A stretch of DNA of 64,000 bases from Ostreococcus lucimarinus. Its lineage: Eukaryota. Where the stretch lies: the NCBI GenBank assembly GCA_000092065.1, contig CP000584.1. One strand, written 5' to 3'. The translations under genes were made by a program, and so were the position numbers. Below the pieces are notes generated by a model that was not told the DNA's origin, did not search any database, and was given only the letters and a program-made list of their open reading frames with translations. Positions 1 through 64,000 of this stretch are shown piece by piece; positions within the stretch are counted from its first letter, which is position 1, and every line of letters begins with the position of its first letter.

Positions 1-780
1 TACGCAAGACAGCCAAGACGTCGGACATCGGCACGCCTTGCTTGTTCAACATCACCATTGAGTGATAGAGCACGTCCGCCATTTCGTTCGTCGCCGCTTC
101 CTTGCCTTCGTTTTCCTCCCACGTCTGGCACAACTCTCCCGCTTCTTCGCGAATCTTCTTACACAACAGCTCGGGGTTATCCAACAGCCTTCGAGTCCAC
201 GAGGGCTTGACGTCGTCCGCCACAGCCTCCACCCTTCGCGCCTCAATCGTCGCCTCCAACTCATACAACGTCGTCAGCGCCTCCTCCGCCGCGTGTCGAC
301 CCCCATCGACCTTCGCCGCCGCTCCATCCCTTCCATCGACCCGCTTATAGTAACACGTGTGCGCGCCCGTGTGACACGTCGGCCCCGTCGGGACGCCCAA
401 ATAAATCAAACTATCCCGGTCGCAGTCCACGTGCACGGATTCAACGCCGATGAAATTACCGCTCGTCTCTCCCTTGCACCACAGTTCCGAGCGACTGCGG
501 CTCCAGAACGTCGCCTTGCGATTCCGAAGCGTGTACGCCACCGCGTCCCGGCTCGCGAAGCCCTGCATCAAGATAGCGCCCGTGTCCACGTCCTGCGCGA
601 TCGCGCACACCAGCCCTTTATCGTCGTACTTCAGCGAGTCCAGGAACGCGTTCAACTGCGTCTCGTCGACCGCGACGTCCGCGCCGAGCGCGATCGCGCG
701 ACGAGCGTTCGCGCGCGCGACGACGCGCGCGCGCGTCGAGCCGCCGAACGCTGGTTGACGCGCGCGCGCGCCGCGCGGCA
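1..780 (-). CDS. hisIE: Histidine biosynthesis bifunctional protein HisIE (phosphoribosyl-AMP cyclohydrolase / phosphoribosyl-ATP pyrophosphatase); 3' end runs off the window start; R/A-rich N-terminal presequence
   Basis: Minus-strand translation read by eye: ...LKYDDKGLVCAIAQDVDTGAILMQGF...DCDRDSLIYLGVPTGPTCHTGAHTCYYKRV (HisI zinc motif) then LLDNPELLCKKIREEAGELCQTWEENEGKEAATNEMADVLYHSMVMLNKQGV (HisE). ATG is the reverse complement of 778-780. There is no stop in the window, so the ORF track does not list it. Confidence 0.85.
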
Positions 781-809
781 TCGCCCGCGTCGGGGCGAGC
801 GCGCGCGTC

Positions 810-1640
810 ATGATCGTGACCTCGCGCGCGCGCGCGTCCGAGCGACGAAGCGAGACGTCGAGCGCGCGCGACGCGACGCGCGTGCGTGCGTCGGGCTTTG
901 TCGGGACGCGCCGCGACGTGACTTTACGACGCGCGCGCGCGATGCTTCGCGCGGCGCTCCGCGCGCGCGCGGTGCGACTTCGCGCGCTCGATCGCGCGTC
1001 CATCGCCGATCGCGCGCGTCGCGAAGACGGTCGCGCGCGTCGGCAGCGCGCGCCGAGGCGTCGTCCGCGAGTCGTCGCTTTTTCGACCGGCGAGCGCGCG
1101 AGCGAGGAGAGCGTCGACGAGGCGCGCATGCGGCGCGCTTTGGCGCTCGCCCTCGACGCTGGGTCGCAGGGCGAAGTGCCGATCGCGGCCGTGCTCGTGG
1201 ACGCGACGACGGGGGAGGTGGTGGCGGAGGCGGCGAATCGCTGCGAGCGGGACGGCGACCCGACGGCGCACGCGGAGATGCTATTGATACGACTGGGCGC
1301 GGAAAAACTCGGAGGATGGCGACATTTGAAGCGCACGAGAATGTATGTGACGCTAGAGCCGTGCGCGATGTGTGCGGGGGCGATATTGCAGAGTAGAGTG
1401 GGAGGGGTGACGTACGGGGCGCGAAACGCGCTGCTCGGCGCGGATGGAAGCTGGGCGGCGCTGCTGCGAAACGAGGATGTGGGAGGAAGCGAGCGGGCGC
1501 CTGTGCGCGCGCATCCGTTCACGCCGGACTTGGACGTAAAGGGAGGCGTGCTCGCAGAGGAGACGGGGGAGGCGATGCGAGAATTTTTTAGGCGACGGCG
1601 AACGCTCGGCGCGTACGACGGCGAAACCGCGTCGAGCTGA
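810..1640 (+). CDS. TADA: tRNA-specific adenosine deaminase (TadA/CDA-fold zinc deaminase), long R/A-rich N-terminal extension suggesting organellar targeting
   Basis: ORF 810..1640 contains HAEMLLIRLG ... PCAMCAGAI (H-x-E and PC-x2-C zinc ligands) plus the TadA-like VPIAAVLVD core. The first ATG is at 810, but the true start could be an internal Met. Confidence 0.85.
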   Translation: MIVTSRARASERRSETSSARDATRVRASGFVGTRRDVTLRRARAMLRAALRARAVRLRALDRASIADRARREDGRARRQRAPRRRPRVVAFSTGERASEESVDEARMRRALALALDAGSQGEVPIAAVLVDATTGEVVAEAANRCERDGDPTAHAEMLLIRLGAEKLGGWRHLKRTRMYVTLEPCAMCAGAILQSRVGGVTYGARNALLGADGSWAALLRNEDVGGSERAPVRAHPFTPDLDVKGGVLAEETGEAMREFFRRRRTLGAYDGETASS

Positions 1641-1711
1641 CTTTGTTTGTGTATTGTTGTACACAAGTTTGTGTAGTGTATTGTATTGTAGCATTGCTCT
1701 AATCATATCAT

Positions 1712-4078
1712 CTATCGCGCGCCCGCGTACTCGTCGTCATCGTTGTCGTCGTCGTCGATATAATCGTCGTCGTCATCGTCGTCGTCGATGAATTTGTCGC
1801 GAATGCGCATCGAGCCGCCGCGCAAATCTGAAGACACTTCGTCGACGGGCTCTCGCGCGTCGTCGTCGTCGTCGTCGTCATCGTCGTCGTCGTCGTCGCC
1901 GTCCAAGTCTTCGTTCGCGAGAGGTAGGACATCATCAGAGAAGAGCTCATCTTCGTCATCATCGTAATCATCGGTGTCAGCGTCACTCACCAACCGAGCC
2001 TCCAAGCGCTTCGTGTACTCGATATTCGTGCCGGCGTCGTCTACGCCCGCTTCGAGCATGTCAATTTCGTACTGCGTGAGATCTCGCTTTCCCCCCGCGG
2101 TTGCCCTGTTGATCATCTCTTCGATCTCTTTCTTACTGAGTTTTTTATCTTCGTCGTCGTCTTTGAATCGCGGCACAACCTTGCGTCCGGCGTCGAGGCA
2201 CGCCTCCTCCCACGTTTCCCCGGCGTACACGTTGATGGGCGAGCCAAACGGATGCGGGTGGCGACCGAGCATCAGCAATAAGTCTTGCCTCGTGGGCATG
2301 ACTTCCAATGGGTACCTAAACCTCCACCATTTGCTTCGAGTATCGGTGACTTTGACTTCAAGCTCGGTGCCGACAGTGATGTGGTCGCGCATGGTCATCC
2401 AATCCGTCTCGTTGATTGGCAGCAACGCGTCGATTTCGGTGCCGCAGTCCACTAAAGCGCCGTGATATAAATCCATCGCGACGACCTTACCCTTCAACAC
2501 TTGATCAAGTTCAATCGTGTGGTGCATCTGTCGCGATACATCTCCAAAGTGTCTCGTGGGATCTCGGTCAACCGAGTCCACGTCCGTTTCTCGCGCTTCG
2601 GCCAAATGTCTCGTGTTCAGCGCGCGTTCGCGCATCCACGTGTTTTGTCCGCTCTCTATTTCTTCGTTTTGTACGCCGACGTAGGAAAGCGATGCGCCAT
2701 CGAACGCGCTCACGGCTTCATGCTGCGGCAGCGCGTCCCAGCCACCGTCACTCAACCATTCATCGTCGTCAAAGTCGTCCTCTGCGTCGTGACGCGATAC
2801 GAGTCGCCAATTTCCGTCGCCTTGCGCTCGTCTGGGATTGATTAAGAATGGAGCCTCTGGCGAGCCATCTTGATGAATTCGGTTGAGTTGAGATTCATCC
2901 AAGCCTTCATCTTCCTCATCTTTCTTGTCTTGGGCGGTCTCCATGCGTTCTTGCGCCTCTTCCTCTTCGAGCGCTTCGTCGAGGCGCTCCATCGCGAGCG
3001 TCAGCGGCTCCTCGTCCATATCCATCTCGCTCATTAAATCCCCTTCATCGTAGAAGATGTCTTCCTCGATGAAGTGCGTCGCGCTTCTTTCCGCGAAATC
3101 TTCCGCGACGAGCTCATCGATCTTGCTCTGTTTCCTCGCGCAATCGACTTCGTATCGCGCTTGCTCGGCGACGGTCATGTTGTTAAACTCTTCGCAACGC
3201 TCGTCGTACCACGCCACGATGTGTTCCTCGTCGACATCCGTGCGTTCGCTCAACTCGGCGATCTCTTTTCGCGTCGGTGGGTACGTTTGCATGTTTTTCA
3301 CTCGCAGCCACCAGTTAAGTTGACAGACATAAAGCGCCCGCCCCCGCAAAGCGCCCGCCTCGTCGGTGAAGTGTCGCGACGCCGACTTTGGCACCTCGCG
3401 CTTGATGTTTTCGTCACCCAATTCCTTCTTTTCGCGTGCGATGTGATCGATGACCCCGAAATCGTCGTCATCATCATCGTCGTCGTCGTAATCGTCGTAA
3501 TCGAGCAACAAATCGTCGTCGTCGTCGTCGTCAAACAACGACGCGACTTCGTCCGCGTCCCGGACGAACCCCGCCCCCGCGTCGTCGTCGTCGTACATCG
3601 ACCTCGCGAACCCTCCCGCGAGGACGTCCTCCTCCTCGTCCTCCTCCTCATCCTCATCCTCGTCATCGTCGTCCGCATCGCGCGCGTCCTCGTCTTCGTC
3701 GTAAAATCCCTCCGACCCGTCCTCCTCGTCCTCCGCGTCGTCGTCGTCGCCCGCGTCGTCGCCGCGCGTCGCCGCCGTCGTCACCTCCCGCGCCTCTCGC
3801 CCGCGCCTCGTCGTCCTCGCGCCGACGCGCATCGCGCGCGCGCGCATCACCGGCGTCTCCATCGTCGTCGCGCGCTCGCGCGCCATCGCGCCGCCGTCGT
3901 CGCGCGTCGCGCGCGCGTCCGCCGCCGCCGCCGCGAACCCGTCCCGTCGCGAATCCATCGCGTCGCGTCGCGTCGTCGCGCGTCGTCGTCGCGCCGGCGC
4001 GCGCCCAGACGCCGCGCGGGCATCGCGCCGCGCCGTCGCGACGCGCGCGGGCGCGCGCGCCGTCGCGCGCGCGCGCAT
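1712..4078 (-). CDS. S1 RNA-binding-domain protein with Asp/Glu-rich tracts and an R/A-rich presequence (possibly pTAC10/PAP3-like plastid protein)
   Basis: Part of ORF 1712..4129; the first ATG is at 4078. The S1-like segment is KGKVVAMDLYHGALVDCGTEIDALLPINE. Long poly-D/E runs are encoded by GTC/GAC triplet repeats. Codon usage is typical of neighbouring genes. Any pTAC10 identity is a guess. Confidence 0.55.
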   Translation of the reverse strand: MRARATARAPARVATARRDARAASGRAPARRRRATTRRDAMDSRRDGFAAAAADARATRDDGGAMARERATTMETPVMRARAMRVGARTTRRGREAREVTTAATRGDDAGDDDDAEDEEDGSEGFYDEDEDARDADDDDEDEDEEEDEEEDVLAGGFARSMYDDDDAGAGFVRDADEVASLFDDDDDDDLLLDYDDYDDDDDDDDDFGVIDHIAREKKELGDENIKREVPKSASRHFTDEAGALRGRALYVCQLNWWLRVKNMQTYPPTRKEIAELSERTDVDEEHIVAWYDERCEEFNNMTVAEQARYEVDCARKQSKIDELVAEDFAERSATHFIEEDIFYDEGDLMSEMDMDEEPLTLAMERLDEALEEEEAQERMETAQDKKDEEDEGLDESQLNRIHQDGSPEAPFLINPRRAQGDGNWRLVSRHDAEDDFDDDEWLSDGGWDALPQHEAVSAFDGASLSYVGVQNEEIESGQNTWMRERALNTRHLAEARETDVDSVDRDPTRHFGDVSRQMHHTIELDQVLKGKVVAMDLYHGALVDCGTEIDALLPINETDWMTMRDHITVGTELEVKVTDTRSKWWRFRYPLEVMPTRQDLLLMLGRHPHPFGSPINVYAGETWEEACLDAGRKVVPRFKDDDEDKKLSKKEIEEMINRATAGGKRDLTQYEIDMLEAGVDDAGTNIEYTKRLEARLVSDADTDDYDDDEDELFSDDVLPLANEDLDGDDDDDDDDDDDDDAREPVDEVSSDLRGGSMRIRDKFIDDDDDDDDYIDDDDNDDDEYAGAR

Positions 4079-4260
4079 GCCGACGCGTCGCGGTGTGACG
4101 CCGCCGCGGTTAGGGTTCGGCGTCCACACGTTTATCGCGACGGGTCGTTATTTTTACATCGTCCAAACGTGCGCTCGAATGCGGCGCGAGACGCCGACCG
4201 GGGAATGGCGATCGGCGCGGATTCGCGCGCGCCGCACACGCGCGCGCGTCCGAGATCGAC

Positions 4261-5109
4261 ATGCGCGCGACGCCGATCGCGAGAATCATCGCGCCCGCGC
4301 GCTCGCGATCGAGCGCGACGCGCGCGAGCGGTCGAGGACGGCGCGGAACGACGCGAATCGTCGCGAAGGCGTCGAATTCGAGTCGCGGGATCGATCCGGG
4401 CGTCGTCGCGCCCACGCTCGAGCACCGAGGCGACGAGTGCGAGGTCGCGGATGATGTATTGCGCGTCGTCGTGTCGAACGACGACGCGAGCGCGCGCGCG
4501 AGGGGGCGGAGCGCGATCAAGCTGCGGGTGAAGTCGATCCCGGGGCTGCTGCGAAGCGTCGCGTGGGTGCTGCACGGATTGGATCTCGCGGCGCACGAGT
4601 GCGCGATCGCGACGGACGCGAACGGGGTCGTGGAGATGGCGTTTGAGTGCACCGAGCGCGCGGGGTCGAGCGGGACGCGAGAGCAGCAGATCGTGGATTG
4701 CGACTTGACGCGGGACAGGCTGTACGATTACCTGGCGCGGTGCGCGGACGGAGGGGCGGAGACGAACGAGGAGCGATTGGAGGAGGACGGGGTCGTCGTG
4801 GATAACACGAGAAACGAGGATTCGACGTACGTGAGCGTGCGAGTGGACGAGGCGGTGTCGAGCGCGATCTCGCTGTATCCGATCGGGAACACGTTCACGG
4901 GGAGCGGGTTGGTGGTTAAAAACGGGACGCTCAACAAGGGCGTGGACGCGTCCACGGGACGGGCCACGAAGACGTGGGAATTCGACGTCGTCAGGCAAGC
5001 GGATCGTAAGAAGTTAAATACCGATCAGTTGCAGCCGCTCATGTACACGCTCGCGCTCGTGTGCGCGCCGGGAAGCTTTGGACGATCGCACGCGTTTACG
5101 TCGCGGTGA
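4261..5109 (+). CDS. Hypothetical protein (282 aa), unknown family
   Basis: ATG at 4261. The amino-acid composition is diverse and GC3 codon bias is high like the neighbours. The overlapping minus-strand ORF 4132..4998 is an Arg-rich antisense artefact. Confidence 0.5.
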   Translation: MRATPIARIIAPARSRSSATRASGRGRRGTTRIVAKASNSSRGIDPGVVAPTLEHRGDECEVADDVLRVVVSNDDASARARGRSAIKLRVKSIPGLLRSVAWVLHGLDLAAHECAIATDANGVVEMAFECTERAGSSGTREQQIVDCDLTRDRLYDYLARCADGGAETNEERLEEDGVVVDNTRNEDSTYVSVRVDEAVSSAISLYPIGNTFTGSGLVVKNGTLNKGVDASTGRATKTWEFDVVRQADRKKLNTDQLQPLMYTLALVCAPGSFGRSHAFTSR

Positions 5110-5177
5110 AGAAATTTTCGAGCGAGCGCCGTGAATATTAATATGACTGCTATGTATCGTCGCATCCGTCGCGTCCC

Positions 5178-6399
5178 TCACATCGAGTTCAGCGCCGCGC
5201 CTAAAGGCCACGCCGCCTCCACGGGCTTGCCTTGGTATTCGATCTGCTTGACGAGCGTGAAATCCCGCCATCCGTGTCTGCCGAAGCCGACGTTGAGCAA
5301 GGCGTAGGCAAACGTGAGGTCCATGCAAAGAAACGGGGCGTCCTTCGGCTCGACGCCGTGATACTTGGTCGTGACTTCCGCTACGCTGACACCGCACGCC
5401 TTCTCCGCGGCCGCCTTAAAGTCGTTCACGGCGGCGCGTCCATCGATTTCGTCGTCGGTGACGATGCCGACGTTCACCGCGCGATCCCACAAATAACTCG
5501 ACATGTACACGCGCTTGCTTCCCGCCCCCGGTTCGCCGCCCCACGCACCGTCAAAGGAGCACTGCTTCGGTCGTTCGCACTCTTTGTCCACGCCGAGCGC
5601 GGCCACGGCGACGTCGTAACACGACGCGTGATCGCTCCCAGAATCGCGCGCCGACGCTTTGTACGTTTTCCCGGCGTATTCGTACACGCCGTCGTATCCC
5701 GCGTGCACGCACGGTGATCCACCTCGCTCTTCCGCTTGCGCCAAAACCGCCGCGCGCGCGGCCATCAAACCGTGCCCGAGGTGCGAACGCGTGTACACGT
5801 CGAACGAGTGCCCGAGAGCTTTCAGTTTTGTAATGTACCCATCCGGCGCGTTCGCGACGCTCTCCGGAGGCACTTGGTACGCCAATTGCACCGATCCACC
5901 GCCTAAATCCACGGCCGCCACCGTCTGCACGTCGCCGTCGTGATCGGCACCTCCGTTCGCGAGATTGCCGAGCAAGTAATTCATCGTCAACCACTGATAC
6001 GCGCCCTCGTCCGCGCCGTCCATGATGGAGACGCTCTCGTCGTCAAACTTGAACGGATACTCCTTGAGCAACTTTTTACACTCCGCGAGAATATCGCTCG
6101 ACGCGTCCCCCGGAAGCAAACGCAAGCCCGCGGTCGCGCGCAACTCCACGCTCGTCTCCGCGCGATCCGCCGCCGGCACGGCGTTCATCGCCGTCGTCAT
6201 CAACGTTCGCAAGCTCTCCGCCGCCGCCTTCGGATCGCTCGCGCGCGCGCTCAGCCCCGGCTTCACCGCCTCGAAGTGATCGTCCAACAGCTTCAACCCT
6301 CGCCCCGCGCGCTCGAACGCGAACACGTGCGCGCGACTCCCCGTGCTCCCCGCGTCGAGCACCACCGCGTACCGCCGCGTCGCCTCCGCCGCGTCCTCC

Positions 6400-6431
<32 letters not shown>

Positions 6432-6722
6432 CCCCTTCCTCTCGCGCAGCACCCTATCGTAATCCACCGCGCGCGCCCTCGCGCGCCCGAGCCCCTCGTC
6501 CCCGTCTCTCGCCATCGCCAGCGCGCTCGCCGCGCCCGCGTCGCCGCCGAACCGTCTCGCGCCCCGTCCCTCTCGCCCCCCCCTTCCCCGCGTCGACCCA
6601 TTCGCGTTCTCCCCGAACGCGCTCAGCGCCAGCAGCACCGTCACCGGCACCGCCACCAGCGCCAACGACGCTCGACCGCGACTCGCGCGCGCGTCCCGTC
6701 CCGTCCCCCGTCGCGTCGCCAT
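5178..6722 (-). CDS. Apyrase / nucleoside tri- and diphosphatase (GDA1/CD39 family) with N-terminal membrane anchor
   Basis: Apyrase conserved regions are visible: VLDAGSTGSRAHVF (ACR1), ATAGLRLL (ACR2), DGADEGAYQWLTMNY (ACR3) and DLGGGSVQLAY (ACR4). The N-terminal hydrophobic stretch is LALVAVPVTVLLALSAF, followed by a poly-Thr stalk. Confidence 0.85.
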
Positions 6723-7169
6723 CGCGTCGCGATGACTCTATGAGCCCGATCGATCGTCCGTCGCGTCGCGAACGGCGAACGGCCCCGTCGACGCGCGCGC
6801 GCCCGATCGACCGCGACCGCGCGCGCGTCGTCCTCGCGCGTCGCGCGCCGCGTCGCGCGCGCGGCGTCGCGCGGTGCCGATCGATCGTCGATCGCGCGCG
6901 CGCCGCGACGCGCGGACGCGGCGACCGACCGACCGACCGACCGGGCGTCCGAGTATCGCACTGTTTACCCACACGAACGCGAATATCGAAAAAATCGCCA
7001 TCGATCCTTAAATACATGGACTTACACGCACACACAATGCGCGTCGACTCGCGATCGCGCGGCATAAAAACACCGCGCGCGCGCGACCGATCGACCGACC
7101 GACGCGACGACGATTCGATCGGATCGAATGCATCGAATGCGTCGGCGCTGTGCGACGCGCGCGTCGACG

Positions 7170-8757
7170 ATGGAGACGGAGATGGAGCAACCGCTGGCGA
7201 ACCTGGCGCGCGCGCAGGACGAGCTGCGGAACGCGCTGAGCGCGAACCTCGGGGAGCTGCGGAGCGCGCACGACGGCGTCGCGGCGGCGGCGGCGAACGC
7301 GCTCAGGGAGCGCCGGCGCGAGCGCGAGGAGAGTCGAACGGCGCTCGAGCGAGAGGCGAGCGAGCGCGCGCGGTTGGAGACGAAGCTGACGCAGTGCGAG
7401 ACGGCGCTGCGGGAGACGAAGGCGGCGCTGGGAGAGGCGCGGAGCGAGGCGAAGGAGGTGCGCGAGAACGACGGCGAGGCGAGGCGAGACGCGATTCGAA
7501 CGCGGACGAGACGCCGACGAGTCTGGAGAAGCGGCGAGGGACGGGGGGGGGGGTAGGATGTGGGATTTCATGGTTTGGGACGGTTTGGGACGGTTCGGGA
7601 CGGGGCGCGGAGGAAGGCGCGCGCGCGGAGGAAGGCGAGGGGGGGGGCGACGCGATCGCGGCGCGAGGGAGAGAAGGAGCGACTGACGAACGACGCGGCG
7701 CGCGACGAATCGATAGGCGAACCAACAATCCGCGCAAGAAATCCGAGATTTGACGCAAAAGCTTCAGTTGACGCTCGAAGAGAAGAAGAAGAACGAAGAC
7801 GCGCTGAAACAACACGGGCAAGAGCTCAAGCAGCAGCTGATCATCATGCAAACCAAGCTCGAACGGGCGGGGGAGATGGACAAGGTGAAGGAGGAGCAGT
7901 TCGCGCAACAAGAAAACCGGCATAAAGATACGGTTGAGGAGTTCAAGAAGGCTCAAACCGAGCTCAAGCTGCAGCTCCAGGACGCGCTGGCGAAGATTGA
8001 AGCCGAGCACAAGGGGATGAAGGTGCAAGAAGCCGAGGTGCTGAAGCAACGCGACGTCATCAACCGTCTCGAGGCGAAGAATGCGAGCTTGATCGCCGAG
8101 CTCGACAACACGCGCGCGCAGTGCGTGCAATGGCAACGCGAGACCGACATGGCGAAGGCTGAGATGCAACAAGCGCGAAGCGAAGCTGAAGCCGCCAAGG
8201 AGGAGCGCATGAAGGAGGAAAAGCATCGAGGCATCGCCGAGAACGAAACCGCGGACTCGCGCCGAAAGGCGGCCGAGGCCACGGCGCTCGCCGCGGACGA
8301 GAAGCAAACCAGAAAGCTCGCCGACCAAGCGTTGGAAGCTAAGCAGAACGAATTAAAGGATCTCAAGCACAAGGCGCAAATGATGGAGAAGGATTACAAG
8401 GAAATGCTCACCGATGAAAAGCAGGCTCGGGCGCAACTGGAAGAAAACTACGAGACCTTGAAGCAAGATTCGGTGAACTTGTACAACGCGTACACGAGCT
8501 CGAACCAGCAAATCGAAGAGTACCGCATCGCGCTCGAGCGCGAAGCGCAAGAAGCGGCTGCTCTGCACGCCGCGCTCGCCAAGCAAAAGGAGGACGCCGC
8601 TCGAGACGCCGTGCGCTCTCGAAGCACGCGCGTCATCGCCCCTCCCGCTGGCTTCTTGGGCGGTTCATCTCCGTCTCCTAAGCAAGACGGACGCCGCGGT
8701 GGCGCCCGCATCGGCGAAATGGACGATATCCGATCGCCGCCATCCTTCGCAGACTAG
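7170..8757 (+). CDS. Coiled-coil protein (K/E/Q-rich); proposed 2 exons join(7170..7457,7717..8757)
   Basis: Exon 1 is METEMEQPLANLARAQDELRN...ARSEAKE with a GTGCGC donor at 7458. An acceptor ...cgatag at 7716 restores the frame of ORF 7750..8757 (heptad-rich LTLEEKKKNEDALKQ...), which has no ATG until 7843. An alternative model is an independent gene starting at ATG 7843. Confidence 0.5.
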
Positions 8758-9148
8758 CGTTTCGACGCCGTTTCGCTCGCGAGCGTGAATATGAGCAGAC
8801 GCGCGCAGCAGTGTTTTATATCATGAAAGCATCTATTTCAGCGCGCTCGCCCACCATCGTCGTCGTCATCGCTTTCTCGCGCCCTTTTTTCGCTCGATAC
8901 ATCAAAACGCATCGATCGTTCGCCGCGACCGCGTCCGTCGCCTCGCCGCGTTTGAACAGAGGCGCGCTCGCCGCGACAACCGTCCTCAAACCACGCCGCA
9001 CGACGTCCGCGCGCGCGTCGTCGCCGCACCGCGTCATCGCGCGAACGACGCTCAACGCGCTGAACGCGATCGAACGCCGCGCACGGCGTCGCTCGACGTG
9101 CGCACGACGCAAACGTCGTCGAATCAGAGATCAACCAGAACGGACGTC

Positions 9149-12100
9149 ATGACGCCGTCGTCGAACGACGGTCGCGCGAGCGACGAAACGCGCGAAGCGC
9201 CGTCGTCGAACGCGAAAACTATGTGGCGCAAGGTGGCGACGCCGGTGCGGAGCGCGACGAAGATAGCGTCGGCGCTGGTGGGTGGATTCTTTTGGCAGGG
9301 CGAGGACGAGGGCGACGGCTTCGAGGGCGGGGCGAAGGAGAATCGAACGATGGACGTCGGACGAGCGATGGACGAGGAACAGAGCGTGAGAACGCGTGGA
9401 AACGGTGCGGGAGGAGCGAGAGCGGGTACGACGACGACGACGGGGCGGATCGGGGAGGTCGGCGGCGCGACGAGGACGACGCGGTTCGCGAACGAGGCGG
9501 CGGCGGCGGAGACGGCGAGCGATTCGCCGACGCCGTTCACGGAGATCAGGGAGTTCTTGCGCCGAGGACAGATGGATAGAGAGCGAATGGCGCGATCGAG
9601 CGCTGGCGGGGCGTATGGCGAGATTAGTGCGGCGGTGAAGCCGCCGTCGCCGTTTGAGCGCGCGCCGGCGTTTGACGCACACGCGACTCCGGCTCGGGAG
9701 CGTCCGATGGTGGCGCAGATGGCCACGCCCGGAACGACGGGTGTGGGCGCGAGTTCTCCGGGATACGCGTCCGTGCGTCGATCGTACGGCGCGTCGGGGA
9801 CGCCATCGCTTCTCGGTACGCGCGGTCGCACGGCGATAAAACCGACGATTCTGGAACCGCCAATGGAGCAGACGCCAACGCCGCCTCGCGCGAGCTTGAA
9901 GCGTGATCGTGAGCTGACTATCATGGATCTTGAGCGTGAGCGAGCGCGCGTGACGACGCCTCGACGATTGGAGTCCGCCGCGCACAGCCCTGGTCCGGGA
10001 GCGCTGGCGCGAGAGTCTGCGAGTCCGGCGTACCACACTCCCTCCGCCAAGCCAGTGACGAGCGCGGTGACGACGGATACAGCGAAACGTATATTGCAAA
10101 CTTTGGATCGCTTGGCAGGTGCGCGAACGGCGACACCTATGGGTGTCGCAGCGGCGAGACCTTCGTTGTTTGCGACTAGACCCACGCAACCTGTGCAAGC
10201 GCCGTCGCCCGTCGGCGCCGCGTTTGACAAGCAAGTCACGCCGACATCGGCTACCTTTGTTGCGACTCCCAAATCGGGCGTTTCTTTTGCGACTTCGCCG
10301 ATGCCCTTCATCAGTGCATCCTCGTCTGGTCGCGCGCCGACGACGCCGTACCCGACGAGTGCCGAGCCTGAGATTGAGACGCCAAACTTCAAGTTCGGCG
10401 AAGATAGCACCTTGCTCGCCACCGGTAAGAAACCAAAAGCGCCGTCCGGGCCTGTGGCTTCTGTTCCGATAAAGTTCACGTTCGGAGAAGGTCAAACAAC
10501 TCCGTTGTTTACGAAGAAATCCGTCGCCGCGGCGCCAGTGAAAACAACGACGACGGTGCCACCGCCGCCGGCGCAACCGACGGCGGTCACGCAAAAGTCG
10601 GAGGAAGCGCCCGCTGCGAGTAAACCTGTCATGAATCTCTGGAGTGCGGATTTCTTGGCGAAGAATCAAGAGCATCAAAAGAAAGTGCAAGCGGCGATCG
10701 AAGAAGAAGAGAAAGCTGCGAGCAAGCCGCCTGCACCGTCGCCGTTTGCGCCGTCTGCCCCTGCCGGGGACAAGCCGGCGTTCTCGTTCGGTATTCACGC
10801 TGCGAGCAGCGCGCCCGCCCCTAGCACTGATGCGTCCGGGTTTACTTTCGGTTCCACCGCGCCCGCGGCGCCGACCTCGGCGCCGGCCTCGGCGCCAGCG
10901 TTTTCTTTTGGATCCACGGCACCGGTGAAACCAGCGGAAACCACCGAAGTGAAGAAACCGGCGGGAGAGTCTGGTTTACTCGCGTTTTTGGGCGCGTCTT
11001 CGAGCGAAGCTAAAACAGCAAGTGAACCTGCGACTGCGCCCACGTTCACATTTGGCGCGCCACCCAAGTCGCCTGATAATGTGCCCGTGAAAGTACCCGA
11101 TCCTGCGCCCGCGTTTTCCTTCGGCGGCGAAACCAAAGCGCCAGAAAGTTCGAAACCGGCGAGCGCACCGTTTACGTTCGGCACGGCGACACCCGCCGCA
11201 GCCGCGGCGCCGGCGCTGTTTACGTTCGGGGCGAAACCGGTAGAGAAGGCGGCCGAACCAGAGAAGGAAAAATCACAGCTTTCGGCGTCCGCGCCCGCTT
11301 TTTCGTTTGCCGCGGGGTCGAAGAAGGAAGATGAACCGAAAGCGGCGGAGACTGCCAAGCCGTTCACCTTTGGCGCCGCACCGGCGCTGGACGCAACGAA
11401 GCCCGCGGGGGACGCGTTATTTAGCTTTGGGGGTGCTTCGGCGGAGAAGAAAGAAGAACAGCCGAAACCAGCGAGCGGCGGATTTAGCTTTGGGGCCACG
11501 GCGGCGCCCGCGTTCGGAGCTGCATCATCGGCGGTAAAGGAGGACGCCAAGCCCGTGAGCGCGCCGTTTGTGTTTGGCGGTGCGTCAACCACGCCCGCTT
11601 CGAGCGGCGGATTCACCTTTGGTGCCTCTGCGCCGCCAGCCGCACCGGCGAGCGGTGGTGGCTTCACGTTTGGTGCCGCTTCGAGCACTACCGCGGCTTC
11701 GACACCATTCGGCGGCGGTTTAAGCGTGAACACTGGTAAACCCGCGGCGAGCGTCTTCGGTCAACCGCCGAAACCGGACGAGCAACCAAATACCCCTGAA
11801 CCGATGAGTCCGTTCGAATCTAGCAAGTCGCCTCTAGGTGCCGCATCAACTGGTAGTTCCCTGTTCGGTGGTGCGTCCACGAATAGTTTTGCCGCCCCTC
11901 CGGCGAGCAGCGCGCCGTCGACGAATCCGTTTGGCGGCGGCGGCGCGAATCCGTTCGCCGGCGCGTCGGCAGGCGTGACGAACCCATTCGGTGGTGCAAG
12001 CTCAACGCCCGCGTTCGGCGGCGCTGCTGCCCCATTCGGTGGTGCGTCGGCGAGTGCCAACCCTTTCGGCGGCGTTGCCGCGCCCGCACCCGCGGTTCCA

Positions 12101-12226
12101 GCGCCGAATCCGTTCGGCGCCAACCCCGCGCCCGCTGGCGGCTTCTCCCTGGGCGCCGGCGACGAGTCCTCGCAGGGCGGAAGAAAGCCACCGCGCAAGT
12201 TCAAGCGCCCGCCGCCGCGCCGATAA
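9149..12226 (+). CDS. FG-repeat nucleoporin (FxFG/FSFG/FTFG and later PFG/NPFG repeats, basic C-terminus)
   Basis: There are more than 20 repeats of the form PAFSFG, FTFG, FSFGG, FVFGG separated by A/P/S/K-rich spacers, then GG..NPFGG repeats, ending KPPRKFKRPPPRR. The first ATG is at 9149. Confidence 0.8.
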   Translation: MTPSSNDGRASDETREAPSSNAKTMWRKVATPVRSATKIASALVGGFFWQGEDEGDGFEGGAKENRTMDVGRAMDEEQSVRTRGNGAGGARAGTTTTTGRIGEVGGATRTTRFANEAAAAETASDSPTPFTEIREFLRRGQMDRERMARSSAGGAYGEISAAVKPPSPFERAPAFDAHATPARERPMVAQMATPGTTGVGASSPGYASVRRSYGASGTPSLLGTRGRTAIKPTILEPPMEQTPTPPRASLKRDRELTIMDLERERARVTTPRRLESAAHSPGPGALARESASPAYHTPSAKPVTSAVTTDTAKRILQTLDRLAGARTATPMGVAAARPSLFATRPTQPVQAPSPVGAAFDKQVTPTSATFVATPKSGVSFATSPMPFISASSSGRAPTTPYPTSAEPEIETPNFKFGEDSTLLATGKKPKAPSGPVASVPIKFTFGEGQTTPLFTKKSVAAAPVKTTTTVPPPPAQPTAVTQKSEEAPAASKPVMNLWSADFLAKNQEHQKKVQAAIEEEEKAASKPPAPSPFAPSAPAGDKPAFSFGIHAASSAPAPSTDASGFTFGSTAPAAPTSAPASAPAFSFGSTAPVKPAETTEVKKPAGESGLLAFLGASSSEAKTASEPATAPTFTFGAPPKSPDNVPVKVPDPAPAFSFGGETKAPESSKPASAPFTFGTATPAAAAAPALFTFGAKPVEKAAEPEKEKSQLSASAPAFSFAAGSKKEDEPKAAETAKPFTFGAAPALDATKPAGDALFSFGGASAEKKEEQPKPASGGFSFGATAAPAFGAASSAVKEDAKPVSAPFVFGGASTTPASSGGFTFGASAPPAAPASGGGFTFGAASSTTAASTPFGGGLSVNTGKPAASVFGQPPKPDEQPNTPEPMSPFESSKSPLGAASTGSSLFGGASTNSFAAPPASSAPSTNPFGGGGANPFAGASAGVTNPFGGASSTPAFGGAAAPFGGASASANPFGGVAAPAPAVPAPNPFGANPAPAGGFSLGAGDESSQGGRKPPRKFKRPPPRR

Positions 12227-12255
12227 TCCCAACCAGCAAAATCACAGTTACTCGT

Positions 12256-13224
12256 ATGAGTGTTGAAACGAAACGAACGAAAATGATTAGATTCAATCAA
12301 ACGCCGTCGCAACGCGTCGTCCCGCTCGCTTTCGCGCGCGAGAGAGCGAGGGACCGGCACTTCATGACGTCCCGCGCGTGGAGTCCGCGCGTGGGCATCC
12401 GCGCGCCCCCAGAGCGTGAAAACAAACACTTCCACGCGCGTCGTCGTCGCTCGCACGCCTCCGCGTCGTCCTCGCGCGACGACGGCGTCGTCCGCACCGT
12501 GGCCAACGACCGAGAACTCTGGCTGGAGTCCTGGTTCGCGTGCGAAAATCCCGCCGCGTTGCGCGTGTTGGCCGGCATGCCCGTCGCGCAGGTCAACGCG
12601 CGTCGCATCGGTGCGCTGGACCCGGTTTCTAAAGTTTGGATTTGCGGCGGCGCGACGCTCGGGACGTTGTCCGCGGGCGCGCGAGGCGGCGGCGGCGACG
12701 CGTTCGTGCGCGAGCTCTGCAAGGTGGCCGGCGTCGAACATTTTGCCGTCGAAGACGACGATGGACGCTTGCCGTTACATCACGCCGCGGCGTTCGGACG
12801 CGAAGAAATCGTGCGCGCGCTGGTGGAGCTCGGATGCGACATCGACGCCCGAGACGAAAGCGAGGGGAGCACGGCGTTGATATTGGCGGCGTATTTTGAA
12901 CGCGCCGATGCCGTGGACGCATTGCTCGATCTCGGGGCTGATTTCTCGATCCGCGATGATGGGAACGTCACCGTGGGTGGACATCTGGCGCAACGGAAGA
13001 TGCGACCGCAGTTGTTGCGAGTGATGAAAGAGAGCGGTCCCGGCGGTCCTGGACGGTTGAAGCGCGGCGATAAATCTTACTTGGTCAAGCGACGTGCGCT
13101 GCAAAATGAACTCTCGGCGCTCGACGTGGACGATCTCTTAGAGTTGTCTCGTCACTGGGGCGTGCGCGGCGCGCCGGCGGAGAAAAAGAAGCTCATCGAG
13201 GCGTTGCTCGCGCGCACGCCGTGA
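12256..13224 (+). CDS. Ankyrin-repeat protein with C-terminal SAP-like helix
   Basis: ANK repeats: GRLPLHHAAAFGREEIVRALVELGCDIDARDESEGSTALILAAYFERADAVDALLDLGADFS. The C-terminus LSALDVDDLLELSRHWGVRGAPAEKKKLIEALLAR resembles a SAP motif. Confidence 0.65.
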   Translation: MSVETKRTKMIRFNQTPSQRVVPLAFARERARDRHFMTSRAWSPRVGIRAPPERENKHFHARRRRSHASASSSRDDGVVRTVANDRELWLESWFACENPAALRVLAGMPVAQVNARRIGALDPVSKVWICGGATLGTLSAGARGGGGDAFVRELCKVAGVEHFAVEDDDGRLPLHHAAAFGREEIVRALVELGCDIDARDESEGSTALILAAYFERADAVDALLDLGADFSIRDDGNVTVGGHLAQRKMRPQLLRVMKESGPGGPGRLKRGDKSYLVKRRALQNELSALDVDDLLELSRHWGVRGAPAEKKKLIEALLARTP

Positions 13225-13486
13225 GATCGTAGCGACCGCGGCGGTTAGTCATCGCCGCCGCGACTCCGGAACCTACGGCGCGGCGAACGCGCGCTCGCGT
13301 CGGTTAGACTATAGCAGAATTATACAGTGGTGTAGCAGAAACAATAGTCCACAGCCCGAAAGCCAGAGGCGCCGTCGACGCCGTCGTCGTCCGTTCGCGT
13401 TCGCGTCGTCCCGCCGCTCCGCGCGTCTCCTCCGCATTCTCCCGCGCGCGCCGTCCGCGCGCCGCCGCGAGTCGGCGCGCGCGACG

Positions 13487-16276
13487 ATGCACGGCGTCAC
13501 CGCGTCTCCCCGCCTCGTCGTGCTCTACGCCTTTGTCGTGCACTTGATTTTCGTCTACGCCACGTTTGACGTGCACTTCCAGTCCCCGCTCGTCGCCGGC
13601 GTCGAGCGCGCCGACGCGCGACTGCGCGCGCCCGCGAGACGATTGGTGATATTCGTCGCCGACGGCGCGCGCGCGGACGCGGTGTTCGACGAAGCGCGAG
13701 GCGCGGCGCACGTGCGAAGTCGCGCGCGCGGCGGCGCGTGGGGCGTCTCGCACGCGCGAGCGCCGACGGAATCGAGACCGGGACACGTGGCGCTCTTGGG
13801 GGGGTTCTACGAGGACCCGAGCGCGATCACGAAAGGATGGAGCGCGAACCCGGTGGAGTTCGATCACCTGGTGAATCAGAGTAACAACGCGTGGGCGTGG
13901 GGCGCGCCGAGCGTGGTGCCGCTGTTCGCCGACGGCGTCGACGGAGCGAGACGGTTTTGTTACGACGAGACGCTGGAAGATTTTGCGAGCGCGAACGATC
14001 ACGGGGCGTTAGATGAGTGGGTGTTCGACCGCGTGGTGCGGTTTTTAGAGAGTAATGGGGTGGAAGGCTCGAGCGAGAGCGACGCGCTGGACGGCGACGG
14101 GAACGTGTTTCTGTTGCACTTGCTGGGCTTGGATTCGAGTGGACACGCGCACAAACCGCATTCGAGCGAGTATTTCGAAAATATTAGGATAGTAGATGAA
14201 GGTGTTCGCAGAGTGGAGGCGGCGTTCGTGGAGAGGTTTGGGGATGATGGAAAGACTGCTTTTGTTTTCACCGCCGATCACGGAATGTCGAATAAAGGCG
14301 CGCACGGCGACGGCGATCCTGGGTGCACGGAAACACCGTTGGTGGTTTGGGGCGCGGGTGTCGCCAGTGGGTCACAAAAAGTCGCGGGAGCGTGTCGTGG
14401 GACGCCCGAAACGCCGAAGGATTGGGGCATGGATCCCGAGACGAGGTGCGACGTTGATCAAGCCGACGTCGCGCCTTTGGGTGCGACGCTCATTGGATTT
14501 CCACCGCCTCGTCACAACTCGGGCTTGCTCCCCAGCGCGTACTTGAGCGATAAACCCGAAGATCTTAAGTCGTCCGCGATGATTGCGAACGCCAAGCAAT
14601 TGCTGGCGCTTCACGATCTCAAGGCGTCGCGCACTGCAAAGCGCGCGCTCAGCGCTTTGTTTTCTTTCAAGCTCCACCCAGATATGATTAGCGTCTCATC
14701 GCAAGTCGCGGAGTACGAGCGACTCGACCGGCTTGGTCGACACGACGACGCGACACGCGGTGCAAATCAAGTCGCGCGCGCGTGTTTGAGAGGGTTGGAA
14801 TATTTACACACGTACGACCGGGCGCTTTTGCAAGCCGTCGTCGTGTCGTGTTTTGCGACGTGGATGATTTTACTTGCAGTCAATTTGCTTCCGCGAAGAA
14901 AAGGGGAATGCGAAACGCCGACTGGTATACCGTTGACGCTGGCGCTGATTTATGCCGGTGTCGTGAGCGTGATTCTTCTGGCCCGCCGCGCGCCGCCCAC
15001 GTACTTTTTGTACTTCGGTCTCCCGGCGTATTTTTTGTTGGGTATCGTGAACACGCTTTCCGCTGTGAAAATAGAAAGTATCGCCGACATTAGCTTACTG
15101 AACGTCGGTATTTGTCTTGTCGGCGCGTTTGCGGTGGCTGAAACGATATGTAACGGTTTTCACGATCGCTTCGTGTTTTCATACGCGTTTGCATTCGGGT
15201 CGGCGCTTTTAGTCGCACTCGCGATACGCTTGCTGTTTCGTCGAGATTTTGACAACGCTACACGTGCCGCTGTGATGGCTATCAGCACAGCTATGTTGGC
15301 GCCGTTCACCATGCTTTCAATTGAGCTGGAAGCGAACACGGAGATGATCGTCTCAGGATTGCTTGCGAGTGCGCTCCTCGGCACCACGACGCACGTTTTG
15401 ATTCGGCCGCTTGATATTTTTCAGGACGACGCCGTCGACAGGGAAACTAAGCGCCGACCGGGTCAGACTGTTTTCGCGTTGCAAATATTAATGGTTCTTA
15501 CTACTGGCGTATTGGTGACCGCCGTCGACGGTTTACAGCGCGACAAGTTGCCCGTTCCAACGTCTATGCACGCCGCATCGTGGATCGTCGCGTTGATGGC
15601 ACCCATCTTGCCCATGTTTTCACCACCGCGAACGCTGCCGCGAATGATTAGTGTGTTCCTTGGGTTTGCATCGACGTATGGACTGTTCTCCGTGTCGTAC
15701 GAGTCCCTGTTCTACGCTTGTCTCGGGTTTTGTCTTCTTTCGTGGATGATTCTGGAGCGCGGCTTACAAGCGCCCTCACCGGCAAAGTCCAAAATGTTCA
15801 CCCGTACCATCATCCCGAGCGATCTCCGCCACGCCGCTATGTTCTTATTTCTCATCGATGCAGCCTTCTTCGGCACGGGCAATATCGCATCCATCGCATC
15901 CTTCGACCTCAGCAGCGTCTACAGATTCACCACCCGCTTCAACCCGTTCCTCATGGGCGCGCTCCTCGTCCTCAAGGTATTACTCCCCATGATCACCGTC
16001 GCCGCCGCCTTTCTCGTCGTCTTGAAATCCTCCCGCGTTCCTGCGTTCGAGTCGTACTTCATGTTTCTCATCTTGAGCGACATCATGGCTGTCAGATTCT
16101 TCTTTCAAATCACCACCGTCGGCAGTTGGCTCGACATCGGCTCGAGTGTGTCGCGTTACGCGTTGATGGGAACGCAAGTCGTCACCATTTTACCATTCTT
16201 AGCCTTGGCCCAGATCTTCACGCGAGCTTTGCCCGTGAACGGGCGTACCGCAATCATTCGCACCAAGCGCGATTAG
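13487..16276 (+). CDS. PIGN: GPI ethanolamine phosphate transferase 1 (PIG-N/MCD4)
   Basis: The N-terminal TM is followed by a sulfatase/alkaline-phosphatase-like domain (FVADGARAD, LLHLLGLDSSGHAHKPHS, FTADHGMSNKGAHGDG) and then a polytopic C-terminal domain. The protein is 929 aa and the ATG is at 13487. Confidence 0.85.
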   Translation: MHGVTASPRLVVLYAFVVHLIFVYATFDVHFQSPLVAGVERADARLRAPARRLVIFVADGARADAVFDEARGAAHVRSRARGGAWGVSHARAPTESRPGHVALLGGFYEDPSAITKGWSANPVEFDHLVNQSNNAWAWGAPSVVPLFADGVDGARRFCYDETLEDFASANDHGALDEWVFDRVVRFLESNGVEGSSESDALDGDGNVFLLHLLGLDSSGHAHKPHSSEYFENIRIVDEGVRRVEAAFVERFGDDGKTAFVFTADHGMSNKGAHGDGDPGCTETPLVVWGAGVASGSQKVAGACRGTPETPKDWGMDPETRCDVDQADVAPLGATLIGFPPPRHNSGLLPSAYLSDKPEDLKSSAMIANAKQLLALHDLKASRTAKRALSALFSFKLHPDMISVSSQVAEYERLDRLGRHDDATRGANQVARACLRGLEYLHTYDRALLQAVVVSCFATWMILLAVNLLPRRKGECETPTGIPLTLALIYAGVVSVILLARRAPPTYFLYFGLPAYFLLGIVNTLSAVKIESIADISLLNVGICLVGAFAVAETICNGFHDRFVFSYAFAFGSALLVALAIRLLFRRDFDNATRAAVMAISTAMLAPFTMLSIELEANTEMIVSGLLASALLGTTTHVLIRPLDIFQDDAVDRETKRRPGQTVFALQILMVLTTGVLVTAVDGLQRDKLPVPTSMHAASWIVALMAPILPMFSPPRTLPRMISVFLGFASTYGLFSVSYESLFYACLGFCLLSWMILERGLQAPSPAKSKMFTRTIIPSDLRHAAMFLFLIDAAFFGTGNIASIASFDLSSVYRFTTRFNPFLMGALLVLKVLLPMITVAAAFLVVLKSSRVPAFESYFMFLILSDIMAVRFFFQITTVGSWLDIGSSVSRYALMGTQVVTILPFLALAQIFTRALPVNGRTAIIRTKRD

Positions 16277-16357
16277 CTTAACTTGTCTATAAATCGCGAC
16301 TCGCGACGCACGACGCGTTCGCGCCGCGTTCGCCGTCGCCGCCTCACAATCAGCCTC

Positions 16358-17857
16358 ATGAGCCGACCTTACGCCAACCCGGCGCCACCGTCCGGGGACC
16401 CCCCTAAAACGAACGATGACTTTAGGGCGATGCTTTTAAGCGGCAAATCGCGCGAGCAACCGCGCGGCGGTGCGAAAAAGTCGAAAAACTCGTCGAAAAA
16501 GCCACACGAAGTTCGAGGAAAGAATTCGTCGCGCGCGGACGAGGACGCGTACAGAGACCGCGCGCGCGAGCGGCGCGAACGCGGTGACGATGCGAATGAC
16601 GCTCTGGACGGCCCAAGCGCGGAAGCCGCGCTCGGACGCGAACGTGGGGTGTTCGAGCGGGAAGACGCGGCGACGCGCGGGGACGGGACGGCGACGACGA
16701 CGGAGTACGCTCGAATGAAAACGATTGAGGAGAGTAAATACCTCGGAGGAGACGTCGAAAGAACGCATTTAGTGAAAGGATTAGATTTTGCGCTGTTGAA
16801 TAAGGTTCGGAGCGAGATTAAGGACACGAAGGCGATGGAAGATGAAGAGCGGGTGGCCGCGACGGCGGAACGAGAGGGCGGGAAGCCGAGATTTACAACA
16901 GCTTCGGCTCGAGCGATTTATGAGTTTATGAGGAATGGATCGAAAGCAAGCGTGCGTGGGAAAGCGCATAACATAGCAAGTGGTGCGGTAAGTTATAGTT
17001 TTGATTTAGCGGCGAACTCGAGGCGAGATGTGCCGACGACGTTGCACAAGGCGACGGACGATGACGGCATGGCGGGTGTGCGCGCGCTTCGAGCGTACGT
17101 CGATCCCGCGAAGGATGCGTCTCTTCTCGTGCGTTTGGGCAAGTTGATGCACTACTTGGCGCTGGGTTCTACCAACGCAATCAAGAAATTTCGACGGGAA
17201 GAGCGAAGAACGGCGGCGGAAGAGGCGAAGGCGAAGGCTGAAGCGGCGGCGCGCGCCGCGCGCGTCGACGCGCCGGATGCGGCGCCGGGAGACGCGTCGA
17301 GCGACGAAGACATCTTTGCCGATGCGGGAAAAGATTACGAACCGACGTACGAGAAAAAAGAGGATACGGCGGCGAGTGATAAAGATGCGACCGCGTCGCG
17401 GGCAATTTTTGGTAACGAAGCGAGTGCGCCCGCGCCCAAGGCGAAGCAAATCGCCGCCGACGACTACGTCGAAGAGGAAGACGAAGACCGCCCCGTCAAC
17501 GCCTTCGCGTCGTTCGGTGATTACGACGAGTGCTACCCCGGCTACGATGTCGACATGGACGACACCGGTGGTTTTGACAAGCGCGGCGATAAGGGCAACG
17601 CCGACGGCGAAGGCGCGAGCGAAGAAGCGGCGAAGAAGGACGCGCTTCGCAAAAAGCGTCAACTCGGCAACGAGTTTAGCAAAATCCGCGCGCTCGTCAA
17701 GGACAAGTTCGGCGAAAAAGACGACGTTGCGTTCGAGGACGAATCCAAAAAGTCTAAAGCCCCCAAGCAAACCGCCCCCGCGGCTTCGAAGGAGAAACGA
17801 AGCGACGACACCGATGGCCGCGGCGGCGGCGGCGCTAGAAAAAAGCTTCGCTTGTGA
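16358..17857 (+). CDS. RED/IK (SMU2) spliceosome-associated protein
   Basis: The RED N-terminal signature is AYRDRARERRERG...ESKYLGGDVERTHLVKGLDFALLNKVRSEI. The first ATG in ORF 16283..17857 is at 16358. Confidence 0.75.
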   Translation: MSRPYANPAPPSGDPPKTNDDFRAMLLSGKSREQPRGGAKKSKNSSKKPHEVRGKNSSRADEDAYRDRARERRERGDDANDALDGPSAEAALGRERGVFEREDAATRGDGTATTTEYARMKTIEESKYLGGDVERTHLVKGLDFALLNKVRSEIKDTKAMEDEERVAATAEREGGKPRFTTASARAIYEFMRNGSKASVRGKAHNIASGAVSYSFDLAANSRRDVPTTLHKATDDDGMAGVRALRAYVDPAKDASLLVRLGKLMHYLALGSTNAIKKFRREERRTAAEEAKAKAEAAARAARVDAPDAAPGDASSDEDIFADAGKDYEPTYEKKEDTAASDKDATASRAIFGNEASAPAPKAKQIAADDYVEEEDEDRPVNAFASFGDYDECYPGYDVDMDDTGGFDKRGDKGNADGEGASEEAAKKDALRKKRQLGNEFSKIRALVKDKFGEKDDVAFEDESKKSKAPKQTAPAASKEKRSDDTDGRGGGGARKKLRL

Positions 17858-17864
17858 TACCACC

Positions 17865-18659
17865 ATGCCTGCGTCCGCACATCGAGCCCCCATGACCGCG
17901 TCAACGCGCGCTCGATCGCACGTCGACTTTTCGCGACGCTTCGCATCGCTTCGCGCGCGCGCATCGACGAGCGCGCGCGCGTCCGCTCGCGAAAGTCCCG
18001 CGAAAGTGCAACTGGAGATGTCCCAGTGCTTCGCTTTGGTCGAGCGTCACGGGCGCGGTGCGGTGTATCTGGGCAGCGCTCGCGTGCCCGAGACGCACTC
18101 GCACTACGCACGCACGCGTGAACTCGCGAAGGACATCGCGACGTTACTAGACTGCACGACGTGGTCCGGTTTAGGTCCCGGGCTCATGGACGCGGCGACG
18201 CGCGGCGCCCTCGACGCCGAACGCGCCGCCGCGGGATTCATGATCCTCCTCGAAGCGGGCGGCGCGAGACAAGAGACTCGAGAGCATCCATATTTACCGC
18301 GCGAGTGTTACCTGAACACGAGCTTCTTCAGCGCGCGTAAGCACGGATTGGTGGACGCCGGCGTGCGCTCCGCGCTCGAAGAAAAGACGTGCTTCGTCGC
18401 GTTACCGGGCGGCGTCGGTACCCTGGACGAAATCTTCGAAATCTTAGCGCTTCTACAGCTCAAACGCATCGGCACAAGTCATCCCGTGCCGTTCATCGTC
18501 ATGAATTACGATGGATGTTACGACGGGTTGTTGGAATTTTTAAGGCGCGACATGGTCGGATACGGCGCGCTCGCCGAGAACGAGCTCGCCCCGCATTGGA
18601 TCGCGTGCGACACGAACGAGCAAGCCTTAGCCCACCTTCGCGATTTCTACTCAATTTAG
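17865..18659 (+). CDS. LOG-family protein (cytokinin riboside 5'-monophosphate phosphoribohydrolase-like), S/R/A-rich presequence
   Basis: The LOG/TIGR00730 motif is FVALPGGVGTLDEIFEILALLQLKRIG, and GAVYLGSARV is also present. ATG 17865 lies only 7 nt after the RED stop (17855-17857). Confidence 0.7.
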   Translation: MPASAHRAPMTASTRARSHVDFSRRFASLRARASTSARASARESPAKVQLEMSQCFALVERHGRGAVYLGSARVPETHSHYARTRELAKDIATLLDCTTWSGLGPGLMDAATRGALDAERAAAGFMILLEAGGARQETREHPYLPRECYLNTSFFSARKHGLVDAGVRSALEEKTCFVALPGGVGTLDEIFEILALLQLKRIGTSHPVPFIVMNYDGCYDGLLEFLRRDMVGYGALAENELAPHWIACDTNEQALAHLRDFYSI

Positions 18660-18976
18660 AGCGCTTTCTTTCCTCGTCTCTGCGTCTCGAGCGCGTCGTC
18701 GGCGTTCGCGCGAGGTTCGCGACGCCGTCGCCAACCGTCCCCGACCGTCCCGGCCGCGCGTCGTCACTCATCGCCGCGTCCGACGCGTCGTCGACCGCGC
18801 CGATCGCGAGTCACGCGAGTCACGCGCGTTTCGTCGTCTTCCATCGACGCGCGACGCGCGTTCGCGACGCGCGACGCGCGGTAATCGTCGAATTCCAACC
18901 AACCGACCGAATCCGACGCGGACGACGCGACGACGGCGCTCGACGCGCGCGCTCGGACGGCGCGGACGCGCGCGCG

Positions 18977-20011
18977 ATGGCGGAAGACGCGCGCGGTGAC
19001 GATGCGTTCGACGACGCGGACGCGGCGCTGCGGACGCGGGCGATGTACGTCAAGGTGAAATTCGCGGACGCGCGCGGCGACGGCGACGGCGGCGAGGGAC
19101 GGCGACGAGGCGACGGCGACGGAGGCGCGGTGATCGCGCGGTTTCGCGACGCGGGCTCGAGGCATGGGAAGACGGGCGATGGAAAGAGCGCGCGAAGCGC
19201 GTCGTCGATTCGCGTCAACGGTGCGGCGGTGGCGAGTGGAGAGGCGGAGATTACGTTTCGACGCGAACGCGAAGGGGCGTGGATGAGCATGGATGAGGTG
19301 CGCTTCGTCGGGGACTTTGATTTTGAGCTCGCGCTCGATCGAGAGATGTGGGCGATGGGGACGGGTCGAAAGAATGAAGACGGCACGTGGTCGATGGTGA
19401 TGACGCCCGGGGCGTCGCTGACGCGAACGGTGTCGAGAGAGGCGGAGCGGGTGTTTTACGCGGCGGCGGGCGCGCTCCCGAAGTCGCCGAAAACCGCGGA
19501 GTGCCGGGTGGAGTTCGGCATCGTCGGGATGTCTCAAGATGAACGCGTGTGTTTGGTGAATCAGATCGATCTACCGTTGGAGAAAGTTTTAGGGCGCGCG
19601 CAAAAGCGTATCGCACCGGTAATGGTGGGCGAGACTAGCGCGATGTTGCCCGCGATCGACGAGCACACTGGAATATCGACAGCTTCTGTGAGCGTCGACG
19701 CCGTCAACGCCGCCGCGAGGCAGCACCACAAGACGCACTGGTCCTCGTTTCTCGATCGAGGCGATATGGATAATCTTGCCATACTGAGTAAGATGCGACA
19801 GCGATACGAGTCCATGATGGACTATCAGGACGATTATCCCGCCGATCCCGTCAAGCTGAGCTGGTTTGACGCTTCGCTTCGTTTGGGCATCGGCGTCGGT
19901 TTGGGCGTAATCTTAGGCGCTGGATTGGGCGTTGGGGTCGTAGTTAATGGATTCCGCACGATCAGCACCAAAAGGCTTAGATCTAATCCGAAAGCCGACG
20001 CAGAAGTCTGA
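18977..20011 (+). CDS. Hypothetical protein with C-terminal glycine-zipper transmembrane anchor
   Basis: Part of ORF 18389..20011; the first ATG is at 18977. The C-terminus is LRLGIGVGLGVILGAGLGVGVVVNGF (GxxxG repeats). No family was recognised. Confidence 0.45.
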   Translation: MAEDARGDDAFDDADAALRTRAMYVKVKFADARGDGDGGEGRRRGDGDGGAVIARFRDAGSRHGKTGDGKSARSASSIRVNGAAVASGEAEITFRREREGAWMSMDEVRFVGDFDFELALDREMWAMGTGRKNEDGTWSMVMTPGASLTRTVSREAERVFYAAAGALPKSPKTAECRVEFGIVGMSQDERVCLVNQIDLPLEKVLGRAQKRIAPVMVGETSAMLPAIDEHTGISTASVSVDAVNAAARQHHKTHWSSFLDRGDMDNLAILSKMRQRYESMMDYQDDYPADPVKLSWFDASLRLGIGVGLGVILGAGLGVGVVVNGFRTISTKRLRSNPKADAEV

Positions 20012-20132
20012 AAAGACGACACCATGTATGCAGCAGCTGTAATCATCACGCATTTAGACGTCTCGCAAAAAGACAACTCGCGCGCGCACGTCAAGACAAC
20101 GGGATATTTTCGATTTAAAGGCTAATTAAATT

Positions 20133-20183
20133 TCAGGGCGGTTGCGCTAGGGTATCGTTCAGGGCGGTTGCGCTAGGGTATCG
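20133..20183. repeat. Tandem direct duplication of about 24 bp (agggcggttgcgctagggtatcg x2) in the convergent 3' intergenic region
   Basis: The two copies are tcagggcggttgcgctagggtatcg ttc agggcggttgcgctagggtatcg. They lie between the stop of the 18977-20011 gene and the stop of CNOT9 (20204). Confidence 0.85.
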
Positions 20184-20203
20184 GTGCTCGTCTAGTCAAT
20201 CAA

Positions 20204-21022
20204 TCAGGTTGTGTACCCCAACTGGTGCAATAACTGAACCAACCACTTTTGAGTGGCGACGTCGTCCTTCAGGTACGCCGTGAACGCTGGATCCCTCAAC
20301 TGATCCGGAAAGCACTGTCTCAAGCAATCTCTCGCCCGCGGGTTATCGCTTAATCTCAAGTAGCATCGAATGATGTGCTTCAGCAAACGCACGCTCGGCT
20401 GCTCCGCGAGCTGCGTGACCATCCCCCCCAAAACCGTCCCCACCGCGTAGCAGCGCTCCGCCGTGGCGCAAATGTACGACAATCCCACCTCATCGCTCAA
20501 AATCTTTTGCACAATGAACGTCGCCACCGTCTTACTCAACTCACTCCCCAACTCCATCGTTCGCAGGCACAGCGGAATGATTTCTGTGCTCAACAAAAAG
20601 TTGATCACCTCGGTGTCGTCCATCTTCACCAGCGCCCCGATCACCCCCAGCGACGTCAACCGCAGGTACTCGAACGGCCGCGTCTTACTCACCGTGTTCA
20701 AGAACGGGTACAAGAACAACGGAATGTGCGCCGCGAGGAACAATCCTCGCGTATCGGGATGACTCGCCACGCACTGCAGCAGCGCCAGCGCGTTGCACAC
20801 GCGATTGCTCGCGTGATTCGTCAGGCTCGGCGGGTTGAGCAGCGGGTAGATCGCCACGATCTCTTGCAACAGCGCCGGCACGACGCCGAACGAGAACCAA
20901 AGCGTCGGCGCGAGATCCGCAAACATGTCGCGCTTTTTACTCAGGTCCAAGAGCGCGTTCTCGCGCGTTTCCGGGTCTTGCAGCGCGGCGACCAGGGCTT
21001 CCATTTGCGCCGTCGCCGCCAT
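20204..21022 (-). CDS. CNOT9: CCR4-NOT complex subunit 9 / cell differentiation protein RCD1
   Basis: Full-length armadillo-type protein: ...[58 protein letters not shown]...[27 protein letters not shown]..., which is collinear with RCD1/CAF40. Confidence 0.9.
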
Positions 21023-21230
21023 CGTTCGCGCGTGTTCGTCGCGCGCGCGCGCACAGTGCGTCGCTCACGTCGCGGCCGAGCGCACGTCGATGCGCGTTTT
21101 ATCGATGCGTCGACGCGTCGTTCGAGCGCGCGCGTCGTGGCGCGCGGTGCGCGGCGAGATCTGACGCGAATCGCGACTTTGCAGCGCTCGTGGATCGCAG
21201 CGGACGTCACGTGCCGACGCGTCGCGCGTC

Positions 21231-22301
21231 ATGCGGAGGCGCCGCGCGCCGTTCGAGGGCGTCGCGACGTGGATGGTGGTGCTGTGCGCGTCGTGCGTCG
21301 CGTCGCGCGCGAACGGCGCGCTCGGTGCGACGTGGTTGCGCGCGTACGTGGACGATTCTGGGCGAACATCGGGCCCGCGCGTGCGCCGCATCGAAACGGC
21401 CGCGATCGGCGGCGAAGGGTGGTCCGACGCGTGGGATCTCGAGTCAGGGAGCGCGGAGCACGTGCGACACGCGTACACTGGGGCGGAGATGAATCGGATG
21501 TTCGCGAGGGTGCCCGCGGCGGCGCCGGTGGTGTACACGACGCCGCAGCGGTCGTGGATCGACGTGGGCGTATCGAACGAGTTCGATCGTAAAGTGCTCG
21601 TCGAAGCGAGCGATGATGACGGTGAGAGTGATGGGGTGGATGAGAAGGAGAGGCACGACGGAGATGAGGCGTTGCGTGAGAAGAAGAACAAGTATTTTAT
21701 GTCCAGCGTAAGCGCGTCTTCGCTGCAGCACATGTTGAACAAGTACGGAGGGACGGTAGATAGCGCGTTTGAGACGATCAATCGACGGTTGGAGATTGAT
21801 CCGAATAATCCAGTGCTGTGGGCGGACCTGGGGAACACGCACAGGATCATGGCGGAGAATAAAGAGGCGGCGGAGTGCTTTGCCAAGGCGTTGCGAATCA
21901 TGAAACATCCCGAGCTGTATCAGTTGCTTGGCACATGCTTAGTAGTGACCGAGCGCACCGAAGAAGCGATCGGGATTTTCAAGCAAGGTATGGAGACGTT
22001 TCCGGGCGATCCAGCGTCGACGTTTAGTTTGGCTTTGGTGTATCTGCAGCTCGAGCAGTGGCACGACGCCATCGTCGTGCTCGAGGCGTTGACTCGCGTC
22101 AATCCAACCTTCGCCGGCGGATTGGCGAACGAACATTTACTCATCGCCAGAAGGCAACTGCAGCGCGAATCGTCCGGGCGTATAGATGCGGGAGTGTTCG
22201 TCATATTCGTGGTCACCCTTGTCGCCCTCGCGTGGTTGCAGATGTCGCGTCATTTCCAACGAGTGAAAAAGGCGCACTCGCGCAAGCAAAAGCGGCGATG
22301 A
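21231..22301 (+). CDS. TPR-repeat protein with C-terminal transmembrane tail anchor
   Basis: ATG at 21231. TPR-like helices are present (PVLWADLGNTHRIMAENKEAAECFAKALRI..., ALVYLQLEQWHDAIVVLEALTRVNP). The C-terminal hydrophobic segment is GVFVIFVVTLVALAWL, followed by basic KKAHSRKQKRR. Confidence 0.55.
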   Translation: MRRRRAPFEGVATWMVVLCASCVASRANGALGATWLRAYVDDSGRTSGPRVRRIETAAIGGEGWSDAWDLESGSAEHVRHAYTGAEMNRMFARVPAAAPVVYTTPQRSWIDVGVSNEFDRKVLVEASDDDGESDGVDEKERHDGDEALREKKNKYFMSSVSASSLQHMLNKYGGTVDSAFETINRRLEIDPNNPVLWADLGNTHRIMAENKEAAECFAKALRIMKHPELYQLLGTCLVVTERTEEAIGIFKQGMETFPGDPASTFSLALVYLQLEQWHDAIVVLEALTRVNPTFAGGLANEHLLIARRQLQRESSGRIDAGVFVIFVVTLVALAWLQMSRHFQRVKKAHSRKQKRR

Positions 22302-22355
22302 TGCGTTCAATCAGAGCGTTGTTACATTTTAGCTATAGTTCGTAATAGAAACCAT

Positions 22356-23813
22356 CTAGCGACCGAATAACGACATTGACGGATTCAAATATGCGTGGTA
22401 AGCGAAATCGGGGTCGAAGACGAATTGTGGAAACCACATCTCCGACGGATCGAGGAGTTTGTGCCAGAAGAGCACAATCCAAGGTCCGACCGAGCCGAGA
22501 ACGACGTTAAGCCAAATCGCGTACTTCATCGGCATCTGCTTCCTCCATCCGAGGGTGGAGATGAAAATGAGCAAAGCCACGGTGAGAGATCCCGTCGTCC
22601 CTTTCACGAGACGCAGATGAAAATCGCTGTCGTTGAAAGCTTGCGACGTGTGCCAAAATTGCTCGGGCCCGAGCAAAGTGTACAACGCCATGTAGCAGTT
22701 ATCAAACACGGCCGCGGCTGCATTCAAGCCGACGTAAGTTAACGTCGCAGCGTCGGGCGACATACGACCGAGACGCTTGCGCGACCCCGACGTCACCTTG
22801 GCCCACAACCCATCCGCGTCGGCGGGCTTGGGCGTCAAAGCCAACACAAATTCAGTGGACTCCCAAAGCTTGGCCAATGAAAAGTACCAATAGGGCATCA
22901 CGGCCCAAAACATCCACTCCGGCGCATCGGGTTGAGCGCTCCACGCGATCCAAACCACGCCTTGGAAAGACGCGACGAACGAGTACCCGAGCTGCATCGC
23001 GTACTTGCCCTCCTTGCTCGCCTTGAAAATATTCATCAGAGGCCCGTACGAAAGCGCGTTGGCCATGAACATCGCGCTCGACACCCACATCCACGTCCAT
23101 CCCGGACTTTCACGATAGATTCGCTCCAACCCAACGGCGTAGAGCGCCATCGCGAGCCCCCCCGCGCCGGTGACGACGTGAATCCAACTCGCGTTCGTTC
23201 TCGACTTGCGCGCGATGGGATTCCCGATCGGTCGCGGAATCACCGACGAGCGCCACAGCGCGTACACCGTCCCCACCGTGAGTAATCCCAAAAATCCATC
23301 CTCGATGATCCCGCCCACGCCCGGCGCGTGGTTCGCGATCAAGCCGCGCGCCGCGCCCGCGAGCGCGTCCCGCGCCGTCGCCGTCGCCGTCGCCGGTCCG
23401 CCGAGCGCCACCACCTCCGCCCCCACCGCGAGCGCGCTCACCGCCAGCACCACCGCCTCTTTATCGCTCTTCCTCGTCGTTTCGCGCGCGCTCGTCGCCG
23501 TCGTCGCCTCCGTCGTCGCCTCCCTCGTCGCCGCGTCGCCGTCCTCGCGCGTCGCCGTCGCCGCCCCCCCCGTCGCCGTCGCCTCCTCCCCCGTCGTCGC
23601 CGCGCGCGCGCCGCGCGTCGCGCCCGTCTCCCGCGCGCCTCTCGCGCGTCCCTCGGCCGCGACTCGCCCCGATCGCGCGCGCGTCGTCCCGCGCGCGTCC
23701 GTCTTGGATTTTATCCACATCGCGCGTCGTCCTCGCGTCGTCGCCGTCGCGCGCGCCGACGCGCCGTCCGCGCGCGACGACGCGCGCGCGACGACGATCG
23801 CGCGCGTCGCCAT
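22356..23813 (-). CDS. Polytopic membrane protein of unknown family, T/A/R-rich presequence
   Basis: Part of ORF 22356..24002; the first ATG is at 23813 (MATRAIVV...). There are at least 8 hydrophobic helices (LLTVGTVYALW, AGGLAMALYAVGL, WVSSAMFMANALSYG, FVASFQGVVWIAW, TYVGLNAAAAVF, LTVALLIFISTLGW, NVVLGSVGPWIVLFW). Confidence 0.5.
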   Translation of the reverse strand: MATRAIVVARASSRADGASARATATTRGRRAMWIKSKTDARGTTRARSGRVAAEGRARGARETGATRGARAATTGEEATATGGAATATREDGDAATREATTEATTATSARETTRKSDKEAVVLAVSALAVGAEVVALGGPATATATARDALAGAARGLIANHAPGVGGIIEDGFLGLLTVGTVYALWRSSVIPRPIGNPIARKSRTNASWIHVVTGAGGLAMALYAVGLERIYRESPGWTWMWVSSAMFMANALSYGPLMNIFKASKEGKYAMQLGYSFVASFQGVVWIAWSAQPDAPEWMFWAVMPYWYFSLAKLWESTEFVLALTPKPADADGLWAKVTSGSRKRLGRMSPDAATLTYVGLNAAAAVFDNCYMALYTLLGPEQFWHTSQAFNDSDFHLRLVKGTTGSLTVALLIFISTLGWRKQMPMKYAIWLNVVLGSVGPWIVLFWHKLLDPSEMWFPQFVFDPDFAYHAYLNPSMSLFGR

Positions 23814-24028
23814 CGCGTCGTCGTCGTCGGACGTCGCGGTGTCGTCGCGTCGCGCCGCGACGGACGACGCGACGTCGCGCGACGACGGCGATGGACGCGG
23901 ATCGAACCCACGCGCACACGGACCACGAGAAAGACCCGAAAAAGACGCGCGCCCTCGCGAGGCGATTGAAGATTGCAGATTGGCGACGCCGGGACGACGC
24001 ACACGCGGGCGCGGGGACGACGCGCGCG

Positions 24029-27000
24029 ATGTCGCCGCGAAACGCGGTCGCCGTCGCGCTGCTGAACGACCCGAACGAATGCGTCGTCGTCGACCTCGAC
24101 GCGCTGCCGACGGACGTCGAGGACGTCGCGAGCGTCCTCCAGGCGGAGCTCGCGCCGCTCGAGGCGTGGATCGAGGTGACGGAGGCGTACCTCAGGCGAG
24201 GCGACGCGCGAGGGTTCGAGACGCTGATGGAGATGGTGTGCGCGCCGGGTGCGTGGACGCGCGCGCCGCGACCGACGGGACGCGACGCGCGCGCGAACGA
24301 ACGAACGAACGAACGAAAGCGCGCGAACGTTTGCGCGATCGAGCGATGATGGATCGACGGGCTCAACGGCGTCGACCGAACGCGGTGACTGACGAGACCG
24401 CGCGCGCGGACGACGATAGAGATCGAGGAGGTGTATAGGGAACAAGCGTACGGACGCGCGGCGGTGCTGTGCCTGTACGCGTCGTATTGGGCGAATAGGG
24501 CGGCGCGGGAGACGGACGCGGTGAGCCGAGAGGAGGGGTTCATCAAGGCGGGCGCGTACTTGAATCAAGCGGCGGGAATTCACAGGAAACCGGAACAGAT
24601 CGTGGCGATCGGACGCGCGCACCTGGCGTTCGCGCGCGGGGCGACGGGAGAGGGCGAGAAACTCATCGACCAGGCGCTCGGGCTCAAGGACGACGGTAGG
24701 GATAACATCACGCCGATGCTGTGGAAGGCGGTTTTATTGTATAAGAAGGAGCGCTACCAAGACGCGTTGACGTGGTACAAACGCGCACTTCGCGCGTTTC
24801 CTTCCGCGCCCGCACCGGTGCGTTTGGGGATCGGGGCGTGCCAATACAAGCTGGGCGACTTCAAGACGGCGAAGCTTGCGTTTGCGCGCGTGCTCAAGTT
24901 GGATGAGCGCAACGTCGAAGCCATGCTCGGTTTGGCGCTGTGCGAATTGAGCTTGCATGACATTCGTAGTCAGCAACACTTGGATTCCGTAGCTGCGGCC
25001 ATGCGCCTGCTCGAGCGCGCTTTCATGCACGACCCTCACAACCAAGCGGTGAACAACGTCATCTCGGACAATTTGCTCATGGCGGATGATTACGAAAAAG
25101 TAGAGAAACTCACGCGACTGGCGCTTCAGAACAACGCGGAGACGCCGAGGAACCGAGCGAAGGCGGCGTTTAACCAAGCGCGCGCCTTGCACGCCCGAGG
25201 ACAGGTGCCTCAAGCGCAAGCGTTGTACTTGACGGCGACGAACCTCGACGAACACTACGTGCCGCCGTACTTTGGTTTGGGTCAAATCGCCCTTGCAAAG
25301 GGTGATGTGAAGTTAGCGTGGAACTACATGGATAAAGCACACGGGGAATTCGGAGAGTCCATGACCGTGACTAGAATGTTTGCCCATTTATGCGCGTCGA
25401 CTGGTAGAAGCGAGCAGGCGGCGGAGATGTTCCGCGAAGTAGTGAAACAGGGTGGAAACGACGTCGACGCGATGTTAGAACTCGGAGAACTCTTAGAGAC
25501 TCAAGATCCGAAGGCTGCGTTGAAGGCTTACAGTGCCGCCCTGAAAATGCTAGCTGCCAAGGGTGAAGAAGGGCCAATTACCGCCATCAAGAACAACATC
25601 GGCGTGTTGAACGTTCAGTTGGGCAAATTCGACGAGGCGCGCGAGGCGTTCACCGAGGCGCTGCAGGCGCTCGGTGGCGATGCCGATCAACTCGAGGGCA
25701 AACTGAAAGGTGCTAAGGCGAAGAAGGCGTTACAGCCAGGCGTTGCGCCCATCGCGTTCAACTTGGCTTTATTAGAGGAACAGCAAGGAAACAACGCCGC
25801 GGCGGAGGCACGATACGACGCCATCCTCGCCGCGCAACCGGATTACATTGATTCCATCTTGCGTCAAGCGAAAATTCGGGCCGAACGGGGCGATTACGAC
25901 ATGGCGCTCGAACGCACGAATGAAGCCATTGCGGCGAAAAGTGATAGTGCCGATGCCCTCGCCCTCGCTGGTTGGGTTTTGCTCAAGGCAAAGCGATGGA
26001 GTGAGGCGGAGCAACAATTCGCCGCGCTGCGCAACTTGCCCAAACCCGACGCCGCGGCGAATGCGAAGGAAAAAACATTGACGCACGACGAGTATGCGAT
26101 GGTAAGCGCGGCGAACGCGGCGTATTACAGCGCTATCAAAGAGGGTGTGCTCAAGCGAAACGATCCCAAGGTGCTCAAGCGCGAGGAGGAGCACTACGAA
26201 CGGGCTTACTCGTTGTTCCAAAAGACGCTCCAGAAGAATGGTTCCAACGTCTACGCCGCTAATGGTCTCGGGATTATTCTTGCTGAGCGAGGGCGAATCG
26301 ACGAAGCCAAGACGGTGTTTCAGATCGTGCAAGAAGGCATGGCTGCGAAAGGCTCAATCAACCCGGATATTCTCATCAACCAAGGTCACGTGTACTTGGC
26401 CAAGGCGCAATATGTGCAGGCGAGCAAGCTTTACGAGCGCGCTCAAAGCCAGTTCTACTTTAACCAGAACGAAAATGTCATGCTTTATCAAGCGAGGGCG
26501 CATTATGAGAATGGCAACTTGGAAGAAGCGCGCAAGATTCTTCGCAAAGCGTTGTTAATCGCGCCCTGGAACCACAGAATTCGATTCAACTTGGCGTACG
26601 TCATTCAAGAGATGGCGCAGCGCACGTTGAACAGAACGATGAAGAGCACGAGCTCGGACGGACGTTTGGCGCAAGTGGAAAGTGCGATAGAAGACTTGAC
26701 CACTGCGCTCAAGCTCTTCGAGCAATTGCAAACGCTTGGGAACCAGGCGGAGTTTGGTTTCGACGCCAAACGCACGAGCGTTCACGTGTCCTTCTGCAAG
26801 CAAGCGCTCACCAAGTCCAAACCGCACTTGGAAGCGGCGCAGAAGGAAGAGGCTTCGATCTCTGCAGCGAAAAACGCGCAACTCACCGCGCGCCGCGCGA
26901 TCGAAGAAGGCCGCGCCGCCCAAAAAGCTGCCGAAGAACTCGCCAAGGAGACGCACGCCAAGGAACTCGAAGCCATCGCTGCGCAGTCTGAGCGTCGCTT

Positions 27001-27379
27001 CAAAGAAAGCCAAGCGCGATGGATGTCAGAACAAGCTGTCGAGCGACCGACGAAGAAAGGTGCCAAGGGTCTCGGTGCGGCTCCTGTCGGTGAGGCCACG
27101 AGCGATCTTTCCGAAGACGATGACGAGCCCGCACCCGAGACGCGCGCGCCGCCCACTGCCGAGGAACTCGCGCGTCAGAAAGAAGCCCTCGCGGCGGCCG
27201 GTTTAGCCGACAGCGACGACGAAGACGAAGACGAAGACGAAGACGCGCAACCGAGCGCCGACGTCGAAGCACCGGCAGAAAAGAAGCGTTCCGCTGACGA
27301 AACTGACGAAGCCCAAGCTGAAGCCGCCGCTCCCAAGCGTCGCCGACGCGCCGTCGTCGACGACGACGACGACGAGTGA
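24029..27379 (+). CDS. CTR9: RNA polymerase II-associated factor CTR9 (Paf1 complex TPR protein); proposed join(24029..24237,24439..27379)
   Basis: Exon 1 is MSPRNAVAVALLNDPNECVVVDLDALPTDVEDVASVLQAELAPLEAWIEVTEAYLRRGDARGFETLMEM, with a GTGCGCGCC donor at 24238 and a tatag acceptor at 24438. Exon 2 contains PVRLGIGACQYKLGDFKTAKLAFARVLKLDERNVEAMLGLALCEL, matching the CTR9 TPR core, followed by a charged coiled C-terminus ending KRRRRAVVDDDDDE. Confidence 0.75.
24294..24315. repeat. (GAAC)5 microsatellite inside the proposed CTR9 intron
   Basis: gcgaacgaacgaacgaacgaaagc. Confidence 0.8.
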
Positions 27380-27623
27380 TCGCGTCTTCTCCGTTCGACA
27401 CGTTCACACCGCGCGCTCGCGCGCACCGCGCTCGCAACGCGCGCTTAGTATATCATCAATACATCGTATCACACCACCCAACCCGACCACTCGACGTCTG
27501 CGCCCTCTCAAAATTCAAATCCTTGGCGCGGCTGTTTGAATTCCAAATTCAAACCGGCGCCCGCACACGCACGCGCGCGCGGCGCGCGGGCGAGCGTTGA
27601 CGACGACGATCGCAACGACGACG

Positions 27624-29822
27624 ATGACGACCGTGGACGCATCGATGCCCGCCGCGATGCCGAGCGGCGCCGCGACGACCACGGAAACGATCGACGTTCC
27701 GGACGTTGGCGCGGTCGACGACGACGCGCGACGACGCGCGACGACGCGCGACGAGAGCGCGAGCGAGGACGAAGATGAGGAATATCTCGGACGGATCCGT
27801 CGACGCGCGCGCACGCGCGAGGATGAGAGCGAGAGCGAGGAGGACACGCGAGAGGGCGACGGGTCAGAGGACGGCGAAGGCGAGGCGCCGCGAGGGAAAG
27901 GCGAAGGACGACGACGACGATTGAAACGCGCGAATGGTGAACGCGTCGAACGAGACGTTGATGGAAGTGACTCGAGCGATTCGAGCGAGAGCGAATTGGA
28001 TGAGGAGATGATGATGGAACGTAAGTACGCCGAGACGGGGCGGTTGACGGATGAAGACGTCGAGGACGAGGCAGAGGAGACCGTTCGTGGAGCGTATGAC
28101 GAAGTGGGTGTGGGATATTCGTCCGATTCGTCGCTTGGATCACCCGTAGCGGGCGATGATGTGCCGGCGAGCGGTAGTCGGCCGAGGAAAATGACGAAGA
28201 AGCAGATGAAGAAGGAACGAGACGCGTTGGCCAAGGAACAGGAACGCATGATGAAACGAGCGCAAAGACGGGCGAAATTCCCGGGCTGGGACGCCGAAGT
28301 GGTGCGCGTGTCTTATTTACCGTTGATTGACAAGCTTCGCGCTGCGGTGGCGCACATCAAGCACGACGGACTAGTTATGGGAGAAGACTCGCCGGCAAAA
28401 GAGGCCGACAAAGCCACAAAGGCGGACACGCCCACCGTCGCCCCGCTTGCAGACTCCGAAGATGACGAAGCGGACGACGGTGAACCTAAAGCAAAGACAG
28501 CCGAAGTCGTAGAAATCGATCTCGATGACGACGAAGAAGAAGATGACGATGCATTACTCAAGGAAATCTTGGCAAAGAAAGCAGTCGCGGTGGCGCAAAA
28601 GCCATCCGAAACGGTGATGACTGAGGAACCAACGCTTGTCGAACAAGAGGACGGAGAGGACGCGGATGACGAGTCCGAAGAAGACAGCGAAGATGATTTA
28701 TCCGAGGAGGAAGATATGACGGAAGAAGAGCGTCGAATGCAGCGTAAGGCGGCGAAGAGATTCATCAAGGCGGATAGAAGATCGCACAGAGCCGCCGCCA
28801 CCACGGGCGACGTCTTTGAAGATGAAGCGGAGATGTCCGAAGATGGTGGGCACACCGACGACGATGATGATGATGATATTCAGGATGACGTTGACGATGT
28901 CGCCGACGCTATCGATTTCCGCGAAGAACAGCCCGAAGACGAGCGCCGTGCCGCGGCTCGTGCGCGCGCCTTCGCAAAGGAGCAGCAAGCCCAAGACGAC
29001 GACGAGCTCGAAAAGATGAAGCAGATGGTTGGTAACGGTTTCAAACGCAAAAAGAATGGTCTGTTCGACTCTGAAGACGCGTGGCAGCGTAAGAGACGCA
29101 ATGCTAACGGCGAAGAGGAATCTGATTCGGATGACGTCGACTATGGTCCCGTCATCGAGCGTCCCGAAGAGGCCGTCGAATTATCGGACGACGACGACGG
29201 TGAGTGGCGCGAACAAGCCAAGCGTCGTCGTGCCCTGCACGAATCCGGTACACAAGAGTCTCTTGAGCTACCAAATGCGTTCGAAGGTAACGTCAGTCAA
29301 GAAGTCTACGCCGCCATCAAGGCTCCTCGCATGAATTCGTTCCACAGCGAGTCGCAAGACACCACGCAAGCGGAAGGATGGGAAGCCCCGCTCCCTCGAG
29401 CGCAATCTATGCCCGCGGCTTTGGTCCGTACGTCGAGCCATCTCGGCAGCGGAAGTTCTGCAATGCTTGCCCGTCAATCATCGAAAACGTTCTTGGGTAA
29501 GAAACGACAAGTCACCAAGGCGACTGGCGCGCTGCTCGGCAACAGCCAGGCTTCACGCTCATACGTCTTCGGCCGAACGGATAGCCAAAGTCAATGGGGA
29601 GGCGACGATTCGGGTCCCGCGACCACGTTCAAGGAAATCGGTCGCGATGAAGATGCGCGCGCTTTCGGTTCGACGAACATGGGACCAACGAGACCGAACG
29701 CGTCCGAACCGAAGAAGAAGCCATCCTTATTCGCGATGGTGAGCCAGACCGCGGGCGAGAACAACGCCCGCCCTCGAGCGGAGGACGTTCAAAAAGCGAT
29801 GAAGGCAGCGTCGGGGAAATGA
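27624..29822 (+). CDS. Acidic D/E/S-rich protein, probably nuclear, unknown family
   Basis: The first ATG in ORF 27597..29822 is at 27624. There are long acidic tracts and basic patches (KKQMKKERDALAKEQERMMKRAQRR, KRKKNG, KRRR). No catalytic motif was recognised. Confidence 0.5.
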   Translation: MTTVDASMPAAMPSGAATTTETIDVPDVGAVDDDARRRATTRDESASEDEDEEYLGRIRRRARTREDESESEEDTREGDGSEDGEGEAPRGKGEGRRRRLKRANGERVERDVDGSDSSDSSESELDEEMMMERKYAETGRLTDEDVEDEAEETVRGAYDEVGVGYSSDSSLGSPVAGDDVPASGSRPRKMTKKQMKKERDALAKEQERMMKRAQRRAKFPGWDAEVVRVSYLPLIDKLRAAVAHIKHDGLVMGEDSPAKEADKATKADTPTVAPLADSEDDEADDGEPKAKTAEVVEIDLDDDEEEDDDALLKEILAKKAVAVAQKPSETVMTEEPTLVEQEDGEDADDESEEDSEDDLSEEEDMTEEERRMQRKAAKRFIKADRRSHRAAATTGDVFEDEAEMSEDGGHTDDDDDDDIQDDVDDVADAIDFREEQPEDERRAAARARAFAKEQQAQDDDELEKMKQMVGNGFKRKKNGLFDSEDAWQRKRRNANGEEESDSDDVDYGPVIERPEEAVELSDDDDGEWREQAKRRRALHESGTQESLELPNAFEGNVSQEVYAAIKAPRMNSFHSESQDTTQAEGWEAPLPRAQSMPAALVRTSSHLGSGSSAMLARQSSKTFLGKKRQVTKATGALLGNSQASRSYVFGRTDSQSQWGGDDSGPATTFKEIGRDEDARAFGSTNMGPTRPNASEPKKKPSLFAMVSQTAGENNARPRAEDVQKAMKAASGK

Positions 29823-30014
29823 TTTATGTAACGAAGATAAGCGCACGATGATTTGAATAAGGTGATTTTTACTGCAAACATTCACTCTAAACACACCTCA
29901 TCTCACTAATGCAAAGAGCGCGACGCGCTCTTCCGCTCCTATCGCCACGAGTTTCTCGACACACCTAACTGATTGAACACGTAACCGAGTCGTATTGATT
30001 GAATACCTTCCCGT

Positions 30015-31205
30015 TTACATCTCCATTTCCTTACCAACGTACGGCTTGGCCATGTCTTCGTCATCCTTCGGGGTGTGGATGACGACGGTGTCCGGAATCG
30101 GCGTCGACGGACCGTTGCGGCCCTTCGGATCGTGGTCGAGCATAATCTTCACGCGCATACCGATGGTACCCTGGCGAAGCAAGGCGTGGCGAGTGCACGA
30201 AACGATGTATTCGCGCACCGGGTTACCGGAAGAAATCATGTAACCGTCCTTGAACTTCATCGCCTTGGCGCGTTGGCCGCGAAGCTTACCAGAGACGACG
30301 ACCTCCGCACCCTTGGCGCCAGCCTCCATGATGTATCGAAGCACGCCGTAGCACGCACTGCGCACGCAAAAAAAATGTCAATCGTCAGTCACGCGTTCGT
30401 CTACGTCGACCACATCATCTCGCGTTCGCGTCGCGCGCGCCAAAGCCCTCTCGTTTTGCCGCGTCGTCGCGTTTGAAAACCTCTCAAAGCCCTAACACGT
30501 GCGCCCATCGCACGCGCTCGGACGCCTCGTCCGTCGCTTCTGCGTCCGCGTCGCGCGTCGACGCGGACGACTAAAATTAACGCGCGACCACTCTTTGCGA
30601 TCGATCGAAGAACACACGCACCGTCGAACGGCGAGACCGCCGAGAAGCTTGTATCGCAAAGACTCGCACTGCGCGATGGCGCACAACCCGCGGTTGTTCA
30701 CCCGTTCCGCGTACAGCTCCACCGAACCTTCCGCCATCTGGAACCTGCGCTGCACGAGCGTGGTCAACTCACGAATGCGTCGACCCTTTTCGCCGAGCAC
30801 GTTCGCCGTGCGCGTGGCGCGGATGATGATTTCCGTGCGCATTGGGGTCTGTCGGACTTCCACGCCCGAGTACCCATCCTCGGCGAGCTCGCGGACGAGC
30901 ATTTCGTTGAGCTCGGCGAAGAAGACGCCGTCGGCGACGAACTGCGAGTCGATGTCGACGAACGACGTAATGTTAGTCTTCGTTCGCGTGCGTCCGCGCT
31001 CGCGATCGACGGCGTCCGCGCGCGCGCGCGTCGACTCGCGATCGATCGATCGCGACGGTGACCCTAAGCGCGACGCCGGAGCGGCATCGCGCGTTGCGGC
31101 GCCGCGCGACGCGCGACGCGAGTCACGGCGCGCGCTCGGGCGCAACGATAGATCCGCGCGCGTTCGACGCACCTTGCGCTTCTTGCTTATAGCGGTGGCC
31201 ACCAT
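30015..31205 (-). CDS. RPS3: 40S ribosomal protein S3 (uS3), 3 exons: complement(join(31173..31205,30622..30941,30015..30357))
   Basis: Exon 1 is [11 protein letters not shown] with a GTGCGC donor. Exon 2 is [60 protein letters not shown]...[13 protein letters not shown], ending in a split Arg codon (CG|T). Exon 3 is [44 protein letters not shown]...[10 protein letters not shown]. It is collinear with eukaryotic uS3. Confidence 0.85.
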
Positions 31206-31325
31206 GGTGTCGACGTGCGAGGCGCGGAAAGACGGAGCGAGGGCGACGCGCGGGCGCGACGGGGCGGACTCGGATTTCTTGGCCCCACGGGAGTGAGATT
31301 TCTGACATCGGACGCCGCGCGCGCG

Positions 31326-33668
31326 CTACTGATGGCTCGAGGACGTCGACGCGGCGAGCTCGAGCGCAGAGATGCGCTGCGCTTGGGAGTCTAACATCGC
31401 ACGGAGGTGCTGGATGCGGTCGCGGAGCTCGTCGCACTCCTCCTCGCGCTCGCCGATGACTTCGAGCGCGGCGGCGTAACGCTTCTCCAGCGCGGCGGAG
31501 ACGCCGACGGCGGCGCCGCCGTCGGCGAGCTGCTCGCTCTTCACGAGCTCGTTCGCGAGCGAGTCGCGCGTTTGTTCTAACTTTTTGATCTGGTCGTGCG
31601 CGATGTGAAGGTCGGTGTCTCGCGCGGCGAGTTGGCTCTTGAGCGCGGCTAAAGTATCGCGCACGGCAAGACTCAAGCCGGCTTCGCCGCCGGTGAGCAT
31701 GGGTGCAGGCGCGGCTTTCGCCGAGTTTTCGCTCGCGCGATCGCCATCATATTTGCTTTGTAAAGAATCCACCTCATCGCGCGCGAGTTTCAAGTCGCTC
31801 TCCAGCTTGGCCGTAGCTGCGAGCATTTCGGCGCGTTCTCGATCCCACGTCTCGCCGAGCTGCTTATGCTTACCACGCTCTTGTGCGAGCAATTGCTTCA
31901 CCTTAGACTCGCGTTCGCGAGCCTCTTCTTCCACCACGGAGAGTCGACCCTCTTGTTCCGCGAAAGATTCACTAAATTTGGCCGATTTGACTGCCTCCGC
32001 CGAGGCTTTCGCACGCTGCACCTCGAGCTCCGCGTTCAAGGCGTCAATTTCCGCCTTAAGCTTCTCTGCTCGATTCATCGCGATTTGCGTATCCTTCATC
32101 GCCGACATCTTTTCATCTATAGCCGTCGCTTCGCGCTCTGCAGCTGCTTCTGCGCGCGATTCGGCGTCAGCCAGGCGCAAAGCCGACGCCCTCTCTGTCG
32201 CGGTCCATGCGTCGGCGTTCTCCGTCGCCTGCAGCTGCAACGCCTCAATCTGCCGAAGCAACGGACGCGTGCTTTCGGGCATTCTCCTGAGTAACTCATC
32301 GTGACTACTCTCTGCGAGCTGACAACGCTCTTCGACGGCAGCTAGATCGTTCTTGAACCTTTCCTCCTGGCGCTCCAAAGCCGCGCTCGAGCGTTGCAAC
32401 GAATGTTGCAAGTCGGCGAGTTGATCCTTCAGACTCTGCTCGCGTTCGCGCACAATCTTGAGCTCGCTCGCCAAATCCTCGCTTCGCGCCACATTAGCCT
32501 TGATCTCAACATCCGTTAGCTCTTCTTTCGCTTGCGCCAATTTCGATAAATAATACTCCTTTTGCTCGTTCAATTGCGTCGTCAGACGAGTCTTATCCGC
32601 CACGTATTCATCGCGCGCGGCTTTCAACTCCGCCGTGAGCTTGCTGATGGACGCGCCTTTGCTTTCGAGCTCCCTGCTTAGTCCTTGATGGGCCTCTTCA
32701 CGCTCTCTCAAATCTTTTCTAAGCTTTTTAATGATACCTTCCATCTCCGCCTGCTTCTTACTGAGCGCCTCGCCCTCTGCCATGACTTCGTTGATAATTT
32801 CATCCTTCTCCTTGACGAGCATGTCCGCTCCAGCGCCGGCTTCGGCTTGTTTTCTAAGAGTCTTGCACTGCTCTGTGAGCTCGCGCACTCGAGCTTCGGC
32901 ATCGGCGAGCGACTCTTCAGCCTGCGCCGCGCGCTCGGCGTATTCTTCCTGTTCGGCGTCCAACGACGCCCGTTGTTCCGCTCGCCTGGCGATTTCGTCT
33001 TCTCGCGCGGTGAGCTGCTTTCTCACCGCTTTAAGCTCCTTCAACGTCGCCTCTAAACGACTACCATCGATGTCGGGTTCGATTGTATCCTCGTCATCGC
33101 TCTCGTCCGCCTTATCAACCGCTTTTGGCGCCGCTTTCGGCGCCGCTTTCGGCGCCGCTTTCGGCGCCACTTTCGGCGCCGCTTTCGGCGCCACTTTCGG
33201 CGCCGCTTTCGGTGCCACTTTCGGCGTCGCTTTCGGCGTCGCTTTCGGCGCCGCTTTCGGCGTCGCTTTCGGCGCCGCTTTTTCTTTCACCTCGTGCGTT
33301 TTCTCCGTCGCCGGCGCGTTCCCCGCGACGGCGTCTCCCTCGTCCTTTGCGCTCGTCCCGCTCGTCCCGCTCGTCGTCCCCGTCCCCGTTCCCGTCCCCT
33401 CCTTCATCCCGAACGCCTCGTCCGCGCGCTGTTCGAGCTCTTTCGCCGCCTCGCTCGCCCGCTCCGCGATCGTCTCCGCCATCGCCCGCACGTCGACGCT
33501 GTTCAACTCTTGCAGCGCCTCGCTCGCCTTGGCGCTGATCGTCGTCGTGAGCGAATCGAAGCTCCACTCCTGCGTGTTCCACCCCTGGGCGACGTTCCCG
33601 AACGCGCTCGCGTACGACGTCGACGCGGCGTCGTCGACCGCGTCATCGCGCGTCGGTGCGTCGCCCAT
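31326..33668 (-). CDS. TMF/ARA160-like golgin (TATA element modulatory factor family), long coiled-coil
   Basis: KEKDEIINEVMAEGEALSKKQAEMEGIIKKLRKDLRE resembles the conserved TMF coiled-coil segment, and the C-terminal TMF_TATA_bd-like segment is LEKRYAAALEVIGEREEECDELRDRIQHLRAMLDSQ. The first ATG in ORF 31326..33902 is at 33668. It contains a (PKAA)n tandem repeat. Confidence 0.65.
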   Translation of the reverse strand: MGDAPTRDDAVDDAASTSYASAFGNVAQGWNTQEWSFDSLTTTISAKASEALQELNSVDVRAMAETIAERASEAAKELEQRADEAFGMKEGTGTGTGTTSGTSGTSAKDEGDAVAGNAPATEKTHEVKEKAAPKATPKAAPKATPKATPKVAPKAAPKVAPKAAPKVAPKAAPKAAPKAAPKAVDKADESDDEDTIEPDIDGSRLEATLKELKAVRKQLTAREDEIARRAEQRASLDAEQEEYAERAAQAEESLADAEARVRELTEQCKTLRKQAEAGAGADMLVKEKDEIINEVMAEGEALSKKQAEMEGIIKKLRKDLREREEAHQGLSRELESKGASISKLTAELKAARDEYVADKTRLTTQLNEQKEYYLSKLAQAKEELTDVEIKANVARSEDLASELKIVREREQSLKDQLADLQHSLQRSSAALERQEERFKNDLAAVEERCQLAESSHDELLRRMPESTRPLLRQIEALQLQATENADAWTATERASALRLADAESRAEAAAEREATAIDEKMSAMKDTQIAMNRAEKLKAEIDALNAELEVQRAKASAEAVKSAKFSESFAEQEGRLSVVEEEARERESKVKQLLAQERGKHKQLGETWDRERAEMLAATAKLESDLKLARDEVDSLQSKYDGDRASENSAKAAPAPMLTGGEAGLSLAVRDTLAALKSQLAARDTDLHIAHDQIKKLEQTRDSLANELVKSEQLADGGAAVGVSAALEKRYAAALEVIGEREEECDELRDRIQHLRAMLDSQAQRISALELAASTSSSHQ
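33126..33283. repeat. 12-bp tandem repeat (GCGCCGCTTTCG-like) x about 13 inside TMF-like CDS, encoding (PKAA/PKAT/PKVA)n on the minus strand
   Basis: It is directly visible as ggcgccgctttcggcgccgctttcggcgccactttcggc... and corresponds to KAAPKATPKAAPKATPKATPKVAPKAAPKVAPKAAPKVAPKAAPKAAPKAAPKAV in the protein. Confidence 0.9.
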
Positions 33669-33778
33669 TCGAGGCGACGCGCGCGACGAACGCGTCGCGA
33701 TGTGTCCCGAGGCGCGCGTCGTTCGTCCGCACTGACGCGCGCGCGCGAGCGCACGAGGCCGCGTCGACGCGCGCGACG

Positions 33779-34423
33779 ATGGACGCGGTCGACGGTGACG
33801 CCGCGCGCGCCGTCCGCGGCGCGCGATTGCCCGAGCGCGCGCGCGTGACGCGCGCGAACGCCGAACGGTTGGGGACGGAGCAACAGTTTTGGTGCACGAC
33901 AAAGTGTTTCGTGCGCGACGTGCTCGAGGCGCGAGAGATCGCGATCGTGGACGACGCGAGCGATGGGGGCGAAGGCGTGGACGATGGACGGGCGAGCGAG
34001 CTGTACGAGATGCGAGGACGGGCGAGCGAGGGCGAGGGGGACGGGACGAAGGCGAGCGAGACGAAGGCGAGCTTCGTCGCGCGGCGGGTCGAAGTGTGTG
34101 GATTCGTGGTGGAGAAACGACGAAGGAAGGATTCGAAGGTGATATTTACCGTGGATGATGGGTCGGGGTGCGTGGAGTGCGTGGTGTGGACGCAAGATGG
34201 TGACGCGGTGTCGGGCGAGCAGATGGAGTTGTTCGGCATCGCGAGCACGGCGGACGGAGCGGCGGCGGTGGCGCGGGACATACGGGTCGGGAGCCTGGCT
34301 CGAGTGCAAGGGCGGATACGAGACTGGAACGGGCGTCGTCAAATCAACGCGACCGCGGTGCAAGTCGATCTCGATCCGAACGAGGAATTACTCTTCTGGC
34401 TCGACGCGTCACTCGAAATCTAG
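33779..34423 (+). CDS. STN1: CST complex subunit STN1, short plant-type OB-fold protein
   Basis: VEVCGFVVEKRRRKDSKVIFTVDDGSGCVECVVWTQD ... SLARVQGRIRDWNGRRQINATAVQVDLDPNEELLFWLD aligns by eye with plant STN1 (VDDGTGCVTCVMW ... ARVRGRV...ERDPNAEILHWLE). The first ATG in ORF 33656..34423 is at 33779. Confidence 0.75.
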   Translation: MDAVDGDAARAVRGARLPERARVTRANAERLGTEQQFWCTTKCFVRDVLEAREIAIVDDASDGGEGVDDGRASELYEMRGRASEGEGDGTKASETKASFVARRVEVCGFVVEKRRRKDSKVIFTVDDGSGCVECVVWTQDGDAVSGEQMELFGIASTADGAAAVARDIRVGSLARVQGRIRDWNGRRQINATAVQVDLDPNEELLFWLDASLEI

Positions 34424-34540
34424 TTAGTAAGAGTTTGGATTTACCTTATTGCACCAAAACTGCGAGCAAAGTCTAAGTCTCTAGTGATAGGATTCTAGTA
34501 TTTTAGCTAATTGTTGTGGTGATGTAGCCCATATCAGCGA

Positions 34541-37500
34541 TTACTCTGGTTTGAGACTCTCTGGGGAGGAGCCATTGTCTTCGTCGCTGCCAGCTCTAGC
34601 CTCTGCCCTTGACCGTCTTCGGAACACTCCTTGAGCAGACGAAAGCCAGCCAGTTAAAATACTCGCCGACGCCGTGCTGAGTGTTTTTGGACGTCTCGTA
34701 TCGAATGCCAACTCCGGATCGTCCGATGACTCAAGATCGGAAGAGCTACCAGAGTCGGAAGTGAGCGCTTGGCGTTTTGGGCCTCCGGACAGCGGCGTAT
34801 TCGCGAGGCTCATTTCCTTTTCTGCGCGCGAGCGTTGCAACCATTGACTCATCACCGAAGCAGCCACGTAAGAAACTGGTTGGCGTTCTGGTGAGGCGGA
34901 ATCACTGGACAACTGAGAAGACGAATCACCGGAATCATCCGAAAGATTCGCTTTCGGTGCAGACGGAGGCACGCTTGCGCGCATCTCTCTCGCTCTCGTC
35001 AACCAGTCTCGCATGACCATCTTTGAAGTTTGACTCATGTGCTCAGTCGTGGCGTACTTGGGTTCTGTATCAGTGTCACTTTCCGACGAGAAGTCAGTCG
35101 AAGAGAACACAGCAGTATTCGTGAGCGACGATTGTCTGTTTGCACGAAGTTGCTTAACCGCAGCCAACCAACCCGTAAGGGCGGCAGAAGAAGCTTCGGA
35201 AAGATTGACAGGCGGGAACCGTTGGAGACCAGCCTCTGTCTCACTTTCAGACGTATCAGAGAGCATGCGGAGATTTACTCCGCGTCCAGATGCTCTCGAA
35301 GCGGCGTGTGTGAGCCATATTCGCATGGCTGCTTCAGCACCCACTGATAGCTTCACTTCTCCGAAGTCTTCTTCCATATCCGAGTCTGACTCTGACATCT
35401 CACCAGCCTTCATTCTACGACGCACAGCTTTTCCGAGTTTCAGCCGCCTTGCAGTACGAGGAGATAGAATTTCTTGTAACTGATCAATGACCCAGTCCCT
35501 ATTCTTTGACATGAAAAGATGGCGGAACTGATCACTCGTGAGGTCGGCCGTCGTGACATCCATCGTTTGGAGGCTGTCGCCACCGCTATCCTCAATCACG
35601 GCTGCCATTTTAGGTACGAAAATGGAAGAAAAATCCTCATCAAGAGAATCCTCGATGATGATTTCCCCAGACGTGATCGAAGAAGTGATTCGCCAGAGGC
35701 CGAAGTGATTTGCCAAGAGGAGGGCGAGACGCTTTGCCGTGTAAGATGCGCCGAGAACCATGAGAACACAAGCCCAGAAGAGGATATCTTCAAACATGTT
35801 GTAGTTTGCTCGGAGCATCATGGAGAGAGCGAGGACGAACAAGAAAGATCCCGAGCCGCCGAGCGCAAGCACAAAGTAGAACTGACTCGAGAAGCACATT
35901 TGATCAATCGCGCGAAGACCGGGGTCAATTGATTCATCGTAAACGCGTTCGAAACCTTTCCATCGCGACGTACGATTGATGAATCGATATCGAGCGTACT
36001 TCAAATACTCGTACACCTTCCAGCCATGGAACAATTCCTGAATGTTGAAAGTTATGATGTCCATGACAATCCAGAACGGAATAATCACGACAGAGAAGAG
36101 AAGATAAATCAAAAGATCCTTCTTTCTGAAACCGTACAGGTACGACAGTCTCAGCTGGTCGTTGAAATCCCAGAAAAAGAAAATGAAGAAAGGCGTCATG
36201 TAGTTAACAGCCGTGTTTACGCCGTAAGCGGCGAGGAAGCCCATTAAATCTTCGACCAACGTATCTTCTGCATCGATTTTTTCCTCTACTTCGACGTCAT
36301 CGTCGTCACCAAAGTTAAATGGTAACAAATTCATGATGTAGTTCACGACTGCGCTGATTTTGTCTGGGAGTACGAGGGCGCAGTACGCGATGAACGCATC
36401 AAGATATACGTACTCGACCATACCCATGATAGTCTCGAAAAAGAAACCAAGGGTGAAATCTGTAAAGTCATCGGCTCCGATCGTCGCAACGCCAACGGCT
36501 GAAGCAAGTACGACCGATACTGGAGCGAGTAAGAAAGCTTCTCCCAACGCGGTTTCTATCTGCATTTCCATGATTACGTGAGCGACCTTCAAGAGGAAGA
36601 AAATGGTAAAGAACTGGACACCGAACGTATCAGTAAACGAGAACTCAATCAAGAAGACATTTGTCACGTTAACTAAGATATTCATCAAAACGAAATGACT
36701 TCGTTTCCAGACTTCTGGTTTGAACATCACTTCATCGACGTAGCGCTCGTCCTCCAATTCCTTCTCTTCTTCGTCTTTCAGTTCGGCAGGGACTAAGATT
36801 TCGGCGGCGCATCCCATCATATACATACCAGCTGTCAAAAAGCAGACTGCGTATCGACCAGCGGTCGCTTTTTCTACGACAGCTGGATCGATTTCACGGC
36901 CGATATTATCAATACTGATCGGGAACTCTGTAATGATTGGGAACGCGACAAACACGGCCCGGAGTCCGAACTGCGCTGTCGCAAACGGTAACATGCCGAG
37001 CGTGACACCCATCAGAGGTGGACCAATCATTATTCGAAGATATGGTAAGAATCGGAATCTCGGTGGTTCTTTCAATAGTGTGAAGATTCTCACGACCACC
37101 CACACAGAAAAGATCAACAACACGACGAGCATTCCGATCGCAAAGAAAAGCGCCAAGTAGAACAGGAAATCAAAAGCAAAGAAATTGAGCAAATCGAACC
37201 AACCTAGCGCTGATACCGCCACGCTAAGCGTGTAAGTACCATCGTGAGCCGTAGCGGATACGTATTCGTCCATCGTCACCGTGGCCGCGATGATTCGTTT
37301 GTCTGAGTCGGTGAATTGATAGTACAAGATCTCAAATTCAACCTTCGTCGGCATCAAACCAGCCGTCAAAACGAATCCTTCGACGGGCGCAAAAATCACA
37401 GGAATATTTTCTTGCGCCGTGATATCGGCCATGTACTTCTCTTTATTTGCGGCTGGCTCCGTCTGGTCGTTCGCCAGGGCGCTTGCTTCGAAAAGAGCGT

Positions 37501-40500
37501 CTTGACTTTCAGCCTCCGCTGTCAAGTAGAACAAGGTGTCACCCTCAGCTTCGTACCAACGCTTCTTTGCTGAAGCTTCTGTGTAGGCCTCTTCATAGAA
37601 ACAATCGATGGTTAACTCGAGCTCATCTGCAACTGCTGCTTGAACTTGCGGAGAGTATTGATTGATGAAGACTGTTTCTTCTTTTGGCACCAACGTGGTC
37701 TCACCATAACTGACAAACGTGCGATCTTCGCCAAACGTGACGGGCTTGTACGGGTTTTCAGTGAGGTGCGAAAAGAAAATATGACTGTCGAATCCGCGGC
37801 AAGCAGAAAAGAAAGGCAAGTAGTCCATCGCGAACAGCGTCTGGTCAGCCGCCCACAAACCTTCATTGAGCAGATACTTTTCTTGCTCGTACACGTCTGG
37901 AAGTGAAAGAGTGATAGTTTCGTCGGTTTGGCCATCCTCGTTCACTATCACCCAATCCTCTGCTTGCGTCGACGTTAAATCAATGTGCGCTTGGCTGGGA
38001 GAATCTTCGGCTGTTAGCACGTTTTGCTGTCGCAGATATTTGAACTTCTTCCACTCCGCACCATACGTAGAGTTGTAATCGATGGCGGCACGGGCATCAA
38101 GCCTTCTACAACCAGGATCTTGGTTAATATTGGCGCACTCGAAGTAATCGGTCGACACTGATCGATACATTGTCGAGGCCACAGGAGCATTCAAGGGCGC
38201 TTGATACTCTTCGTCAATTTCGAATGGCAAAATGGCGTGCACGGAATACGTCGGCGTTGCACTTGCACGCTCTGGAAATTCGACGTCGATGCAAATACTG
38301 TTCAAGAACGACGCACGATTATCCTCTTGATATCTACCATCCAGCATTCTCAGTTCAATTCTGAAAGGCAAATCATCCAAAGCTTGAATGGATAGTTCGT
38401 GCATACCGCGTTTCCAAACGTAGTTCCCAAAAGTTGGATTCTCAACGTTGTAGCCCGTCGCAGTACCATCGCTATTTCTCGCAAACCAGAACGGCAACTC
38501 TAAAGATTCTTGAGAAGCGGGACACTTCTTTTCCTGCTCCTCACCGGCTATGACCTTCATATTCAGCCATGTTATGCCATCGCCTACATCCCATGGCGGG
38601 CATGGCACGGACTTGTATTCGCTTGCAGGGCACAAGGTGTCATCAATCACTGGATTTGTGAAAATAAGCAGCTCGTAATGTTCGCCGTACTTCAGATTTT
38701 CGTTGATTGTCCGCCAATCAAGCCTCAATTTGGCCGTATGACCTCGAGGTAGAGTGAACTTCATCAAAGGGATATTGTTCTCGTCAACGGCGGCGATGCT
38801 GTTGTCATCTGACAGAATGAATGTCGGGTTCAGGAGTTCCCAATTTTTGTTTGTGCAACTGCCCATGCCCATGTAGTCAAATGGGTCGGTGGGTCCTGTC
38901 GCGTTTGAACTAGAAGTGTTCGTCGTATCGATCTGCAATAGAGTGCGACCTGCAGCGATTTGGCTCTCTACTTCCCGAAGCCATTCAGTGTCACGACCTG
39001 TGGCGTTGATTGTTTTGTAATATGTTTTCTCAATCAAGTCAAAACTGACGGGCATGACTCTCCAGAAAGTGATCAAATCTGCAGAGCACTCGTCCAAACT
39101 TTGTGCCGACGGAGACGACGCCGTCCCTGTGGGACATCGGTTGAGCACTTGTCCAGTTCCCGTCGGACAGAAGAAGCAAGCTTGACACGGGAACTGAGTA
39201 CGCGTAGAGTAAGACGCTCCAGCGGGACAGTAGTAACCAGCGGGACATTTGTTGAAAAATTGTGTTTCCGGAGTAGTACCCGGTCCACAGAAGTATCCGT
39301 CGGGGCACTTTTGTTCGGCAATCGATGTTCGAGCGTCGCACACGTAACCCTCCGGACACAAATCCGCTTCACCTTCTGGATCGAGTTGTAAAAGAACACA
39401 CTTGGAGGCGTCGTAAGCCTCGGTGTTGTCCGCATCGCAATAAGCAGAGTACTCGTTTAACGCAGCTGTACCTTGCCCACGAGGTTTGTTATTGCTCATG
39501 CCATCAATGGCGCACACAAGTCCTGAGTTACACGGCAAACATAACGATTCTTCGGTCAAGCCAATAGATGACGACCAGGTTCCTTTCGGACACTGACGGC
39601 ACGCAATGGAGTCCCGCGCAGAGCGGAAATAACCTGCAGGACATGCGGTTGGTTTGAATGTGCCTTCGTCGACGCACTCGTAGCCTGCAGCGCATGTTAG
39701 ACACTCCTGGAACCCTTCGTAAGGCGTATAGGTGCCCGGAAGACATGTAACGGCTGCGGAGTTACCTTGTCCAGATGTGTATGAACCGCGCGGCGCTGGA
39801 ATCGGAATGTAAGTACGTTTCGGACAGTAATGACCCTCGGTACAAGGTCTCATTGGATTATATACATCCGTCGCCGATTCAGAAACCACAGTGGAATCCC
39901 CTGTAGCCCATTCGCAGAAACTTCCTTCCTTACACGGCTGCGGTTGCTTGAAAGAACCCTCCAACACGATCGAAGTTGTTACACCCTCCGTACAGAACGT
40001 CGTGGGAGGACACGGCTTTGGTCGGAAGTTGTCAACGTTCAACGCAATTGGAGATGCATCGACAATAGCTGCCACATCAATAATTGCGAGAGGATCACGG
40101 GTGACGGTATTTTCAAGGCAGTAATGTCCGGCGGGACAACGGGTACCTGCGACGGCCAGACCTTCAGTGTCGCACACGAAGCCGGGTGTGCACACTTCGG
40201 GCGCCTCACGAGCAAAACCTGGGCAAATCGTGCCTTTTGGACATTTTTGACATGAGTCTTTGCCATAATCGGAGTTGTACTCGCCGGGAAGACATGGTTT
40301 CGGTTCGGCGTTGGCGACACCTGGACAATACATTCGCTTTGGGCATCTCAACTGCTGACCAGGAGGACAGTAATGTCCTGGAGGACACGGACCTACGCCT
40401 TGCGGTGTGATAGAACCAGGTTCACAAACATAACCGGCATAGCACTGCTGTGGAGTGGTGAAATTGTATGCGATACTCGCACTCGACACAACACCGGCGG

Positions 40501-43500
40501 TACAGTACATGCCAAATGGACAAGGTAGTGGCCGCTCGGCAACAGTGAAGTCAGTAAAGTTACTCGTTCGCGTACCCTCCAAACAATAATGGCCGGGTGG
40601 ACATAGTTTATTCGGTACAGTAAGGCCAGTAGAGTCACATACCGCACCCCTCGGACAAATGATCGGGATCATTGAGCCCGCGTCTGGCGAAATGTAGCCC
40701 ACTGGCGTTGGAAGACAGTCAGCTTGGCCGGTTCTGGGTTGGAACGTCCCTGGCGGGCATAAGGTGAAATTTTTTCCACCGCCACAGAATGCGCCTCGTG
40801 GACATAAAATGGCTTCACTTTCAGGGCAGTACGATCCAGACGGACATTGTGCGAAATGGAACAGCAGTCGCTGTTCTGAAAAGTCGACTCCATTTGTGGA
40901 GACTTCGACGAACACTGTACGAGTGCCACTTTGCTCCACGCCCGCAACACAAAGAATAGATCTGGATGACAAGAAAGTTGCTGTCGCAAGCTCTTGTCCA
41001 AATCGACACGTTAAACTGGAAGTATTGACAAAATTTGAACCAGTTATGAAAATGGGGCTTCGACTACCGCTCAGACCAACTTTCGGAATGATACCAGAAA
41101 TTTTTGGTGGAACTTGGTAGACAAACGTTGCCGTGTTGATGGTCGAAAGATCACGATCGTTCCCAGAAATGCTAATATCTGCAATTCCTAATCCTCGTGC
41201 CGGCGTGATGCACGTAAGGACGTCGCTTTGAGTGTTGTATGACGTAATTGGAAAGAAGGTGCCGATGCGGCAACTGTAACGCGCGCCATCGGTCAGGCCA
41301 TTCACAGACACCGAGAGCGTGGTTCCACCGTTCTCCGATCCTGTCTCGGGAGACACAGCGGAAATCATCAAATCGTCAATGTACTCGAACGCGGTACCGT
41401 AACTTGAAATAAAACCCGGATCGTCACGAGGAGCCATTCCAATGCCCACTCGGCGCTCAGTAGACCAAGGTGGAGTGATGCAAAGTCCAAGCGCAGACGA
41501 CACCACGTGCGCGCTTGTTTGCTCGTTGCCAAAGTAACAATAGCCAGACTCGTGCAGATTATCTCCGTCGACATGGAGTACGGTTGTTCCGCTAGCCGTA
41601 CCAATACTAGGGTGAACATTGAGAACGACAGGTGGCATGAAAACTTCAAATCCAATCGGTGTTGCAGCGTCGGGCAAAACCATGATTTCAAGAACAGTAA
41701 AACCGAATCCAGAAGGCGGCGTGTCGCAAGTGATCGTTCGCTGATCTTCAAACGTCGCCTGCGCGACCTGTCCATGTAGTTTGCAGCCTAGGTACGCGCC
41801 GTGTGGCAAGTATATTGCACTGTTGGACATCAACTTCAACGTTGTGTCTCCGGCCGCAACGCTCCTCTTCGGCGAGACAAAAGATGGGACGAGTGGAGTG
41901 AAATATTCAAAGCTACCAACCGATGCGTAATCCTTTGAGTTGTACGTCAAAGAGCCAACAACCACAGTACCATTGAGCCCAGCAGGAGAGATGCAAGTGA
42001 CAGACGTCGACGAACGCTGTTCCGAGGTGCTGATTGGACCTATAGTGCCAAACCGACAGAAGATTTCTTGTTCGGTGGCGTCTTCCGCTAAGTTTCCAAT
42101 ATGAAAAGTGAACAGATTGCCTCCGTTTTCCGACAGATATGGGTTTTCCAGACTCTGACTAAGAAAGTCGAAGTCATCCAAATATTGGAACGCCGCAACT
42201 ATCTCGGAAATATAATTTTCATCATCTCGGGGACTGACGCCAAGCGAAACCATGGGCGAATTCCCACTGAGGACAGGAGAAGTACACACACTGAGAGCGG
42301 ACGAAATGGCGTACGCTGTGGTGTTTTGATCACCGAAATGACAGAAACTTGACTCGTGCAAGTGTTCTCCGGCAACGTGGATCACGGAGGATCCACTGTA
42401 GAACCCGACCGACGGAACCATGCTTGTGACAACAGGCGGCACAAAGATGTCAAAGTCTACCCCGACGCCGTCGAGACCTATGGTAGATAACTCCACAAAT
42501 CCCGCCGAAAGAATCGGAACGGGGCAGCTGAGCGTGTATCTTACACAGTCTCTTTGATTACCGCCGGAACACGTAGATGTCCGAACAGCCTGTGACGATA
42601 GAACGGGAAATAACCCAAACATGCATCCCTTTGGCGTCGAGCTCAAACTGTGCCCGGTGGCTTCAAGGACTACGTCAGCAAGGCCCTCGTTCGAAGCTCT
42701 CCCTGGCACGACATGCATGACCGTCATATCCTCCTCGGAATAAATCAAGACAAAATTGGTAAAGTAAGAAGACGTCAAGTGAGATGACAGCCAGACCCGG
42801 ATGGCATCGGGCGACGTCGGTGAGTGCGCCGGAGTCACGAATTCAAAGCTACTTCCCGAGCTTCGCACATACATCGGGCCGATTGAGCCCACGTGTCCAG
42901 CGGGCGCATCCACCAGTTCTTCAAGTATTCCGACAGAAGTTAGCGAGGAAATTTGTATCGTGTCACCTCCAGAGGTTGCCACCGTTTCCGCGGAGATATC
43001 CAGAAGAGTCGGAGCGGGAATGTAACTGATGGACGTTGTACCCATTTCGTCGTAGTTCAAGCTTCCACCAGTATCGACGTATAACGCAATTCTTCCTTGG
43101 TTATTGGAGAAGTACGGTGACTCGCACGTCACCAAGGTCGACGAATGAACTTTTGCGGGCACATTTACGTCGCCAAAGTAGCACTGCACTGACCCACCAG
43201 CCACATCGAGCAAATCTTCACCACTGATAGTGACTAATTCACCACCAGAATTACTGATCAAAGTTGGGTATGCTGACACTAGAATCGGATCAGGTTGGAA
43301 TAAGAACAACGAATCGGTTTCATCTTTCCCAGGTGAGGCACCTAAACTTATTTGAGCGAACCCTGGGGCGTACGCGGGCATGATACACTCAGATACATAA
43401 GGATTCGTGGAGATGGACGTGGCTGAGACGAAAAATCCAGCGACGTGACACTTAATAGAAGTTTCCATTGGGTTTTCATGGAGAATACGAACAGCAACGC

Positions 43501-46500
43501 CTCCACTCACGGATCCGAATGACGGATACACCGCCGAGGAAGACACTTCGACGGTTTCGTGATAGCTGAAAGGTTGTTTCACCGACGTGAACATCTCACC
43601 GAATAAACGAGCATACATGGGAATGGTACCCGCGATGTGCGCGGGAACTCGACATTCTAGACCATTCCCGGTCAGTTGTCCGATGATGGGACCAAGACTT
43701 CCGAATTTGCAAGCACAATTGTCAAATGATTGCTGATACGGATCAACTTTGTAGTAAATTATCGCAATAGACCCTCCATCTTCGTTACTTTCTTGAGGCG
43801 ACACGTGTAAAGGATTATCTTCCTCCTTGATGTACTCAAAGACAATACCAGAGGACTCAAATTCATCGTCCGTGAGGCTTGTTGAACCACTTGACAGAAA
43901 ACTGAGAACTGCAGAGCCAGCATCATTCGCTGGTTGCTCGATCACAACTAGAGCACTTGACACAAACTGTACCGGAGAGAATTTGGTGCTTCCAAAAACA
44001 AACTTGTTGTGCGTGACTTCGTTGAAGTGAACGCCAGTCAATTTTATTATTTCTCCTCCAGCTTCTGCGCCATCATACGGCTGCAAATTAGTAATCTGCG
44101 CATGAGGTTCATAACTGAGCTGTATTTGCGAAGAATCCCACACGCTCACGTCGTGAATTTGCACCCCAACAGCGACAAAACCGGAGCTGTGCGCTGGAGC
44201 GAGACACAAAACGAGACCGTTTGACTCCACTTTTGCAACTGCCGCGTGAAGATCGAACACGCAAGCGACTGGTAAGGTCGCTAGCGAAGAAGGCAATGTG
44301 CTCGGTGAAATCATAAGCTCCACCAAAGATCCCCCATCTAACGATACCGACGTGCGGTATGGCTCAGTGAGATCTATGTTGGCAATGTATTCGTACAGAA
44401 GTGTCGTCGCCGCATTGTCACGCTCATTCATAGCCACAGTCACTGGAACTGTCGCAGGTGAATGGGCAGGCAGGATACATTCAACTTTTTCGGATGAACC
44501 CTGCGTAAGGGAAATTCCAGAGATCGTACCAACTTTGCATGATATTACGCTCAAATCCGTGGAAAAGTCTCCATAGATGTCAACCACAGCACCGCCGGCT
44601 TCCAATCCTCGCGCAGCTGGGTGATCTATTTCGAGTCCAGGAAGAAGAATGAAAGTTATTTGGAAATCCGCACTTTGTTCCACGTCGTTGTATACAAGTT
44701 GTAAAGCAGTGTCATCCTTGCCTTCGGGCGTCACACACACGACGAGCGCCGAAGAAATTACGTGTATAGATGACTTTGCAGTACCTGCACTTGTCGTGTA
44801 ACCGCACGAAGCACTGTAATTCGTACCGCCCCAGATCATATTGGATCCCGTCACATATACCAAACTTCCCCCAATCGTTGGGAATGTGAGTGGAGTCGCT
44901 CTCATGAGTTTCGGTTTGGCAACATAATGGAACTCGAGAGCTGACGACGTAAAATCTTGCAAGTTCATAGAGACATCGATCACCGTGAATCCAGATTTAG
45001 ACGCCGGAGCATTGCAAACAGTATTTGATCCGAAGATGAATGCATTCGTAGTGGTTGAACCAAACCTACACGAAAGATGACTTCCGTAGAAGTTTTCACC
45101 GAACAAAGTCACCGAGGTGCCGCCGGTAACAAAACTCGATTCTGGTATTGTCATTGATGACAACGTCGCGATCACCTTGTACTCAAATGTAGCCGCCGAT
45201 TGACTCAGCTTAATTTCAAACGCAGTATTGTGATGGAACACGTTGACTGGGACTGAACCTGCGCTGTGCGCAGGAGAGACGCAAGACGCCGCATTCATGG
45301 ACAACCATCGTCCAAGAACATTCGAAATGGTTCCAATCCTGAAAGCCAGTGAAACGTCGTTTCGAAACGCCAGGCCATCAAATGAAAGAATAGTACCACC
45401 TTGAGACGGCCCAGTCTTGGGAACTACCCGATGTATGACCGAGGAAGATGTGTTCATGAACTCAAACGGTAAGCCTGGAACCGACCAATCAAAGGCATTG
45501 TTTGAGACTGCAAGGTCATGGTATCCGACCTCCATGCTCGGAGATTCGCACATCACTTGCGAGGGTGAAATAAACGCTGCACGGAATGGAGCTAATGTAC
45601 CGAATCGACACAAAGAAGAGGGAGAAAAGTGATCACCATACACCACGATGGCTGTCCCACCGATGGACGGGCCAGACAGCGGAAGCAAGTGATCCAGCAA
45701 CACCTTCCTCGTTAAAATATCATTTGCATCGGTACTGGAGACGATGTTATTGCCGGAGCTATCGACAATTCTTATATCGTACTCGTTTACGCCGTTGTTA
45801 TCTTCGGGTAACCCACAGAGAACAGAACCATCGCTGAGGACGATGCCTGGGACCAAGGCGTCACCATTTCCAAGATTGCAATACACATCTTGACCAGGAA
45901 CAAATCCCGTACCAGTCACAGTTGCGGTATTATTATCGTTGTTTATAATTGTGGTCACTGACGCTTCAGTAGTATACAAGAAAGTCACCTGCGGACCATC
46001 AGCAAACATGGCGCCGAACTCGCTGACCATGCCGATGTCAAAATTCACCCAACCCTCTACGTGCGCAGGCGCTAGGCACCTATATTCATCTGCAGCGATC
46101 CATTCGCCCACGACAGGACCAATTGAGCCAAACTTACACGCGAGATCGTGTGAATCACTGAAAGAGTGCCCGGCAGCTGTGACTGTGGTACCGCCCTCGA
46201 CTAAACCCATTGATGGTGATAGAGCCGTGACCACTGGAGGTGGATCAAACAAAAATTGCGGCTTCATCGCTAATTCTACTGCGGTTGCTACTACCGATAC
46301 GTCCAGTGCATATGCACCTTCAAACATGCTAGGCGTTTCGCAAATCATCAACGCCGAGGAAACATGTGTTGCCGCTACGGTAGTCGTACCAAACCTACAG
46401 ACAGGATTGTCTTGCAGCAAATGCTCCCCTTCTATGTGGACTAATGTTCCACCTCCTATGGCACCAACTCTGGGCGCTATTCTAGTAATTTCAATCACGT

Positions 46501-47659
46501 CCTTTAATTCAAGCTGCACACTGTCTGATGCAAAGACGGAATATTGGAAATCTTGACCGTTCGAGGCCACCGCAACGGAGACAAAACCGATTCCAGCTGG
46601 AGCTACGCAGGTCACAGCGTTGGTTCCCGCGAGACCTGGAACTTTATGCGAGCCAAATTTACACGCAAGCTCTGGTGTTTGCACGACACTCTGTACCGTG
46701 ATAGACACATGGGAAGATCCTGCCGAAGAGACCTGGAACGGCGCGATTGCATCGACAACGAGACTCGATAGAAAAGTGAACGAGTTTGAGAATGTCACAT
46801 AGTCTCGATGATTCATCGAGACGCTCAGGGGCTTAGCCGCTAAAGAAGATGCAGGCGTCGCGCACTCCAATGTATTTTCATTCTGGTAAATCGCGGAGAC
46901 CTCAATTGCTCCGAAGCGACACCGCAACAAACTTGTCGGCGCAAAATTTTGTCCCGTCAGCGTCACCAACGTGCCCCCTTCGCCAGTACCGACTGCTGGA
47001 CTGACGCGACTTATCGACGGCGCGCCGATATAAATGTGCTGGACGCTACTGAAAGCCTCGAAAAAGTTTGAGGAAGTCAAAGACACGTCCACAGCGACGG
47101 TTCCCTTGTCGATCGAAGGTGATTCACACTTCATCAAACCAGACGAGACGATGTGCCCAGTAGTCGTGAGGTCGCCAAATCGACAGTACTGCGACACGTG
47201 CATATCAGCACCGAATACGTCTACGATACCTCCTGAAATACCATACACAGAGTTCACGGCGTCCACCTTGGCGCCACTCACAAATTGATATCCTTTTGTT
47301 CTCAAAAAGTCTCCCGTTTCATTGTTGAGCGCGAATTCGACGTTTACGAAACCCTCCGTGTGTGACGGTGCTGTGCATTTGACCGTCTCGGCGTCTACGT
47401 AATACGCCCGAACGAACTCATTATCAAACTTGCACGTGAGCTCTGCCCCTGGTATATTCTGAACCGCTGCCAGCTGCTTACTCGAGAGCGTGACGACTTC
47501 GCCGCCGCCCACGTGTCCCGCGCTCGGATACATCCATTCCACCTCTGGAATCTCAAATCCTCGAGCGCCGCACGCGAAGCACGCCGCCACCGTGATTAGG
47601 AATAAAACCAACCAAATCGCACGCGATGGACGAAACGACCTCATATCGCTCGTCCTCAT
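34541..47659 (-). CDS. Giant 4372-aa receptor-like membrane protein, single 13.1-kb exon: signal peptide; about 20-24 IPT/TIG-like repeats; ephrin-receptor/furin-like Cys-rich repeats; unknown ectodomain; about 11-TM domain; Ser/Asp-rich cytoplasmic tail with WLxxAR repeats
   Basis: Uninterrupted ORF 34541..47659. N-terminus: MRTSDMRSFRPSRAIWLVLFLITVAACFACGARG. There are more than 17 clearly readable repeats with the pattern C[RK]FG-x(15-20)-C-x-[AST]P, for example CRFGDLTTTGHIVSSGLMKCESPS and CKFGSHKVPGLAGTNAVTCVAPA. Cys repeats occupy about nt 39070-40850 (CQKCPKGTICPG, CPAGYFRSARDSIACRQCPKGTWSS, CPAGYYCPAG). Hydrophobic helices occupy about nt 35690-37210. The tail is at 34544-35690. Confidence 0.8.
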   Translation of the reverse strand: MRTSDMRSFRPSRAIWLVLFLITVAACFACGARGFEIPEVEWMYPSAGHVGGGEVVTLSSKQLAAVQNIPGAELTCKFDNEFVRAYYVDAETVKCTAPSHTEGFVNVEFALNNETGDFLRTKGYQFVSGAKVDAVNSVYGISGGIVDVFGADMHVSQYCRFGDLTTTGHIVSSGLMKCESPSIDKGTVAVDVSLTSSNFFEAFSSVQHIYIGAPSISRVSPAVGTGEGGTLVTLTGQNFAPTSLLRCRFGAIEVSAIYQNENTLECATPASSLAAKPLSVSMNHRDYVTFSNSFTFLSSLVVDAIAPFQVSSAGSSHVSITVQSVVQTPELACKFGSHKVPGLAGTNAVTCVAPAGIGFVSVAVASNGQDFQYSVFASDSVQLELKDVIEITRIAPRVGAIGGGTLVHIEGEHLLQDNPVCRFGTTTVAATHVSSALMICETPSMFEGAYALDVSVVATAVELAMKPQFLFDPPPVVTALSPSMGLVEGGTTVTAAGHSFSDSHDLACKFGSIGPVVGEWIAADEYRCLAPAHVEGWVNFDIGMVSEFGAMFADGPQVTFLYTTEASVTTIINNDNNTATVTGTGFVPGQDVYCNLGNGDALVPGIVLSDGSVLCGLPEDNNGVNEYDIRIVDSSGNNIVSSTDANDILTRKVLLDHLLPLSGPSIGGTAIVVYGDHFSPSSLCRFGTLAPFRAAFISPSQVMCESPSMEVGYHDLAVSNNAFDWSVPGLPFEFMNTSSSVIHRVVPKTGPSQGGTILSFDGLAFRNDVSLAFRIGTISNVLGRWLSMNAASCVSPAHSAGSVPVNVFHHNTAFEIKLSQSAATFEYKVIATLSSMTIPESSFVTGGTSVTLFGENFYGSHLSCRFGSTTTNAFIFGSNTVCNAPASKSGFTVIDVSMNLQDFTSSALEFHYVAKPKLMRATPLTFPTIGGSLVYVTGSNMIWGGTNYSASCGYTTSAGTAKSSIHVISSALVVCVTPEGKDDTALQLVYNDVEQSADFQITFILLPGLEIDHPAARGLEAGGAVVDIYGDFSTDLSVISCKVGTISGISLTQGSSEKVECILPAHSPATVPVTVAMNERDNAATTLLYEYIANIDLTEPYRTSVSLDGGSLVELMISPSTLPSSLATLPVACVFDLHAAVAKVESNGLVLCLAPAHSSGFVAVGVQIHDVSVWDSSQIQLSYEPHAQITNLQPYDGAEAGGEIIKLTGVHFNEVTHNKFVFGSTKFSPVQFVSSALVVIEQPANDAGSAVLSFLSSGSTSLTDDEFESSGIVFEYIKEEDNPLHVSPQESNEDGGSIAIIYYKVDPYQQSFDNCACKFGSLGPIIGQLTGNGLECRVPAHIAGTIPMYARLFGEMFTSVKQPFSYHETVEVSSSAVYPSFGSVSGGVAVRILHENPMETSIKCHVAGFFVSATSISTNPYVSECIMPAYAPGFAQISLGASPGKDETDSLFLFQPDPILVSAYPTLISNSGGELVTISGEDLLDVAGGSVQCYFGDVNVPAKVHSSTLVTCESPYFSNNQGRIALYVDTGGSLNYDEMGTTSISYIPAPTLLDISAETVATSGGDTIQISSLTSVGILEELVDAPAGHVGSIGPMYVRSSGSSFEFVTPAHSPTSPDAIRVWLSSHLTSSYFTNFVLIYSEEDMTVMHVVPGRASNEGLADVVLEATGHSLSSTPKGCMFGLFPVLSSQAVRTSTCSGGNQRDCVRYTLSCPVPILSAGFVELSTIGLDGVGVDFDIFVPPVVTSMVPSVGFYSGSSVIHVAGEHLHESSFCHFGDQNTTAYAISSALSVCTSPVLSGNSPMVSLGVSPRDDENYISEIVAAFQYLDDFDFLSQSLENPYLSENGGNLFTFHIGNLAEDATEQEIFCRFGTIGPISTSEQRSSTSVTCISPAGLNGTVVVGSLTYNSKDYASVGSFEYFTPLVPSFVSPKRSVAAGDTTLKLMSNSAIYLPHGAYLGCKLHGQVAQATFEDQRTITCDTPPSGFGFTVLEIMVLPDAATPIGFEVFMPPVVLNVHPSIGTASGTTVLHVDGDNLHESGYCYFGNEQTSAHVVSSALGLCITPPWSTERRVGIGMAPRDDPGFISSYGTAFEYIDDLMISAVSPETGSENGGTTLSVSVNGLTDGARYSCRIGTFFPITSYNTQSDVLTCITPARGLGIADISISGNDRDLSTINTATFVYQVPPKISGIIPKVGLSGSRSPIFITGSNFVNTSSLTCRFGQELATATFLSSRSILCVAGVEQSGTRTVFVEVSTNGVDFSEQRLLFHFAQCPSGSYCPESEAILCPRGAFCGGGKNFTLCPPGTFQPRTGQADCLPTPVGYISPDAGSMIPIICPRGAVCDSTGLTVPNKLCPPGHYCLEGTRTSNFTDFTVAERPLPCPFGMYCTAGVVSSASIAYNFTTPQQCYAGYVCEPGSITPQGVGPCPPGHYCPPGQQLRCPKRMYCPGVANAEPKPCLPGEYNSDYGKDSCQKCPKGTICPGFAREAPEVCTPGFVCDTEGLAVAGTRCPAGHYCLENTVTRDPLAIIDVAAIVDASPIALNVDNFRPKPCPPTTFCTEGVTTSIVLEGSFKQPQPCKEGSFCEWATGDSTVVSESATDVYNPMRPCTEGHYCPKRTYIPIPAPRGSYTSGQGNSAAVTCLPGTYTPYEGFQECLTCAAGYECVDEGTFKPTACPAGYFRSARDSIACRQCPKGTWSSSIGLTEESLCLPCNSGLVCAIDGMSNNKPRGQGTAALNEYSAYCDADNTEAYDASKCVLLQLDPEGEADLCPEGYVCDARTSIAEQKCPDGYFCGPGTTPETQFFNKCPAGYYCPAGASYSTRTQFPCQACFFCPTGTGQVLNRCPTGTASSPSAQSLDECSADLITFWRVMPVSFDLIEKTYYKTINATGRDTEWLREVESQIAAGRTLLQIDTTNTSSSNATGPTDPFDYMGMGSCTNKNWELLNPTFILSDDNSIAAVDENNIPLMKFTLPRGHTAKLRLDWRTINENLKYGEHYELLIFTNPVIDDTLCPASEYKSVPCPPWDVGDGITWLNMKVIAGEEQEKKCPASQESLELPFWFARNSDGTATGYNVENPTFGNYVWKRGMHELSIQALDDLPFRIELRMLDGRYQEDNRASFLNSICIDVEFPERASATPTYSVHAILPFEIDEEYQAPLNAPVASTMYRSVSTDYFECANINQDPGCRRLDARAAIDYNSTYGAEWKKFKYLRQQNVLTAEDSPSQAHIDLTSTQAEDWVIVNEDGQTDETITLSLPDVYEQEKYLLNEGLWAADQTLFAMDYLPFFSACRGFDSHIFFSHLTENPYKPVTFGEDRTFVSYGETTLVPKEETVFINQYSPQVQAAVADELELTIDCFYEEAYTEASAKKRWYEAEGDTLFYLTAEAESQDALFEASALANDQTEPAANKEKYMADITAQENIPVIFAPVEGFVLTAGLMPTKVEFEILYYQFTDSDKRIIAATVTMDEYVSATAHDGTYTLSVAVSALGWFDLLNFFAFDFLFYLALFFAIGMLVVLLIFSVWVVVRIFTLLKEPPRFRFLPYLRIMIGPPLMGVTLGMLPFATAQFGLRAVFVAFPIITEFPISIDNIGREIDPAVVEKATAGRYAVCFLTAGMYMMGCAAEILVPAELKDEEEKELEDERYVDEVMFKPEVWKRSHFVLMNILVNVTNVFLIEFSFTDTFGVQFFTIFFLLKVAHVIMEMQIETALGEAFLLAPVSVVLASAVGVATIGADDFTDFTLGFFFETIMGMVEYVYLDAFIAYCALVLPDKISAVVNYIMNLLPFNFGDDDDVEVEEKIDAEDTLVEDLMGFLAAYGVNTAVNYMTPFFIFFFWDFNDQLRLSYLYGFRKKDLLIYLLFSVVIIPFWIVMDIITFNIQELFHGWKVYEYLKYARYRFINRTSRWKGFERVYDESIDPGLRAIDQMCFSSQFYFVLALGGSGSFLFVLALSMMLRANYNMFEDILFWACVLMVLGASYTAKRLALLLANHFGLWRITSSITSGEIIIEDSLDEDFSSIFVPKMAAVIEDSGGDSLQTMDVTTADLTSDQFRHLFMSKNRDWVIDQLQEILSPRTARRLKLGKAVRRRMKAGEMSESDSDMEEDFGEVKLSVGAEAAMRIWLTHAASRASGRGVNLRMLSDTSESETEAGLQRFPPVNLSEASSAALTGWLAAVKQLRANRQSSLTNTAVFSSTDFSSESDTDTEPKYATTEHMSQTSKMVMRDWLTRAREMRASVPPSAPKANLSDDSGDSSSQLSSDSASPERQPVSYVAASVMSQWLQRSRAEKEMSLANTPLSGGPKRQALTSDSGSSSDLESSDDPELAFDTRRPKTLSTASASILTGWLSSAQGVFRRRSRAEARAGSDEDNGSSPESLKPE

Positions 47660-48588
47660 CCCGCGCGTCGTCGTCGTCCCGCTCGCGTCGCGTTCAAACC
47701 TTCTCCACCCTCGCCATCGACCGCGCGCGCGCCTCTTTCCCCATCGTCTCCGTCCAGTTCGACGTCTACGTCCTATTTCTCGCCGCCCTCAACGCGTCGA
47801 GCCGATCACCGCTGAATTCTTCGCGCACGTCCCGTCCCGTCGCGCGCACGAATTTGAACGATGCCGCCCCGATGTCCACGACGTATTTTCGTCCGCGTCC
47901 GTCCGCGCGTCCGACGCGCGCGATCGACGTCGCCCGCGCGCGTTCGATCGTCGTCGCGTCGATCGACGGATTCGTCGCGTTCGCACGCGCTCTACCGCGC
48001 GCTCTGCCGCGCGCGTCCCCCGCGCGTCCGACGCCGCGTCAATCCGCGGACCGCGGCCAAAACGGCCGAGTCACTGGCGCGCAGTCAGACGCACGATTTC
48101 CCAATCGAACCGTTTGAAGGCGCTTTTCCTCACCGAATACGACGATGGATCTTCCCTTGAGTCGAGATCGATAAGGGAAAAAAGCGCGCGGTGGTTGGTC
48201 CGTGTGCGACGTGCGCGAGGAAGACTCGCCTCGCGCGCCTCGTCGCGCGTCGCCGCGACGCCGTCCGTCTTTCACACGCGCGCGGAGTAGAGGTGCGGCG
48301 CGAACGATGCGAGCGCGCGGAACGAATGCACGACGCGGTGACCATCGATGCATCGGCGCGCGCGCGCGGACGGCGCGTCGATCGCGCGTGCAGCGCGCGC
48401 GAACCGAGCGCGCGCGATTAGGGTCACGGTGCAGCGCGATGTCGTCGACTGCGTGCGGGCGCGCGCGCGGGCGCGAGCGCGGGTGGTGCAGACGACGACG
48501 GCGCTGGGTGAAAAGTATTTCGTTCGCGCGGCGCGATCGGTGACTGACGACGTGTGAACGCGTGAAAACGCGTGTTTCGCGAGCAGCC
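47660..48588. promoter_or_regulatory. CpG-rich 930-bp divergent intergenic region between the giant gene and RPL32 (the largest noncoding stretch in the window)
   Basis: There is no credible coding frame; only Arg-rich ORFs on both strands. It is flanked by ATG 47659 (minus) and ATG 48589 (plus). Confidence 0.4.
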
Positions 48589-49266
48589 ATGGTGACCCCG
48601 CTCATCAAGCACAAGATCGTCAAGAAGCGAACGAAGACGTTCAAGAAGTACCAGTCGGATCGGTACAAGCGCATCGCGAACGTACGTGATAGAAAACGAT
48701 GCGAAATATTCGAATGGCGTCGACGCGCGCGGCGAGAGCGATGATGCGCCGCGCGACGCGCGAGGGTGGTTGAGAACGCGATGACGTCCGGGCGAGGAGG
48801 ACAGACCCTAGCGCGGAAGGCGCCGCGCGCGGGTGGACACGACGGCGTCGAAAACGAACGAGAGACGATGGAATCTCGATCGAAGGCGAGATAAGACCTT
48901 GAATGAGCGCGAGACTGACCGAATGATCGCTTGTCGGCTTTGTACGATGCACAGACGTCATGGAGACGCCCGAAGGGTATTGACTCTCGCGAGCGCCGCA
49001 AGTTCAAGGGCTTGCCGCCGATGCCCAACATCGGTTACGGTTCGGCGAAGAAGACGCGACACTTGTTGCCGAACGGTTTTTTGAAGTTCGTTGTCCACAA
49101 CGTCAAGGATCTCGACCTCCTTCTCATGCACAACCGCAAGTACTGCGCTGAGATTGCGCACAACGTCGCGACCCGCAACCGCGCGGCCATCGTCGAGCGC
49201 GCTCGTCAACTCAACGTGAAGGTGACGAACGCGTCTGCTCGTCTCCGCAGCGAAGAAGACGAATAA
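48589..49266 (+). CDS. RPL32: 60S ribosomal protein L32 (eL32), 2 exons join(48589..48681,48955..49266)
   Basis: Exon 1 is [31 protein letters not shown] with a GTACGT donor at 48682 and a cacag acceptor at 48954. Exon 2 is [71 protein letters not shown]...RLRSEEDE*. The ...TSW... length matches plant-type eL32. Confidence 0.85.
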
Positions 49267-49540
49267 ATGTCTGGGTCTTCTTAGCCAACTTAGGAGCAGT
49301 GTCAGCGAGGAGGGTGTGATATTTGGGATAGAGATTTTGTTAGAAAACGTTCAGCGAAATCAAAACAGTACTTTGAGCGCTCGCCACGCCTCGCGCAGCC
49401 TTCTCAAACGCGCTCGCCGTGCGTCTCACGCCTGATTTAGTTTTTATCTTGCTCGCAGTGTTGGCCCCGTCGCTCTGGCGACTCGGTGCGTGTCGCGCGT
49501 TCGCCTTTTGGCCGCAGAGCGCGCCGCGGCGCCAGCGAGG

Positions 49541-51544
49541 ATGTCAGACGCCCTTGACGGCGCTGACCGCGACGCCAGCTCGACGAGTGATCGTCCCGCG
49601 GCTTCTTCCCTGGATACCGTGCTCGAACTCGAGCGTTTCGTCGATGTCGACGACGACCGCGCGGTGTTGGCAGACGATTATTCCAACGACGTCCCCGGGT
49701 CTTCCGAGCTCGATTTGACGTCTAAATACTGCCGAGACTGCCACGTCGCGAGTCAACGGTTGTATCACGTCGCTGCACTGTCGCGCGTGTGCGAACGGAC
49801 GCTAGAAGACGACGTTGGGGCGTTCCCAATCGATTTAATCGCAGAGCTGGCCGAGGATGATGACGACGATGTGCGCCGAAGCGTGGCCGAGCAACTCGAC
49901 CGATTCGCAGCGTGTGTGGGGAGGTTGAGCGAAAGATTAGATCATGTATGCGCGATTAAACTGCTCGGAGTGACTTTTATGTTGATAGAGGATGATCGCG
50001 AGGAGGTTGTCAGCGCCGCAGAACAAACGTGCGGCGCAGTGGCTTCGTTGCTGTCACCCGAGAAGCAACGCAGTTTGTTGCTTCCAACGTTGAAATCGTT
50101 CTCGGAGAGCGATGAAGAAGAAATTAGAATGAGTGCGGCGAAGGTGCTGGGGAGATTAGCAGCTGTTGTCGGCGTAGAGATGACGAAAAGTGATTTGCTG
50201 CCGAGTCTGTTAAATTTGGCGAGTGACGCAGAATATAGAGTTAGAGAAGCCGTCGCCTCCGCGCTGAGCGACACATTTGAGATTTTAGATGCTAACGACA
50301 CGTTGGAATCGACTTTGCCGACGTTTGCGCGCTTGTCCAGGGACAGTGTATGGGCAGTCCGAGCCACATGCGCGAAGCACGTCGTGCAACTCGTCAGAGC
50401 GGTGCCGACGGACAGAATGCTCGACGTTGCTTCGGAGACTTTCGAGCCTTTGGCCAATGACGTCAGCTTCAAAGTGCGTACAGCAGCGTTGGAGCAGCTC
50501 GGGCAACTTATTTTCGCGTTGAGCTCTGTTGAGGTGCCGACTATCTTTGTGGACTACTTCACGAGCATGGCGGAGAGTTCGACAAGCAGCAGCGCGCTAC
50601 AAGAAACTTGCGCATACAACCTACCAGGCGTGGTGCTCTCGTTGACATCAGCGAGATGGACAGAATTACGCCCGGCGTTTCGATTGTTAGCCGCAAGCTT
50701 GAATTGGAGAGTCCGTCGAACGTTGGGTTGTTCGCTTCACGAGATAGCGACCATCATCGGTCGAGACAACGCAGAGAAAGATTTACTACCAGTGTTGGAG
50801 AGTTTTCTAGAAGACACTGACGAAGTCAAGATCGGTGTGATTGAACATTTGAGTGAAATCTTCGCCGTCATCGGTTCGGCGTCTCGGCTTTCGCTGATCC
50901 GACTTTTGTCGACCTTTGAGTCGGAGGATGCCGAAAAGATCGGGAATTGGAGGATTCGTTTTGCGTTGGCCAAACAGATTCTCCCCGTGGCCGAATTGTT
51001 GTCTGGTGCGGCTACTGCTGAGTTTATCGTGCCAATCTTGCTCGCGTATTTAGATGACACCGCGGCCGTTGTGCGCGAGAAAACCGTCGAGATCGCTGGC
51101 AGAGTTCTCTTCAACGCGGCGAGGGAATTGTCGTGGTACTCGGAAACCATCGTGAACGCGATGTCTTCCATTAAACTACTCGCCACGAGTCACAGATGGT
51201 CCGACCGCAGAGCATACATCAACATTTGCCTCGCGCTCGCGAGAGAAGTCGAGCAACGATTCGTGGTAGATGAATTGTTACCGCTGTTGGTCATGCTCGC
51301 CGAGGATTCCGTCGCGGCGGTTCGAGTGGCTCTGAGTCACTTCTTAACCGAAGTTCTTCGACTCGATCCCACATACATTTCTCTGCCGGATATCAGCGCG
51401 GCGATCATCATACTGAAGGCTGATAGCGACCCCACGGTAGTCGCTGCGGCGCAAAGCATGAAGGCCGAAGCCGAGGCGAAGGTGAAGGACGACGCTGCGT
51501 TCACGTCCGCGCGAGACGTGCGTTTTTCCCCGACAGGCTTGTGA
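49541..51544 (+). CDS. HEAT-repeat protein of the PP2A-A (PR65) type, likely PP4 regulatory subunit 1-like
   Basis: There is a series of about 39-aa HEAT units with conserved V/R positions (EYRVREAVASALS, VWAVRATCAKHVVQL, NWRVRRTLGCSLHEIATIIG, NWRIRFALAKQI, VAAVRVALSHFL). The first ATG in ORF 49490..51544 is at 49541. Confidence 0.6.
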   Translation: MSDALDGADRDASSTSDRPAASSLDTVLELERFVDVDDDRAVLADDYSNDVPGSSELDLTSKYCRDCHVASQRLYHVAALSRVCERTLEDDVGAFPIDLIAELAEDDDDDVRRSVAEQLDRFAACVGRLSERLDHVCAIKLLGVTFMLIEDDREEVVSAAEQTCGAVASLLSPEKQRSLLLPTLKSFSESDEEEIRMSAAKVLGRLAAVVGVEMTKSDLLPSLLNLASDAEYRVREAVASALSDTFEILDANDTLESTLPTFARLSRDSVWAVRATCAKHVVQLVRAVPTDRMLDVASETFEPLANDVSFKVRTAALEQLGQLIFALSSVEVPTIFVDYFTSMAESSTSSSALQETCAYNLPGVVLSLTSARWTELRPAFRLLAASLNWRVRRTLGCSLHEIATIIGRDNAEKDLLPVLESFLEDTDEVKIGVIEHLSEIFAVIGSASRLSLIRLLSTFESEDAEKIGNWRIRFALAKQILPVAELLSGAATAEFIVPILLAYLDDTAAVVREKTVEIAGRVLFNAARELSWYSETIVNAMSSIKLLATSHRWSDRRAYINICLALAREVEQRFVVDELLPLLVMLAEDSVAAVRVALSHFLTEVLRLDPTYISLPDISAAIIILKADSDPTVVAAAQSMKAEAEAKVKDDAAFTSARDVRFSPTGL

Positions 51545-51627
51545 TCCTCCATAAACTTAGTAGTAATTGATTTGTACTTTATTATGTAAGCTATGCTAGC
51601 AGTAAGCGCGTTGTTGTTCTATTTCAT

Positions 51628-52479
51628 TCACTGATACACCCCTACCTCAGCCGCGCGAATCACGCGTTCGTGGAGCGAGTATCCCGTCTTCGTCACCGCC
51701 GCCACCGTGCCCGCTTTAGCGTCGGAACCTTCGGGTATAGGGACATTAAAAAGAGCCATGTGCGAATTGGCGTCGAATTCTTCGCCTTCGGGGTTGAACT
51801 TTGTGACACCATGCTTTTTAAATGCCGACAACAGCGTCTTCTCGGTCATCACCACGCCCTCATGAAAGCTCTTGAGCTTTGTCTTCACCTTCTCCACGTC
51901 GTTTTCATCGTCGTCTACGGTCACCGTGGCGATGGCGCGATCGAGATTATCGGCGACGTCGAGTAAATCTTTGCAGAACCCCTGAATCGCAAACTTTTTC
52001 GCATCCTCGGCTTGACGACGCGTGCGTTCGCGCAAATTTTCCATCTCCGCCATGGTTCTCAGAATCCTATCCGTCAAATCAGCCACCTTGGCGTCCTTCT
52101 CCTCCAGCTCCCCGCGAAGTCGCGAGACTTCATCTTCGCCCTCTCCATCGCCCTCGGCGTCCTCCCCACTCTCGTCCTCCGCCGTCGTCTCGTCCTCCGG
52201 TTTTCCTTCACTCGCGAATCCACGCGCGCGCGCCCCTCCTCCGAACCCCTCCTTCCCGAGCGCCCGCGTCCACGCGCATCGCTCGCGCGCCGGCGTCTCC
52301 CACCCACCGCGCGCGCTCATCTCGCGTCTTCCCATCGCGCGATCGTCCATCGCGCGCGCGATCGTCCGCGTCGCGCCGCGCGTCGTCGTCGTCGTCGTCG
52401 TCCTCGTCGTCGTCGTCCCCATCGCGCCCATCGCGCGCGCGCCCCGCGCGAGCGCGCGTCGCGCGGCGCCGCCCGTCAT
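51628..52479 (-). CDS. GRPE: GrpE nucleotide-exchange factor (organellar co-chaperone), T/R-rich presequence
   Basis: LTDRILRTMAEMENLRERTRRQAEDAKKFAIQGFCKDLLDVADNLDRA ... HEGVVMTEKTLLSAFKKHGVTKFNPEGEEFDANSHMALF ... is collinear with GrpE. The first ATG in ORF 51628..52605 is at 52479. Confidence 0.8.
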   Translation of the reverse strand: MTGGAARRALARGARAMGAMGTTTTRTTTTTTTRGATRTIARAMDDRAMGRREMSARGGWETPARERCAWTRALGKEGFGGGARARGFASEGKPEDETTAEDESGEDAEGDGEGEDEVSRLRGELEEKDAKVADLTDRILRTMAEMENLRERTRRQAEDAKKFAIQGFCKDLLDVADNLDRAIATVTVDDDENDVEKVKTKLKSFHEGVVMTEKTLLSAFKKHGVTKFNPEGEEFDANSHMALFNVPIPEGSDAKAGTVAAVTKTGYSLHERVIRAAEVGVYQ

Positions 52480-52676
52480 CGTCGACGCGGTCGCGCGTTC
52501 CCTCGGCGCCGACGCGCGTCCGTCGCGCGCGTGTGCGGCGCGACGGACGACGGACGACGACGACGGACGATCGAATCGACCCGTCGGCACCGCCCGCCGA
52601 CCCAAACCCTAGCCCTCGTGCGAAATCGCGATTCGGGGAGTCGAAACGACAGAACGAGGCCTCGAGGCTGGCGAGG

Positions 52677-53285
52677 ATGGCGACTTCGGTGGGCGCGGGG
52701 GGAAGGTGCGCGAGCCAGGGACGCGAGGGATGCACGTTTTCGAGTCGGTGCGGACATCGAGCCGCGCGAGGACCGCAGTGCACGGGCGTCGACCGCGGGG
52801 TGGCGTACTACGAGACGGCGTTGGAACGCCTGGGGGCGACGGGGTTCGCGCGCGTCGGCGTGGCTTCGCGGGAGGCGAATTTGGACGCTTCCGTGGGGGC
52901 GGACGCGCACGGGTACGCGTTCATTCAGAGAACAGGGAGCGTGGTGCACGATCGAGCGCCCGCGCCGTACGCGGACGCGCGCGTGAAGGAGGGCGACGTC
53001 GTCGGCGTTTGTCTAAATCTCGAGATTTCAGACGCGCAAAGTTGGTTCGCGAGGATTTCACGCCGACTACGACGGCGTGACTCATCGTACATCGAGTTTT
53101 ATCTCAATGGTTTGTCTCTCGGACGTGCGTTCGTAAACGAAATCACACCAGGTACGTACTATCCGTGCGTCTCGCTTTTCACGATGCCGCATCAGATTGA
53201 GCCGGCGACGGTTCGAATGAATTTCCACCCACCTTGGATCGCGCCGCCAAAGTCGCAGCTCCAGCACCGTGGGTTCGGCGAATGA
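52677..53285 (+). CDS. SPRY domain-containing protein (SPRYD7-like single-SPRY protein)
   Basis: The ATG at 52677 starts MATSV.... SPRY core features are GVAYYE, GFARVGVASREANLD, KEGDVVGVCLNLE, IEFYLNGLSLG and GTYYPCVSLF. It is part of track ORF 51879..53285. Confidence 0.65.
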   Translation: MATSVGAGGRCASQGREGCTFSSRCGHRAARGPQCTGVDRGVAYYETALERLGATGFARVGVASREANLDASVGADAHGYAFIQRTGSVVHDRAPAPYADARVKEGDVVGVCLNLEISDAQSWFARISRRLRRRDSSYIEFYLNGLSLGRAFVNEITPGTYYPCVSLFTMPHQIEPATVRMNFHPPWIAPPKSQLQHRGFGE

Positions 53286-53330
53286 TACACAGCGCTCAAT
53301 GCATCGATAATTACATTTCCTCCAAAGAGT

Positions 53331-54689
53331 CTAAAAAGAATACACCTTCGACGTCTGCTTCTCTTCGGCGAAACGTCGAGCGAATCGCTCGTTTCGTTCG
53401 ACGTCGACATCGACAAATGCAGACGATACGTCTCCGTCGCCTAATCTGGATTTTCGTTCGCTAATTTGAGCCTCTAGTTCTGCCCGATGTCGGAGACTCG
53501 CTTCGGTCGCCATGCGAAGCTTCTCGTCGAGTTGACGCCTCGCGAGCTCCATGTCTTCCTCGTTTGCCCTGCGCCACGCGAGCTCTTCCTCCTTCTCCGC
53601 GCGCTTCTTCGCCTCGGCCTCGGCGATTTGTTGGCGACGACCATCAATCACATCCTTCATCAACTGTTCTCTTTGATGTGCTTCAAGTTCTTCGCGCGCT
53701 CGCAATTTTCTTTCGTGCTCCAGTCGCGCCTCCTCGACAGCCACGTCGTCTATTTCTTTGTTCGCGCGCTTCTCTGAAGTGAGCTCCTCTAGATACTTTC
53801 GGAAGAGGATCTCTTCCTCGCGTCGCCGAGCGACGAGCTCGGCGTGCTCTTTGGCATGTATGCGCTCCTCTTCCATCGCGTTTTCAACCAATCGAGCGTC
53901 GCACGCCCGTTCCTCCTCGAGCGCCGCCAACGACTCCAACTGCCGCTCTGCGTTCGAGCGAAGCAAGTCCGCGTGGACTTGGCGCTGCCTGAGCGCTTCC
54001 TCCCGCTGATTCGCGGCGTCGATCGTATTTTCTTGTTCCCATCGCGCGTTCAGTTGCGCCCGTTCGTAACGTCGCTCCTCTAAGCTTGCGAGTCTGTCAT
54101 GCTCTCGCGACGACATTTGCTCAAAGAGCGCGCGCGAATGCGCTTCTCGCGCCGCTTTCAACGCCGCATCTCGTTCATCGATGCGCGCCGAATCCTCCGC
54201 GCGAAGCGCGGAAATCGTTGCATTTATTTTTTTCTCGCGCTCGGCGTGTTCCACCGCAAGGCGCCTTCGCTCTTCAACCTGCGCTTGTCGACCCATTTGC
54301 ACTTCATTCGCCAAAGCCGCGCGAGCGCCGTCGCGCGCCGTCTTGTTTGACTCTTTCCACTTTTTGTAAGTCATCTCCTCCACGTGCTGTTTCCGCTCCT
54401 CCTCGCGCTTGGCCAACAATTCGCGCGCGCGCGCCTCCAATTCCATCCGTCGCGCCGCCGCGCTGACGCGTTTTCCCGCCATCTCTTCCTCGTATCGCGC
54501 CTCCTCGCTCGCCAGTTTGACTCGAAGCGCGTCTCTTCGCCGCGTCAGCGCCGCCGCCCGCTCCCGCGCTCTTCGTTCGTGTTCTCGCGCCTCGATCGAT
54601 CGCGTCTCCGCCTCCGGCGCTCTCGATCGCCAATTCACGTCTTCCTGTCGCTCTCGCAGCGCCTGGGTCGCACAAACAAAAATCCACAT
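53331..54689 (-). CDS. E/R-rich TPH-domain-type coiled-coil protein (MNS1/CFAP53/trichoplein-like)
   Basis: 452 aa with continuous ERxxE/RRxxL heptads (RREEEILFRKYLEELTSEKRANKEIDDVAVEEARLEHERKLRAREELEAHQREQ). No other domain is present; the start or upstream exons are uncertain. Confidence 0.5.
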   Translation of the reverse strand: MWIFVCATQALRERQEDVNWRSRAPEAETRSIEAREHERRARERAAALTRRRDALRVKLASEEARYEEEMAGKRVSAAARRMELEARARELLAKREEERKQHVEEMTYKKWKESNKTARDGARAALANEVQMGRQAQVEERRRLAVEHAEREKKINATISALRAEDSARIDERDAALKAAREAHSRALFEQMSSREHDRLASLEERRYERAQLNARWEQENTIDAANQREEALRQRQVHADLLRSNAERQLESLAALEEERACDARLVENAMEEERIHAKEHAELVARRREEEILFRKYLEELTSEKRANKEIDDVAVEEARLEHERKLRAREELEAHQREQLMKDVIDGRRQQIAEAEAKKRAEKEEELAWRRANEEDMELARRQLDEKLRMATEASLRHRAELEAQISERKSRLGDGDVSSAFVDVDVERNERFARRFAEEKQTSKVYSF

Positions 54690-54981
54690 TCGTCACTCCG
54701 GTTCGTTCGCCTCGCGCTAAGTTTAAACTGCAGTCAACGCGCGCGTGGCTGCTGATTGATTTGATTCATTCGCGTCGTCGTCCGTCGTCTCGTCGTCTGT
54801 CGATTTGGTCGCACCTCGGCGTATTCGCATCGCGCTTCGTGTTCTCTCTCGCGTCGTCGCATCCGCGCCGCGTCCTCTTCCGCGTGCGTCGGCATCGGGT
54901 CCACGTCTTTCTTCCTCGCACCGCCTCGCGTCGCGCACTGTCGCGCATCGCGACATCGCGACGTCGAATCGCGGAGACGCG

Positions 54982-56490
54982 ATGACGACGCTCGCGGACT
55001 CGTTCCTGGCGGATCTGGACGATCTGAGCGACGACGACGCGCGCGACGGCGACGACGACGCGCGCGCGCGCGCGAACGCGAACGCGAACGATGCGACGGC
55101 GCGCGCGGGGACGACGGCGGCGGCGCGCGCGGAGGATTTGGACGACGTGGCGACGCTGACGACGACGGAGAGGTATCTCAGGGTGACGCGCGCGGTGGAC
55201 GAAGCGATGGAAAGGGATGGGATGGACGGCGCGACGACGACGGCGTCGGGAAAGCGCGCGGGGGCGATCGACGAGGGCGCGGAGGCGCTCGTGGTGGAGT
55301 GCAACGCGCTCACGGTGGAGGTGGACAACGAAGTCGCCGTCGTGCATCAGTACATTAAAGACAGGTATAAGAGTAAATTCCCAGAGTTAGAGTCCTTGGT
55401 GCTGCATCCGATCGATTACGCGCGAGTGGTGAAGGCGATCGGGAACGAGATGGACATGATGGGGGTGGAATTGGACGGCGTGTTGCCGTCGGCGACCATC
55501 ATGGTGGTGAGCGTCACGGGATCGACGACGTCTGGACAACCGCTGAGCGAGAGCGATTTGGAGAAGACTTTACGCGCGTGTGATCGAGCGTTAGAGCTCG
55601 ATGAGGCGAAAAAGAAGATGTTCAACTACGTCGCCACGCGCATGGCGGACACGGCGCCAAATTTGAGCGCAGTATTGGGAAGCGACATCGCGGCGCAGCT
55701 CATCGGCATCGCCGGCGGCTTGCACGCTCTGTCGAAAATGCCGGCTTGTAACGTCCAAGTTTTGGGGTCTAAGAAGAAGGCGACCGCGGGCATGTCGAGT
55801 GCATCGGCTGTGCGAGCGGGAGATTTGCACGCTGGCTTCATTTACGACTGCGACATTATCCAAAAGAAGACGCCGCCCGCGTGGCGAAGCAAGGCGGCTC
55901 GTCTGATTGGCGCAAAGTGTTCGCTTATGGCGCGCGTCGATGCGTACGGGGAGTCCCCGGACGGTGCCACTGGGAAGAAGTTTGCCGAAGAAATCATGAA
56001 AAAAATTGAAAAGTGGCAGGAGCCGCCTCCCGCGCGAACGGCGAAACCTTTACCCGCGCCTGGAGTCGAGCAAAAGAAACGCCGAGGCGGTCGCCGCGCG
56101 AGAGCGCTCAAGGAAAGATACGGTCTCACGGACATGCGCAAGGCGGCGAATCGCGTGAATTTCAACGAAGTCGAAGAAGAGGTGGGATACGATGGCGAAG
56201 GTCTCGGCACGCTGGGTTCCGCCGCGGGCTCCGCCGCCGTCGCCGGCAGAATGCGACTCGCCGCGAAGGCGGCCAAGCTCATCAAGACGGATAACAAGGG
56301 CGGAAAATCCACGTTTGCTAGCACGGCTGGGACGTCCGGGATGGCATCTAGCCTGGCTTTCACGCCGGTCCAAGGAATTGAACTCGTAAATCCGAACAGA
56401 ACGGCATCGGATGGTCCAGTCTCTGGCACCGACAGCGTCTTCTCCGAGCGCCGCGGCTTTTCAAACGTCGCGCGACAGCTCAAGCGATAA
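54982..56490 (+). CDS. PRPF31: U4/U6 snRNP protein PRP31 (Nop domain)
   Basis: AVVHQYIKDRYKSKFPELESLVLHPIDYARVVKAIGN ... LSAVLGSDIAAQLIGIAGGLHALSKMPACNVQVLGSKKK ... is collinear with Prp31 NOSIC/Nop. The first ATG in ORF 54805..56490 is at 54982. Confidence 0.85.
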   Translation: MTTLADSFLADLDDLSDDDARDGDDDARARANANANDATARAGTTAAARAEDLDDVATLTTTERYLRVTRAVDEAMERDGMDGATTTASGKRAGAIDEGAEALVVECNALTVEVDNEVAVVHQYIKDRYKSKFPELESLVLHPIDYARVVKAIGNEMDMMGVELDGVLPSATIMVVSVTGSTTSGQPLSESDLEKTLRACDRALELDEAKKKMFNYVATRMADTAPNLSAVLGSDIAAQLIGIAGGLHALSKMPACNVQVLGSKKKATAGMSSASAVRAGDLHAGFIYDCDIIQKKTPPAWRSKAARLIGAKCSLMARVDAYGESPDGATGKKFAEEIMKKIEKWQEPPPARTAKPLPAPGVEQKKRRGGRRARALKERYGLTDMRKAANRVNFNEVEEEVGYDGEGLGTLGSAAGSAAVAGRMRLAAKAAKLIKTDNKGGKSTFASTAGTSGMASSLAFTPVQGIELVNPNRTASDGPVSGTDSVFSERRGFSNVARQLKR

Positions 56491-56562
56491 CGAACGCACA
56501 GAGGATTACGCCTAGAGAATTGATGAATACAAAAATACAAATTCTAGTCGTCGGATGCGCCT

Positions 56563-56622
56563 GATATGATATCGGCGTCGTCGCAGAGCTCGCGCTCCCG
56601 GCGCGACGACGCGTCACGGCTC
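56563..56622 (-). promoter_or_regulatory. Candidate SECIS element in the SelM 3' UTR (form 2, CC in place of AA)
   Basis: The minus-strand RNA is gccGUGAcgcgucgucgc-gCCgggagcgcgagcucu-gcgacgacgcc-GAuauc. It has a GUGA...GA quartet and a 10-11 bp helix. Unpaired CC lies about 11 nt 3' of the core, followed by an apical mini stem-loop. It sits 40-100 nt downstream of the TAA. Confidence 0.45.
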
Positions 56623-56662
56623 GGCGCGTTCCGCGCGACTCGTTTCCATCCCCGCGTCGCGG

Positions 56663-57084
56663 TTAAAGCTCCACGCGCGCGGTTTCCCTCTCCTGCCCCG
56701 GTCTATAAAAGCCTCGCTCGTTCAAATACGTCTCCACGCGCTCCACCGTCCACTCGCTCGTCAGTTTCGCCGTCTCCACGTTGTTCCCGCGTTCGTCTTG
56801 CATGTGCAGCGACGGCGGGTGTCCCGGCGTCCACGTCACGCCCACGCGTTCGCCGTACCCCCCGACCTCGACGACTTCCTTCAGGAACGTCTTGATCTCC
56901 GGGAGGCGGTTCAATTTTCATCCCGGGCACGATTGGAATTGCGCCCGCGCGAACGCGCCTTCGCCCGCGGTCCCGCGCGCGACGCGCGCGAGCGCGACGC
57001 ACGCGGCGACGACGCGCGCGGCGACGACGCGACGCGCGGGACGACGACGCGTCGTCGTTCGCGTCGTCGTCGCCGTCGACGTCA
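56663..57084 (-). CDS. SELENOM: Selenoprotein M (SelM) with in-frame UGA selenocysteine codon at 56918-56920 (minus strand)
   Basis: ORFs 56918..57343 and 56663..56914 are in one frame, separated only by TGA: ...RVVAARVVAACVALARVARGTAGEGAFARAQFQSCPG-U-KLNRLPEIKTFLKEVVEVGGYGERVGVTWTPGHPPSLHMQDERGNN...ERGFYRPGQE. This matches animal SelM around the redox motif (CGGUQLNRLKEVKAFV). ATG 57084 gives a signal-peptide-like N-terminus. Confidence 0.8.
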
Positions 57085-57201
57085 TCGCCGAACGCGCGAC
57101 GCGCGATGTCGCATCGTCGCGACGTCGACGTCCCGCAGACGCTCGAGCGCGCGTTATCCGCATCGGCGTCGCGGCATCGCGCGACGCGGACGCGAGGTGC
57201 G

Positions 57202-57232
57202 ATGATGCGCGCGACGACGACGACGACGACAG

Positions 57233-57265
<33 letters not shown>

Positions 57266-57573
57266 CGAAGACGCGCGCGACCACGCGCGCGACGCGACGC
57301 GCGCACGTCGCGCGCGCGAACGCATCGCCCGACGGGGACGCAACCAAAGCCGCGTGCGCGGGGTCGTGCGACTCGTGCGGGCTGGCGAAGGAGAAGATGC
57401 AGTGCGATGGGAGCGGGCGAATCCAGGGCGGGATGGGGGCGATCCCGCTGTTCGCGTGGTGGCCGATCAAGGCGTACAGACCGTGCCCGGGATTGATCGA
57501 TAACGGGGGGGTGTACACGCGAAAAGGCCAAGACGTGAACGCGATTTTGTGGGGGGAATCGGGGAAGGATTAA
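57202..57573 (+). CDS. Small Cys-rich protein with DnaJ-type zinc-finger-like motif and poly-Thr/Arg presequence (predicted organellar)
   Basis: ...ACAGSCDSCGLAKEKMQCDGSGRIQGGMGAIPLFAWWPIKAYRPCPGLIDNGGVY (CxxC...CDGSG, resembling CxxCxGxG). The upstream MMRATTTTTTATTTTTTTTTRAKTRATTR is encoded by an (ACG)n repeat. The start may instead be ATG 57106. Confidence 0.4.
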
Positions 57574-57649
57574 TCGTGTTTTGCCTAGGGAACTATCGTG
57601 TTACAACAACAACAACATCGACAAGATATATCGCTAATGTATCGCTAAT

Positions 57650-59341
57650 TTAAAGCTGCGCGTTTTCGTCGTCTCCGATCGCTGCGGAGTCGACGTCGCC
57701 TTGTTCCACGAGACGCGCGAAGCCGACGTCTCGCGCGCCGGCGCGACCGGCGCCGCCCATGTTTTGTCGAGCCGCACCCGCCAATGATTCCTCTATCACG
57801 ATCCCTTGAGTCTCGGGTAATGTAAGCGTTGTTAAGCACGCTGATGCGGCGACGAGACCGAGAACGACGGGAGGAATCGCCGCACTGATAGTTTGCGCGA
57901 GAATAATCCCAGGCGCGATGATACCGCCGACGCGAGCGGCGAGCGAACACGTTCCCAGGCAAGCCGATCGTACGATGGTGGGAAACAACTCAGTGGTGTA
58001 CAAGTAAATCATGTTGAACGATCCAGCGATTCCGAACCGCCCAATCATCGACACGAAAACCTGAGACGAACCGCTAAACATCGAGCTCGAGAAAACACCC
58101 ACGGCGGCGGTCCCCATAAGCACGAGCAGCGTCATTCTTCGTCCGAGTCTGTCGACGTATATTTGCGCAAAAACGTGCGAAGGAAACTCAACGATGCCAC
58201 TGATGAACGTGTTCATGTATACCGACCCACTCAAAGCATCAACGTTGAGTGATAACCCGTAATACACCATACTCGTGACGCAGAAAATGTACGCCATGGC
58301 GACGAGTCGCTGTCGCAACACCGGATACGGGAGCACCGCGGTGACGTTCAAACCTTTCACCACGCGAGTTTGCTTCAGCGGCGGCAGTCGACCAGTAAAT
58401 TTCGGGTTCCCTCTTGCGAGGTGAGTCATCACTTCGTGTGCCTTGTCAGCCTTCCCAGTTGCCAAATACCAACGAGGAGACTCCCACAGAAATTTGGACG
58501 ATAGCGCGACGTACGCCAATCCGCTGAGTCCACAAAATGTGGAAAAATTCCTCCACTTTGGCATCGTATACGCCACCGGGGCCATCAGCGCGATCCCTCC
58601 GGACCAAAAGTATTGCGTTGAGATCCCAAGGACGGCTCGCCACTTTATTCCGAGCACCTCAGTGCACAGGACGTAGCTCGCCACGCCGAGCCCGCCGCAA
58701 CCGAATCCACGCAGCATCGTGCACCAAAAGTACGTCCAGTAACCACCCGCCATCGCCCCGAGCATAGCGCCCGCGCTCGCCAACGCGGTGGAGACGTATA
58801 GGCCGAATATGCGCCCTTTGCTATCGGCGATCTGGCCCAAAATTCCAGCCCCCATCAAGAAACCGACAAAGAAAATAGAATTCGCGAGTTGCACCTTGTA
58901 CTCGTGCGCGCACACCAAGTCCCACTCCGATACGATTGAACTCTTCGCGTCTACCCACGTCCAGAGCTCTCTGTCCATGGCGCATATATTTAATAATTTT
59001 CCACTGTCCCCGTCCAAGCATCCGTTCTCCGTCGCGCACTTCCAATCAACCTCGCGCGCCGTGAACACCGACGTCAGCGTGAGAAACGCCGCCGGGAGCC
59101 ACGCGACGGAGCTCAGCGCGAACTGCGCGAGCTGCGTGTGATTCGCCTGTCCGATGCGTTCGTCGAACAATTCATCAATCGTGCGTTCGTTTCCCTCGTC
59201 ACCGCAACCACCGTCGTCGTCGTTCGCGAGCGTCGTCCCCGCGCCCTCGTCGTCGCGTCCTCGTCGTCGCTCCGCCGCGTCCGCGTCCCACGTCGCCGCG
59301 ACGTCGAGCTCGACGTCGACGTCGTCGACGCTCGCGCGCAT
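57650..59341 (-). CDS. MFS transporter of the SLC22 organic cation transporter type (large loop between TM1 and TM2)
   Basis: There are 12 predicted helices. MFS signatures are GILGQIADSKGR, LRGFGCGGLGVASYVLCTEVLG, ESPRWYLATGKADKA (OCT-like) and GRFGIAGSFNMIYLYTTELFPTIVRSACLG. The first ATG in ORF 57650..59686 is at 59341. Confidence 0.8.
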   Translation of the reverse strand: MRASVDDVDVELDVAATWDADAAERRRGRDDEGAGTTLANDDDGGCGDEGNERTIDELFDERIGQANHTQLAQFALSSVAWLPAAFLTLTSVFTAREVDWKCATENGCLDGDSGKLLNICAMDRELWTWVDAKSSIVSEWDLVCAHEYKVQLANSIFFVGFLMGAGILGQIADSKGRIFGLYVSTALASAGAMLGAMAGGYWTYFWCTMLRGFGCGGLGVASYVLCTEVLGIKWRAVLGISTQYFWSGGIALMAPVAYTMPKWRNFSTFCGLSGLAYVALSSKFLWESPRWYLATGKADKAHEVMTHLARGNPKFTGRLPPLKQTRVVKGLNVTAVLPYPVLRQRLVAMAYIFCVTSMVYYGLSLNVDALSGSVYMNTFISGIVEFPSHVFAQIYVDRLGRRMTLLVLMGTAAVGVFSSSMFSGSSQVFVSMIGRFGIAGSFNMIYLYTTELFPTIVRSACLGTCSLAARVGGIIAPGIILAQTISAAIPPVVLGLVAASACLTTLTLPETQGIVIEESLAGAARQNMGGAGRAGARDVGFARLVEQGDVDSAAIGDDENAQL

Positions 59342-59452
59342 CGTCGTCGTCGTCGTCGTCGTTCGCGTTATCGAGACGACGCGCGAATCGGGTCCCGGCA
59401 CGGCGACGCGACGCGTCGCGCGTTGACGCGCGCCGAGAAGATTTGATTGATG

Positions 59453-59479
59453 GATTTCGATTTCGATTTCGATTTCGAT
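59453..59479. repeat. (GATTTC)n hexamer microsatellite (4-5 units) in the MFS/MnSOD divergent promoter region
   Basis: ggatttcgatttcgatttcgatttcgatg, lying between ATG 59341 (minus) and ATG 59598 (plus). Confidence 0.85.
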
Positions 59480-59597
59480 GTCCGCCGTAACCGTCGCGAC
59501 CGCTGTGGGGGTAAAAGTAAAAAAGCGCGCGACGGCCCGATGACGCGACTTTTTACCGCACTCGACGACGGACGACGGACGACGACGGACGACGACG

Positions 59598-60364
59598 ATG
59601 TTGAGTCGAGCGGTGACGACGAGCGCGCGACGATGCCGCGCGTTGGCGTCGTCGCGCGCACCGACGCGCGCGTTCGTGAGCGCCAAGCTTCCCGATTTGG
59701 ACTACGACTTCAGCGCGCTCGAGCCGGTGATTTGCGCAGAGATCATGGAGATTCATCACCAAAAGCACCACAATACCTACGTCACGAACTTTAACATCGC
59801 GCAAGAGAAGTACGCGGAAGCGGAAGCGAAGGGTGATTACGCGGGGATGATCGCGATGCAGCCGGCGATCAAATTCAACGGCGGCGGACACGTGAACCAC
59901 GCGCTGTTCTGGAAGTGCCTGACGCCGCCGAAGGACTACGCGCTTCCCGAGGGCGAACTGCTGAAGATGATCGAGCGCGACTTTGGATCGTTAAACGCGA
60001 TGCAAGATAAATTTACGGCAGCCACAGTGGCCGTGCAAGGCTCTGGTTGGGGCTGGTTGGGCTACGACAAGGCGAACAAGAAGCTCGCCGTGACGACGAC
60101 GGCAAACCAAGACGTCTGCTTGAGCACGGGACTGACCCCGATCCTCGGTGTCGATACCTGGGAGCACGCTTACTATTTACAGTACAAGAATCTTCGCCCG
60201 GATTACGTCAAAAACCTGTGGAAGATCATCAACTGGAAGGTATGGGACATCGGCGAATCGAGGCGAACACACCAGGGCGCCGCGAAGCCGTAGACTGACG
60301 AAATCGCGACAACTTTTCTCATCCCTCGCAGAATGTCGGTGAAAACCTTAAGAGCGCAATGTAA
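59598..60364 (+). CDS. SOD2: Mn superoxide dismutase with mitochondrial presequence; proposed 2 exons join(59598..60239,60332..60364)
   Basis: KLPDLDYDFSALEPVICAEIMEIHHQKHHNTYV ... GGGHVNHALFW ... DTWEHAYYLQYKNLRPDYVKNLWKIINWK. The unspliced frame continues into a non-conserved tail, but AAG|GTATGG at 60240 and ctcgcag| at 60331 give a terminal exon NVGENLKSAM* typical of MnSOD C-termini. Confidence 0.8.
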
Positions 60365-60497
60365 ACAAACTTAACAAAACATTTCCTCATAAATTACTCT
60401 TCTTTCATTATTATTGGCTTGCTTGTGCATCAATCAGGCTACGAGATACAGAGCGCGCTGATAAAATCTGTGTTGCTATGCTATGCGCGCCTCGACC

Positions 60498-60998
60498 TCA
60501 GTCCATGCGTTGCTCTTCCTCATCCGTGCTGACGTCCTCGGCAGCTTCTTCATCGATTTCTTCCAACTCGATGTCTTGTTCGCCCTCGGCTTCCATGATC
60601 ACCTTCACGCACTCTTCCCGCTCGTTGTGCATCGCTTCGTCCAGCGGCGTTCTGCCGGCTTGATTGCAAACGCTCGCGCTCCCTCCTTTGTCCAGGAGCA
60701 GTTGCACGATATTGGCGTGACCGTTCAGACACGCCCAGTGCATGGCCGTGCTACCCTGATCGTTCGTCTTGTTCACGTCCGCGCCGTACTCGAGAAAGAG
60801 CGATACAATTTCCACATGCCCATTCGCGGCGGCGAACAAAAGTCCGTCGTACGCGTCCGCGAGCGCGCCTTGGTCCAAGTACGCCCGACACTCGTCGAAC
60901 TCACCGTAACGCGCCGCATCGGCCAACGCCTCGCTCAATTCTTCCGCCGTCGACATCGGAAACGCGCGCGCCGGCGAATGCGAAAGCGCAGTTTCCAT
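60498..60998 (-). CDS. Small ankyrin-repeat protein with acidic C-terminal tail
   Basis: DGLLFAAANGHVEIVSLFLEYGADVNKTNDQGSTAMHWACLNGHANIVQLLLDKGGSASVCNQAGRTPLDEAM, then EEIDEEAAEDVSTDEEEQ. The first ATG in ORF 60498..61133 is at 60998. Confidence 0.65.
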   Translation of the reverse strand: METALSHSPARAFPMSTAEELSEALADAARYGEFDECRAYLDQGALADAYDGLLFAAANGHVEIVSLFLEYGADVNKTNDQGSTAMHWACLNGHANIVQLLLDKGGSASVCNQAGRTPLDEAMHNEREECVKVIMEAEGEQDIELEEIDEEAAEDVSTDEEEQRMD

Positions 60999-61111
60999 CG
61001 CCGCCGACGCGAACTCCCGTGTGGCGCCAATCTCGCAGGTCTTCGCAGAGTCGTTATTCACCAGCGTCCACGATGAGCGCCTCGGCGCGCGTCGGGCGAT
61101 CGACGCGCGCG

Positions 61112-63333
61112 ATGGAGACGAAATCAAAGCCAAACTTCATCGTCGGCTTCGCGTATTTACTCGGTGCGTCACGACGACGACGGCTGCGAGAACCGTCGCG
61201 CGCGATGCGCGTCAAACGACACCAACGACATCGTACGCGCTCGACGCGACTCGCGTCGCGACTCGACTGACGACGAGGTTTTCATCGCGAAGCGACGCAA
61301 CTCACGTCGAAACTTTTACCGTTCTTCATCAACACCCTGGTGGCCCGCCGACTCACGCCGGAGGAGTTCGGCGTTCCAACCGTGCACTTTTATCTGCTGT
61401 CCACGGCGATTCTCACCACCCGCGAAGGCTTTCGTCGAGCACTGATGAGAGATTCCGTGAAGGACGCCTCGCTCGGGTACGCCTGGCTCGTACTTCCGAT
61501 CGGTGGCTTTCTTTCCATCGTCATTCCTCTGGGCGTGATTTGGTCGCAAAACATATCCACCCGCGAACCGTACGGCTTGGCGCTACTCTACTACGGCGCC
61601 GCAGCGTTCATCGAACTGTGCGCGGAGCCATATTACATTCGAGCGATGCGAATGTCGGCGTTCAAGCTGAGACTATTCGCAGAAACCACGTCCACGGTCC
61701 TTAGAAGTGTCTTGACGTACGCGCTGGTTTCAGCGAACCAAAACAACGTCGTCATGGCGTTTGCGTACTCGCAGGTGAGAGTTAATTTTATTTCACGCGG
61801 GAATTAAATCACACCGCATCGTACCGCGACTGACGAGAATTTCGTGGTGCAGTTGCTGTACGCCATATCAATGGCGGTGATATACGTATGTGCTACGACG
61901 AAAGCGCCGGAGAAGTCGATGTTGAGAGATGGTGCAACAGTGCAATTAATTGGTATTTTTTCTCTTCAGGTGAGTGATTTCTCGTGCACAAAACGCGTCT
62001 CGACTCACGATCACACATACGCAGGCTGTGTGGAAGCTCGTTTTGGCGGAAGGAGAAAAGGCTGCTCTTATAGCCGTCGCCGCTGCGGATGAAGTCGGCG
62101 TCTACGGCCTCGTGGCTTCCCTCGGGTGAGTTGGAACTATTTCGATAATTAATTAATTGTCGACTAAATATTTTGAAACAGCGCGGCATTCGCACGATTG
62201 GTGCTACAACCTTTTGAAGAGGCGGCGTTTGTTATTTTCACGCGCAGTGTCTCTTCGAAGTCGCAATCATCGAAGGAAAAGGAAGTCTTCAATGCATTAT
62301 TACGCGTAGCAATTATTTTCGGGAGCACGGCGGTGAGTGTGTGATCTTACGCGAGCCTGTCGTCTTTGAACGAGCGGAACTGACTCACTTACGCTAACAG
62401 GCATTCATGGGACCTCATTTCTCGTGGTTAGCGCTGAGGTGAGTCGCTTTGGCGTCAGCTTTTGAGGTGTTGTATTTAATTATTTCGGTTCGTCGACAGA
62501 ATTTTATATGGTGAACGGTGGGCAAACCAGCATTTCGCGTCTGAAACGCTCGGTTTCTACGCCATTTTGATTCTACCACTTGCGGTAAGTATTGCGTCGC
62601 GCGTGCTACGGTGGCAATTGGTTTCTCAACGCGCATGCGTGGGAATTAATTATTTATGCGTTCTCGTGGGCGTGAATTATTTCATTAACTCTGACTTGTC
62701 GCTGCTTCGCAGGTGAACGGTATCACGGAGGCTTTCGCCCACGCGGTGATGGTAAGTGATCATTTATAGCATTTCATTGCGTTTGACTGATTTACGACCG
62801 TTACACAGTCCTCGTCCGAATTAAGCTCGTCTAATATTTGGCTTCTCGTGTGTTCTTTCGTCAATGTGGTACGTGCTCACTCTTTGCTACGGCTAGCCAT
62901 CCGACTAATTTGATGAATTAGGGCGGTACTTTGATGCTTCAGCGTAGACTTGGGCCAGTTGCCTTGCTCGTGGCGAACGCTTTGAGCATGATCGTCCGAA
63001 TCACGTTCACGAGCTCGTATATACGCAAGCGCTTTGCGAGCCAAAAGGCAAATGCACGCTTGAAGTTCCTCTCAAAAACATATCTTTCGGTACGTATGAT
63101 GCGGCGCGAACCACTCAATCTATAACACTGAACCACTTTACGCGCAGGCCTTGGTCATTTTCTCGATCGTTGCCAGGCTCTCGGACCAGGCGTTACGTCG
63201 TGACCCGAGCGCCCTCGGTTTACTAGCGCACACTGGGTGCGGGGCGATAATACTCGCCATTCTCCTCGTCACGCTCTACTTTTACGAGCGCGATGCGTTC
63301 TTGTACTTATCGAGACATGATAAAAGCGATTAG
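61112..63333 (+). CDS. RFT1: RFT1 (oligosaccharide-lipid flippase homolog), 11 exons: join(61112..61163,61278..61774,61853..61969,62025..62125,62182..62332,62401..62438,62500..62584,62713..62751,62809..62868,62922..63089,63148..63333)
   Basis: Exon 2 QLTSKLLPFFINTLVARRLTPEEFGVPTVHFYLLSTAILTTREGFRRALMRD matches the RFT1 N-terminal TM1 region. Later exons give ...AEGEKAALIAV..DEVGVYGLVASLG|AAFARLVLQPFEEAAFVIF.... All introns are GT..AG (donors GTGAGA, GTGAGT, GTAAGT, GTACGT) and 53-128 nt long. The total CDS is 1494 nt (497 aa). Exon 1 and the exon 10 acceptor are the least certain. Confidence 0.7.
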
Positions 63334-63600
63334 CGCCTTCTCATGTCTTCAAACGTAGCGCATTGTGAAATTCATCGTTTTCACACTGCACGAGCCTTGA
63401 ACGATTTCTGACGAAGCCCCAGCCCAGCGCATCTCTGTCTGACCTAGATCACTGCTTCGCCGCAGTCTGTGACGCTACGCCGCCGGCGAAGACGCGCGTG
63501 AGCGCGTATTTGGTTTAATACGTACACGTAGACGCAAAGCGCAACGCTTTCGCGCCTCTTAGTGCAACCCACGCGCGGCGATCGACTTGAGAACGACGCC

Positions 63601-63915
63601 ATGAACTTTGCCCGTCGTGCCGTTTGCACGGCTGTACGAGGTGCGCAGCGCACGTCGGTGCGCTCTTACGGTGCGGGTCCACCGGGAGGATACTTCGCGG
63701 AGGGTACGCAAACGGGCCGGAACGGTTACCTGTTCGGCGAAACTCCGCCGGCACCGGGCAAGCGGAGAGTTTGGGAAGACTGGGAGGCGCCGTGGTACGG
63801 TGCACTCACCCTCGCCACCGCCATTCTCTGCGTTGGTCTCCAAGCCAAGCCTGACACGAGGATGACGTCTTGGGCTAGGGAGGAAGCCGCGCGCCGGTTG
63901 GAAGCGGAAAAGTAG
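63601..63915 (+). CDS. NDUFB11: Complex I subunit NDUFB11/ESSS with mitochondrial presequence
   Basis: MNFARRAVCTAVRGAQRTSVRSYG...GYLFGETPPAPGKRRVWEDWEAPWYGALTLATAILCVGL...KPDTRMTSWAREEAARRLEAEK. The ESSS signature is YLFGE-PP...WE.WE and a single TM, with a C-terminal RM..W.R.EAxR. Confidence 0.7.
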   Translation: MNFARRAVCTAVRGAQRTSVRSYGAGPPGGYFAEGTQTGRNGYLFGETPPAPGKRRVWEDWEAPWYGALTLATAILCVGLQAKPDTRMTSWAREEAARRLEAEK

Positions 63916-64000
63916 AGTCGCTTTCGCGCGCAAAACTTAGTCGAGTAGCCAAGCGTTCGGCATTGACAACCCAACGCGTTGTAAATTGTTTTGTAGAGCT

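What the first reader, a model, noticed from the sequence alone, without database searches (positions are those of the whole stretch)
34541..47659. Intronless 13.1-kb gene encoding a 4372-aa IPT/TIG-repeat, Cys-repeat, 11-TM receptor-like giant protein of unrecognised architecture
One uninterrupted reading frame fills 20% of the window in an otherwise compact locus that averages about 1.5 kb per gene. From the N-terminus the product has:
- a cleavable signal peptide
- more than 17 clearly readable tandem copies (the 20-24 estimate comes from region length divided by a 90-aa unit) of a C[RK]FG...C.[AST]P unit typical of IPT/TIG Ig-like domains (plexin/Met/fibrocystin type)
- about 590 aa of CxxCPxGxYC ephrin-receptor/furin-like cysteine repeats
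- a roughly 620-aa module with no motif I can place
- about 11 transmembrane helices
- a 380-aa acidic/Ser-rich cytoplasmic tail.
The sequence of modules (Ig-repeat array, large unknown ectodomain, polytopic domain, cytosolic tail) parallels polycystin-1/REJ-type receptors but uses different building blocks. I did not see a PLAT, GPS, PbH1 or kinase signature. It could be a new class of algal cell-surface receptor or adhesion/channel-associated protein.
Basis: partly seen in the sequence, partly recalled or inferred. Interest (0 to 1): 0.9.

Follow-up and report, generated by a model that had tools for sequence, protein, structure and literature searches.

The report
Giant Ig-rod membrane protein, uncharacterised family
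A real, intronless 13-kb gene of the tiny marine alga Ostreococcus lucimarinus encodes a 4372-residue surface protein whose long rod of about 25 Ig-like domains is joined to an 11-helix membrane module; that module has no named relative or solved structure in the libraries I could search, yet it recurs in giant proteins of green algae, cryptophytes, diatoms and oomycetes.

Summary
Window 34541-47659 (-) is one uninterrupted 4372-codon ORF, identical to the annotated but uncharacterised O. lucimarinus CCE9901 protein XP_001417452.1 / UniProt A4RVQ0.

Layout:
- a signal peptide
- 23 clear plus 2 degenerate IPT/TIG domains
- a 587-aa Cys-rich stalk of about 22 CPxGxYC units (weak Ephrin_rec_like match)
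- an unassigned ectodomain
- an 11-TM domain
- a cytosolic tail

- The last ~720 aa before the tail (a juxtamembrane domain plus 11 TM) is a sharply conserved module. It occurs in 886 50%-identity clusters, always C-terminal in giant proteins of up to 7926 aa; those scanned carry TIG arrays, some with Ephrin_rec_like repeats. Named members come from Prasinoderma, Mesostigma, Guillardia, Albugo, Pythium, Cantina and Ditylum.
- The module has no Pfam model and no PDB relative by sequence or fold. It is not related to polycystin-1, CRMPs, plexins or fibrocystin.
- The tail carries five copies of a family-wide "acidic-Ser cluster + amphipathic ...WL..AR helix" repeat.

So it is neither algal-specific nor unique, but a member of a widespread, undescribed family. 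The most likely role is a long-reach adhesion/sensing receptor that signals through the 11-TM module and tail. This role is inferred, not shown.

The parts
34541..47659 (-). Complete intronless CDS (4372 codons plus stop), identical to O. lucimarinus XP_001417452.1 / A4RVQ0
   Evidence: dN/dS against the 95%-identical orthologue L006 is 0.19.
47558..47659 (-). Signal peptide (aa 1-34; hydrophobic core aa 14-32; predicted cleavage before FEIPEVEW)
   Evidence: Hydropathy. The L001 orthologue has a different signal-like peptide ending at the same position.
40865..47548 (-). IPT/TIG array, aa 38-2265: 23 clear domains plus 2 degenerate ones in aa 1539-1741
   Evidence: Pfam TIG E=2.9e-156. Self-trained HMM finds 23 domains. 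Gap sequence read. Mean pairwise identity 21%, maximum 47%. Plexin and Met TIG regions are the only PDB sequence hits.
39086..40846 (-). Cys-rich stalk, aa 2272-2858: 55 Cys and about 22 CPxGxYC-type units (furin/ephrin-receptor-like)
   Evidence: Ephrin_rec_like E=7.9e-6, 26 bits against a cut-off of 23.1, 4 stretches.
37853..39085 (-). Unassigned ectodomain, aa 2859-3269. Strong alignment only in green-lineage homologues (Prasinoderma, Mesostigma, metagenomic); its C-terminal half (from about aa 3060-3080) also matches stramenopile and other family members weakly.
37169..37852 (-). Family-wide juxtamembrane ectodomain, aa 3270-3497: YLPFFS.C.GFD start, conserved Cys, W3368, and four long beta-strands leading into TM1
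35705..37168 (-). Conserved 11-TM domain, aa 3498-3985. Conserved polar residues: R3602, E3672, D3848, D3867 (mid TM9), E3875, Q3926, D3958.
   Evidence: AlphaFold2 helices, pLDDT mostly 80-94. Conservation over 89 sequences. K+R in loops 21 inside versus 3 outside.
35888..36043 (-). Most conserved stretch of the family: cytosolic TM9-TM10 loop, aa 3873-3924 (QELFHGWK.YEYL.Y.RYRF..R..RWK...DES....R..DQMCFSSQ)
34544..35704 (-). Cytosolic tail, aa 3986-4372
35489..35527 (-). Post-TM tail motif FRHLFMSKNRDWV (family consensus FRxxFLxxNRxW), aa 4045-4057
   Evidence: Present in 81 of 133 family tails.
34610..35395 (-). Five tail repeats (aa ~4089-4350; W4115, W4164, W4219, W4273, W4338): an acidic/Ser cluster followed by an amphipathic helix. 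HMM consensus SDSDESDDARFGPVTLSPAAKAVLRTWLSAARARRARR.
   Evidence: At least one copy in 90 of 134 family tails.

Best explanation
**What it is (shown).** This is a genuine single-exon nuclear gene of Ostreococcus lucimarinus. It encodes a plasma-membrane-type protein with its N-terminus outside and its C-terminus inside.

**Anatomy.**
- The roughly 2230-aa array of 25 IPT/TIG Ig-like domains should form a rod. At about 4 nm per domain (general knowledge of Ig-like folds) this comes to roughly 100 nm, about a tenth of the cell diameter.
- The rod sits on a disulfide-rich stalk of about 22 furin/ephrin-receptor-like hairpins.
- The stalk leads into a conserved beta-rich juxtamembrane domain that runs directly into an 11-helix membrane domain.
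- That core and the cytosolic tail behind it are the defining, most constrained parts of a large uncharacterised eukaryotic family.

**How it most likely works (inferred).**
- The rod binds or is pulled by something outside the cell, such as another cell, a particle, a surface glycan or a virus.
- The juxtamembrane domain passes that event to the 11-TM module.
- The 11-TM module changes conformation. It has a near-invariant Asp in the middle of TM9 and conserved Arg and Glu residues at helix ends.
- The output is read on the cytosolic side by the near-invariant TM9-TM10 loop and by five repeated basic amphipathic ...WL..AR helices in the tail. Each helix is preceded by an acidic Ser cluster (casein-kinase-2-like sites), so partner docking could be switched by phosphorylation.

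In short, it is a long-reach adhesion/sensing receptor with a novel polytopic transducer. It is laid out like polycystin-1 or apicomplexan CRMPs but is not related to them.
For: **Real gene under selection.**
- The ORF is exactly identical to XP_001417452.1.
- Colinear orthologues occur at 95%, 63-79% and about 50% identity. The first two sit in conserved synteny (OB-fold gene, TMF, RPS3), the third in partial synteny.
- dN/dS is 0.19 overall, 0.14 in the TIG array and 0.15 in the tail.

**Secreted N-terminus.** The signal peptide is conserved in position in orthologue L001.

**Extracellular adhesion-type modules.** TIG E=2.9e-156; PDB sequence hits only to plexin and Met TIG regions; Cys repeats.

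**The core is the constrained, defining part.**
- 79-92% identity in the ectodomain/TM region versus 63% in the TIG array and tail between Ostreococcus-type orthologues.
- 886 representative clusters match it, and 113 of 168 sequences fetched span the whole ~720 aa with the core always C-terminal.

**Topology and structure.**
- AlphaFold2 core model: pLDDT 77, pTM 0.75, 11 long helices.
- Positive-inside count 21 versus 3 puts the TM9-TM10 loop and the tail in the cytosol.
- Conserved intramembrane polar residues.

**Tail.** Repeats and the post-TM motif are conserved across distant lineages.
Against: - No experiment or transcript data for this gene was available, and no ligand, localisation or partner is known.
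- Nothing shows that the TM module signals rather than merely anchors or transports.
- No cytosolic catalytic or known adaptor domain is present (Pfam negative).
- GC3 is 0.51 versus 0.63-0.81 for neighbouring genes, which may mean low expression.
- Ostreococcus is a naked planktonic cell for which no adhesion behaviour is documented (my knowledge).
- The ~100-nm length and the phospho-switch idea are extrapolations.
- The AlphaFold database could not be searched, so a named structural relative may exist.
Confidence: 0.45

Rival explanations
1. Channel or transporter reading. The conserved 11-TM core is itself an ion channel or carrier, for example a force- or ligand-gated channel. The giant ectodomain acts as its tether or gate, and ion flux is the output.
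For: - The polytopic domain is large (about 490 aa), with a 93%-conserved Asp in the middle of TM9, conserved E3672, E3875 and R3602, and an invariant D3958.
- The TM region is the best conserved part between orthologues.
Against: - No internal repeat of the kind common in carriers was found.
- No Pfam channel or transporter family hits the window protein or 17 diverse cores.
- The oligomeric state is unknown.
Confidence: 0.2
2. Structural reading. The protein is a passive cell-surface fibril, a glycocalyx or cell-coat component of a wall-less cell, or a spacer. The 11-TM domain serves only as a robust anchor or assembly platform.
For: - Rod-like arrays of diverged Ig domains (mean identity 21%) and Cys-rich stalks are typical of structural surface proteins.
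- There is no recognisable signalling domain.
- Family members reach 7926 aa.
Against: - An anchor does not need about 720 aa kept at 79-92% identity while the rod drifts to 63%.
- It does not need a near-invariant cytosolic loop or conserved repeated tail motifs across eukaryotic supergroups.
Confidence: 0.2
3. Cell-cell recognition reading, a special case of adhesion. The protein is a gamete or kin recognition adhesin used in a cryptic sexual cycle, or the surface receptor exploited by prasinoviruses.
For: - Giant surface rods serve as sexual agglutinins in other algae (general knowledge).
- The family occurs in sexual lineages such as oomycetes and diatoms.
Against: - The TIG array is under purifying selection (dN/dS 0.14) rather than the fast evolution usual for mating or virus-receptor proteins.
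- Its neighbours are ordinary housekeeping genes in conserved synteny. Whether it lies on the mating-type or outlier chromosome was not tested.
Confidence: 0.1
4. The protein is a divergent member of an already described family: polycystin-1/REJ, apicomplexan/ciliate CRMP, fibrocystin or plexin.
For: - Shared building blocks (TIG; ephrin-receptor-like Cys repeats as in CRMPs, PMC9815656).
- Shared overall layout of a large ectodomain, a polytopic domain and a tail.
Against: - Pfam finds no PKD, REJ, GPS, PLAT, PKD_channel, Sema, PSI, G8 or PbH1.
- A PDB profile search is empty and fold searches are empty.
- hhalign of the family profile against the TgCRMPA, TgCRMPB, PbCRMP1 and PbCRMP2 TM cores gives probability <=0.3%.
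- CRMPs have 9 TM (PMC9815656); this protein has 11.
Confidence: 0.05
5. Annotation artefact. The ORF is really several genes, contains introns, or is a decaying pseudogene.
For: Metagenomic gene callers split the orthologues into 2-4 pieces.
Against: - The splits are frameshifts of long-read assemblies with overlapping, gap-free alignments.
- One contig carries three clustered G->N errors, and another ends in a Nextera adapter.
- The window frame is open for 4372 codons and under purifying selection throughout.
Confidence: 0.03

Closest known systems
Polycystin-1 / PKD1-REJ family (animals)
   Same: Giant N-out, C-in protein: an array of Ig-like repeats, a large unassigned ectodomain, 11 TM helices and a cytosolic tail. 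Presumed adhesion or mechanosensing logic.
   Different: The repeats are TIG, not PKD. There is no REJ, GAIN/GPS, PLAT or PKD_channel signature, no conserved His-Leu-Thr/Ser site before TM1, and no sequence or fold match to PDB chains. The host has no cilium (my knowledge).
CRMPs (cysteine repeat modular proteins) of Apicomplexa and ciliates (PMC9670195, PMC9815656)
   Same: Large ectodomain with EGF/ephrin-receptor-like Cys repeats next to a conserved C-terminal polytopic core. Proposed there as surface sensors that trigger rhoptry or mucocyst exocytosis. This is the best functional analogy.
   Different: CRMPs have 9 TM, not 11, and no TIG array. Profile-profile comparison of the cores gives probability <=0.3%. 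CRMP signature motifs such as KYGFL.NG...YWE and QPFDKRS are absent.
Plexins / Met / RON
   Same: IPT/TIG domains. These are the only PDB sequence hits (Plexin-A1 E=4e-10, Met E=3e-5).
   Different: Plexins, Met and RON have 3-6 TIGs, a Sema domain, PSI domains, a single TM helix and a GAP or kinase cytoplasmic domain. None of these is present here.
Fibrocystin / PKHD1 and PKHD1L1
   Same: Very long TIG arrays on a giant surface protein.
   Different: There are no G8 or PbH1 domains. Fibrocystin is single-pass, whereas this protein has 11 TM helices.
Uncharacterised 'IPT/TIG domain-containing / hypothetical' giants: Guillardia theta XP_005821996, Albugo laibachii CCA22724 (7926 aa), Pythium insidiosum GLD93027, Prasinoderma PRCOL_00000804, Mesostigma Mv09386
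   Same: True homologues. They share the ~720-aa core at E=1e-75 to 1e-245, and the five whose tails were inspected share the tail motifs. Those scanned with Pfam (Prasinoderma, Mesostigma and five metagenomic relatives) have TIG arrays, some also with Ephrin_rec_like.
   Different: The length and number of ectodomain repeats differ. The Ostreococcus protein has lost one otherwise 99%-conserved Cys pair. None of these proteins has a described function.

Membership tests
IPT/TIG domain proteins (Pfam PF01833) | Repeated ~85-aa Ig-like TIG domains above the Pfam gathering score | tested here: met
   508 bits against a cut-off of 20.9, 15 stretches. A self-trained HMM finds 23 domains.
Ephrin_rec_like / furin-like Cys repeats (PF07699) | Score above the gathering cut-off (23.1 bits) | tested here: inconclusive
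   26.0 bits when aa 2260-2890 is scored alone, but 18.7 bits in the whole protein. About 22 CPxGxYC units are seen directly. Homologues P0006 and P0025 also hit weakly.
Polycystin-1 / REJ | PKD repeats, REJ module, GAIN/GPS cleavage site, PLAT domain after TM1, PKD_channel domain in the last 6 TM | tested here: not met
   No such Pfam hits even at E<=10 on the segments. No conserved HL-T/S before TM1. No PDB sequence or fold match. Only the count of 11 TM agrees.
CRMP (cysteine repeat modular proteins) | Homologous 'conserved core' of two EGF-like domains plus 9 TM (PMC9815656) | tested here: not met
   hhalign probability 0.15-0.24% against TgCRMPA and TgCRMPB. Profile-profile comparison and hmmsearch in both directions with 4 CRMP cores were negative. 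This protein has 11 TM, not 9.
Plexin | Sema domain, PSI domains, single TM, cytoplasmic RasGAP domain | tested here: not met
   Only TIG-type Pfam families hit. The C-terminal part is polytopic.
Fibrocystin / PKHD1 | G8 and PbH1 (parallel beta-helix) domains, single TM | tested here: not met
   No G8 or PbH1 hits. 11 TM helices.
Unnamed 'TIG-rod + 11-TM core' family (defined here) | C-terminal ~720-aa core: YLPFFS.C.GFD start, conserved Cys, 11 TM, EFSYS in TM4, QELFHGWK...RWK...CFSSQ cytosolic loop | tested here: met
   The window protein was the query. 886 clusters at E<=1e-3 and 231 at E<=1e-30. 113 of 168 fetched sequences span the full core. 61 positions are >=85% conserved over 89 sequences.
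Unnamed 'TIG-rod + 11-TM core' family (defined here) | Cytosolic tail with the FRxxFLxxNRxW motif and repeated acidic-Ser + ...WL..AR helices | tested here: met
   The window protein has the motif at aa 4045 and 5 repeats. 81 of 133 family tails have the motif and 90 of 134 have at least one repeat.
Unnamed 'TIG-rod + 11-TM core' family (defined here) | Surface localisation and function | not testable with these tools
   No experimental data were found. Accession and keyword searches of the paper library returned nothing relevant.

The most novel reading that the evidence does not exclude
The ~720-aa juxtamembrane-plus-11-TM core is a previously undescribed, ancient eukaryotic membrane-transducer superfamily with a new fold. 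It would be a force- or ligand-operated channel or conformational switch, coupling ~100-nm Ig-domain rods to a phospho-regulated cytosolic docking tail. It is retained from streamlined picoalgae to oomycetes and diatoms. Ostreococcus, where gene targeting is possible (my knowledge), would be the minimal system in which to find out what it does.
Probability: 0.3. Interest if true: 0.85.

Novelty: new variant of a known kind. Interest (0 to 1): 0.6.

Why it matters
Ostreococcus has one of the most streamlined free-living eukaryotic genomes (about 13 Mb, roughly 8000 genes; my knowledge). Even so, it keeps a 13-kb gene, about 0.1% of that genome, under purifying selection.

The conserved core is shared with giant proteins of cryptophytes, diatoms, bigyran flagellates and oomycete pathogens. 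It has no Pfam model, no solved structure and no paper that I could find.

If the core is a signal or force transducer, it would be a widespread piece of protist surface biology that has gone unnoticed. Possible roles include cell-cell or cell-particle contact, virus attachment and mechanosensing. It would also be a candidate new membrane-protein fold.

If it turns out to be only an anchor for a surface fibril, the finding is still useful for annotation. It supplies a definable domain, tail motifs and about 900 clusters that could seed a new family entry.

Tried and rejected
1. **CRMP homology (my own lead).** TM-core sequences of TgCRMPA, TgCRMPB, PbCRMP1 and PbCRMP2 were taken from S2 Table of PMC9815656. 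hhalign and hmmsearch in both directions were negative. Rejected as homology, kept as an analogy.
3. **AFDB50 fold search.** The library was not installed, so no taxonomic or annotation survey by structure was possible.
5. **Word-indexed homologue searches.** These returned few proteins. The exhaustive representative search was what revealed the family.
6. **Internal duplication in the TM domain.** None found. The single hhalign hit was the overlap I had left between the two halves.
7. **Foreign origin as the cause of the low GC.** Rejected. Orthologues sit in conserved synteny, share the low GC in Ostreococcus-type relatives, and homologues occur across the green lineage.
8. **Apparent premature stop and contig breaks near window 36700-36830 in metagenomic contigs.** One contig has three clustered G->N errors, and another ends in a Nextera adapter. 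These are artefacts.
9. **GAIN/GPS-like autoproteolysis before TM1.** Suggested by the conserved N.FAF motif. No conserved His-Leu-Ser/Thr and no Pfam GPS or GAIN hit. Dropped.
10. **NCBIfam on the C-terminal modules and Pfam on 17 diverse cores.** Nothing consistent.
11. **Literature searches by accession and by keywords.** Nothing relevant.
Full report
**1. The observation**

Window 34541-47659 on the minus strand is a single ATG-initiated ORF of 4372 codons, and its translation has no internal stop. The next longest ORF in the window is 1042 aa. An open frame of this length cannot arise by chance: at about 3/64 stops per codon the probability is about e^-210 (my arithmetic).

The product is exactly identical to a deposited protein, XP_001417452.1 / ABO95745.1 / UniProt A4RVQ0 of Ostreococcus lucimarinus CCE9901. 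It is annotated only as 'predicted protein' or 'IPT/TIG domain-containing protein', on a 930,724-bp record. So the window is nuclear DNA of this picoalga. The genome annotators also modelled the gene as intronless. The gene itself is not a new discovery; what is unknown is what it is.

**2. Anatomy, checked module by module**

- **Signal peptide.** The hydrophobic core is aa 14-32. The orthologue on metagenomic contig L001 has an unrelated signal-like sequence that ends at the same place, immediately before the conserved FE(I/V)PEVEW.
- **TIG array.**
  - Pfam TIG scores 508 bits, E=2.9e-156.
  - An HMM trained on the protein's own repeats finds 23 domains between aa 38 and 2265, with regular 5-16-aa linkers and one 203-aa gap. 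That gap reads as two degenerate copies, giving about 25 domains.
  - The repeats are old, with mean pairwise identity 21% and maximum 47%.
  - The only PDB sequence hits are the TIG regions of plexins and Met.
- **Cys-rich stalk.** Aa 2272-2858 holds 55 Cys and about 22 CPxGxYC-type units. Ephrin_rec_like scores just above its cut-off when the segment is scored alone (26 versus 23.1 bits) and below it in the whole protein.
- **Unassigned ectodomain, aa 2859-3497.** No Pfam or NCBIfam hit.
- **Eleven TM helices, aa 3498-3985.**
  - They appear in the hydropathy profile and as long helices of an AlphaFold2 model built from a 17-sequence alignment (mean pLDDT 77, pTM 0.75, TM region mostly 80-94).
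  - With the N-terminus outside, loops predicted to be cytosolic hold 21 Lys+Arg and those predicted to be outside hold 3.
  - This supports an N-out, C-in topology and places the tail in the cytosol.
- **Tail, aa 3986-4372.** It is rich in Ser, Asp and Glu.

**3. What the surroundings and relatives show**

Neighbouring genes are ordinary eukaryotic housekeeping genes: TMF-like golgin, PP2A-type HEAT protein, Prp31, an MFS transporter, PIG-N and Rcd1/CNOT9.

Colinear orthologues lie on metagenomic contigs:
- at about 95% identity (L006)
- at 63-79% identity (L001)
- at about 50% identity (L005)

L006 and L001 are flanked by the same OB-fold gene, the TMF-like gene (named by Pfam only in L001) and RPS3; L005 shares only RPS3.

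Prokaryote-style gene callers split these orthologues into pieces. The pieces abut with overlapping, gap-free alignments in shifted frames, which is the signature of indel errors in long-read assemblies and not of introns. One short-read contig has a stop codon caused by three clustered G->N mismatches, and another ends in a Nextera adapter. These are artefacts.

Against the 95% orthologue, dN/dS is 0.19 overall, 0.14 in the TIG array, 0.15 in the Cys stalk and 0.15 in the tail. Values for two modules are inflated by the frameshift sites. All parts are under purifying selection. Between more distant orthologues the TIG array and tail are 63% identical, but the unassigned ectodomain and TM region are 79-92% identical, so the C-terminal core is the most constrained part.

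**4. The key result: a large unnamed family**

An exhaustive HMMER search of 1.84 billion representative proteins with aa 2891-3990 found 886 clusters at E<=1e-3, 553 at E<=1e-10 and 231 at E<=1e-30.
- The shared region is sharply bounded. It runs from about aa 3270 (start motif YLPFFS.C.GFD) to aa 3990, that is a ~230-aa juxtamembrane ectodomain plus the 11 TM helices.
- In 113 of 168 sequences fetched, the match spans the whole core. The core always sits near the C-terminus of a long protein of up to 7926 aa and is followed by a tail, about 290-820 aa in the 13 examples measured.
- Members that carry names come from:
  - Prasinoderma coloniale and Mesostigma viride
  - Guillardia theta, Albugo laibachii, Pythium insidiosum and Cantina marsupialis
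  - Ditylum brightwellii
- These span green algae, a cryptophyte and several stramenopile groups. All are annotated as hypothetical or merely 'IPT/TIG domain-containing'.
- All seven long homologues scanned with Pfam had TIG arrays, two of them also weak Ephrin_rec_like matches; two shorter, probably partial, sequences had no hit. None had a hit on the core.
- Seventeen diverse core sequences scanned one by one gave no consistent Pfam family.
- The Cantina and Ditylum sequences come from transcriptome assemblies, to judge from their record names (Trinity identifiers for Cantina), so family members are expressed.

The part of the ectodomain upstream of the core (aa ~2900-3215) aligns strongly only in green-lineage homologues; from about aa 3060-3080 onward it also matches other members, including stramenopiles, weakly.

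**5. Is the core related to anything known?**

- **By sequence: no.** A profile of the family against all PDB chain sequences gave only chance hits to designed coiled coils.
- **By fold: no.**
  - Foldseek against 350,542 PDB chains gave no hit at E<=0.001. The best was E=0.26 with TM-score <=0.15.
- **CRMP lead, tested and rejected.**
  - I suspected apicomplexan/ciliate CRMPs, which combine ephrin-receptor-like Cys repeats with a conserved polytopic core and are needed for rhoptry or mucocyst exocytosis (PMC9670195, PMC9815656).
  - I took the TM-core sequences of four of the six Toxoplasma and P. berghei CRMPs from that paper's S2 Table. Profile-sequence and profile-profile comparisons gave probabilities of 0.15-0.24%, and hmmsearch was negative in both directions.
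  - CRMPs also have 9 TM helices, not 11.
- **Polycystin-1, fibrocystin and plexin.** Each fails on its defining domains.
- **Internal repeats.** None was found in the TM domain.
- **Caveats.** The AlphaFold database library was not available. InterPro and PANTHER could not be consulted, and only open-access literature was searched, with no relevant result.

**6. Features that bear on mechanism**

Across 89 full-length cores, 61 positions are at least 85% conserved. On the outside these include conserved Cys residues and W3368.

In or at the ends of TM helices the conserved residues are:
- R3602, invariant, at the start of TM3
- E3672, in the EFSYS motif at the end of TM4
- D3848
- D3867, 93% conserved, in the middle of TM9
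- E3875
- Q3926, invariant
- D3958, invariant, in the TM10-11 loop

The single most conserved stretch is the TM9-TM10 loop (QELFHGWK.YEYL.Y.RYRF..R..RWK...DES...R..DQMCFSSQ; mean column identity 52% over 50 diverse sequences). By topology it is cytosolic.

The tail is not simply low-complexity. It begins with a family-wide motif, FRxxFLxxNRxW (aa 4045, found in 81 of 133 tails). It then carries five copies of a ~38-aa repeat made of an acidic Ser cluster followed by an amphipathic basic helix. The HMM consensus is SDSDESDDARFGPVTLSPAAKAVLRTWLSAARARRARR. At least one copy is detected in 90 of 134 family tails, and repeats were seen in the tails of Prasinoderma, Mesostigma, Cantina, Pythium and metagenomic members.

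Conserved cytosolic surfaces on a protein whose bulk is extracellular argue that information or a partner is handled on the inside.

**7. Most likely mechanism**

Shown:
- It is a secreted-N-terminus, polytopic protein with a very long Ig-domain ectodomain.
- It has a constrained 11-TM core and conserved cytosolic motifs.

Inferred:
- The 25 TIG domains form a rod of roughly 100 nm (about 4 nm per Ig-like domain, general knowledge) on a rigid disulfide stalk.
- Binding or pulling at the rod is transmitted through the beta-rich juxtamembrane domain. Its last strands run straight into TM1.
- The TM module then changes state.
- The cytosolic loop and tail helices recruit partners. The acidic Ser clusters, which look like casein-kinase-2 sites, could act as a phosphorylation switch. 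The basic Trp-anchored helices resemble calmodulin-binding peptides; this last point is speculation.

I put this adhesion/sensing-receptor reading at about 0.45.

Rivals:
- The core is itself a channel or carrier (0.2). This is supported by the buried Asp, but no fold relative exists.
- The protein is a passive surface fibril with an elaborate anchor (0.2). This is hard to square with the conservation pattern.
- It is a mating or virus-receptor adhesin (0.1). The TIG array is not fast-evolving.
- It is a divergent member of a known family (0.05).
- It is an annotation artefact (0.03).

**8. Novelty and score**

The gene model is already in the databases, and the building blocks of the ectodomain are familiar. 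The general idea of a giant Ig-repeat receptor on a polytopic domain is also known from polycystin-1 and CRMPs.

What appears to be new is the ~720-aa core and its tail motifs as a definable, widespread and wholly uncharacterised family with no solved or named relative. I classify it as a new variant of a known kind and score interest at 0.6. The most novel reading still open, a new superfamily of membrane transducers, gets probability about 0.3.

Noticed in passing
window 34541-47659 versus neighbours; L001 and L006: The giant gene is compositionally odd for this genome: GC 0.50 and GC3 0.51, against GC3 0.63-0.81 in ten neighbouring ORFs. The Ostreococcus-type orthologues share the low GC (0.50 versus flanks of 0.56-0.60). 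The ~50%-identical orthologue on L005 does not (0.63 versus 0.635). Conserved synteny argues against recent transfer. The cause (low expression, weak codon bias in a very long gene, or locally reduced GC-biased conversion) is unexplained.
   Followed up: partly
window ~37619-37699 (-), aa 3321 and 3347: Two Cys that are 99% conserved across the family (core positions 52 and 78) are both replaced in the O. lucimarinus protein, by T3321 and L3347. The other two conserved Cys (C3287, C3353) remain. Joint loss suggests that positions 52 and 78 form a disulfide that this lineage has dispensed with.
   Followed up: partly
window 53331-54689 (-): This 452-aa ORF has a trichohyalin-plectin-homology domain (E=5.7e-18). 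UniRef names its cluster mate 'Cilia- and flagella-associated protein 53', yet Ostreococcus has no flagellum (my knowledge). The deposited model XP_001417454.1 is only 321 aa, whereas the open frame and many metagenomic calls are 451-452 aa, so the gene model may be truncated.
   Followed up: no
window 47533-47659 (-), aa 1-42: Most metagenomic copies in the 90% cluster are called as 4330 aa, starting at Met43. That start would remove the signal peptide. This is a gene-caller choice, not a biological isoform as far as can be told. The orthologue L001 has a signal peptide at the position corresponding to M1.
   Followed up: partly
L002 2857-2872 (window 36814-36829); L003 1-46: Public metagenome contigs of the same gene carry artefacts. 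One has three clustered G->N mismatches that create a TGA at codon 3616. Another has a 46-nt end containing the Nextera adapter GTCTCGTGGGCTCGGAGATGTGTATAAGAGACAG. These explain why gene catalogues hold a 714-aa fragment (P0180).
   Followed up: yes
window 12256-13221 (+): This 322-aa ORF is present as such on more than 130 metagenomic contigs, but the deposited O. lucimarinus model (XP_001417175.1) is 215 aa. This is another possible gene-model discrepancy.
   Followed up: no
window 24431-27379 (+): This 982-aa TPR protein has a sub-threshold match to the TTC21/IFT139 N-terminal ARM repeat (32 bits versus a cut-off of 40). It is syntenic in L001 and L006. It is probably a generic TPR protein. 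I noted it only because an intraflagellar-transport relative would be unexpected in a non-flagellate.
   Followed up: no

Follow-up and report, generated by a model that had tools for sequence, protein, structure and literature searches.

A tryptophan-helix module repeated in the predicted cytoplasmic tail of a giant 11-TM protein from Ostreococcus lucimarinus

The 64,000-nucleotide stretch of Ostreococcus lucimarinus contig CP000584.1 analysed here (the window) encodes a giant membrane protein with a recurring Trp-Leu motif in its tail, which raises the question of whether the repeat is genuine and what it might do. The gene is a single uninterrupted frame of 4,372 aa (34541..47659, (-) strand), and an exact-sequence look-up of the whole product gave no record. 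The order of the protein is signal peptide, IPT/TIG array, Cys-rich Ephrin_rec_like region, unannotated ecto-region, 11-TM domain and tail. Residues 14-32, near the N-terminus, are hydrophobic by hydropathy analysis, and a Pfam scan detected Ephrin_rec_like in the Cys-rich region and TIG in 15 stretches (E = 2.9e-156), the layout being given as at least 15 IPT/TIG domains. Matches of the TIG ectodomain in a PDB profile search included plexin-A, down to E = 1.5e-16. The multi-pass membrane domain (35702..37168, (-) strand; residues ~3498-3986) has 11 predicted TM helices and very conserved cytosolic segments, such as ELFHGWKVYEYxKYARYRF..RWKG. A Pfam scan of this region at E <= 10 gave no match, and the domain apparently lacks a relative among solved structures, with at most a weak TMEM16-like lead when set against the 10-TM fold of the TMEM16/OSCA/TMC superfamily; its AF2 model (m1a7dd81c895d), obtained with a 22-sequence alignment, had a mean pLDDT of 71.6, with values of 80-95 in the core. 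The tail follows directly after TM11, is 385 aa long and also lacked any match in a Pfam scan at E <= 10. It is predicted to be cytoplasmic, based on the 11 predicted TM helices, the N-terminal signal peptide and the K/R-rich loops on the presumed inner side. The repeats that a sequence-only reading had placed in a cytoplasmic tail are real, and their location agrees with this prediction.

That reading had described five copies of a roughly 14-residue motif at 34650-35420, each followed by an acidic linker. All five quoted strings and the quoted linker SDSGSSSDLESSDD are present in the translation, and the span does hold the repeats, but it begins too late, as the codon of the fifth Trp (34646-8) and the rest of its helix fall just outside. 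The count of five was also correct; the length was not, since the unit covers ~40 aa. All 6 Trp residues of the tail belong to one motif, and the tail contains five canonical modules and one juxtamembrane variant, each of ~40 residues. The five Trp of the WL dipeptides are W4115, W4164, W4219, W4273 and W4338, with codons at 35315-7, 35168-70, 35003-5, 34841-3 and 34646-8, respectively. The unit can be written as an [S/D/E] cluster, then [FW]GPVxL[STN], then xxS[RK]x[IL]ΦRxWLxxARxR, and its parts are an acidic S/D/E cluster, an aromatic-Gly/Pro element at W-16, a hydrophobic residue and Ser at W-11/-10, and the helix. The acidic cluster does not trail each helix as had been proposed; it lies in a fixed register 21-28 residues upstream of the next one. 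Copies are spaced 45-70 residues apart, across disordered, acidic linkers.

The variant, copy 0, sits on the membrane side of copy 1 (35450..35554, (-) strand; residues 4036-4070, TTADLTSDQFRHLFMSKNRDWVIDQLQEILSPRTA) and contains the Trp helix RDWVIDQL (W4056), predicted helical by AF2. It is the best-conserved element of the tail, its identity to orthologues (0.46-0.97) being above that of every other tail class, and W4056 (W586 in the query numbering) is invariant in a 20-sequence family alignment. The five canonical units, all on the (-) strand, were scored with an HMM made from the units of distant orthologues alone, the window protein and its close relatives having been left out. Unit 1 (35288..35407; residues 4085-4124; 13.8 bits) has the cluster SESDSDMEED, F4099-G at W-16 and the helix ...AAMRIWLTHAASRAS (W4115; AF2 helix 4106-4122), and its W645, A649 and L646 (query numbering) are invariant or nearly so across the family alignment. 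Unit 2 (35141..35260; residues 4134-4173; 26.2 bits) is the window copy nearest to the consensus, with SDTSESETE, RFPPVNLS and the helix EASSAALTGWLAAVKQLRA (W4164, which is W694 in the query numbering and invariant family-wide; AF2 helix 4155-4180). Unit 3 (34976..35095; residues 4189-4228; 8.4 bits) has SSESDTDTE, Y4203 at W-16 and the helix SKMVMRDWLTRAREMRA (W4219, or W749 in the query numbering, nearly invariant in the family alignment; AF2 helix 4210-4228). Unit 4 (34814..34933; residues 4243-4282; 10.7 bits) begins with SDDSGDSSSQLSSDS and has a degenerate N-part with Pro at W-16, followed by the helix SYVAASVMSQWLQRSRAEK (W4273; AF2 helix 4264-4286). In unit 5 (34619..34738; residues 4308-4347) the cluster is SSSDLESSDD, the aromatic residue has moved to W-19 and the helix is STASASILTGWLSSAQGVFR (W4338; AF2 helix 4329-4356); this unit has the weakest HMM score (3.8 bits), and it pairs with unit 2 at a score of 47 in the self-comparison of the tail. 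The remaining C-terminal end (34544..34618, (-) strand; residues 4348-4372, RRSRAEARAGSDEDNGSSPESLKPE) reads in translation as a basic stretch and then a final acidic/Ser cluster, and is kept in the close relatives P0001 and P0003.

The tail is biased in composition (S 17%, A 10%, L 8%, R 8%), and a functionless motif whose similarity simply reflects the bias of a Ser/Ala/Arg-rich disordered tail was therefore weighed. Five WL dipeptides in 385 aa were reached by only 6 of 100,000 composition-preserving shuffles. In the self-comparison the top off-diagonal 14-mer reached 47 while no shuffle went beyond 38, so that the similarity exceeds composition, and the sum of the top ten (319, versus 222.8 +/- 12.4) was reached by 0 of 300 shuffles. 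The distant-orthologue HMM found exactly five sites in the tail, with 50.3 bits compared to a maximum of 8.3 in 1,000 shuffles, and gave no match in the other 3,990 residues of the giant protein. Moreover, each copy is retained in orthologues down to 22-30% identity, as well as in another supergroup, and both the number and the spacing of the repeats are conserved in orthologues. Compositional bias as the source of the repeats is thus refuted by the orthologue HMM, the self-comparison, the unit search and the conservation of copy number, and its probability is practically nil. At the DNA level, searches of the tail for tandem and direct repeats returned nothing matching the units, indicating that the copies are old and diverged.

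In an exhaustive search of 1.84 billion proteins the unit matched 122, and every one of these with room for the TM domain carries it, the rest being fragments of <=531 aa; the tail module is restricted to the giant TM-domain family. A jackhmmer search with window residues 3471-4075 covered the entire domain in >80 proteins, whose summed scores ranged from 400 to 830. A membrane domain of ~600 aa, directly upstream of the tail, is shared across the family, and the family alignment contains invariant columns. The family tail consists of a juxtamembrane FRxxF..NRxW helix and then three to five acidic-cluster/Trp-helix units. In 16 lineages of the window protein's clade there are five copies, with almost constant distances between them; the stramenopile type, in >35 lineages, has three copies and a CxxC…CxxC insert. 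Named carriers of both unit and TM domain are oomycetes, a diatom and a pelagophyte, in which family members are labelled 'IPT/TIG domain-containing protein' or 'hypothetical protein', and the ectodomain with a TIG array and Ephrin_rec_like is also present in P0166 (Thraustotheca) and P0134. No relevant paper on the family came from a literature search that paired the TIG domain with Mamiellales or Phytophthora; the tail motif is undescribed, and this giant surface-protein family of green picoalgae and stramenopiles is uncharacterised.

Conservation within the unit is residue-specific. In the 20-sequence alignment, copies 0, 1 and 2 all retain their Trp without exception, despite 22-30% overall identity. 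Identity in distant orthologues was 0.31-0.35 for the unit cores, 0.33-0.46 for the acidic clusters and 0.21-0.29 for the remaining linkers, a small excess of cores over linkers. A logo of 271 non-redundant units, in which Trp is at 100% as the alignment anchor, showed hydrophobic residues at -4 (100%) and -3 (99%), and on the helix side L+1 (75%), A+4 (73%), R+5 (78%), S-7 (60%) and S/N/T-10 (78%). Before the helix, the preferred residues were F/W-16 (49%), G-15 (41%), P-14 (46%), V-13 (56%) and L-11 (66%), and D/E/S/T reached ~50-75% at -28..-21. The consensus helix is strongly basic, with R/K at -6, -2, +5, +7 and +11. On a helical wheel conservation was one-sided, with a mean of 1.65 bits on the conserved half versus 0.95 on the other, and the conserved face has small and polar residues at its middle. 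Such a one-sided basic and hydrophobic face could, besides a partner protein, also bind an acidic membrane or the protein's own cytosolic loops.

AF2 predicted isolated helices exactly at the five units in an otherwise disordered tail; it gave the linkers low confidence and did not place the helices confidently on the TM domain. The pLDDT in the tail was low (25-60), so the helicity is a prediction. A first AF2 run (972 aa, 9 sequences) reached a pLDDT of 44, too poor for fold comparison, and was used for secondary structure alone. The amphipathic character claimed for the helices was confirmed only in moderate degree: the 18-residue hydrophobic moments of the window copies were 0.05-0.40, where the tail as a whole averages 0.18 and has its 95th percentile at 0.36, and the top moments of the tail, 0.40-0.43, were at units 3 and 5. 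The window copies are degenerate, scoring 3.8-26.2 bits with moments down to 0.05, and have a net charge of 0 to +3. The tail holds 20 [ST]xx[DE] sites compared to 13.6 +/- 3.0 in shuffles, a modest excess of ~2 SD, and the acidic clusters may, from their sequence, be phosphorylated.

Repeated docking sites for a partner such as calmodulin or a 14-3-3 protein had been suggested for these helices. The general idea agrees with isolated predicted helices in a disordered Ser/Asp-rich tail, but the canonical motifs of both named partners are missing. In the window tail and six orthologues there were 0 matches to 14-3-3 mode I (R[SFYW]x[ST]xP) or mode II (Rxxx[ST]xP), which argues against 14-3-3 binding, and likewise 0 to the IQ consensus [FILV]Qxxx[RK]Gxxx[RK], Sfi1 [FWL]xxW[KR] and XPC WxxLxxxL. 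For kinesin-light-chain W-acidic, PP1 RVxF, acidic dileucine and YxxΦ motifs, regular-expression searches of the tail gave no conserved match. The unit was also compared with the PDB by profile search, the only hits being uS7 (E = 0.13) and a 2l02 chain (E = 0.61), which were treated as chance pattern resemblance. That no known motif class was matched counts against a docking reading. An array of EF-hand sites for calmodulin or centrin, with one Ca2+-sensor on each Trp helix in the manner of Sfi1, would suit a short, basic, Trp-anchored helix in tandem copies, and V(-13) to W(0) has the 1-14 spacing. Centrin is known from the flagellar basal apparatus, and a flagellate host is suggested by the neighbouring genes, whose compact eukaryotic content also agrees with Mamiellales. 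However, besides the missing IQ, Sfi1 and XPC motifs, the inner anchors fall on conserved basic residues of the family logo: with W0 as the last calmodulin anchor of a 1-8-14 motif the middle one, at -6, is R/K, and with I/L-4 and W0 as the first two 1-5-10 anchors the third, at +5, is again R/K. The 1-8-14 pattern itself had 0 matches in the window tail and few in orthologues, where it was not consistently present. Matches to the loose '1-14' pattern were too frequent to inform; Gly-Pro at -15/-14 breaks the helix and Ser at -10 caps it, implying that the segment with the first '1-14' anchor is not helical and that this reading lacks the helix that it needs. An array of calmodulin or centrin sites appears quite improbable.

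The best reading, which we hold tentatively as falling just short of an even chance, is that the units are multivalent, probably phospho-regulated helical docking sites for a putative cytosolic partner. The tail would then be an intrinsically disordered cytoplasmic platform with six family-specific recognition modules of ~40 residues, each with a CK2-type Ser/Asp/Glu cluster, a short extended [FW]-G-P-V-x-L and an N-capped helix of ~18-25 residues in fixed register. Each helix would dock onto a conserved cytosolic protein through its conserved face, with a hydrophobic and small centre (L-11, S-7, I/L-4, a hydrophobic residue at -3, W0, L+1 and A+4) edged by R-6, R-2, R+5 and R+7. In this way the giant receptor could recruit several copies of a partner, or one multivalent assembly, under the membrane, and the neighbouring acidic cluster might tune docking, whether it is phosphorylated or pairs with the basic edge. 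The same helices could instead be membrane anchors that rest on acidic lipids, in plane with the inner leaflet, and hold the tail there, with phosphorylation of the Ser/Asp clusters releasing them as a MARCKS-type electrostatic switch. The basic consensus helix whose face is centred on Trp and Leu, the acidic Ser clusters in fixed register, the position of the tail straight after TM11 and the high moments at units 3 and 5 are consistent with such anchoring. It is nevertheless rather unlikely, as conservation is residue-specific and not physico-chemical (A+4, S-7, S/N/T-10 and G-15/P-14), the hydrophobic face is narrow, small and polar residues sit midway on the conserved face, moments are low to moderate and net charge is small in the window copies, and the conserved extended [FW]GPVxL would have no role. 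If the helices folded back on the cytosolic loops of the 11-TM domain, or paired with the acidic clusters, and so gated or auto-inhibited the membrane domain, this would explain why the unit is found only with this TM domain, whose cytosolic segments are very conserved, and would fit the alternation of basic helices and acidic clusters. In the AF2 model, however, copy 0 and unit 1 are at pLDDT 31-60 and not confidently docked against the well-predicted TM core, and copy number differs (five versus three) between clades with the same TM domain, which is hard to reconcile with fixed intramolecular sites; we consider this intramolecular role unlikely.

The docking reading may be extended, in a form that we regard as possible but doubtful. 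The Trp-helix module would be the signalling or adaptor-recruitment code of an unrecognised, ancient family of giant 11-TM receptors (TIG and Ephrin_rec_like) common to stramenopiles and mamiellalean green algae, its bipartite strand-plus-helix unit binding a conserved cytosolic effector in a phosphorylation-gated, multivalent manner. The change from three copies with CxxC…CxxC to five would then represent a rewiring of output in the green lineage. The giant surface protein is encoded by abundant marine picoalgae, diatoms, pelagophytes and oomycete pathogens, and its tail repeat offers a precise and testable handle, with ~40 residues at single-residue resolution, natural three- and five-copy variants and an invariant Trp per copy. 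A partner of the module would show how a huge adhesive ectodomain and an unclassified 11-TM domain are coupled to the cytoplasm. Both the motif and the TM domain are suited to domain databases, where they would improve the annotation of 'hypothetical' giant proteins in marine metagenomes.

Several known systems resemble parts of this protein. The centrin-binding repeats of Sfi1 (consensus AX7LLX3[F/L]X2W[K/R]), each of which docks one copy of a small partner, are likewise tandem Trp-centred helical repeats, but here Trp is followed by Leu, with Arg at +5. Sfi1 is also one continuous helix, whereas the tail copies are separated by disordered acidic linkers and each has a conserved [FW]GPVxL pre-segment. 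The 1-14 motifs of the smMLCK M13 type and the MARCKS effector domain are basic amphipathic helices that bind calmodulin or membranes, and share with the tail units a Trp or bulky anchor, a short positive helix and adjoining phosphorylatable residues; the tail units differ in having no conserved canonical anchor spacing, in their limited moment and in conserving small residues (A+4 and S-7) and a Gly-Pro element. The tails of furin and CI-MPR contain CK2-phosphorylated acidic-cluster sorting motifs, and resemble the giant protein in that a large surface receptor bears, on its cytosolic side, Ser/Asp/Glu clusters that include [ST]xx[DE] sites. In the giant protein, in contrast, the cluster is repeated six times at a fixed distance upstream of a Trp helix, and no dileucine or YxxΦ signal accompanies it. 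Among alveolates, the cysteine repeat modular proteins (CRMPs) are giant multipass proteins with a Cys-rich adhesive ectodomain of Kringle, MAR and EGFR-type domains and a cytosolic C-terminus (PMC9670195). The giant protein has the same general plan, an architectural analogy, but with a TIG array in place of those domains, and none of the unit-profile matches with a named source (a minority of the matches) was alveolate. Finally, receptors of the plexin, MET and PKHD1 type have a serial IPT/TIG ectodomain as well, but these are single-pass proteins with GAP, kinase or short tails, whereas the giant protein combines its array with an 11-TM domain and a Trp-helix tail.

The tail that carries the repeats belongs to a single uninterrupted ORF of 4,372 codons (window 34541..47659, minus strand). 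From the N-terminus, the predicted protein contains a signal-like hydrophobic segment (residues 14-32), an IPT/TIG array of at least 15 stretches (Pfam E = 2.9e-156), a Cys-rich region that Ephrin_rec_like matches weakly to moderately, a long ecto-region without annotation, a multi-pass membrane domain (residues ~3498-3986) and a C-terminal tail of 385 residues. Pfam returned zero family matches at E <= 10 for the tail or the TM domain. The Ephrin_rec_like repeats of the Cys-rich ecto-region (window ~39300-40900, minus strand) give the family profile a weak match to Mst1, a Chlamydomonas mastigoneme protein (PDB 8tx1; E = 6e-4), a likeness at domain level only.

The G+C content of the giant gene is 0.47-0.55 per 2 kb (window 34001-48000), compared with ~0.60-0.68 in most flanks, and further dips occur at other window genes (0.55 at 14-16 kb and 0.53 at 50-52 kb). 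At the orthologous locus on a Tara metagenomic scaffold, L001, the TIG part has a G+C content of 0.65-0.68 and the TM and tail part alone falls to 0.57, so the strong dip seems specific to the window genome. In L001 the ortholog (1-12769) is broken into five gene calls in a row on one strand (3028+420+134+727+922 aa), which points to introns, frameshifts or gene-caller splits in that scaffold; in the window it is one ORF. The neighbouring ORFs (window 9098-59686) show no obvious introns and are ordinary genes of a eukaryote, encoding PIG-N, a TPR protein with a weak TTC21-like match, a TMF-like golgin, a PP2A-A-like HEAT protein, a TPH-domain protein, Prp31 and an MFS sugar transporter. The neighbourhood is that of a compact genome, with flagellum-associated domains among the neighbour genes, and would suit a flagellate mamiellalean such as Micromonas.

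The sequence-only reading had placed five ~14-residue WLxxAR repeats, each followed by an acidic linker, at 34650-35420. This interval lies in the tail, although the fifth Trp codon (34646-34648) is just outside its start, and all five quoted strings and the quoted linker were found in the translation. The motif tryptophans are W4115, W4164, W4219, W4273 and W4338, and every tail Trp past the TM11 boundary sits within the motif. The repeat exceeds chance by three independent tests, which exclude compositional chance as its source. Five WL dipeptides were matched by only 6 of 100,000 composition-preserving shuffles of the tail. In an ungapped self-comparison the top off-diagonal 14-mer scored 47 (LSEASSAALTGWLA against LSTASASILTGWLS; shuffle maximum 38) and the top ten summed to 319 (shuffles 222.8 +/- 12.4), values reached by none of 300 shuffles, so the similarity is better than compositional bias would give. 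Finally, an HMM trained on distant-orthologue units only, to which neither the window protein nor any close relative contributed, hit exactly the five tail sites (26.2, 13.8, 10.7, 8.4 and 3.8 bits; total 50.3) and had no match among the remaining 3,990 residues; on 1,000 shuffled tails it never exceeded 8.3 bits. The copies are old, since no DNA-level repeat corresponding to them was found over the tail. A 20-nt tandem near-duplication in coding sequence at the TM11/tail boundary (window 35682-35720, 1.9 copies, 89% match) is probably a chance similarity, as its period is not divisible by three.

Comparison with relatives showed that the repeated unit is ~40 residues long, not 14, and that the acidic cluster lies upstream of the helix rather than after it. 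A logo of 271 units, made non-redundant with a 70% filter and aligned on the Trp as position 0, gave D/E/S/T at ~50-75% from -28 to -21, followed by F/W (49%) at -16, G (41%) at -15, P (46%) at -14, V (56%; hydrophobic 85%) at -13, L (66%; hydrophobic 94%) at -11, S/N/T (78%) at -10, S (60%) at -7, R/K (49%) at -6, I/L/V/M (hydrophobic 100%) at -4, hydrophobic residues (99%) at -3 and R/K (57%) at -2. Past the Trp stand L (75%) at +1, A (73%) at +4, R (78%) at +5 and R (49%) at +7, with little information directly C-terminal of the helix. Each helix is therefore preceded, in fixed register, by an acidic Ser cluster. The aromatic at W-16 is kept in window units 1-3 (F4099, F4148 and Y4203), and at this position units 4 and 5 are degenerate. 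Between TM11 and unit 1 there is a sixth Trp helix, copy 0 (DLTSDQFRHLFMSKNRDWVIDQLQEILSPRTA, W4056), the best conserved of the tail elements (0.46-0.97 identity to orthologues).

Word-indexed searches, in which the C-terminal 972 residues and alignments served as queries, brought up orthologues at 40-96% identity, every one of them from marine metagenomes. The number and spacing of repeats held in these: tails of 16 distinct lineages of the window clade carry copy 0 and five units, with Trp-to-Trp spacings of ~57-64, 45-55, 47-58, 36-70 and 47-77 (59, 49, 55, 54 and 65 in the window protein). When 1.84 billion representative proteins were searched exhaustively by HMMER with a 39-position unit profile, 122 matched at E <= 0.001, 27 of them at E <= 1e-10. 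The TM domain or copy 0 was also matched in 73 of the 119 of these that were examined; the other 46 are fragments of at most 531 aa whose first unit begins within ~100 residues of the N-terminus. Every match long enough to show it has the same ~600-aa membrane domain directly upstream of the units. Named members, annotated as 'hypothetical' or 'IPT/TIG domain-containing', come from Aphanomyces invadans (XP_008870714.1, 7,478 aa), Thraustotheca clavata, Pythium insidiosum, Odontella aurita and Aureococcus anophagefferens, and both relatives scanned (Thraustotheca P0166, and P0134) have the same TIG and Ephrin_rec_like ectodomain. A second, stramenopile tail type has three units (spacings ~65, 130 and 55), and the two types, at 22-30% identity, share an invariant Trp in each of copy 0, unit 1 and unit 2. 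Between its units 1 and 2 this type carries a possible zinc-binding module, a conserved CxxC…CxxC segment of ~80 residues (P0013, P0109, P0116, P0126 and others; for example ECExCLSRxQLQVE…WKxFF…TLCxxC) that is missing from the five-copy clade. Diatom forms are extended at the C-terminus by a long coiled coil of ~300 residues.

An AF2 model of the C-terminal 972 residues was poor (pLDDT 44), with unstructured tail linkers and with helices coinciding with the five units (4106-4122, 4155-4180, 4210-4228, 4264-4286 and 4329-4356). A second model, of the TM domain with copy 0 and unit 1 (22 sequences), reached pLDDT 71.6, with 80-95 in the TM core. In it eleven long helices span the membrane, whereas pLDDT stayed at 31-60 for copy 0 and unit 1, too low for confident packing against the membrane domain. 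A cytoplasmic location of the tail is indicated by the signal peptide, by the number of TM helices (eleven) and by the K/R-rich loops that follow TM1 and TM9. Projected on a helical wheel, conserved positions occupy one half (mean 1.65 bits, versus 0.95 on the other), the centre of this face being hydrophobic or small (L-11, S-7, I/L-4, hydrophobic -3, W0, L+1, A+4) and its edges basic (R-6, R-2, R+5, R+7). The helices had been called amphipathic; the window copies are so only weakly to moderately (hydrophobic moment 0.05-0.40, net charge 0 to +3).

The units may well be repeated helical docking sites for a conserved cytosolic protein, and phosphorylation of the acidic clusters would probably modulate the docking; both the partner and the phosphorylation are inferred. 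We tentatively favour docking as the best explanation because conservation is residue-specific and one-sided, including the small residues beside the Trp, because the register of acidic cluster, [FW]GP segment and helix is invariant, and because the copies are individually conserved in a disordered tail. The basic and hydrophobic helix face would also permit an electrostatic switch on acidic lipids, which is unlikely given the residue-specific conservation and modest hydrophobic moments. That the helices fold back onto the protein's own cytosolic loops is more doubtful still, as AF2 gave no confident docking and copy number varies.

The generic idea of repeated docking sites, as first proposed, thus fits, but the 14-3-3 proteins and canonical calmodulin named with it do not. 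No 14-3-3 mode I or II motif and no IQ motif was found in the window tail or six orthologues, conserved basic residues stand where calmodulin 1-8-14 and 1-5-10 motifs would have their internal anchors, and the Gly-Pro element breaks the helix required by a 1-14 reading. Sfi1 or XPC centrin motifs and kinesin-light-chain W-acidic motifs were likewise absent from these seven tails, and with the motif tests failing, a non-canonical calmodulin or centrin array is improbable. PP1 RVxF, acidic dileucine and YxxΦ motifs were absent from the window tail and occurred singly in one or two of the six orthologues.

Against PDB the unit profile gave nothing significant; the best match, ribosomal protein uS7 (1x18_F, segment GGANYQVPMEVSRRQQSLALRWLVQAANQRPERRA; E = 0.13), was set aside as a chance resemblance of the strand-then-Trp-helix pattern. 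It is speculation that the unit might form a packed mini-fold of strand and Trp helix. A literature search on this protein family found nothing, and motif and family appear to be undescribed. The array is of interest for its sharply defined anatomy and wide phylogenetic reach. The cysteine repeat modular proteins (CRMPs) of alveolates are analogues of the giant protein by architecture only. We rate the unit array as an apparently undescribed form of a known class of feature, the tandem helical recognition motifs of disordered receptor tails.

What the first reader, a model, noticed from the sequence alone, without database searches (positions are those of the whole stretch)
34541..47659. The giant gene is a compositional island (visibly lower GC and GC3 than every neighbouring gene)
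Neighbouring genes are about 65-70% GC with strong G/C at third codon positions (gcg/cgc/gac/gtc dominate). The 13-kb ORF reads at roughly 50% GC with frequent A/T-ending codons (aaa, att, gaa, tat). The RFT1 gene at the window end and the coiled-coil gene at 7717-8757 show a milder version. Possible explanations are recent horizontal or viral acquisition, very low expression with relaxed codon selection, or origin from the low-GC outlier-chromosome compartment known in Mamiellales.
Basis: partly seen in the sequence, partly recalled or inferred. Interest (0 to 1): 0.6.

Follow-up and report, generated by a model that had tools for sequence, protein, structure and literature searches.

The report
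Old giant gene lacking genome's CpG bias
A 13-kb gene of the tiny marine alga Ostreococcus really is much less GC-rich than its neighbours. It is not foreign DNA but an old, conserved, working gene that has stayed free of the G/C- and CpG-favouring codon bias of the rest of the genome.

Summary
ORF 34541-47659 (-), 4372 codons, has GC 0.50 and GC3 0.51. Twenty-eight neighbouring ORFs average GC3 0.745 (minimum 0.625), z = -3.3. With the neighbours' codon preferences the giant's GC3 would be 0.73.

The window comes from an Ostreococcus species. The same gene sits at the same syntenic position in at least nine Ostreococcus lineages, including O. tauri. In each lineage compared with its neighbours (eight), its GC3 is 0.09-0.17 below theirs, although fourfold sites are saturated between lineages. 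It is under purifying selection (dN/dS 0.15-0.18). Its relatives are in green algae and an oomycete, and none was found in viruses. Recent horizontal or viral acquisition is therefore rejected, and nothing places the gene in an outlier-chromosome compartment.

The outlier status comes mainly from CpG:
- Neighbours strongly prefer synonymous choices that create CpG, above all in their first 200 codons.
- The giant gene has no such preference, and slightly avoids CpG in other lineages.
- In CpG-free contexts it is only at the low edge of normal (0.50 against 0.61, z = -1.5).

The likeliest cause is a long-standing relaxation of G/C- and CpG-favouring fixation bias in a very long, probably weakly expressed gene. 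Reduced biased gene conversion is the main rival. This is ordinary biology, with a moderately interesting CpG aspect.

The parts
34541..47659 (-). Giant gene: one 4372-codon ORF with GC 0.50, GC3 0.51, Nc 57 and CpG o/e 1.19. This is the compositional island.
47360..47659 (-). First 100 codons, including the signal peptide (aa 14-32 hydrophobic). This is the only part of the gene with raised GC3 (0.64). It shows a CpG preference (+0.095 pooled over 8 lineages), a muted version of the 5' CpG-rich zone seen in all genes.
40847..47557 (-). Array of IPT/TIG domains (aa about 35-2271). Pfam TIG E = 2.9e-156, with 15 stretches passing. There are no repeats at the DNA level.
39062..40846 (-). Cysteine-rich region (aa about 2272-2866, about 60 Cys) with ephrin-receptor-like repeats. 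Pfam PF07699 E = 7.5e-6, 4 stretches.
35630..37852 (-). [not shown]
34544..35629 (-). Ser/Asp-rich C-terminal tail carrying four regex-matched Trp-Leu helical motifs, plus a fifth seen by eye.
34424..34540 (.). AT-rich convergent 3' spacer (GC 0.376) between the giant gene and the OB-fold gene 33779-34423 (+). It marks the downstream edge of the island.
47660..48038 (.). GC-rich upstream region (0.63-0.73 per 100 bp), presumed to be the promoter. It marks the upstream edge of the island.
24716..34423 (.). Syntenic downstream block used as the internal control in every lineage: APC-like TPR gene, unknown 732-aa gene, RPS3, TMF/golgin and an OB-fold gene.

Best explanation
The island is an ancient, vertically inherited, functional Ostreococcus gene. 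It encodes a secreted array of IPT/TIG repeats, a cysteine-rich region and a multi-helix membrane module. Its synonymous sites sit near an unbiased, close-to-neutral composition. That state is stationary and has been maintained independently in every lineage of the genus.

In this genome GC3 is pushed up by two things:
- A preference for synonymous states that create CpG. It is very strong in the first 100-200 codons of every gene and weaker further in.
- A general preference for G/C-ending codons.

The giant gene receives almost none of either:
- About 95% of its codons lie beyond the 5' CpG-rich zone.
- In its body CpG is neutral (this species) or slightly avoided (other lineages), as expected if methylated CpG decays and is not replenished.
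- In CpG-free contexts its GC3 is flat at about 0.49-0.50 along the whole gene.

Inferred, not shown: the fixation bias is weak because the gene is expressed very weakly, or only in a rare life stage. Selection for G/C-ending optimal codons, documented in O. tauri, would then be ineffective. Its great length dilutes the 5' effect.

Shown: antiquity, synteny, stationarity, purifying selection and the CpG decomposition.

The confidence of 0.55 is for the whole statement. I put about 0.9 on the claim that the gene is native, ancient and in a stationary relaxed state, and about 0.45 on low expression plus length as the main cause.
For: Antiquity and synteny:
- blastn collinearity with L002.
- 38 metagenome loci fall into at least 8 lineages, and all that reach past the gene's 3' end carry the same downstream genes.
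- An O. tauri locus, whose TMF is 99.7% identical to CEF97486.1, carries a 4397-aa TIG gene next to it. Its GC3 is 0.533 against 0.64-0.79 for its neighbours.

Stationarity:
- Fourfold sites differ at 0.67-0.71 between lineages, yet the giant's GC3 is 0.44-0.53 everywhere. It is always 0.09-0.17 below the same syntenic neighbours.

Function retained:
- dN/dS is 0.148-0.175 in three sister pairs, against 0.27-0.35 for neighbours.
- dS is only 1.0-1.27 times that of neighbours.

No codon bias:
- Nc is 57 and fourfold sites are near-uniform.
- CAI z = -3.1.

CpG decomposition:
- Neighbours have GC3 0.65-0.94 in CpG-capable contexts and 0.505-0.73 in CpG-free contexts. The giant has 0.489 and 0.502. 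The z-scores are -3.9 and -1.5.
- C/(C+T) at position 3 in neighbours is 0.76 before G and 0.56 otherwise. In the giant it is 0.476 and 0.484.
- The 5'-to-3' fall of GC3 in neighbours lies in CpG contexts only.
- CpG o/e is 1.02-1.19 in the giant against 1.32-1.61 in neighbours in all nine lineages. Outside the window species and its sister the giant shows CpG avoidance of 0.03-0.11.
- CpG sites lose G/C about twice as fast as other G/C sites, in both the giant and its flank.

Length effect:
- Among neighbours, length correlates with GC3 at Spearman -0.58 (p = 0.001).
- A log-length regression predicts 0.59 for 4372 codons.

Literature:
- In O. tauri codon bias rises with expression, and nearly all optimal codons end in G or C (PMC3673656).
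- The mutational equilibrium GC is 0.37-0.44, well below the genomic GC (PMC5455958).
- Prasinophytes combine high 5mCG with CpG enrichment. 5mC lies in linkers along gene bodies and is replaced by 6mA in the first nucleosomes after the TSS of active genes (PMC12695648).
- Convergent 3' spacers in the window have GC 0.41.
Against: - No expression data could be consulted, so low expression is an inference.
- The expression-bias correlation in O. tauri is weak (rho = -0.22, PMC3673656). An outlier of three standard deviations needs an extreme case or a second cause.
- Length alone fails. At the same distance from the start codon (codons 300-600) neighbours have GC3 0.62-0.66 and the giant 0.43-0.46.
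- Interiors of 700-1000-codon neighbours plateau at about 0.62-0.65 rather than falling further.
- Housekeeping genes in the non-recombining mating-type region of the same genus also have GC3 about 20% lower (PMC8557840). Lack of recombination, without low expression, is therefore enough to produce this composition.
- GC1 is also lowered (0.52 against 0.63), which translational selection does not predict. The protein class may account for it.
- Polarised substitution counts are small (39 W>S and 54 S>W in the giant).
Confidence: 0.55

Rival explanations
1. The gene is a local cold spot for recombination. It is a 13-kb stretch with no promoter, or with a closed promoter, so it rarely lies in a gene-conversion tract. 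It escapes GC-biased gene conversion and drifts towards mutational equilibrium, like the non-recombining mating-type region of the big outlier chromosome but at the scale of one gene. This does not exclude low expression.
For: - GC3 of about 0.5 and a deficit of about 20% are what mating-type-locus genes show in Ostreococcus. This is attributed to loss of gBGC (PMC8557840; PMC5498103).
- Chromosome GC rises with recombination rate in O. tauri, and the site-frequency spectrum (SFS) fits gBGC.
- GC1 and GC2 are also lower in the giant.
- Recent substitutions give GC* of 0.41-0.44 in both the giant and its flank. The flank therefore sits further above its mutational input (0.566 against 0.439) than the giant does (0.485 against 0.405).
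- In several lineages the 3' half of the adjacent OB-fold gene is also low, at 0.39-0.60.
Against: - In CpG-free contexts neighbours show almost no promoter-centred gradient (0.61 falling to 0.57). The giant is already at 0.49 in its first 100 codons, next to its own GC-rich promoter. Promoter-centred conversion does not predict this.
- In O. tauri LD is halved within 2 kb and recombination is detected over 94% of the genome.
- Recombination across the gene was not measured here.
Confidence: 0.25
2. The transcription unit has a different chromatin or methylation state. It might be methylated throughout, or lack the phased nucleosome and linker-methylation regime. CpG would then decay there or not be selected for. 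The island would be an epigenomic domain rather than an effect of expression or recombination.
For: - The outlier status is concentrated in CpG contexts (z = -3.9 against -1.5).
- rho(CpG) is 1.19 against 1.66, and rho(TpG/CpA) is 1.11 against 0.79.
- CpG is avoided in the gene body in seven lineages.
- The edges coincide with the gene's ends in the window species.
- CpG enrichment together with linker 5mC is a known prasinophyte trait.
Against: - The rate of G/C loss per CpG site is similar in the giant (0.0150) and the flank (0.0160) (small numbers).
- No nucleosome-scale periodicity of CpG was seen in either the giant or the rest of the window.
- A deficit of about 0.09 also exists in CpG-free contexts, which methylation does not explain.
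- No methylation data were available.
Confidence: 0.12
3. The gene was recently acquired horizontally or from a virus. It has prasinovirus-like GC and has not yet ameliorated.
For: - Atypical GC, codon usage and dinucleotide signature.
- GC close to that of prasinoviruses (from my own knowledge; PMC3673656 describes viral genomes as more AT-rich).
Against: - Present at the same locus in at least nine lineages that are saturated at synonymous sites.
- Low GC3 is stationary and tracks each lineage's background.
- Relatives are in green algae and an oomycete with the same architecture.
- No relative in IMG/VR or BFVD.
- No tRNA genes, DNA repeats within the gene or mobile-element families among the 20 neighbour ORFs scanned.
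- Strong purifying selection.
Confidence: 0.02
4. The gene anciently moved out of the low-GC part of an outlier chromosome and kept that compartment's composition.
For: - The GC3 deficit resembles that of genes in the big outlier chromosome.
- Which chromosome carries the O. tauri locus could not be settled. The chromosome is 944,948 bp in one assembly and 1,212,239 bp in another, and chromosome 2 varies from 965 to 1217 kb.
Against: - A composition inherited from a former location cannot survive synonymous saturation unless a local force maintains it.
- The gene has no introns or transposons, unlike the outlier region.
- The flanks have normal GC and are housekeeping genes in all lineages.
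Confidence: 0.04
5. The region is an assembly chimera or contamination from a lower-GC organism.
For: There are sharp GC steps at both ends.
Against: - Identical junctions occur in many independent assemblies from JGI, ENA, NCBI and Logan.
- The ORF ends and flanks are contiguous in all of them.
Confidence: 0.01

Closest known systems
Low-GC region of the big outlier chromosome (candidate mating-type locus) of Mamiellales
   Same: GC is lower by roughly 10-17 points and GC3 by about 20%. The deficit is conserved across species and is interpreted as loss of GC-favouring fixation bias (PMC8557840, PMC5498103).
   Different: That region spans 450-650 kb with many genes. It is reported (from my own knowledge for introns) to be intron- and transposon-rich, it does not recombine, and the two mating types cannot be aligned. 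Here a single intron-less 13-kb gene lies between normal-GC housekeeping genes, collinear in all lineages, with within-lineage copies about 100% identical.
Dependence of codon bias on expression and on gene length (Duret & Mouchiroud 1999; O. tauri: Michely et al. 2013, PMC3673656)
   Same: A very long gene with almost no codon bias, in a genome where optimal codons end in G or C and bias rises with expression.
   Different: The size of the effect (3 sd from 28 neighbours). Most of the signal is a dinucleotide (CpG) effect that also acts across codon boundaries, which tRNA-based selection does not predict.
Prasinophyte CpG enrichment with DNMT5 linker methylation (Huff & Zilberman 2014, as cited in PMC12695648, PMC5082852 and PMC5728721)
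   Same: The neighbours show the known genome-wide CpG excess (o/e 1.4-2.0).
   Different: The giant gene is a gene-sized exception (o/e 1.0-1.2). Whether its methylation differs is unknown.
Horizontally acquired genomic islands and virus-derived genes
   Same: Atypical GC, codon usage and dinucleotide signature, with sharp edges.
   Different: The distribution is not patchy, no donor-like relatives exist, no mobility features are present, and the atypical composition does not decay over saturating divergence.
Giant IPT/TIG-repeat surface proteins (fibrocystin/PKHD1, plexins, Dictyostelium Tgr proteins). This comparison rests on my own knowledge.
   Same: A signal peptide and long arrays of IPT/TIG domains ahead of a membrane anchor.

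Membership tests
Horizontally or virally acquired island | Composition atypical for the host genome | tested here: met
   GC3 0.51 against 0.745; delta* 182 against 24-43
Horizontally or virally acquired island | Patchy distribution: absent from close relatives or at a different locus | tested here: not met
   Same syntenic locus in at least 9 Ostreococcus lineages, including O. tauri
Horizontally or virally acquired island | Closest relatives in the putative donor (virus or bacterium) | tested here: not met
   Named relatives are in Prasinoderma, Mesostigma and Pythium. There is no IMG/VR hit and no BFVD fold hit.
Horizontally or virally acquired island | Composition ameliorates towards the host with time | tested here: not met
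   The deficit of 0.09-0.17 persists although fourfold sites are saturated (0.67-0.71 differ)
Horizontally or virally acquired island | Mobility signatures at the edges (tRNA gene, repeats, integrase or transposase) | tested here: not met
   No tRNA or Rfam hit in the window. No DNA repeats in the gene. The 20 neighbouring ORFs scanned gave housekeeping families or none, and no integrase or transposase family.
Low-GC region of a Mamiellales outlier chromosome | GC 9-17 points below the rest of the genome | tested here: met
   0.50 against about 0.62
Low-GC region of a Mamiellales outlier chromosome | Large multi-gene block (hundreds of kb) with introns and transposons | tested here: not met
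   A single 13-kb intron-less ORF. The flanks return to normal GC within about 200 bp.
Low-GC region of a Mamiellales outlier chromosome | Suppressed recombination | not testable with these tools
   Needs population data. The copies within a lineage held here are about 100% identical.
Gene with relaxed codon bias and low expression | Effective number of codons near the no-bias limit, with no preferred codons | tested here: met
   Nc 57.0 (60.5 expected from GC3); fourfold sites near-uniform
Gene with relaxed codon bias and low expression | Protein still under purifying selection (not a pseudogene) | tested here: met
   dN/dS 0.148-0.175 in three sister pairs. The ORF is intact in the lineages assembled without indel errors (L002 is split only by homopolymer indels).
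Gene with relaxed codon bias and low expression | Low mRNA or protein abundance | not testable with these tools
   No expression data could be reached
IPT/TIG-domain proteins (Pfam PF01833) | Significant match to the TIG profile | tested here: met
   E = 2.9e-156, 508 bits against a cut-off of 20.9, 15 stretches
TMEM16/anoctamin-OSCA-TMC fold (for the C-terminal module) | Clear structural superposition on the ten-helix fold | tested here: inconclusive
   [not shown]

The most novel reading that the evidence does not exclude
The giant gene could be a gene-sized domain that the genus-wide CpG-enrichment system does not reach. That system is thought to involve DNMT5 linker methylation and nucleosome phasing, and/or CpG-directed biased repair. 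The gene might, for example, encode a surface adhesion or mechanosensing receptor used only in a rare sexual or stress stage and silent in vegetative cells. Kept in that state for the whole radiation of Ostreococcus, it would be a built-in neutral reference. Against it, the strength and cause of CpG and GC enrichment in Mamiellales could be measured directly.
Probability: 0.12. Interest if true: 0.6.

Novelty: new member of a known kind. Interest (0 to 1): 0.3.

Why it matters
- The result removes a tempting false positive. In Ostreococcus a compositional outlier of this size is not evidence of gene transfer or viral capture.
- Gene-level GC3 in these compact genomes is largely a CpG phenomenon with a steep 5'-to-3' gradient. 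Screens for foreign genes based on GC3 or CAI will therefore systematically flag long, weakly biased native genes.
- The gene supplies 13 kb of constrained coding DNA whose synonymous sites appear almost free of the genome's fixation biases.
- It could serve as an internal control for separating mutation bias, biased gene conversion, codon selection and methylation effects in Mamiellales. The gap between mutational equilibrium (0.37-0.44) and observed GC (0.56-0.64) there is still unexplained.
- The protein belongs to a large, undescribed family of giant eukaryotic membrane proteins.

Tried and rejected
- The homologue search with the whole 4372-aa protein timed out. The C-terminal 1051 aa were used instead.
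- The word-index search found only 4 relatives, while the exhaustive search found 891. Absence from the first is therefore not informative.
- An exact look-up of the giant protein found nothing on record.
- I looked for hypervariable alleles in the TIG region, because truncated loci gave low identities. Rejected: within-lineage copies are about 100% identical, and the low values were truncation artefacts.
- I looked for nucleosome-scale periodicity of CpG. None was visible in the giant or in the rest of the window.
- I looked for DNA-level repeats or homogenisation among the TIG units and found none.
- The first AF2 run on a 5-sequence alignment was useless (pLDDT 36). A 38-sequence alignment gave pLDDT 83.
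- The afdb50 fold library was not available.
- Huff & Zilberman 2014 (PMC3969382) is not held. Its content is cited only through other papers.
- The supplements of PMC8557840 are not held, so the chromosome carrying the O. tauri locus could not be identified.
- A literature search for a described TIG-repeat giant protein in Ostreococcus found nothing.
- I considered and rejected amino-acid composition as the sole cause (expected GC3 0.73).
- I considered and rejected gene length alone, because of the difference at equal distance from the start codon.
- I considered and rejected higher CpG mutability in the giant, because rates per CpG site are similar.
- I considered and rejected loss of transcription-coupled repair, because dS is only 1.0-1.27 times that of neighbours.
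Full report

Yes. The window has one uninterrupted 4372-codon ORF at 34541-47659 on the minus strand.

- Per-kb GC falls from 0.55-0.72 in the flanks to 0.46-0.53 across it.
- The gene has GC 0.498, GC1 0.522, GC2 0.463 and GC3 0.510.
- I picked 29 further ORFs with a simple codon model, and 28 entered the statistics. Their GC3 averages 0.745 (sd 0.071, minimum 0.625), which puts the giant at z = -3.3.
- With the neighbours' codon preferences and the giant's own amino acids, GC3 would be 0.730. Protein composition is therefore not the cause.
- Non-overlapping 300-codon windows barely overlap: the giant's maximum is 0.59 and the neighbours' minimum is 0.58, Mann-Whitney p = 3e-7.
- Leave-one-out CAI is 0.500 against 0.698 +/- 0.064.
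- Nc is 57, and fourfold sites are almost uniform.
- The dinucleotide signature is far from the rest of the window: delta* is 182 against 24-43 for neighbour chunks.

Three details of the finding need correction:

- Neighbour genes are 54-74% GC, not 65-70%.
- The coiled-coil gene has normal GC3 (0.74) and is low only at second positions.
- The RFT1 region is low mainly between at least five frame-shifted pieces.

**2. Whose genome is it, and what surrounds the gene?**

- The neighbours are ordinary eukaryotic housekeeping genes: PP2A-A-like HEAT protein, PRP31, GrpE, PIG-N, RED, GDA1/CD39, Rcd1, TMF/golgin, APC-like TPR proteins and an MFS transporter, plus RPS3 (identified in the syntenic loci and by blastn collinearity).
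- PRP31 is 100% identical only to metagenome proteins. It is 81% identical to O. tauri and 60% to Micromonas pusilla.
- The window is therefore from an Ostreococcus species other than O. tauri; no named genome matching it was seen in the tables.

**3. Is the gene foreign?**

No.

- A 149-kb metagenome contig (L002) carries the gene and the same downstream genes in the same order.
- A metagenome scan returned 38 loci. Identity of the C-terminal region to the window falls into bands at 100/99, 93, about 80, 77-78, 73-74 and 68-72%.
- TMF clusters tie these loci to distinct lineages.
- A Logan contig whose TMF is 99.7% identical to O. tauri CEF97486.1 carries a 4397-aa TIG gene in the same arrangement.

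Codon-aligned comparison gives the following GC3 values. The O. tauri range is for individual neighbour genes.

| Lineage | Giant GC3 | Syntenic neighbours GC3 |
|---|---|---|
| Window species | 0.51 | 0.68 |
| O. tauri (L043) | 0.533 | 0.64-0.79 |
| L002 | 0.503 | 0.622 |
| L016 group | 0.486 | 0.608 |
| L030 group | 0.467 | 0.637 |
| L021 | 0.465 | 0.611 |
| L025 | 0.465 | 0.559 |
| L026 group | 0.443 | 0.553 |

- Between these lineages and the window, fourfold sites differ at 0.67-0.71, which is saturation. A composition left over from a transfer would have been erased. The low GC3 is therefore a maintained equilibrium.
- The conserved C-terminal module has 891 relatives among 1.84 billion representatives, many of them giant.
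- The named relatives are from Prasinoderma coloniale (43% identity), Mesostigma viride (39%) and Pythium insidiosum (31%).
- IMG/VR holds no relative, and BFVD holds no similar fold.
- No tRNA gene, Rfam hit or DNA repeat marks the edges.
- The gene is constrained. dN/dS is 0.175, 0.152 and 0.148 in three sister pairs, against 0.27-0.35 for the neighbours, and dS is similar.

**4. What exactly is different?**

I split third positions by whether a G or C there would create a CpG, meaning that position 2 is C or the next base is G.

- In 22 neighbours of at least 200 codons, GC3 is 0.793 +/- 0.078 in CpG-capable contexts and 0.605 +/- 0.069 in CpG-free contexts.
- The giant has 0.489 and 0.502, giving z = -3.9 and -1.5.
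- The effect crosses codon boundaries. C/(C+T) at position 3 in neighbour interiors is 0.76 before G and 0.56 otherwise. In the giant it is 0.476 and 0.484.
- All genes show a steep 5'-to-3' fall of GC3, from 0.81 in codons 1-100 to 0.65 beyond codon 400. It lies almost entirely in CpG contexts: 0.85-0.93 falling to 0.67-0.75, against 0.61 falling to 0.57 in CpG-free contexts.
- GC1 and GC2 are also raised in the first 100 codons.
- Divergent promoter spacers are GC-rich (0.67) and convergent 3' spacers are AT-rich (0.41).
- Pooled over eight lineages, the giant shows a CpG preference only in its first 100 codons (+0.095). It then shows mild avoidance (-0.01 to -0.09) along the whole body.
- Its CpG-free GC3 is flat at about 0.45-0.53 from the first codon on.
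- The interiors of the four syntenic neighbours, pooled in the same way, have CpG excess near 0 and CpG-free GC3 of about 0.58.
- CpG o/e is 1.02-1.19 in the giant and 1.32-1.61 in the neighbours in all nine lineages.

The gap of about 0.235 in the window species therefore has three parts:

- Dilution of the 5' CpG-rich zone by sheer length, roughly 0.09.
- A missing CpG preference in the gene body.
- A general deficit of about 0.08-0.09 in all contexts.

Gene length correlates with GC3 among neighbours (Spearman -0.58). A log-length regression predicts 0.59 for the giant, so 0.51 is only 1.3 residual sd below that trend. Length alone still fails, because at equal distance from the start codon the giant is about 0.2 lower.

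**5. Mechanism**

What the literature gives:

- Mutation in Mamiellophyceae is biased towards AT. Equilibrium GC is 0.37 in O. tauri and 0.44 in O. mediterraneus, against observed 0.59 and 0.56. Selection or biased gene conversion must hold GC up (PMC5455958).
- In O. tauri codon bias rises with expression, and nearly all optimal codons end in G or C, but rho is only -0.22 (PMC3673656).
- Genes in the non-recombining mating-type region have GC3 about 20% lower (PMC8557840).
- Chromosome GC follows recombination rate (PMC5498103).
- Prasinophytes combine dense CpG methylation in nucleosome linkers along gene bodies with CpG enrichment. [quoted passage not shown]

My reading of the data:

- The giant gene is what Ostreococcus coding DNA looks like when the G/C- and CpG-favouring fixation biases are nearly off.
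- A polarised count on two sister lineages shows that CpG sites lose G/C about twice as fast as other G/C sites, in the giant and the flank alike (0.0150 and 0.0160 per site).
- The same count shows the flank further above its mutational input than the giant (small numbers).
- The input is thus similar, and what differs is what gets fixed.
- Why fixation bias is weak there cannot be settled from sequence.
- I rank highest weak or stage-restricted expression combined with great length. The reasons are the flat gene-wide deficit that includes the promoter-proximal codons, and the absence of any codon preference.
- Reduced biased gene conversion comes second. It reproduces the mating-type-locus composition, and GC1 is also lowered.
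- A distinct methylation or chromatin state comes third. These three are not mutually exclusive.

**6. The protein**

- It has a signal peptide, then about 2240 residues of IPT/TIG domains (Pfam E = 2.9e-156).
- A cysteine-rich stretch of about 600 residues follows, with ephrin-receptor-like repeats.
- Next comes an undescribed region, and then a conserved module at aa 3270-4010 with no Pfam family and no sequence match to a solved structure.
- With a 38-sequence alignment AF2 gives pLDDT 83 and pTM 0.83 for that module. The model is a beta domain followed by about ten long helices.
- Foldseek finds nothing in PDB.
- The tail is rich in Ser and Asp and carries four to five Trp-Leu helical motifs.
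- A surface adhesion or sensing role is a guess.

**7. Verdict**

- The exciting readings (transfer, virus, outlier chromosome) are rejected or unsupported.
It needs two additions: the signal is mostly a missing CpG preference, and length matters through a 5' CpG-rich zone common to all genes.
- This is a new instance of a known kind of thing. Its main use is as a caution for screens of foreign genes and as an internal near-neutral control.

Noticed in passing
whole window (all annotated ORFs): Every gene shows a steep 5'-to-3' fall of GC3, from 0.81 in codons 1-100 to about 0.65 beyond codon 400. It lies almost only in CpG-capable contexts. GC1 and GC2 are also raised in the first 100 codons. 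The same gradient appears in orthologues from six other lineages.
   Followed up: partly
window 1641-1711, 5110-5177, 20012-20203, 22302-22355, 29823-30014, 34424-34540, 51545-51627, 57574-57649, 60294-60497: Convergent 3' spacers are strongly AT-rich (pooled GC 0.413), close to the published mutational equilibrium. Divergent promoter spacers have GC 0.673.
   Followed up: partly
window 61340-63333: The RFT1-like gene is broken into at least five pieces in different frames, separated by stretches of GC 0.44-0.52. This means several introns, which I recall being unusual in such a compact genome, or a decaying gene.
   Followed up: no
window 47660-49540: A 1.9-kb GC-rich stretch (0.63) lies just upstream of the giant gene. 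It has no convincing ORF, no Pfam match and no Rfam match, so what it encodes is unknown.
   Followed up: partly
window 9149-12226 (+): A 1025-codon ORF has a weak coding score (0.12 bits per codon), GC2 of 0.66 and no Pfam family. It is either a low-complexity protein or not a gene.
   Followed up: no
[not shown]
   Followed up: partly
window 34634-35317 (-), aa 4115-4342: Four regex-matched Trp-Leu helical motifs (WLTHA, WLTRA, WLQRS, WLSSA), with a fifth (WLAAV) seen by eye in the translation, are spaced along a Ser/Asp-rich cytoplasmic tail. They may form a repeated docking site.
   Followed up: no
L046:22-11172: A 40%-identical homologue in a GC-rich genome has GC3 of 0.74. It shows clear CpG avoidance (0.68 in CpG contexts against 0.81 in CpG-free contexts). 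Low GC is therefore not intrinsic to the family.
   Followed up: partly
L002:9900-9960 and 12120-12470: The orthologue on this JGI contig is split by single-base homopolymer indels. These look like assembly errors rather than pseudogenisation.
   Followed up: yes
O. tauri records behind P0196, P0472 and P0473: The chromosome carrying the O. tauri PRP31 and TMF genes is 944,948 bp in the reference. A second O. tauri assembly carries TMF on a 1,212,239-bp record. Chromosome 2 is reported to vary from 965 to 1217 kb, so whether the locus lies on the big outlier chromosome is unresolved.
   Followed up: partly

Follow-up and report, generated by a model that had tools for sequence, protein, structure and literature searches.

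A predicted CC-type SECIS element in the selenoprotein M 3′ UTR of Ostreococcus lucimarinus, with AA-type orthologues

The selenoprotein M (SelM) gene of Ostreococcus lucimarinus is followed, on its own strand, by what is very probably the functional SECIS element of its mRNA, a form-2 structure with CC at the apical site where AA is usual. The element lies in a 64,000-nucleotide stretch of contig CP000584.1 (assembly GCA_000092065.1), which we call the window. An initial annotation had proposed a SECIS serving this gene, 40-100 nt downstream of the SelM stop. Motifs, fold, and conservation with covariation among orthologues bear that proposal out, and the element begins 45 nt past the TAA and about 300 nt past the Sec-UGA, in the predicted 3′ UTR. 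Coordinates of the gene and of the parts of the element are collected in Table 1.

Table 1. Features of the SelM gene and of its predicted SECIS element in the window
Feature	Position	Strand	Remarks
Selenoprotein M CDS	56663-57085	(-)	140 codons + TAA at 56665-56663; Pfam Sep15_SelM match
In-frame UGA, read as Sec codon	56918-56920	(-)	motif S-C-P-G-U-K-L-N-R-L, CxxU redox motif
Whole SECIS, form 2, helix I to helix I	56557-56627	(-)	from sequence and fold with core held open
Helix I 5′ arm gcgcc	56623-56627	(-)	pairs with 56557-56561
Helix I 3′ arm ggcgc	56557-56561	(-)	pairs with 56623-56627
Core 5′ half G-UGA-C	56613-56617	(-)	GUGA 56617-56614; invariant in 11 distinct elements
Core 3′ half C-GA-U	56571-56574	(-)	GA 56573-56572; invariant in orthologues
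C.C tier	56613/56574	(-)	fourth, non-Watson-Crick tier of the core
Helix II 5′ arm gcgucgucgcg	56602-56612	(-)	covariation across orthologues
Helix II 3′ arm ugcgacgacgc	56575-56585	(-)	covariation across orthologues
5′ bulge CCGG	56598-56601	(-)	site of apical AAR motif; aligned with orthologue A-runs
Mini-stem gagc/gcuc	56597-56594 / 56589-56586	(-)	loop GCGA at 56593-56590

The SelM gene and its in-frame UGA

A single TGA breaks the SelM frame that runs from the ATG at 57085 to the TAA on the minus strand; a second in-frame ATG, at 57163 (-), is also a candidate start. With this TGA translated as Cys, the 140-aa product matched Pfam PF08806 (Sep15_SelM) with E = 6.8e-17. Its top relative among solved structures was mouse SelM, 2a2p (E = 2.2e-7), and Sep15 gave an E value of 0.26. 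In the alignment, the window UGA falls opposite the Sec of mouse SelM, a residue that the 2a2p construct carries as Cys (CGGC-QLNRL). Because the TGA falls on the C-G-G-(U/C)-Q-L-N-R-L motif of the mouse protein, we read it as a selenocysteine codon. The SelM N-terminus has a hydrophobic stretch, as judged by eye.

The protein encoded after the UGA falls in the same 90%-identity cluster as XP_001417455.1 of O. lucimarinus CCE9901. That RefSeq entry is an 84-aa "predicted protein" whose N-terminus is artificial: it starts MRHRASR and then continues with the post-UGA sequence (window 56663-56914 (-)). To judge from its sequence, O. lucimarinus SelM is mis-annotated in RefSeq, with the Sec codon and the N-terminal half absent. 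Metagenome gene callers called the same SelM as an 83-aa, TTG-started fragment only.

The neighbouring gene is convergent. It encodes Prp31 (Nop and Prp31_C domains) and has its stop at 56490, so that 172 nt separate the stops of the two genes. The order MFS sugar transporter, SelM, convergent Prp31 was common to the O. lucimarinus-type contigs (L001-L010) and the O. tauri-type contigs (L036-L039). The G+C content of the window is 58.6%, and long (GTC/GAC)n and CGCG repeats lie 5′ of the SelM start (window 57190-57300, both strands; L015:442-701). Numerous spurious ORFs, overlapping one another on the two strands, stem from these upstream repeats, as does a false Rfam match to mir-598 (E = 4e-4) at an orthologous locus.

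The C-terminal tail of the window protein (RVEL; 56666-56677 (-)) was compared with those of L011, L015, L020, L024, L032, L033, L035 and L036. All end in x-E-L and resemble ER-retrieval signals: RVEL, RAEL, RTEL, KDEL, KSEL, TKEL and TEEL occur across the lineages.

Layout and conservation of the 3′ UTR element

The RNAfold prediction has both helices (I and II), the mini-stem, and a bulge of 4 nt that includes the CC. The GUGA and GA that the initial annotation had assigned to a quartet are both in place, and the core, GUGA-C opposite C-GA-U, appears to fit the RUGA-N / N-GA quartet. The "perfect 10-bp helix" of the same annotation (cgcgucgucg/cgacgacgcg) is absent as drawn, since the sequence of the 3′ arm is cgacgacgcC. 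The claimed helix would start with c opposite c, so the true helix II sits one base over and has 11 bp, of which 10 are Watson-Crick pairs and one is a closing G.U. Helix I has 5 bp (7 with a bulge), and the sides of the internal loop measure 5 nt (gagcc) and 10 nt. The mini-stem is as had been described. The element is indeed present within the span first proposed for it, 56563-56622; its true extent, once helix I is counted, is a little wider.

As also proposed, the bases that follow helix II are an unpaired CC instead of AA. C56601 and C56600 were unpaired both in the minimum free energy fold and in the core-constrained fold, and the CCGG bulge aligns column by column with AAA or AAAA in orthologues. 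No AA occurs anywhere between the GUGA and the GA of the window element, which thus lacks the canonical AAR. From GUGA to CC there are 12 nt and from CC to GA 26 nt. The SECISearch pattern published in PMC2375036 is NTGA-(10-13)-AA/CC-(15-39)-GA, and both spacings lie within its ranges.

Protein searches, one metagenome scan and subsequent contig look-ups yielded orthologues at 39 loci. The UTR of L012 is the same as that of the window; for the remaining 38 loci we followed the SelM frame across the UGA. Together with the window these 38 loci reduce to 11 distinct SECIS sequences, 10 besides that of the window. Environmental lineages had 46-98% protein identity to the window, and L036-L039 belong to the cluster of O. 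tauri OUS49334.1. The in-frame TGA was kept in the context SCPG*[KR]LN in 38/38 loci, and a GUGA...GA hairpin was found 45-70 nt after the stop, again in all 38. A convergent Prp31 gene was present in most.

When the 11 distinct elements were aligned with MAFFT, neither GUGA nor GA varied. Across the 11 pairs of helix II, 87.6% of the cells were paired as standard pairs. Compensatory changes were seen in four of these pairs (9 cells: C-G>U-A, G-C>A-U, U-A>C-G/G-C and U-A>G.U). The covariation score was 0.398, a value reached by 0/500 shuffles (0.256 in shuffles), and sliding the register by 1-3 columns reduced pairing to 27-64%. A model-based alignment gave an identical covariation result. When the single-base bulges of three lineages were placed by hand, 115/121 cells paired (95%). 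Left unaided, RNAalifold recovered the lower 8 bp of helix II and left the core open. When the core was kept open during folding, a helix I of differing sequence appeared at the same place in nearly every lineage, L011, L020, L024, L032, L035 and L036 among them, and the mini-stem base GAG...CUC(U)G was conserved in most orthologues. Conservation of the helix in orthologous UTRs, one of two checks that the initial annotation had named, was therefore clear from pairing, covariation and RNAalifold alike. The element is a conserved structured RNA that bears every SECIS hallmark.

It could be argued that this is a generic GC-rich hairpin, acting as a terminator or in mRNA stability for both SelM and Prp31, that looks like a SECIS by chance. 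Its location between two convergent genes would suit such a role, CG and CGT repeats are abundant in the region, and the fold energy is unremarkable: at -37.9 kcal/mol (z = -0.89 against dinucleotide shuffles) the element folds no better than shuffled sequence. In such a GC-rich repeat context this z value leaves thermodynamics alone without weight. We also scanned both strands of the window with a descriptor (UGA-N, 11 paired positions, N-GA). The bare quartet-plus-helix is easily found by chance, with 3.1 matches per shuffled window at ≥10/11 paired positions; the number fell to 0.1 when a G before the UGA and AA or CC after the helix were also required. At 11/11 there was one match in both strands of the window, and it was the SelM SECIS.

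What weighs against a generic hairpin is the combination of an invariant GUGA/GA with a helix that stays paired as its bases change. G.U wobbles made up 24 of the 115 paired cells; read from the opposite strand each would become a C.A mismatch, which assigns the structure to the SelM sense strand. The hairpin also follows SelM in L035, whose called downstream gene has no recorded Prp31-type Pfam match, and six lineages have an A-rich bulge at the canonical distance, which is a SECIS signature. We consider a chance resemblance extremely improbable, and the SECIS reading is kept in what follows.

Other matches to the descriptor were rejected. One at 31972-31926 (-) has GUGA, 10/11 pairs, an ACAA bulge and GAG..CUC, but since it sits within a coiled-coil ORF of 858 aa and lacks a UGA context, we regard it as chance; those at 24903(+) and 18814(-) had no apical motif. 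No alternative SECIS candidate was found on the SelM strand within 1.36 kb downstream.

The other check that had been named was a SECIS covariance model. The Rfam 15 SECIS models gave no SECIS match in a 501-nt region at E ≤ 10, and the whole window had no match to any Rfam family at gathering score. Weak Rfam matches to Scr6925 and sR2 in the 501-nt region were noise. An Rfam control on eight orthologous loci, six with textbook AAA bulges and one from O. tauri, also returned no SECIS match; a mir-598 match in this control, on (CGT)n repeats, was spurious. Since AA-type orthologues are missed too, the Rfam negative at the window is powerless for this genus, and the check is uninformative. The authors of SECISearch3 left Ostreococcus out of their consensus for its lineage-specific SECIS features (PMC3753652). 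Liang et al. attribute missed SECIS predictions in Mamiellophyceae to the same reason (PMC6627142). General SECIS covariance models thus miss the Ostreococcus SelM elements that were searched. A family covariance model was built from eight AA-type orthologue sequences, none of them from the window's clade. This AA-type-only model matched the window at 56571-56618(-) with 41.9 bits (E = 4e-8), and the next best match in 128 kb scored 12.8 bits.

The apical bulge across lineages

The bulge reads CCGG in the window (O. lucimarinus) and identically in 17 independent metagenome contigs. It is CCAG in L015, a co-occurring allele with 2 amino-acid differences, and CGAG in L011, which has 87% protein identity to the window. 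Elsewhere it is a run of A: AAAA in the L020 group and in O. tauri (L036-L039), AAAAAA in the L024 group, AAAAA in L033/34, and AAA in L032 and in the AT-rich L035. The A-run was missing only in the window allele, L015 and L011. In a neighbor-joining tree of the protein, these three formed one small clade nested among AA-type lineages; AA is therefore ancestral, and the C-forms arose once and recently.

CC-type SECIS elements are said to have been described for SelM by Korotkov et al. in 2002. The initial annotation had seen in the algal CC a striking conservation with mammalian SelM. The A-runs of O. tauri and five other lineages speak otherwise, as does the restriction of CC to placental mammals among vertebrates. 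Mariotti et al. 2012 found CC in SelM of placental mammals only, with AA in all other vertebrates, and took the CC forms to be a specifically mammalian innovation (PMC3316567). With AA sister groups on both sides, the algal and mammalian CC are both derived and independent, a case of convergence instead of conservation. The idea that CC is an ancestral SelM feature common to alga and mammals draws on the presence of apical CC in both. It has next to no chance of being right: AA is found in O. tauri and in the five Mamiellales-like lineages that bracket the CC clade, as well as in all non-placental vertebrates (PMC3316567), so that it is already contradicted. An independent, recent origin of the algal C-forms is the reading that we retain.

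The two closest relatives of the window allele differ from it in further ways. In L015 (1097-1166) a 6-nt tandem duplication (CGATAT) on the 3′ side of the SECIS internal loop lengthens that side from 10 to 16 nt; this contig comes from the same GenBank metagenome assembly as the window-type contig L016. In L011 (375-421) a U>C change produces an uncompensated C.A in helix II, and the apical loop is 1 nt shorter. L011 is a single 1,032-bp JGI contig in which sequencing error is possible. Its CGAG and C.A may reflect either a loosely constrained apical motif or errors in that single contig.

Proposed function and relation to known SECIS elements

In the mechanism that we propose, the minus-strand 3′ UTR would fold into a form-2 SECIS in which the GUGA and GA form tandem sheared G.A/A.G pairs and thereby a kink-turn. 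SBP2 would bind the kink-turn and bring eEFSec with Sec-tRNA(Sec), and the UGA at 56920-56918, about 300 nt upstream, would then be decoded as selenocysteine. This would complete the CPGU motif of an ER-type thioredoxin-fold protein. Within the O. lucimarinus clade the apical AAR has been replaced by CCR (CCGG, and CCAG in the co-occurring allele). That a CC-type element binds SBP2, recruits eEFSec and inserts Sec in this alga is inferred from established SECIS biology. Human SelM and SelO CC-type SECIS elements bind SBP2 with a Kd of 3-7 nM (PMC3328465), and binding this tight suggests that CC is, in principle, compatible with the machinery. Mamiellophyceae are reported to encode a full Sec machinery (PMC6627142), and SelM of both O. 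lucimarinus and O. tauri has been published as a selenoprotein (PMC2375036).

A different possibility is that the SECIS is degenerating, with loss of the AAR marking a SelM whose Sec insertion is inefficient and which is heading to loss or to Cys conversion. The apical motif does vary within the clade (CCGG, CCAG, CGAG), L011 has its C.A in helix II and its 1-nt loop deletion in addition, and general SECIS models fail to recognise the window element. However, those models likewise fail on AA-type orthologues, and CC-type elements work in mammals, the human SelM and SelO SECIS being tight binders of SBP2 (PMC3328465). The gene has retained its UGA, its frame and the codons downstream; in the element, neither GUGA/GA nor helix II is disrupted, and many environmental contigs carry an identical copy. 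After the UGA, dN/dS was 0.18 against L015 and 0.39 against L011, with small counts in both. Such purifying selection means that the post-UGA codons are translated in lineages without AA, and it speaks for continued Sec insertion by way of the CC element; we judge decay very unlikely.

Beyond a working SECIS, it is possible that the O. lucimarinus clade (CCG, CCA, CGA) has re-specified or relaxed the apical "AA" requirement and still decodes Sec, independently of the AA-to-CC switch in placental SelM. We think this rather unlikely. If true, it would imply a SelM-specific selective reason for CC, such as tuning of Sec-insertion efficiency or a gene-specific SECIS partner, and it would provide a natural allelic series for probing the role of the apical motif. 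That role is still described as unclear (PMC3316567).

In architecture the window element resembles eukaryotic form 2 / type II SECIS elements (Rfam SECIS_1), with which it shares helix I, the internal loop, the RUGA/GA quartet, a 5′ bulge, a mini-stem with a small loop, a helix II of 11-12 tiers and a site in the predicted 3′ UTR of a gene with a Sec-UGA. It departs from the usual form-2 element in having CC for AAR and G instead of A before the UGA, in being very GC-rich, and in going undetected by Rfam models. As in the CC-type elements of placental-mammal SelM and mammalian SelO, an unpaired CC occupies the apical site of a form-2 element (PMC3316567), and in the case of SelM the protein family is the same. 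The window CC has an origin independent of the mammalian ones, and the two kinds of element resemble each other in sequence only in their core motifs.

The O. tauri SelM SECIS (L036-L039) has the same GUGA-C core, 11-tier helix II, GAGC...GCUCUG mini-stem base and convergent Prp31, but it differs from the window in that its bulge is AAAA and its apical part is longer. Helix II differs between the two at five tiers, among them a compensated U-A in tier 2, a U.G wobble in tier 5, a G.G mismatch in tier 6 and a U.U mismatch in tier 11. The Ostreococcus consensus of Lobanov et al. 2007 (PMC2375036) is likewise type II with a G directly before the quartet. It typically has a long mini-stem, and the 4-5 bp of the window mini-stem count against a full match to this consensus (PMC2375036).

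The SelM gene and the existence of its SECIS were already known, and the element itself was presumably seen in 2007, as SECIS searches then allowed CC. The main text of Lobanov et al. 2007 (PMC2375036) has no mention of a CC-type element, and a keyword search of the main texts of relevant papers turned up no algal CC-type SECIS. What seems new is a clear non-mammalian CC case in which the ancestral AA is documented in sister lineages. The set of CCGG, CCAG and CGAG beside AAAA orthologues of near-identical architecture also seems new, as a ready series for tests of the apical motif. A parallel AA>CC change in SelM of two very distant lineages would be of modest interest.

Between the SECIS and the Prp31 stop lies a U-rich block, uagaauuuguauuuuuguauucaucaau (56518-56546 (-)), with two UGUA motifs. 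The block is nearly identical in L011, and the other inspected orthologues have UGUA-bearing counterparts in the same place. One possible role is as a poly(A) or termination signal common to both convergent genes.
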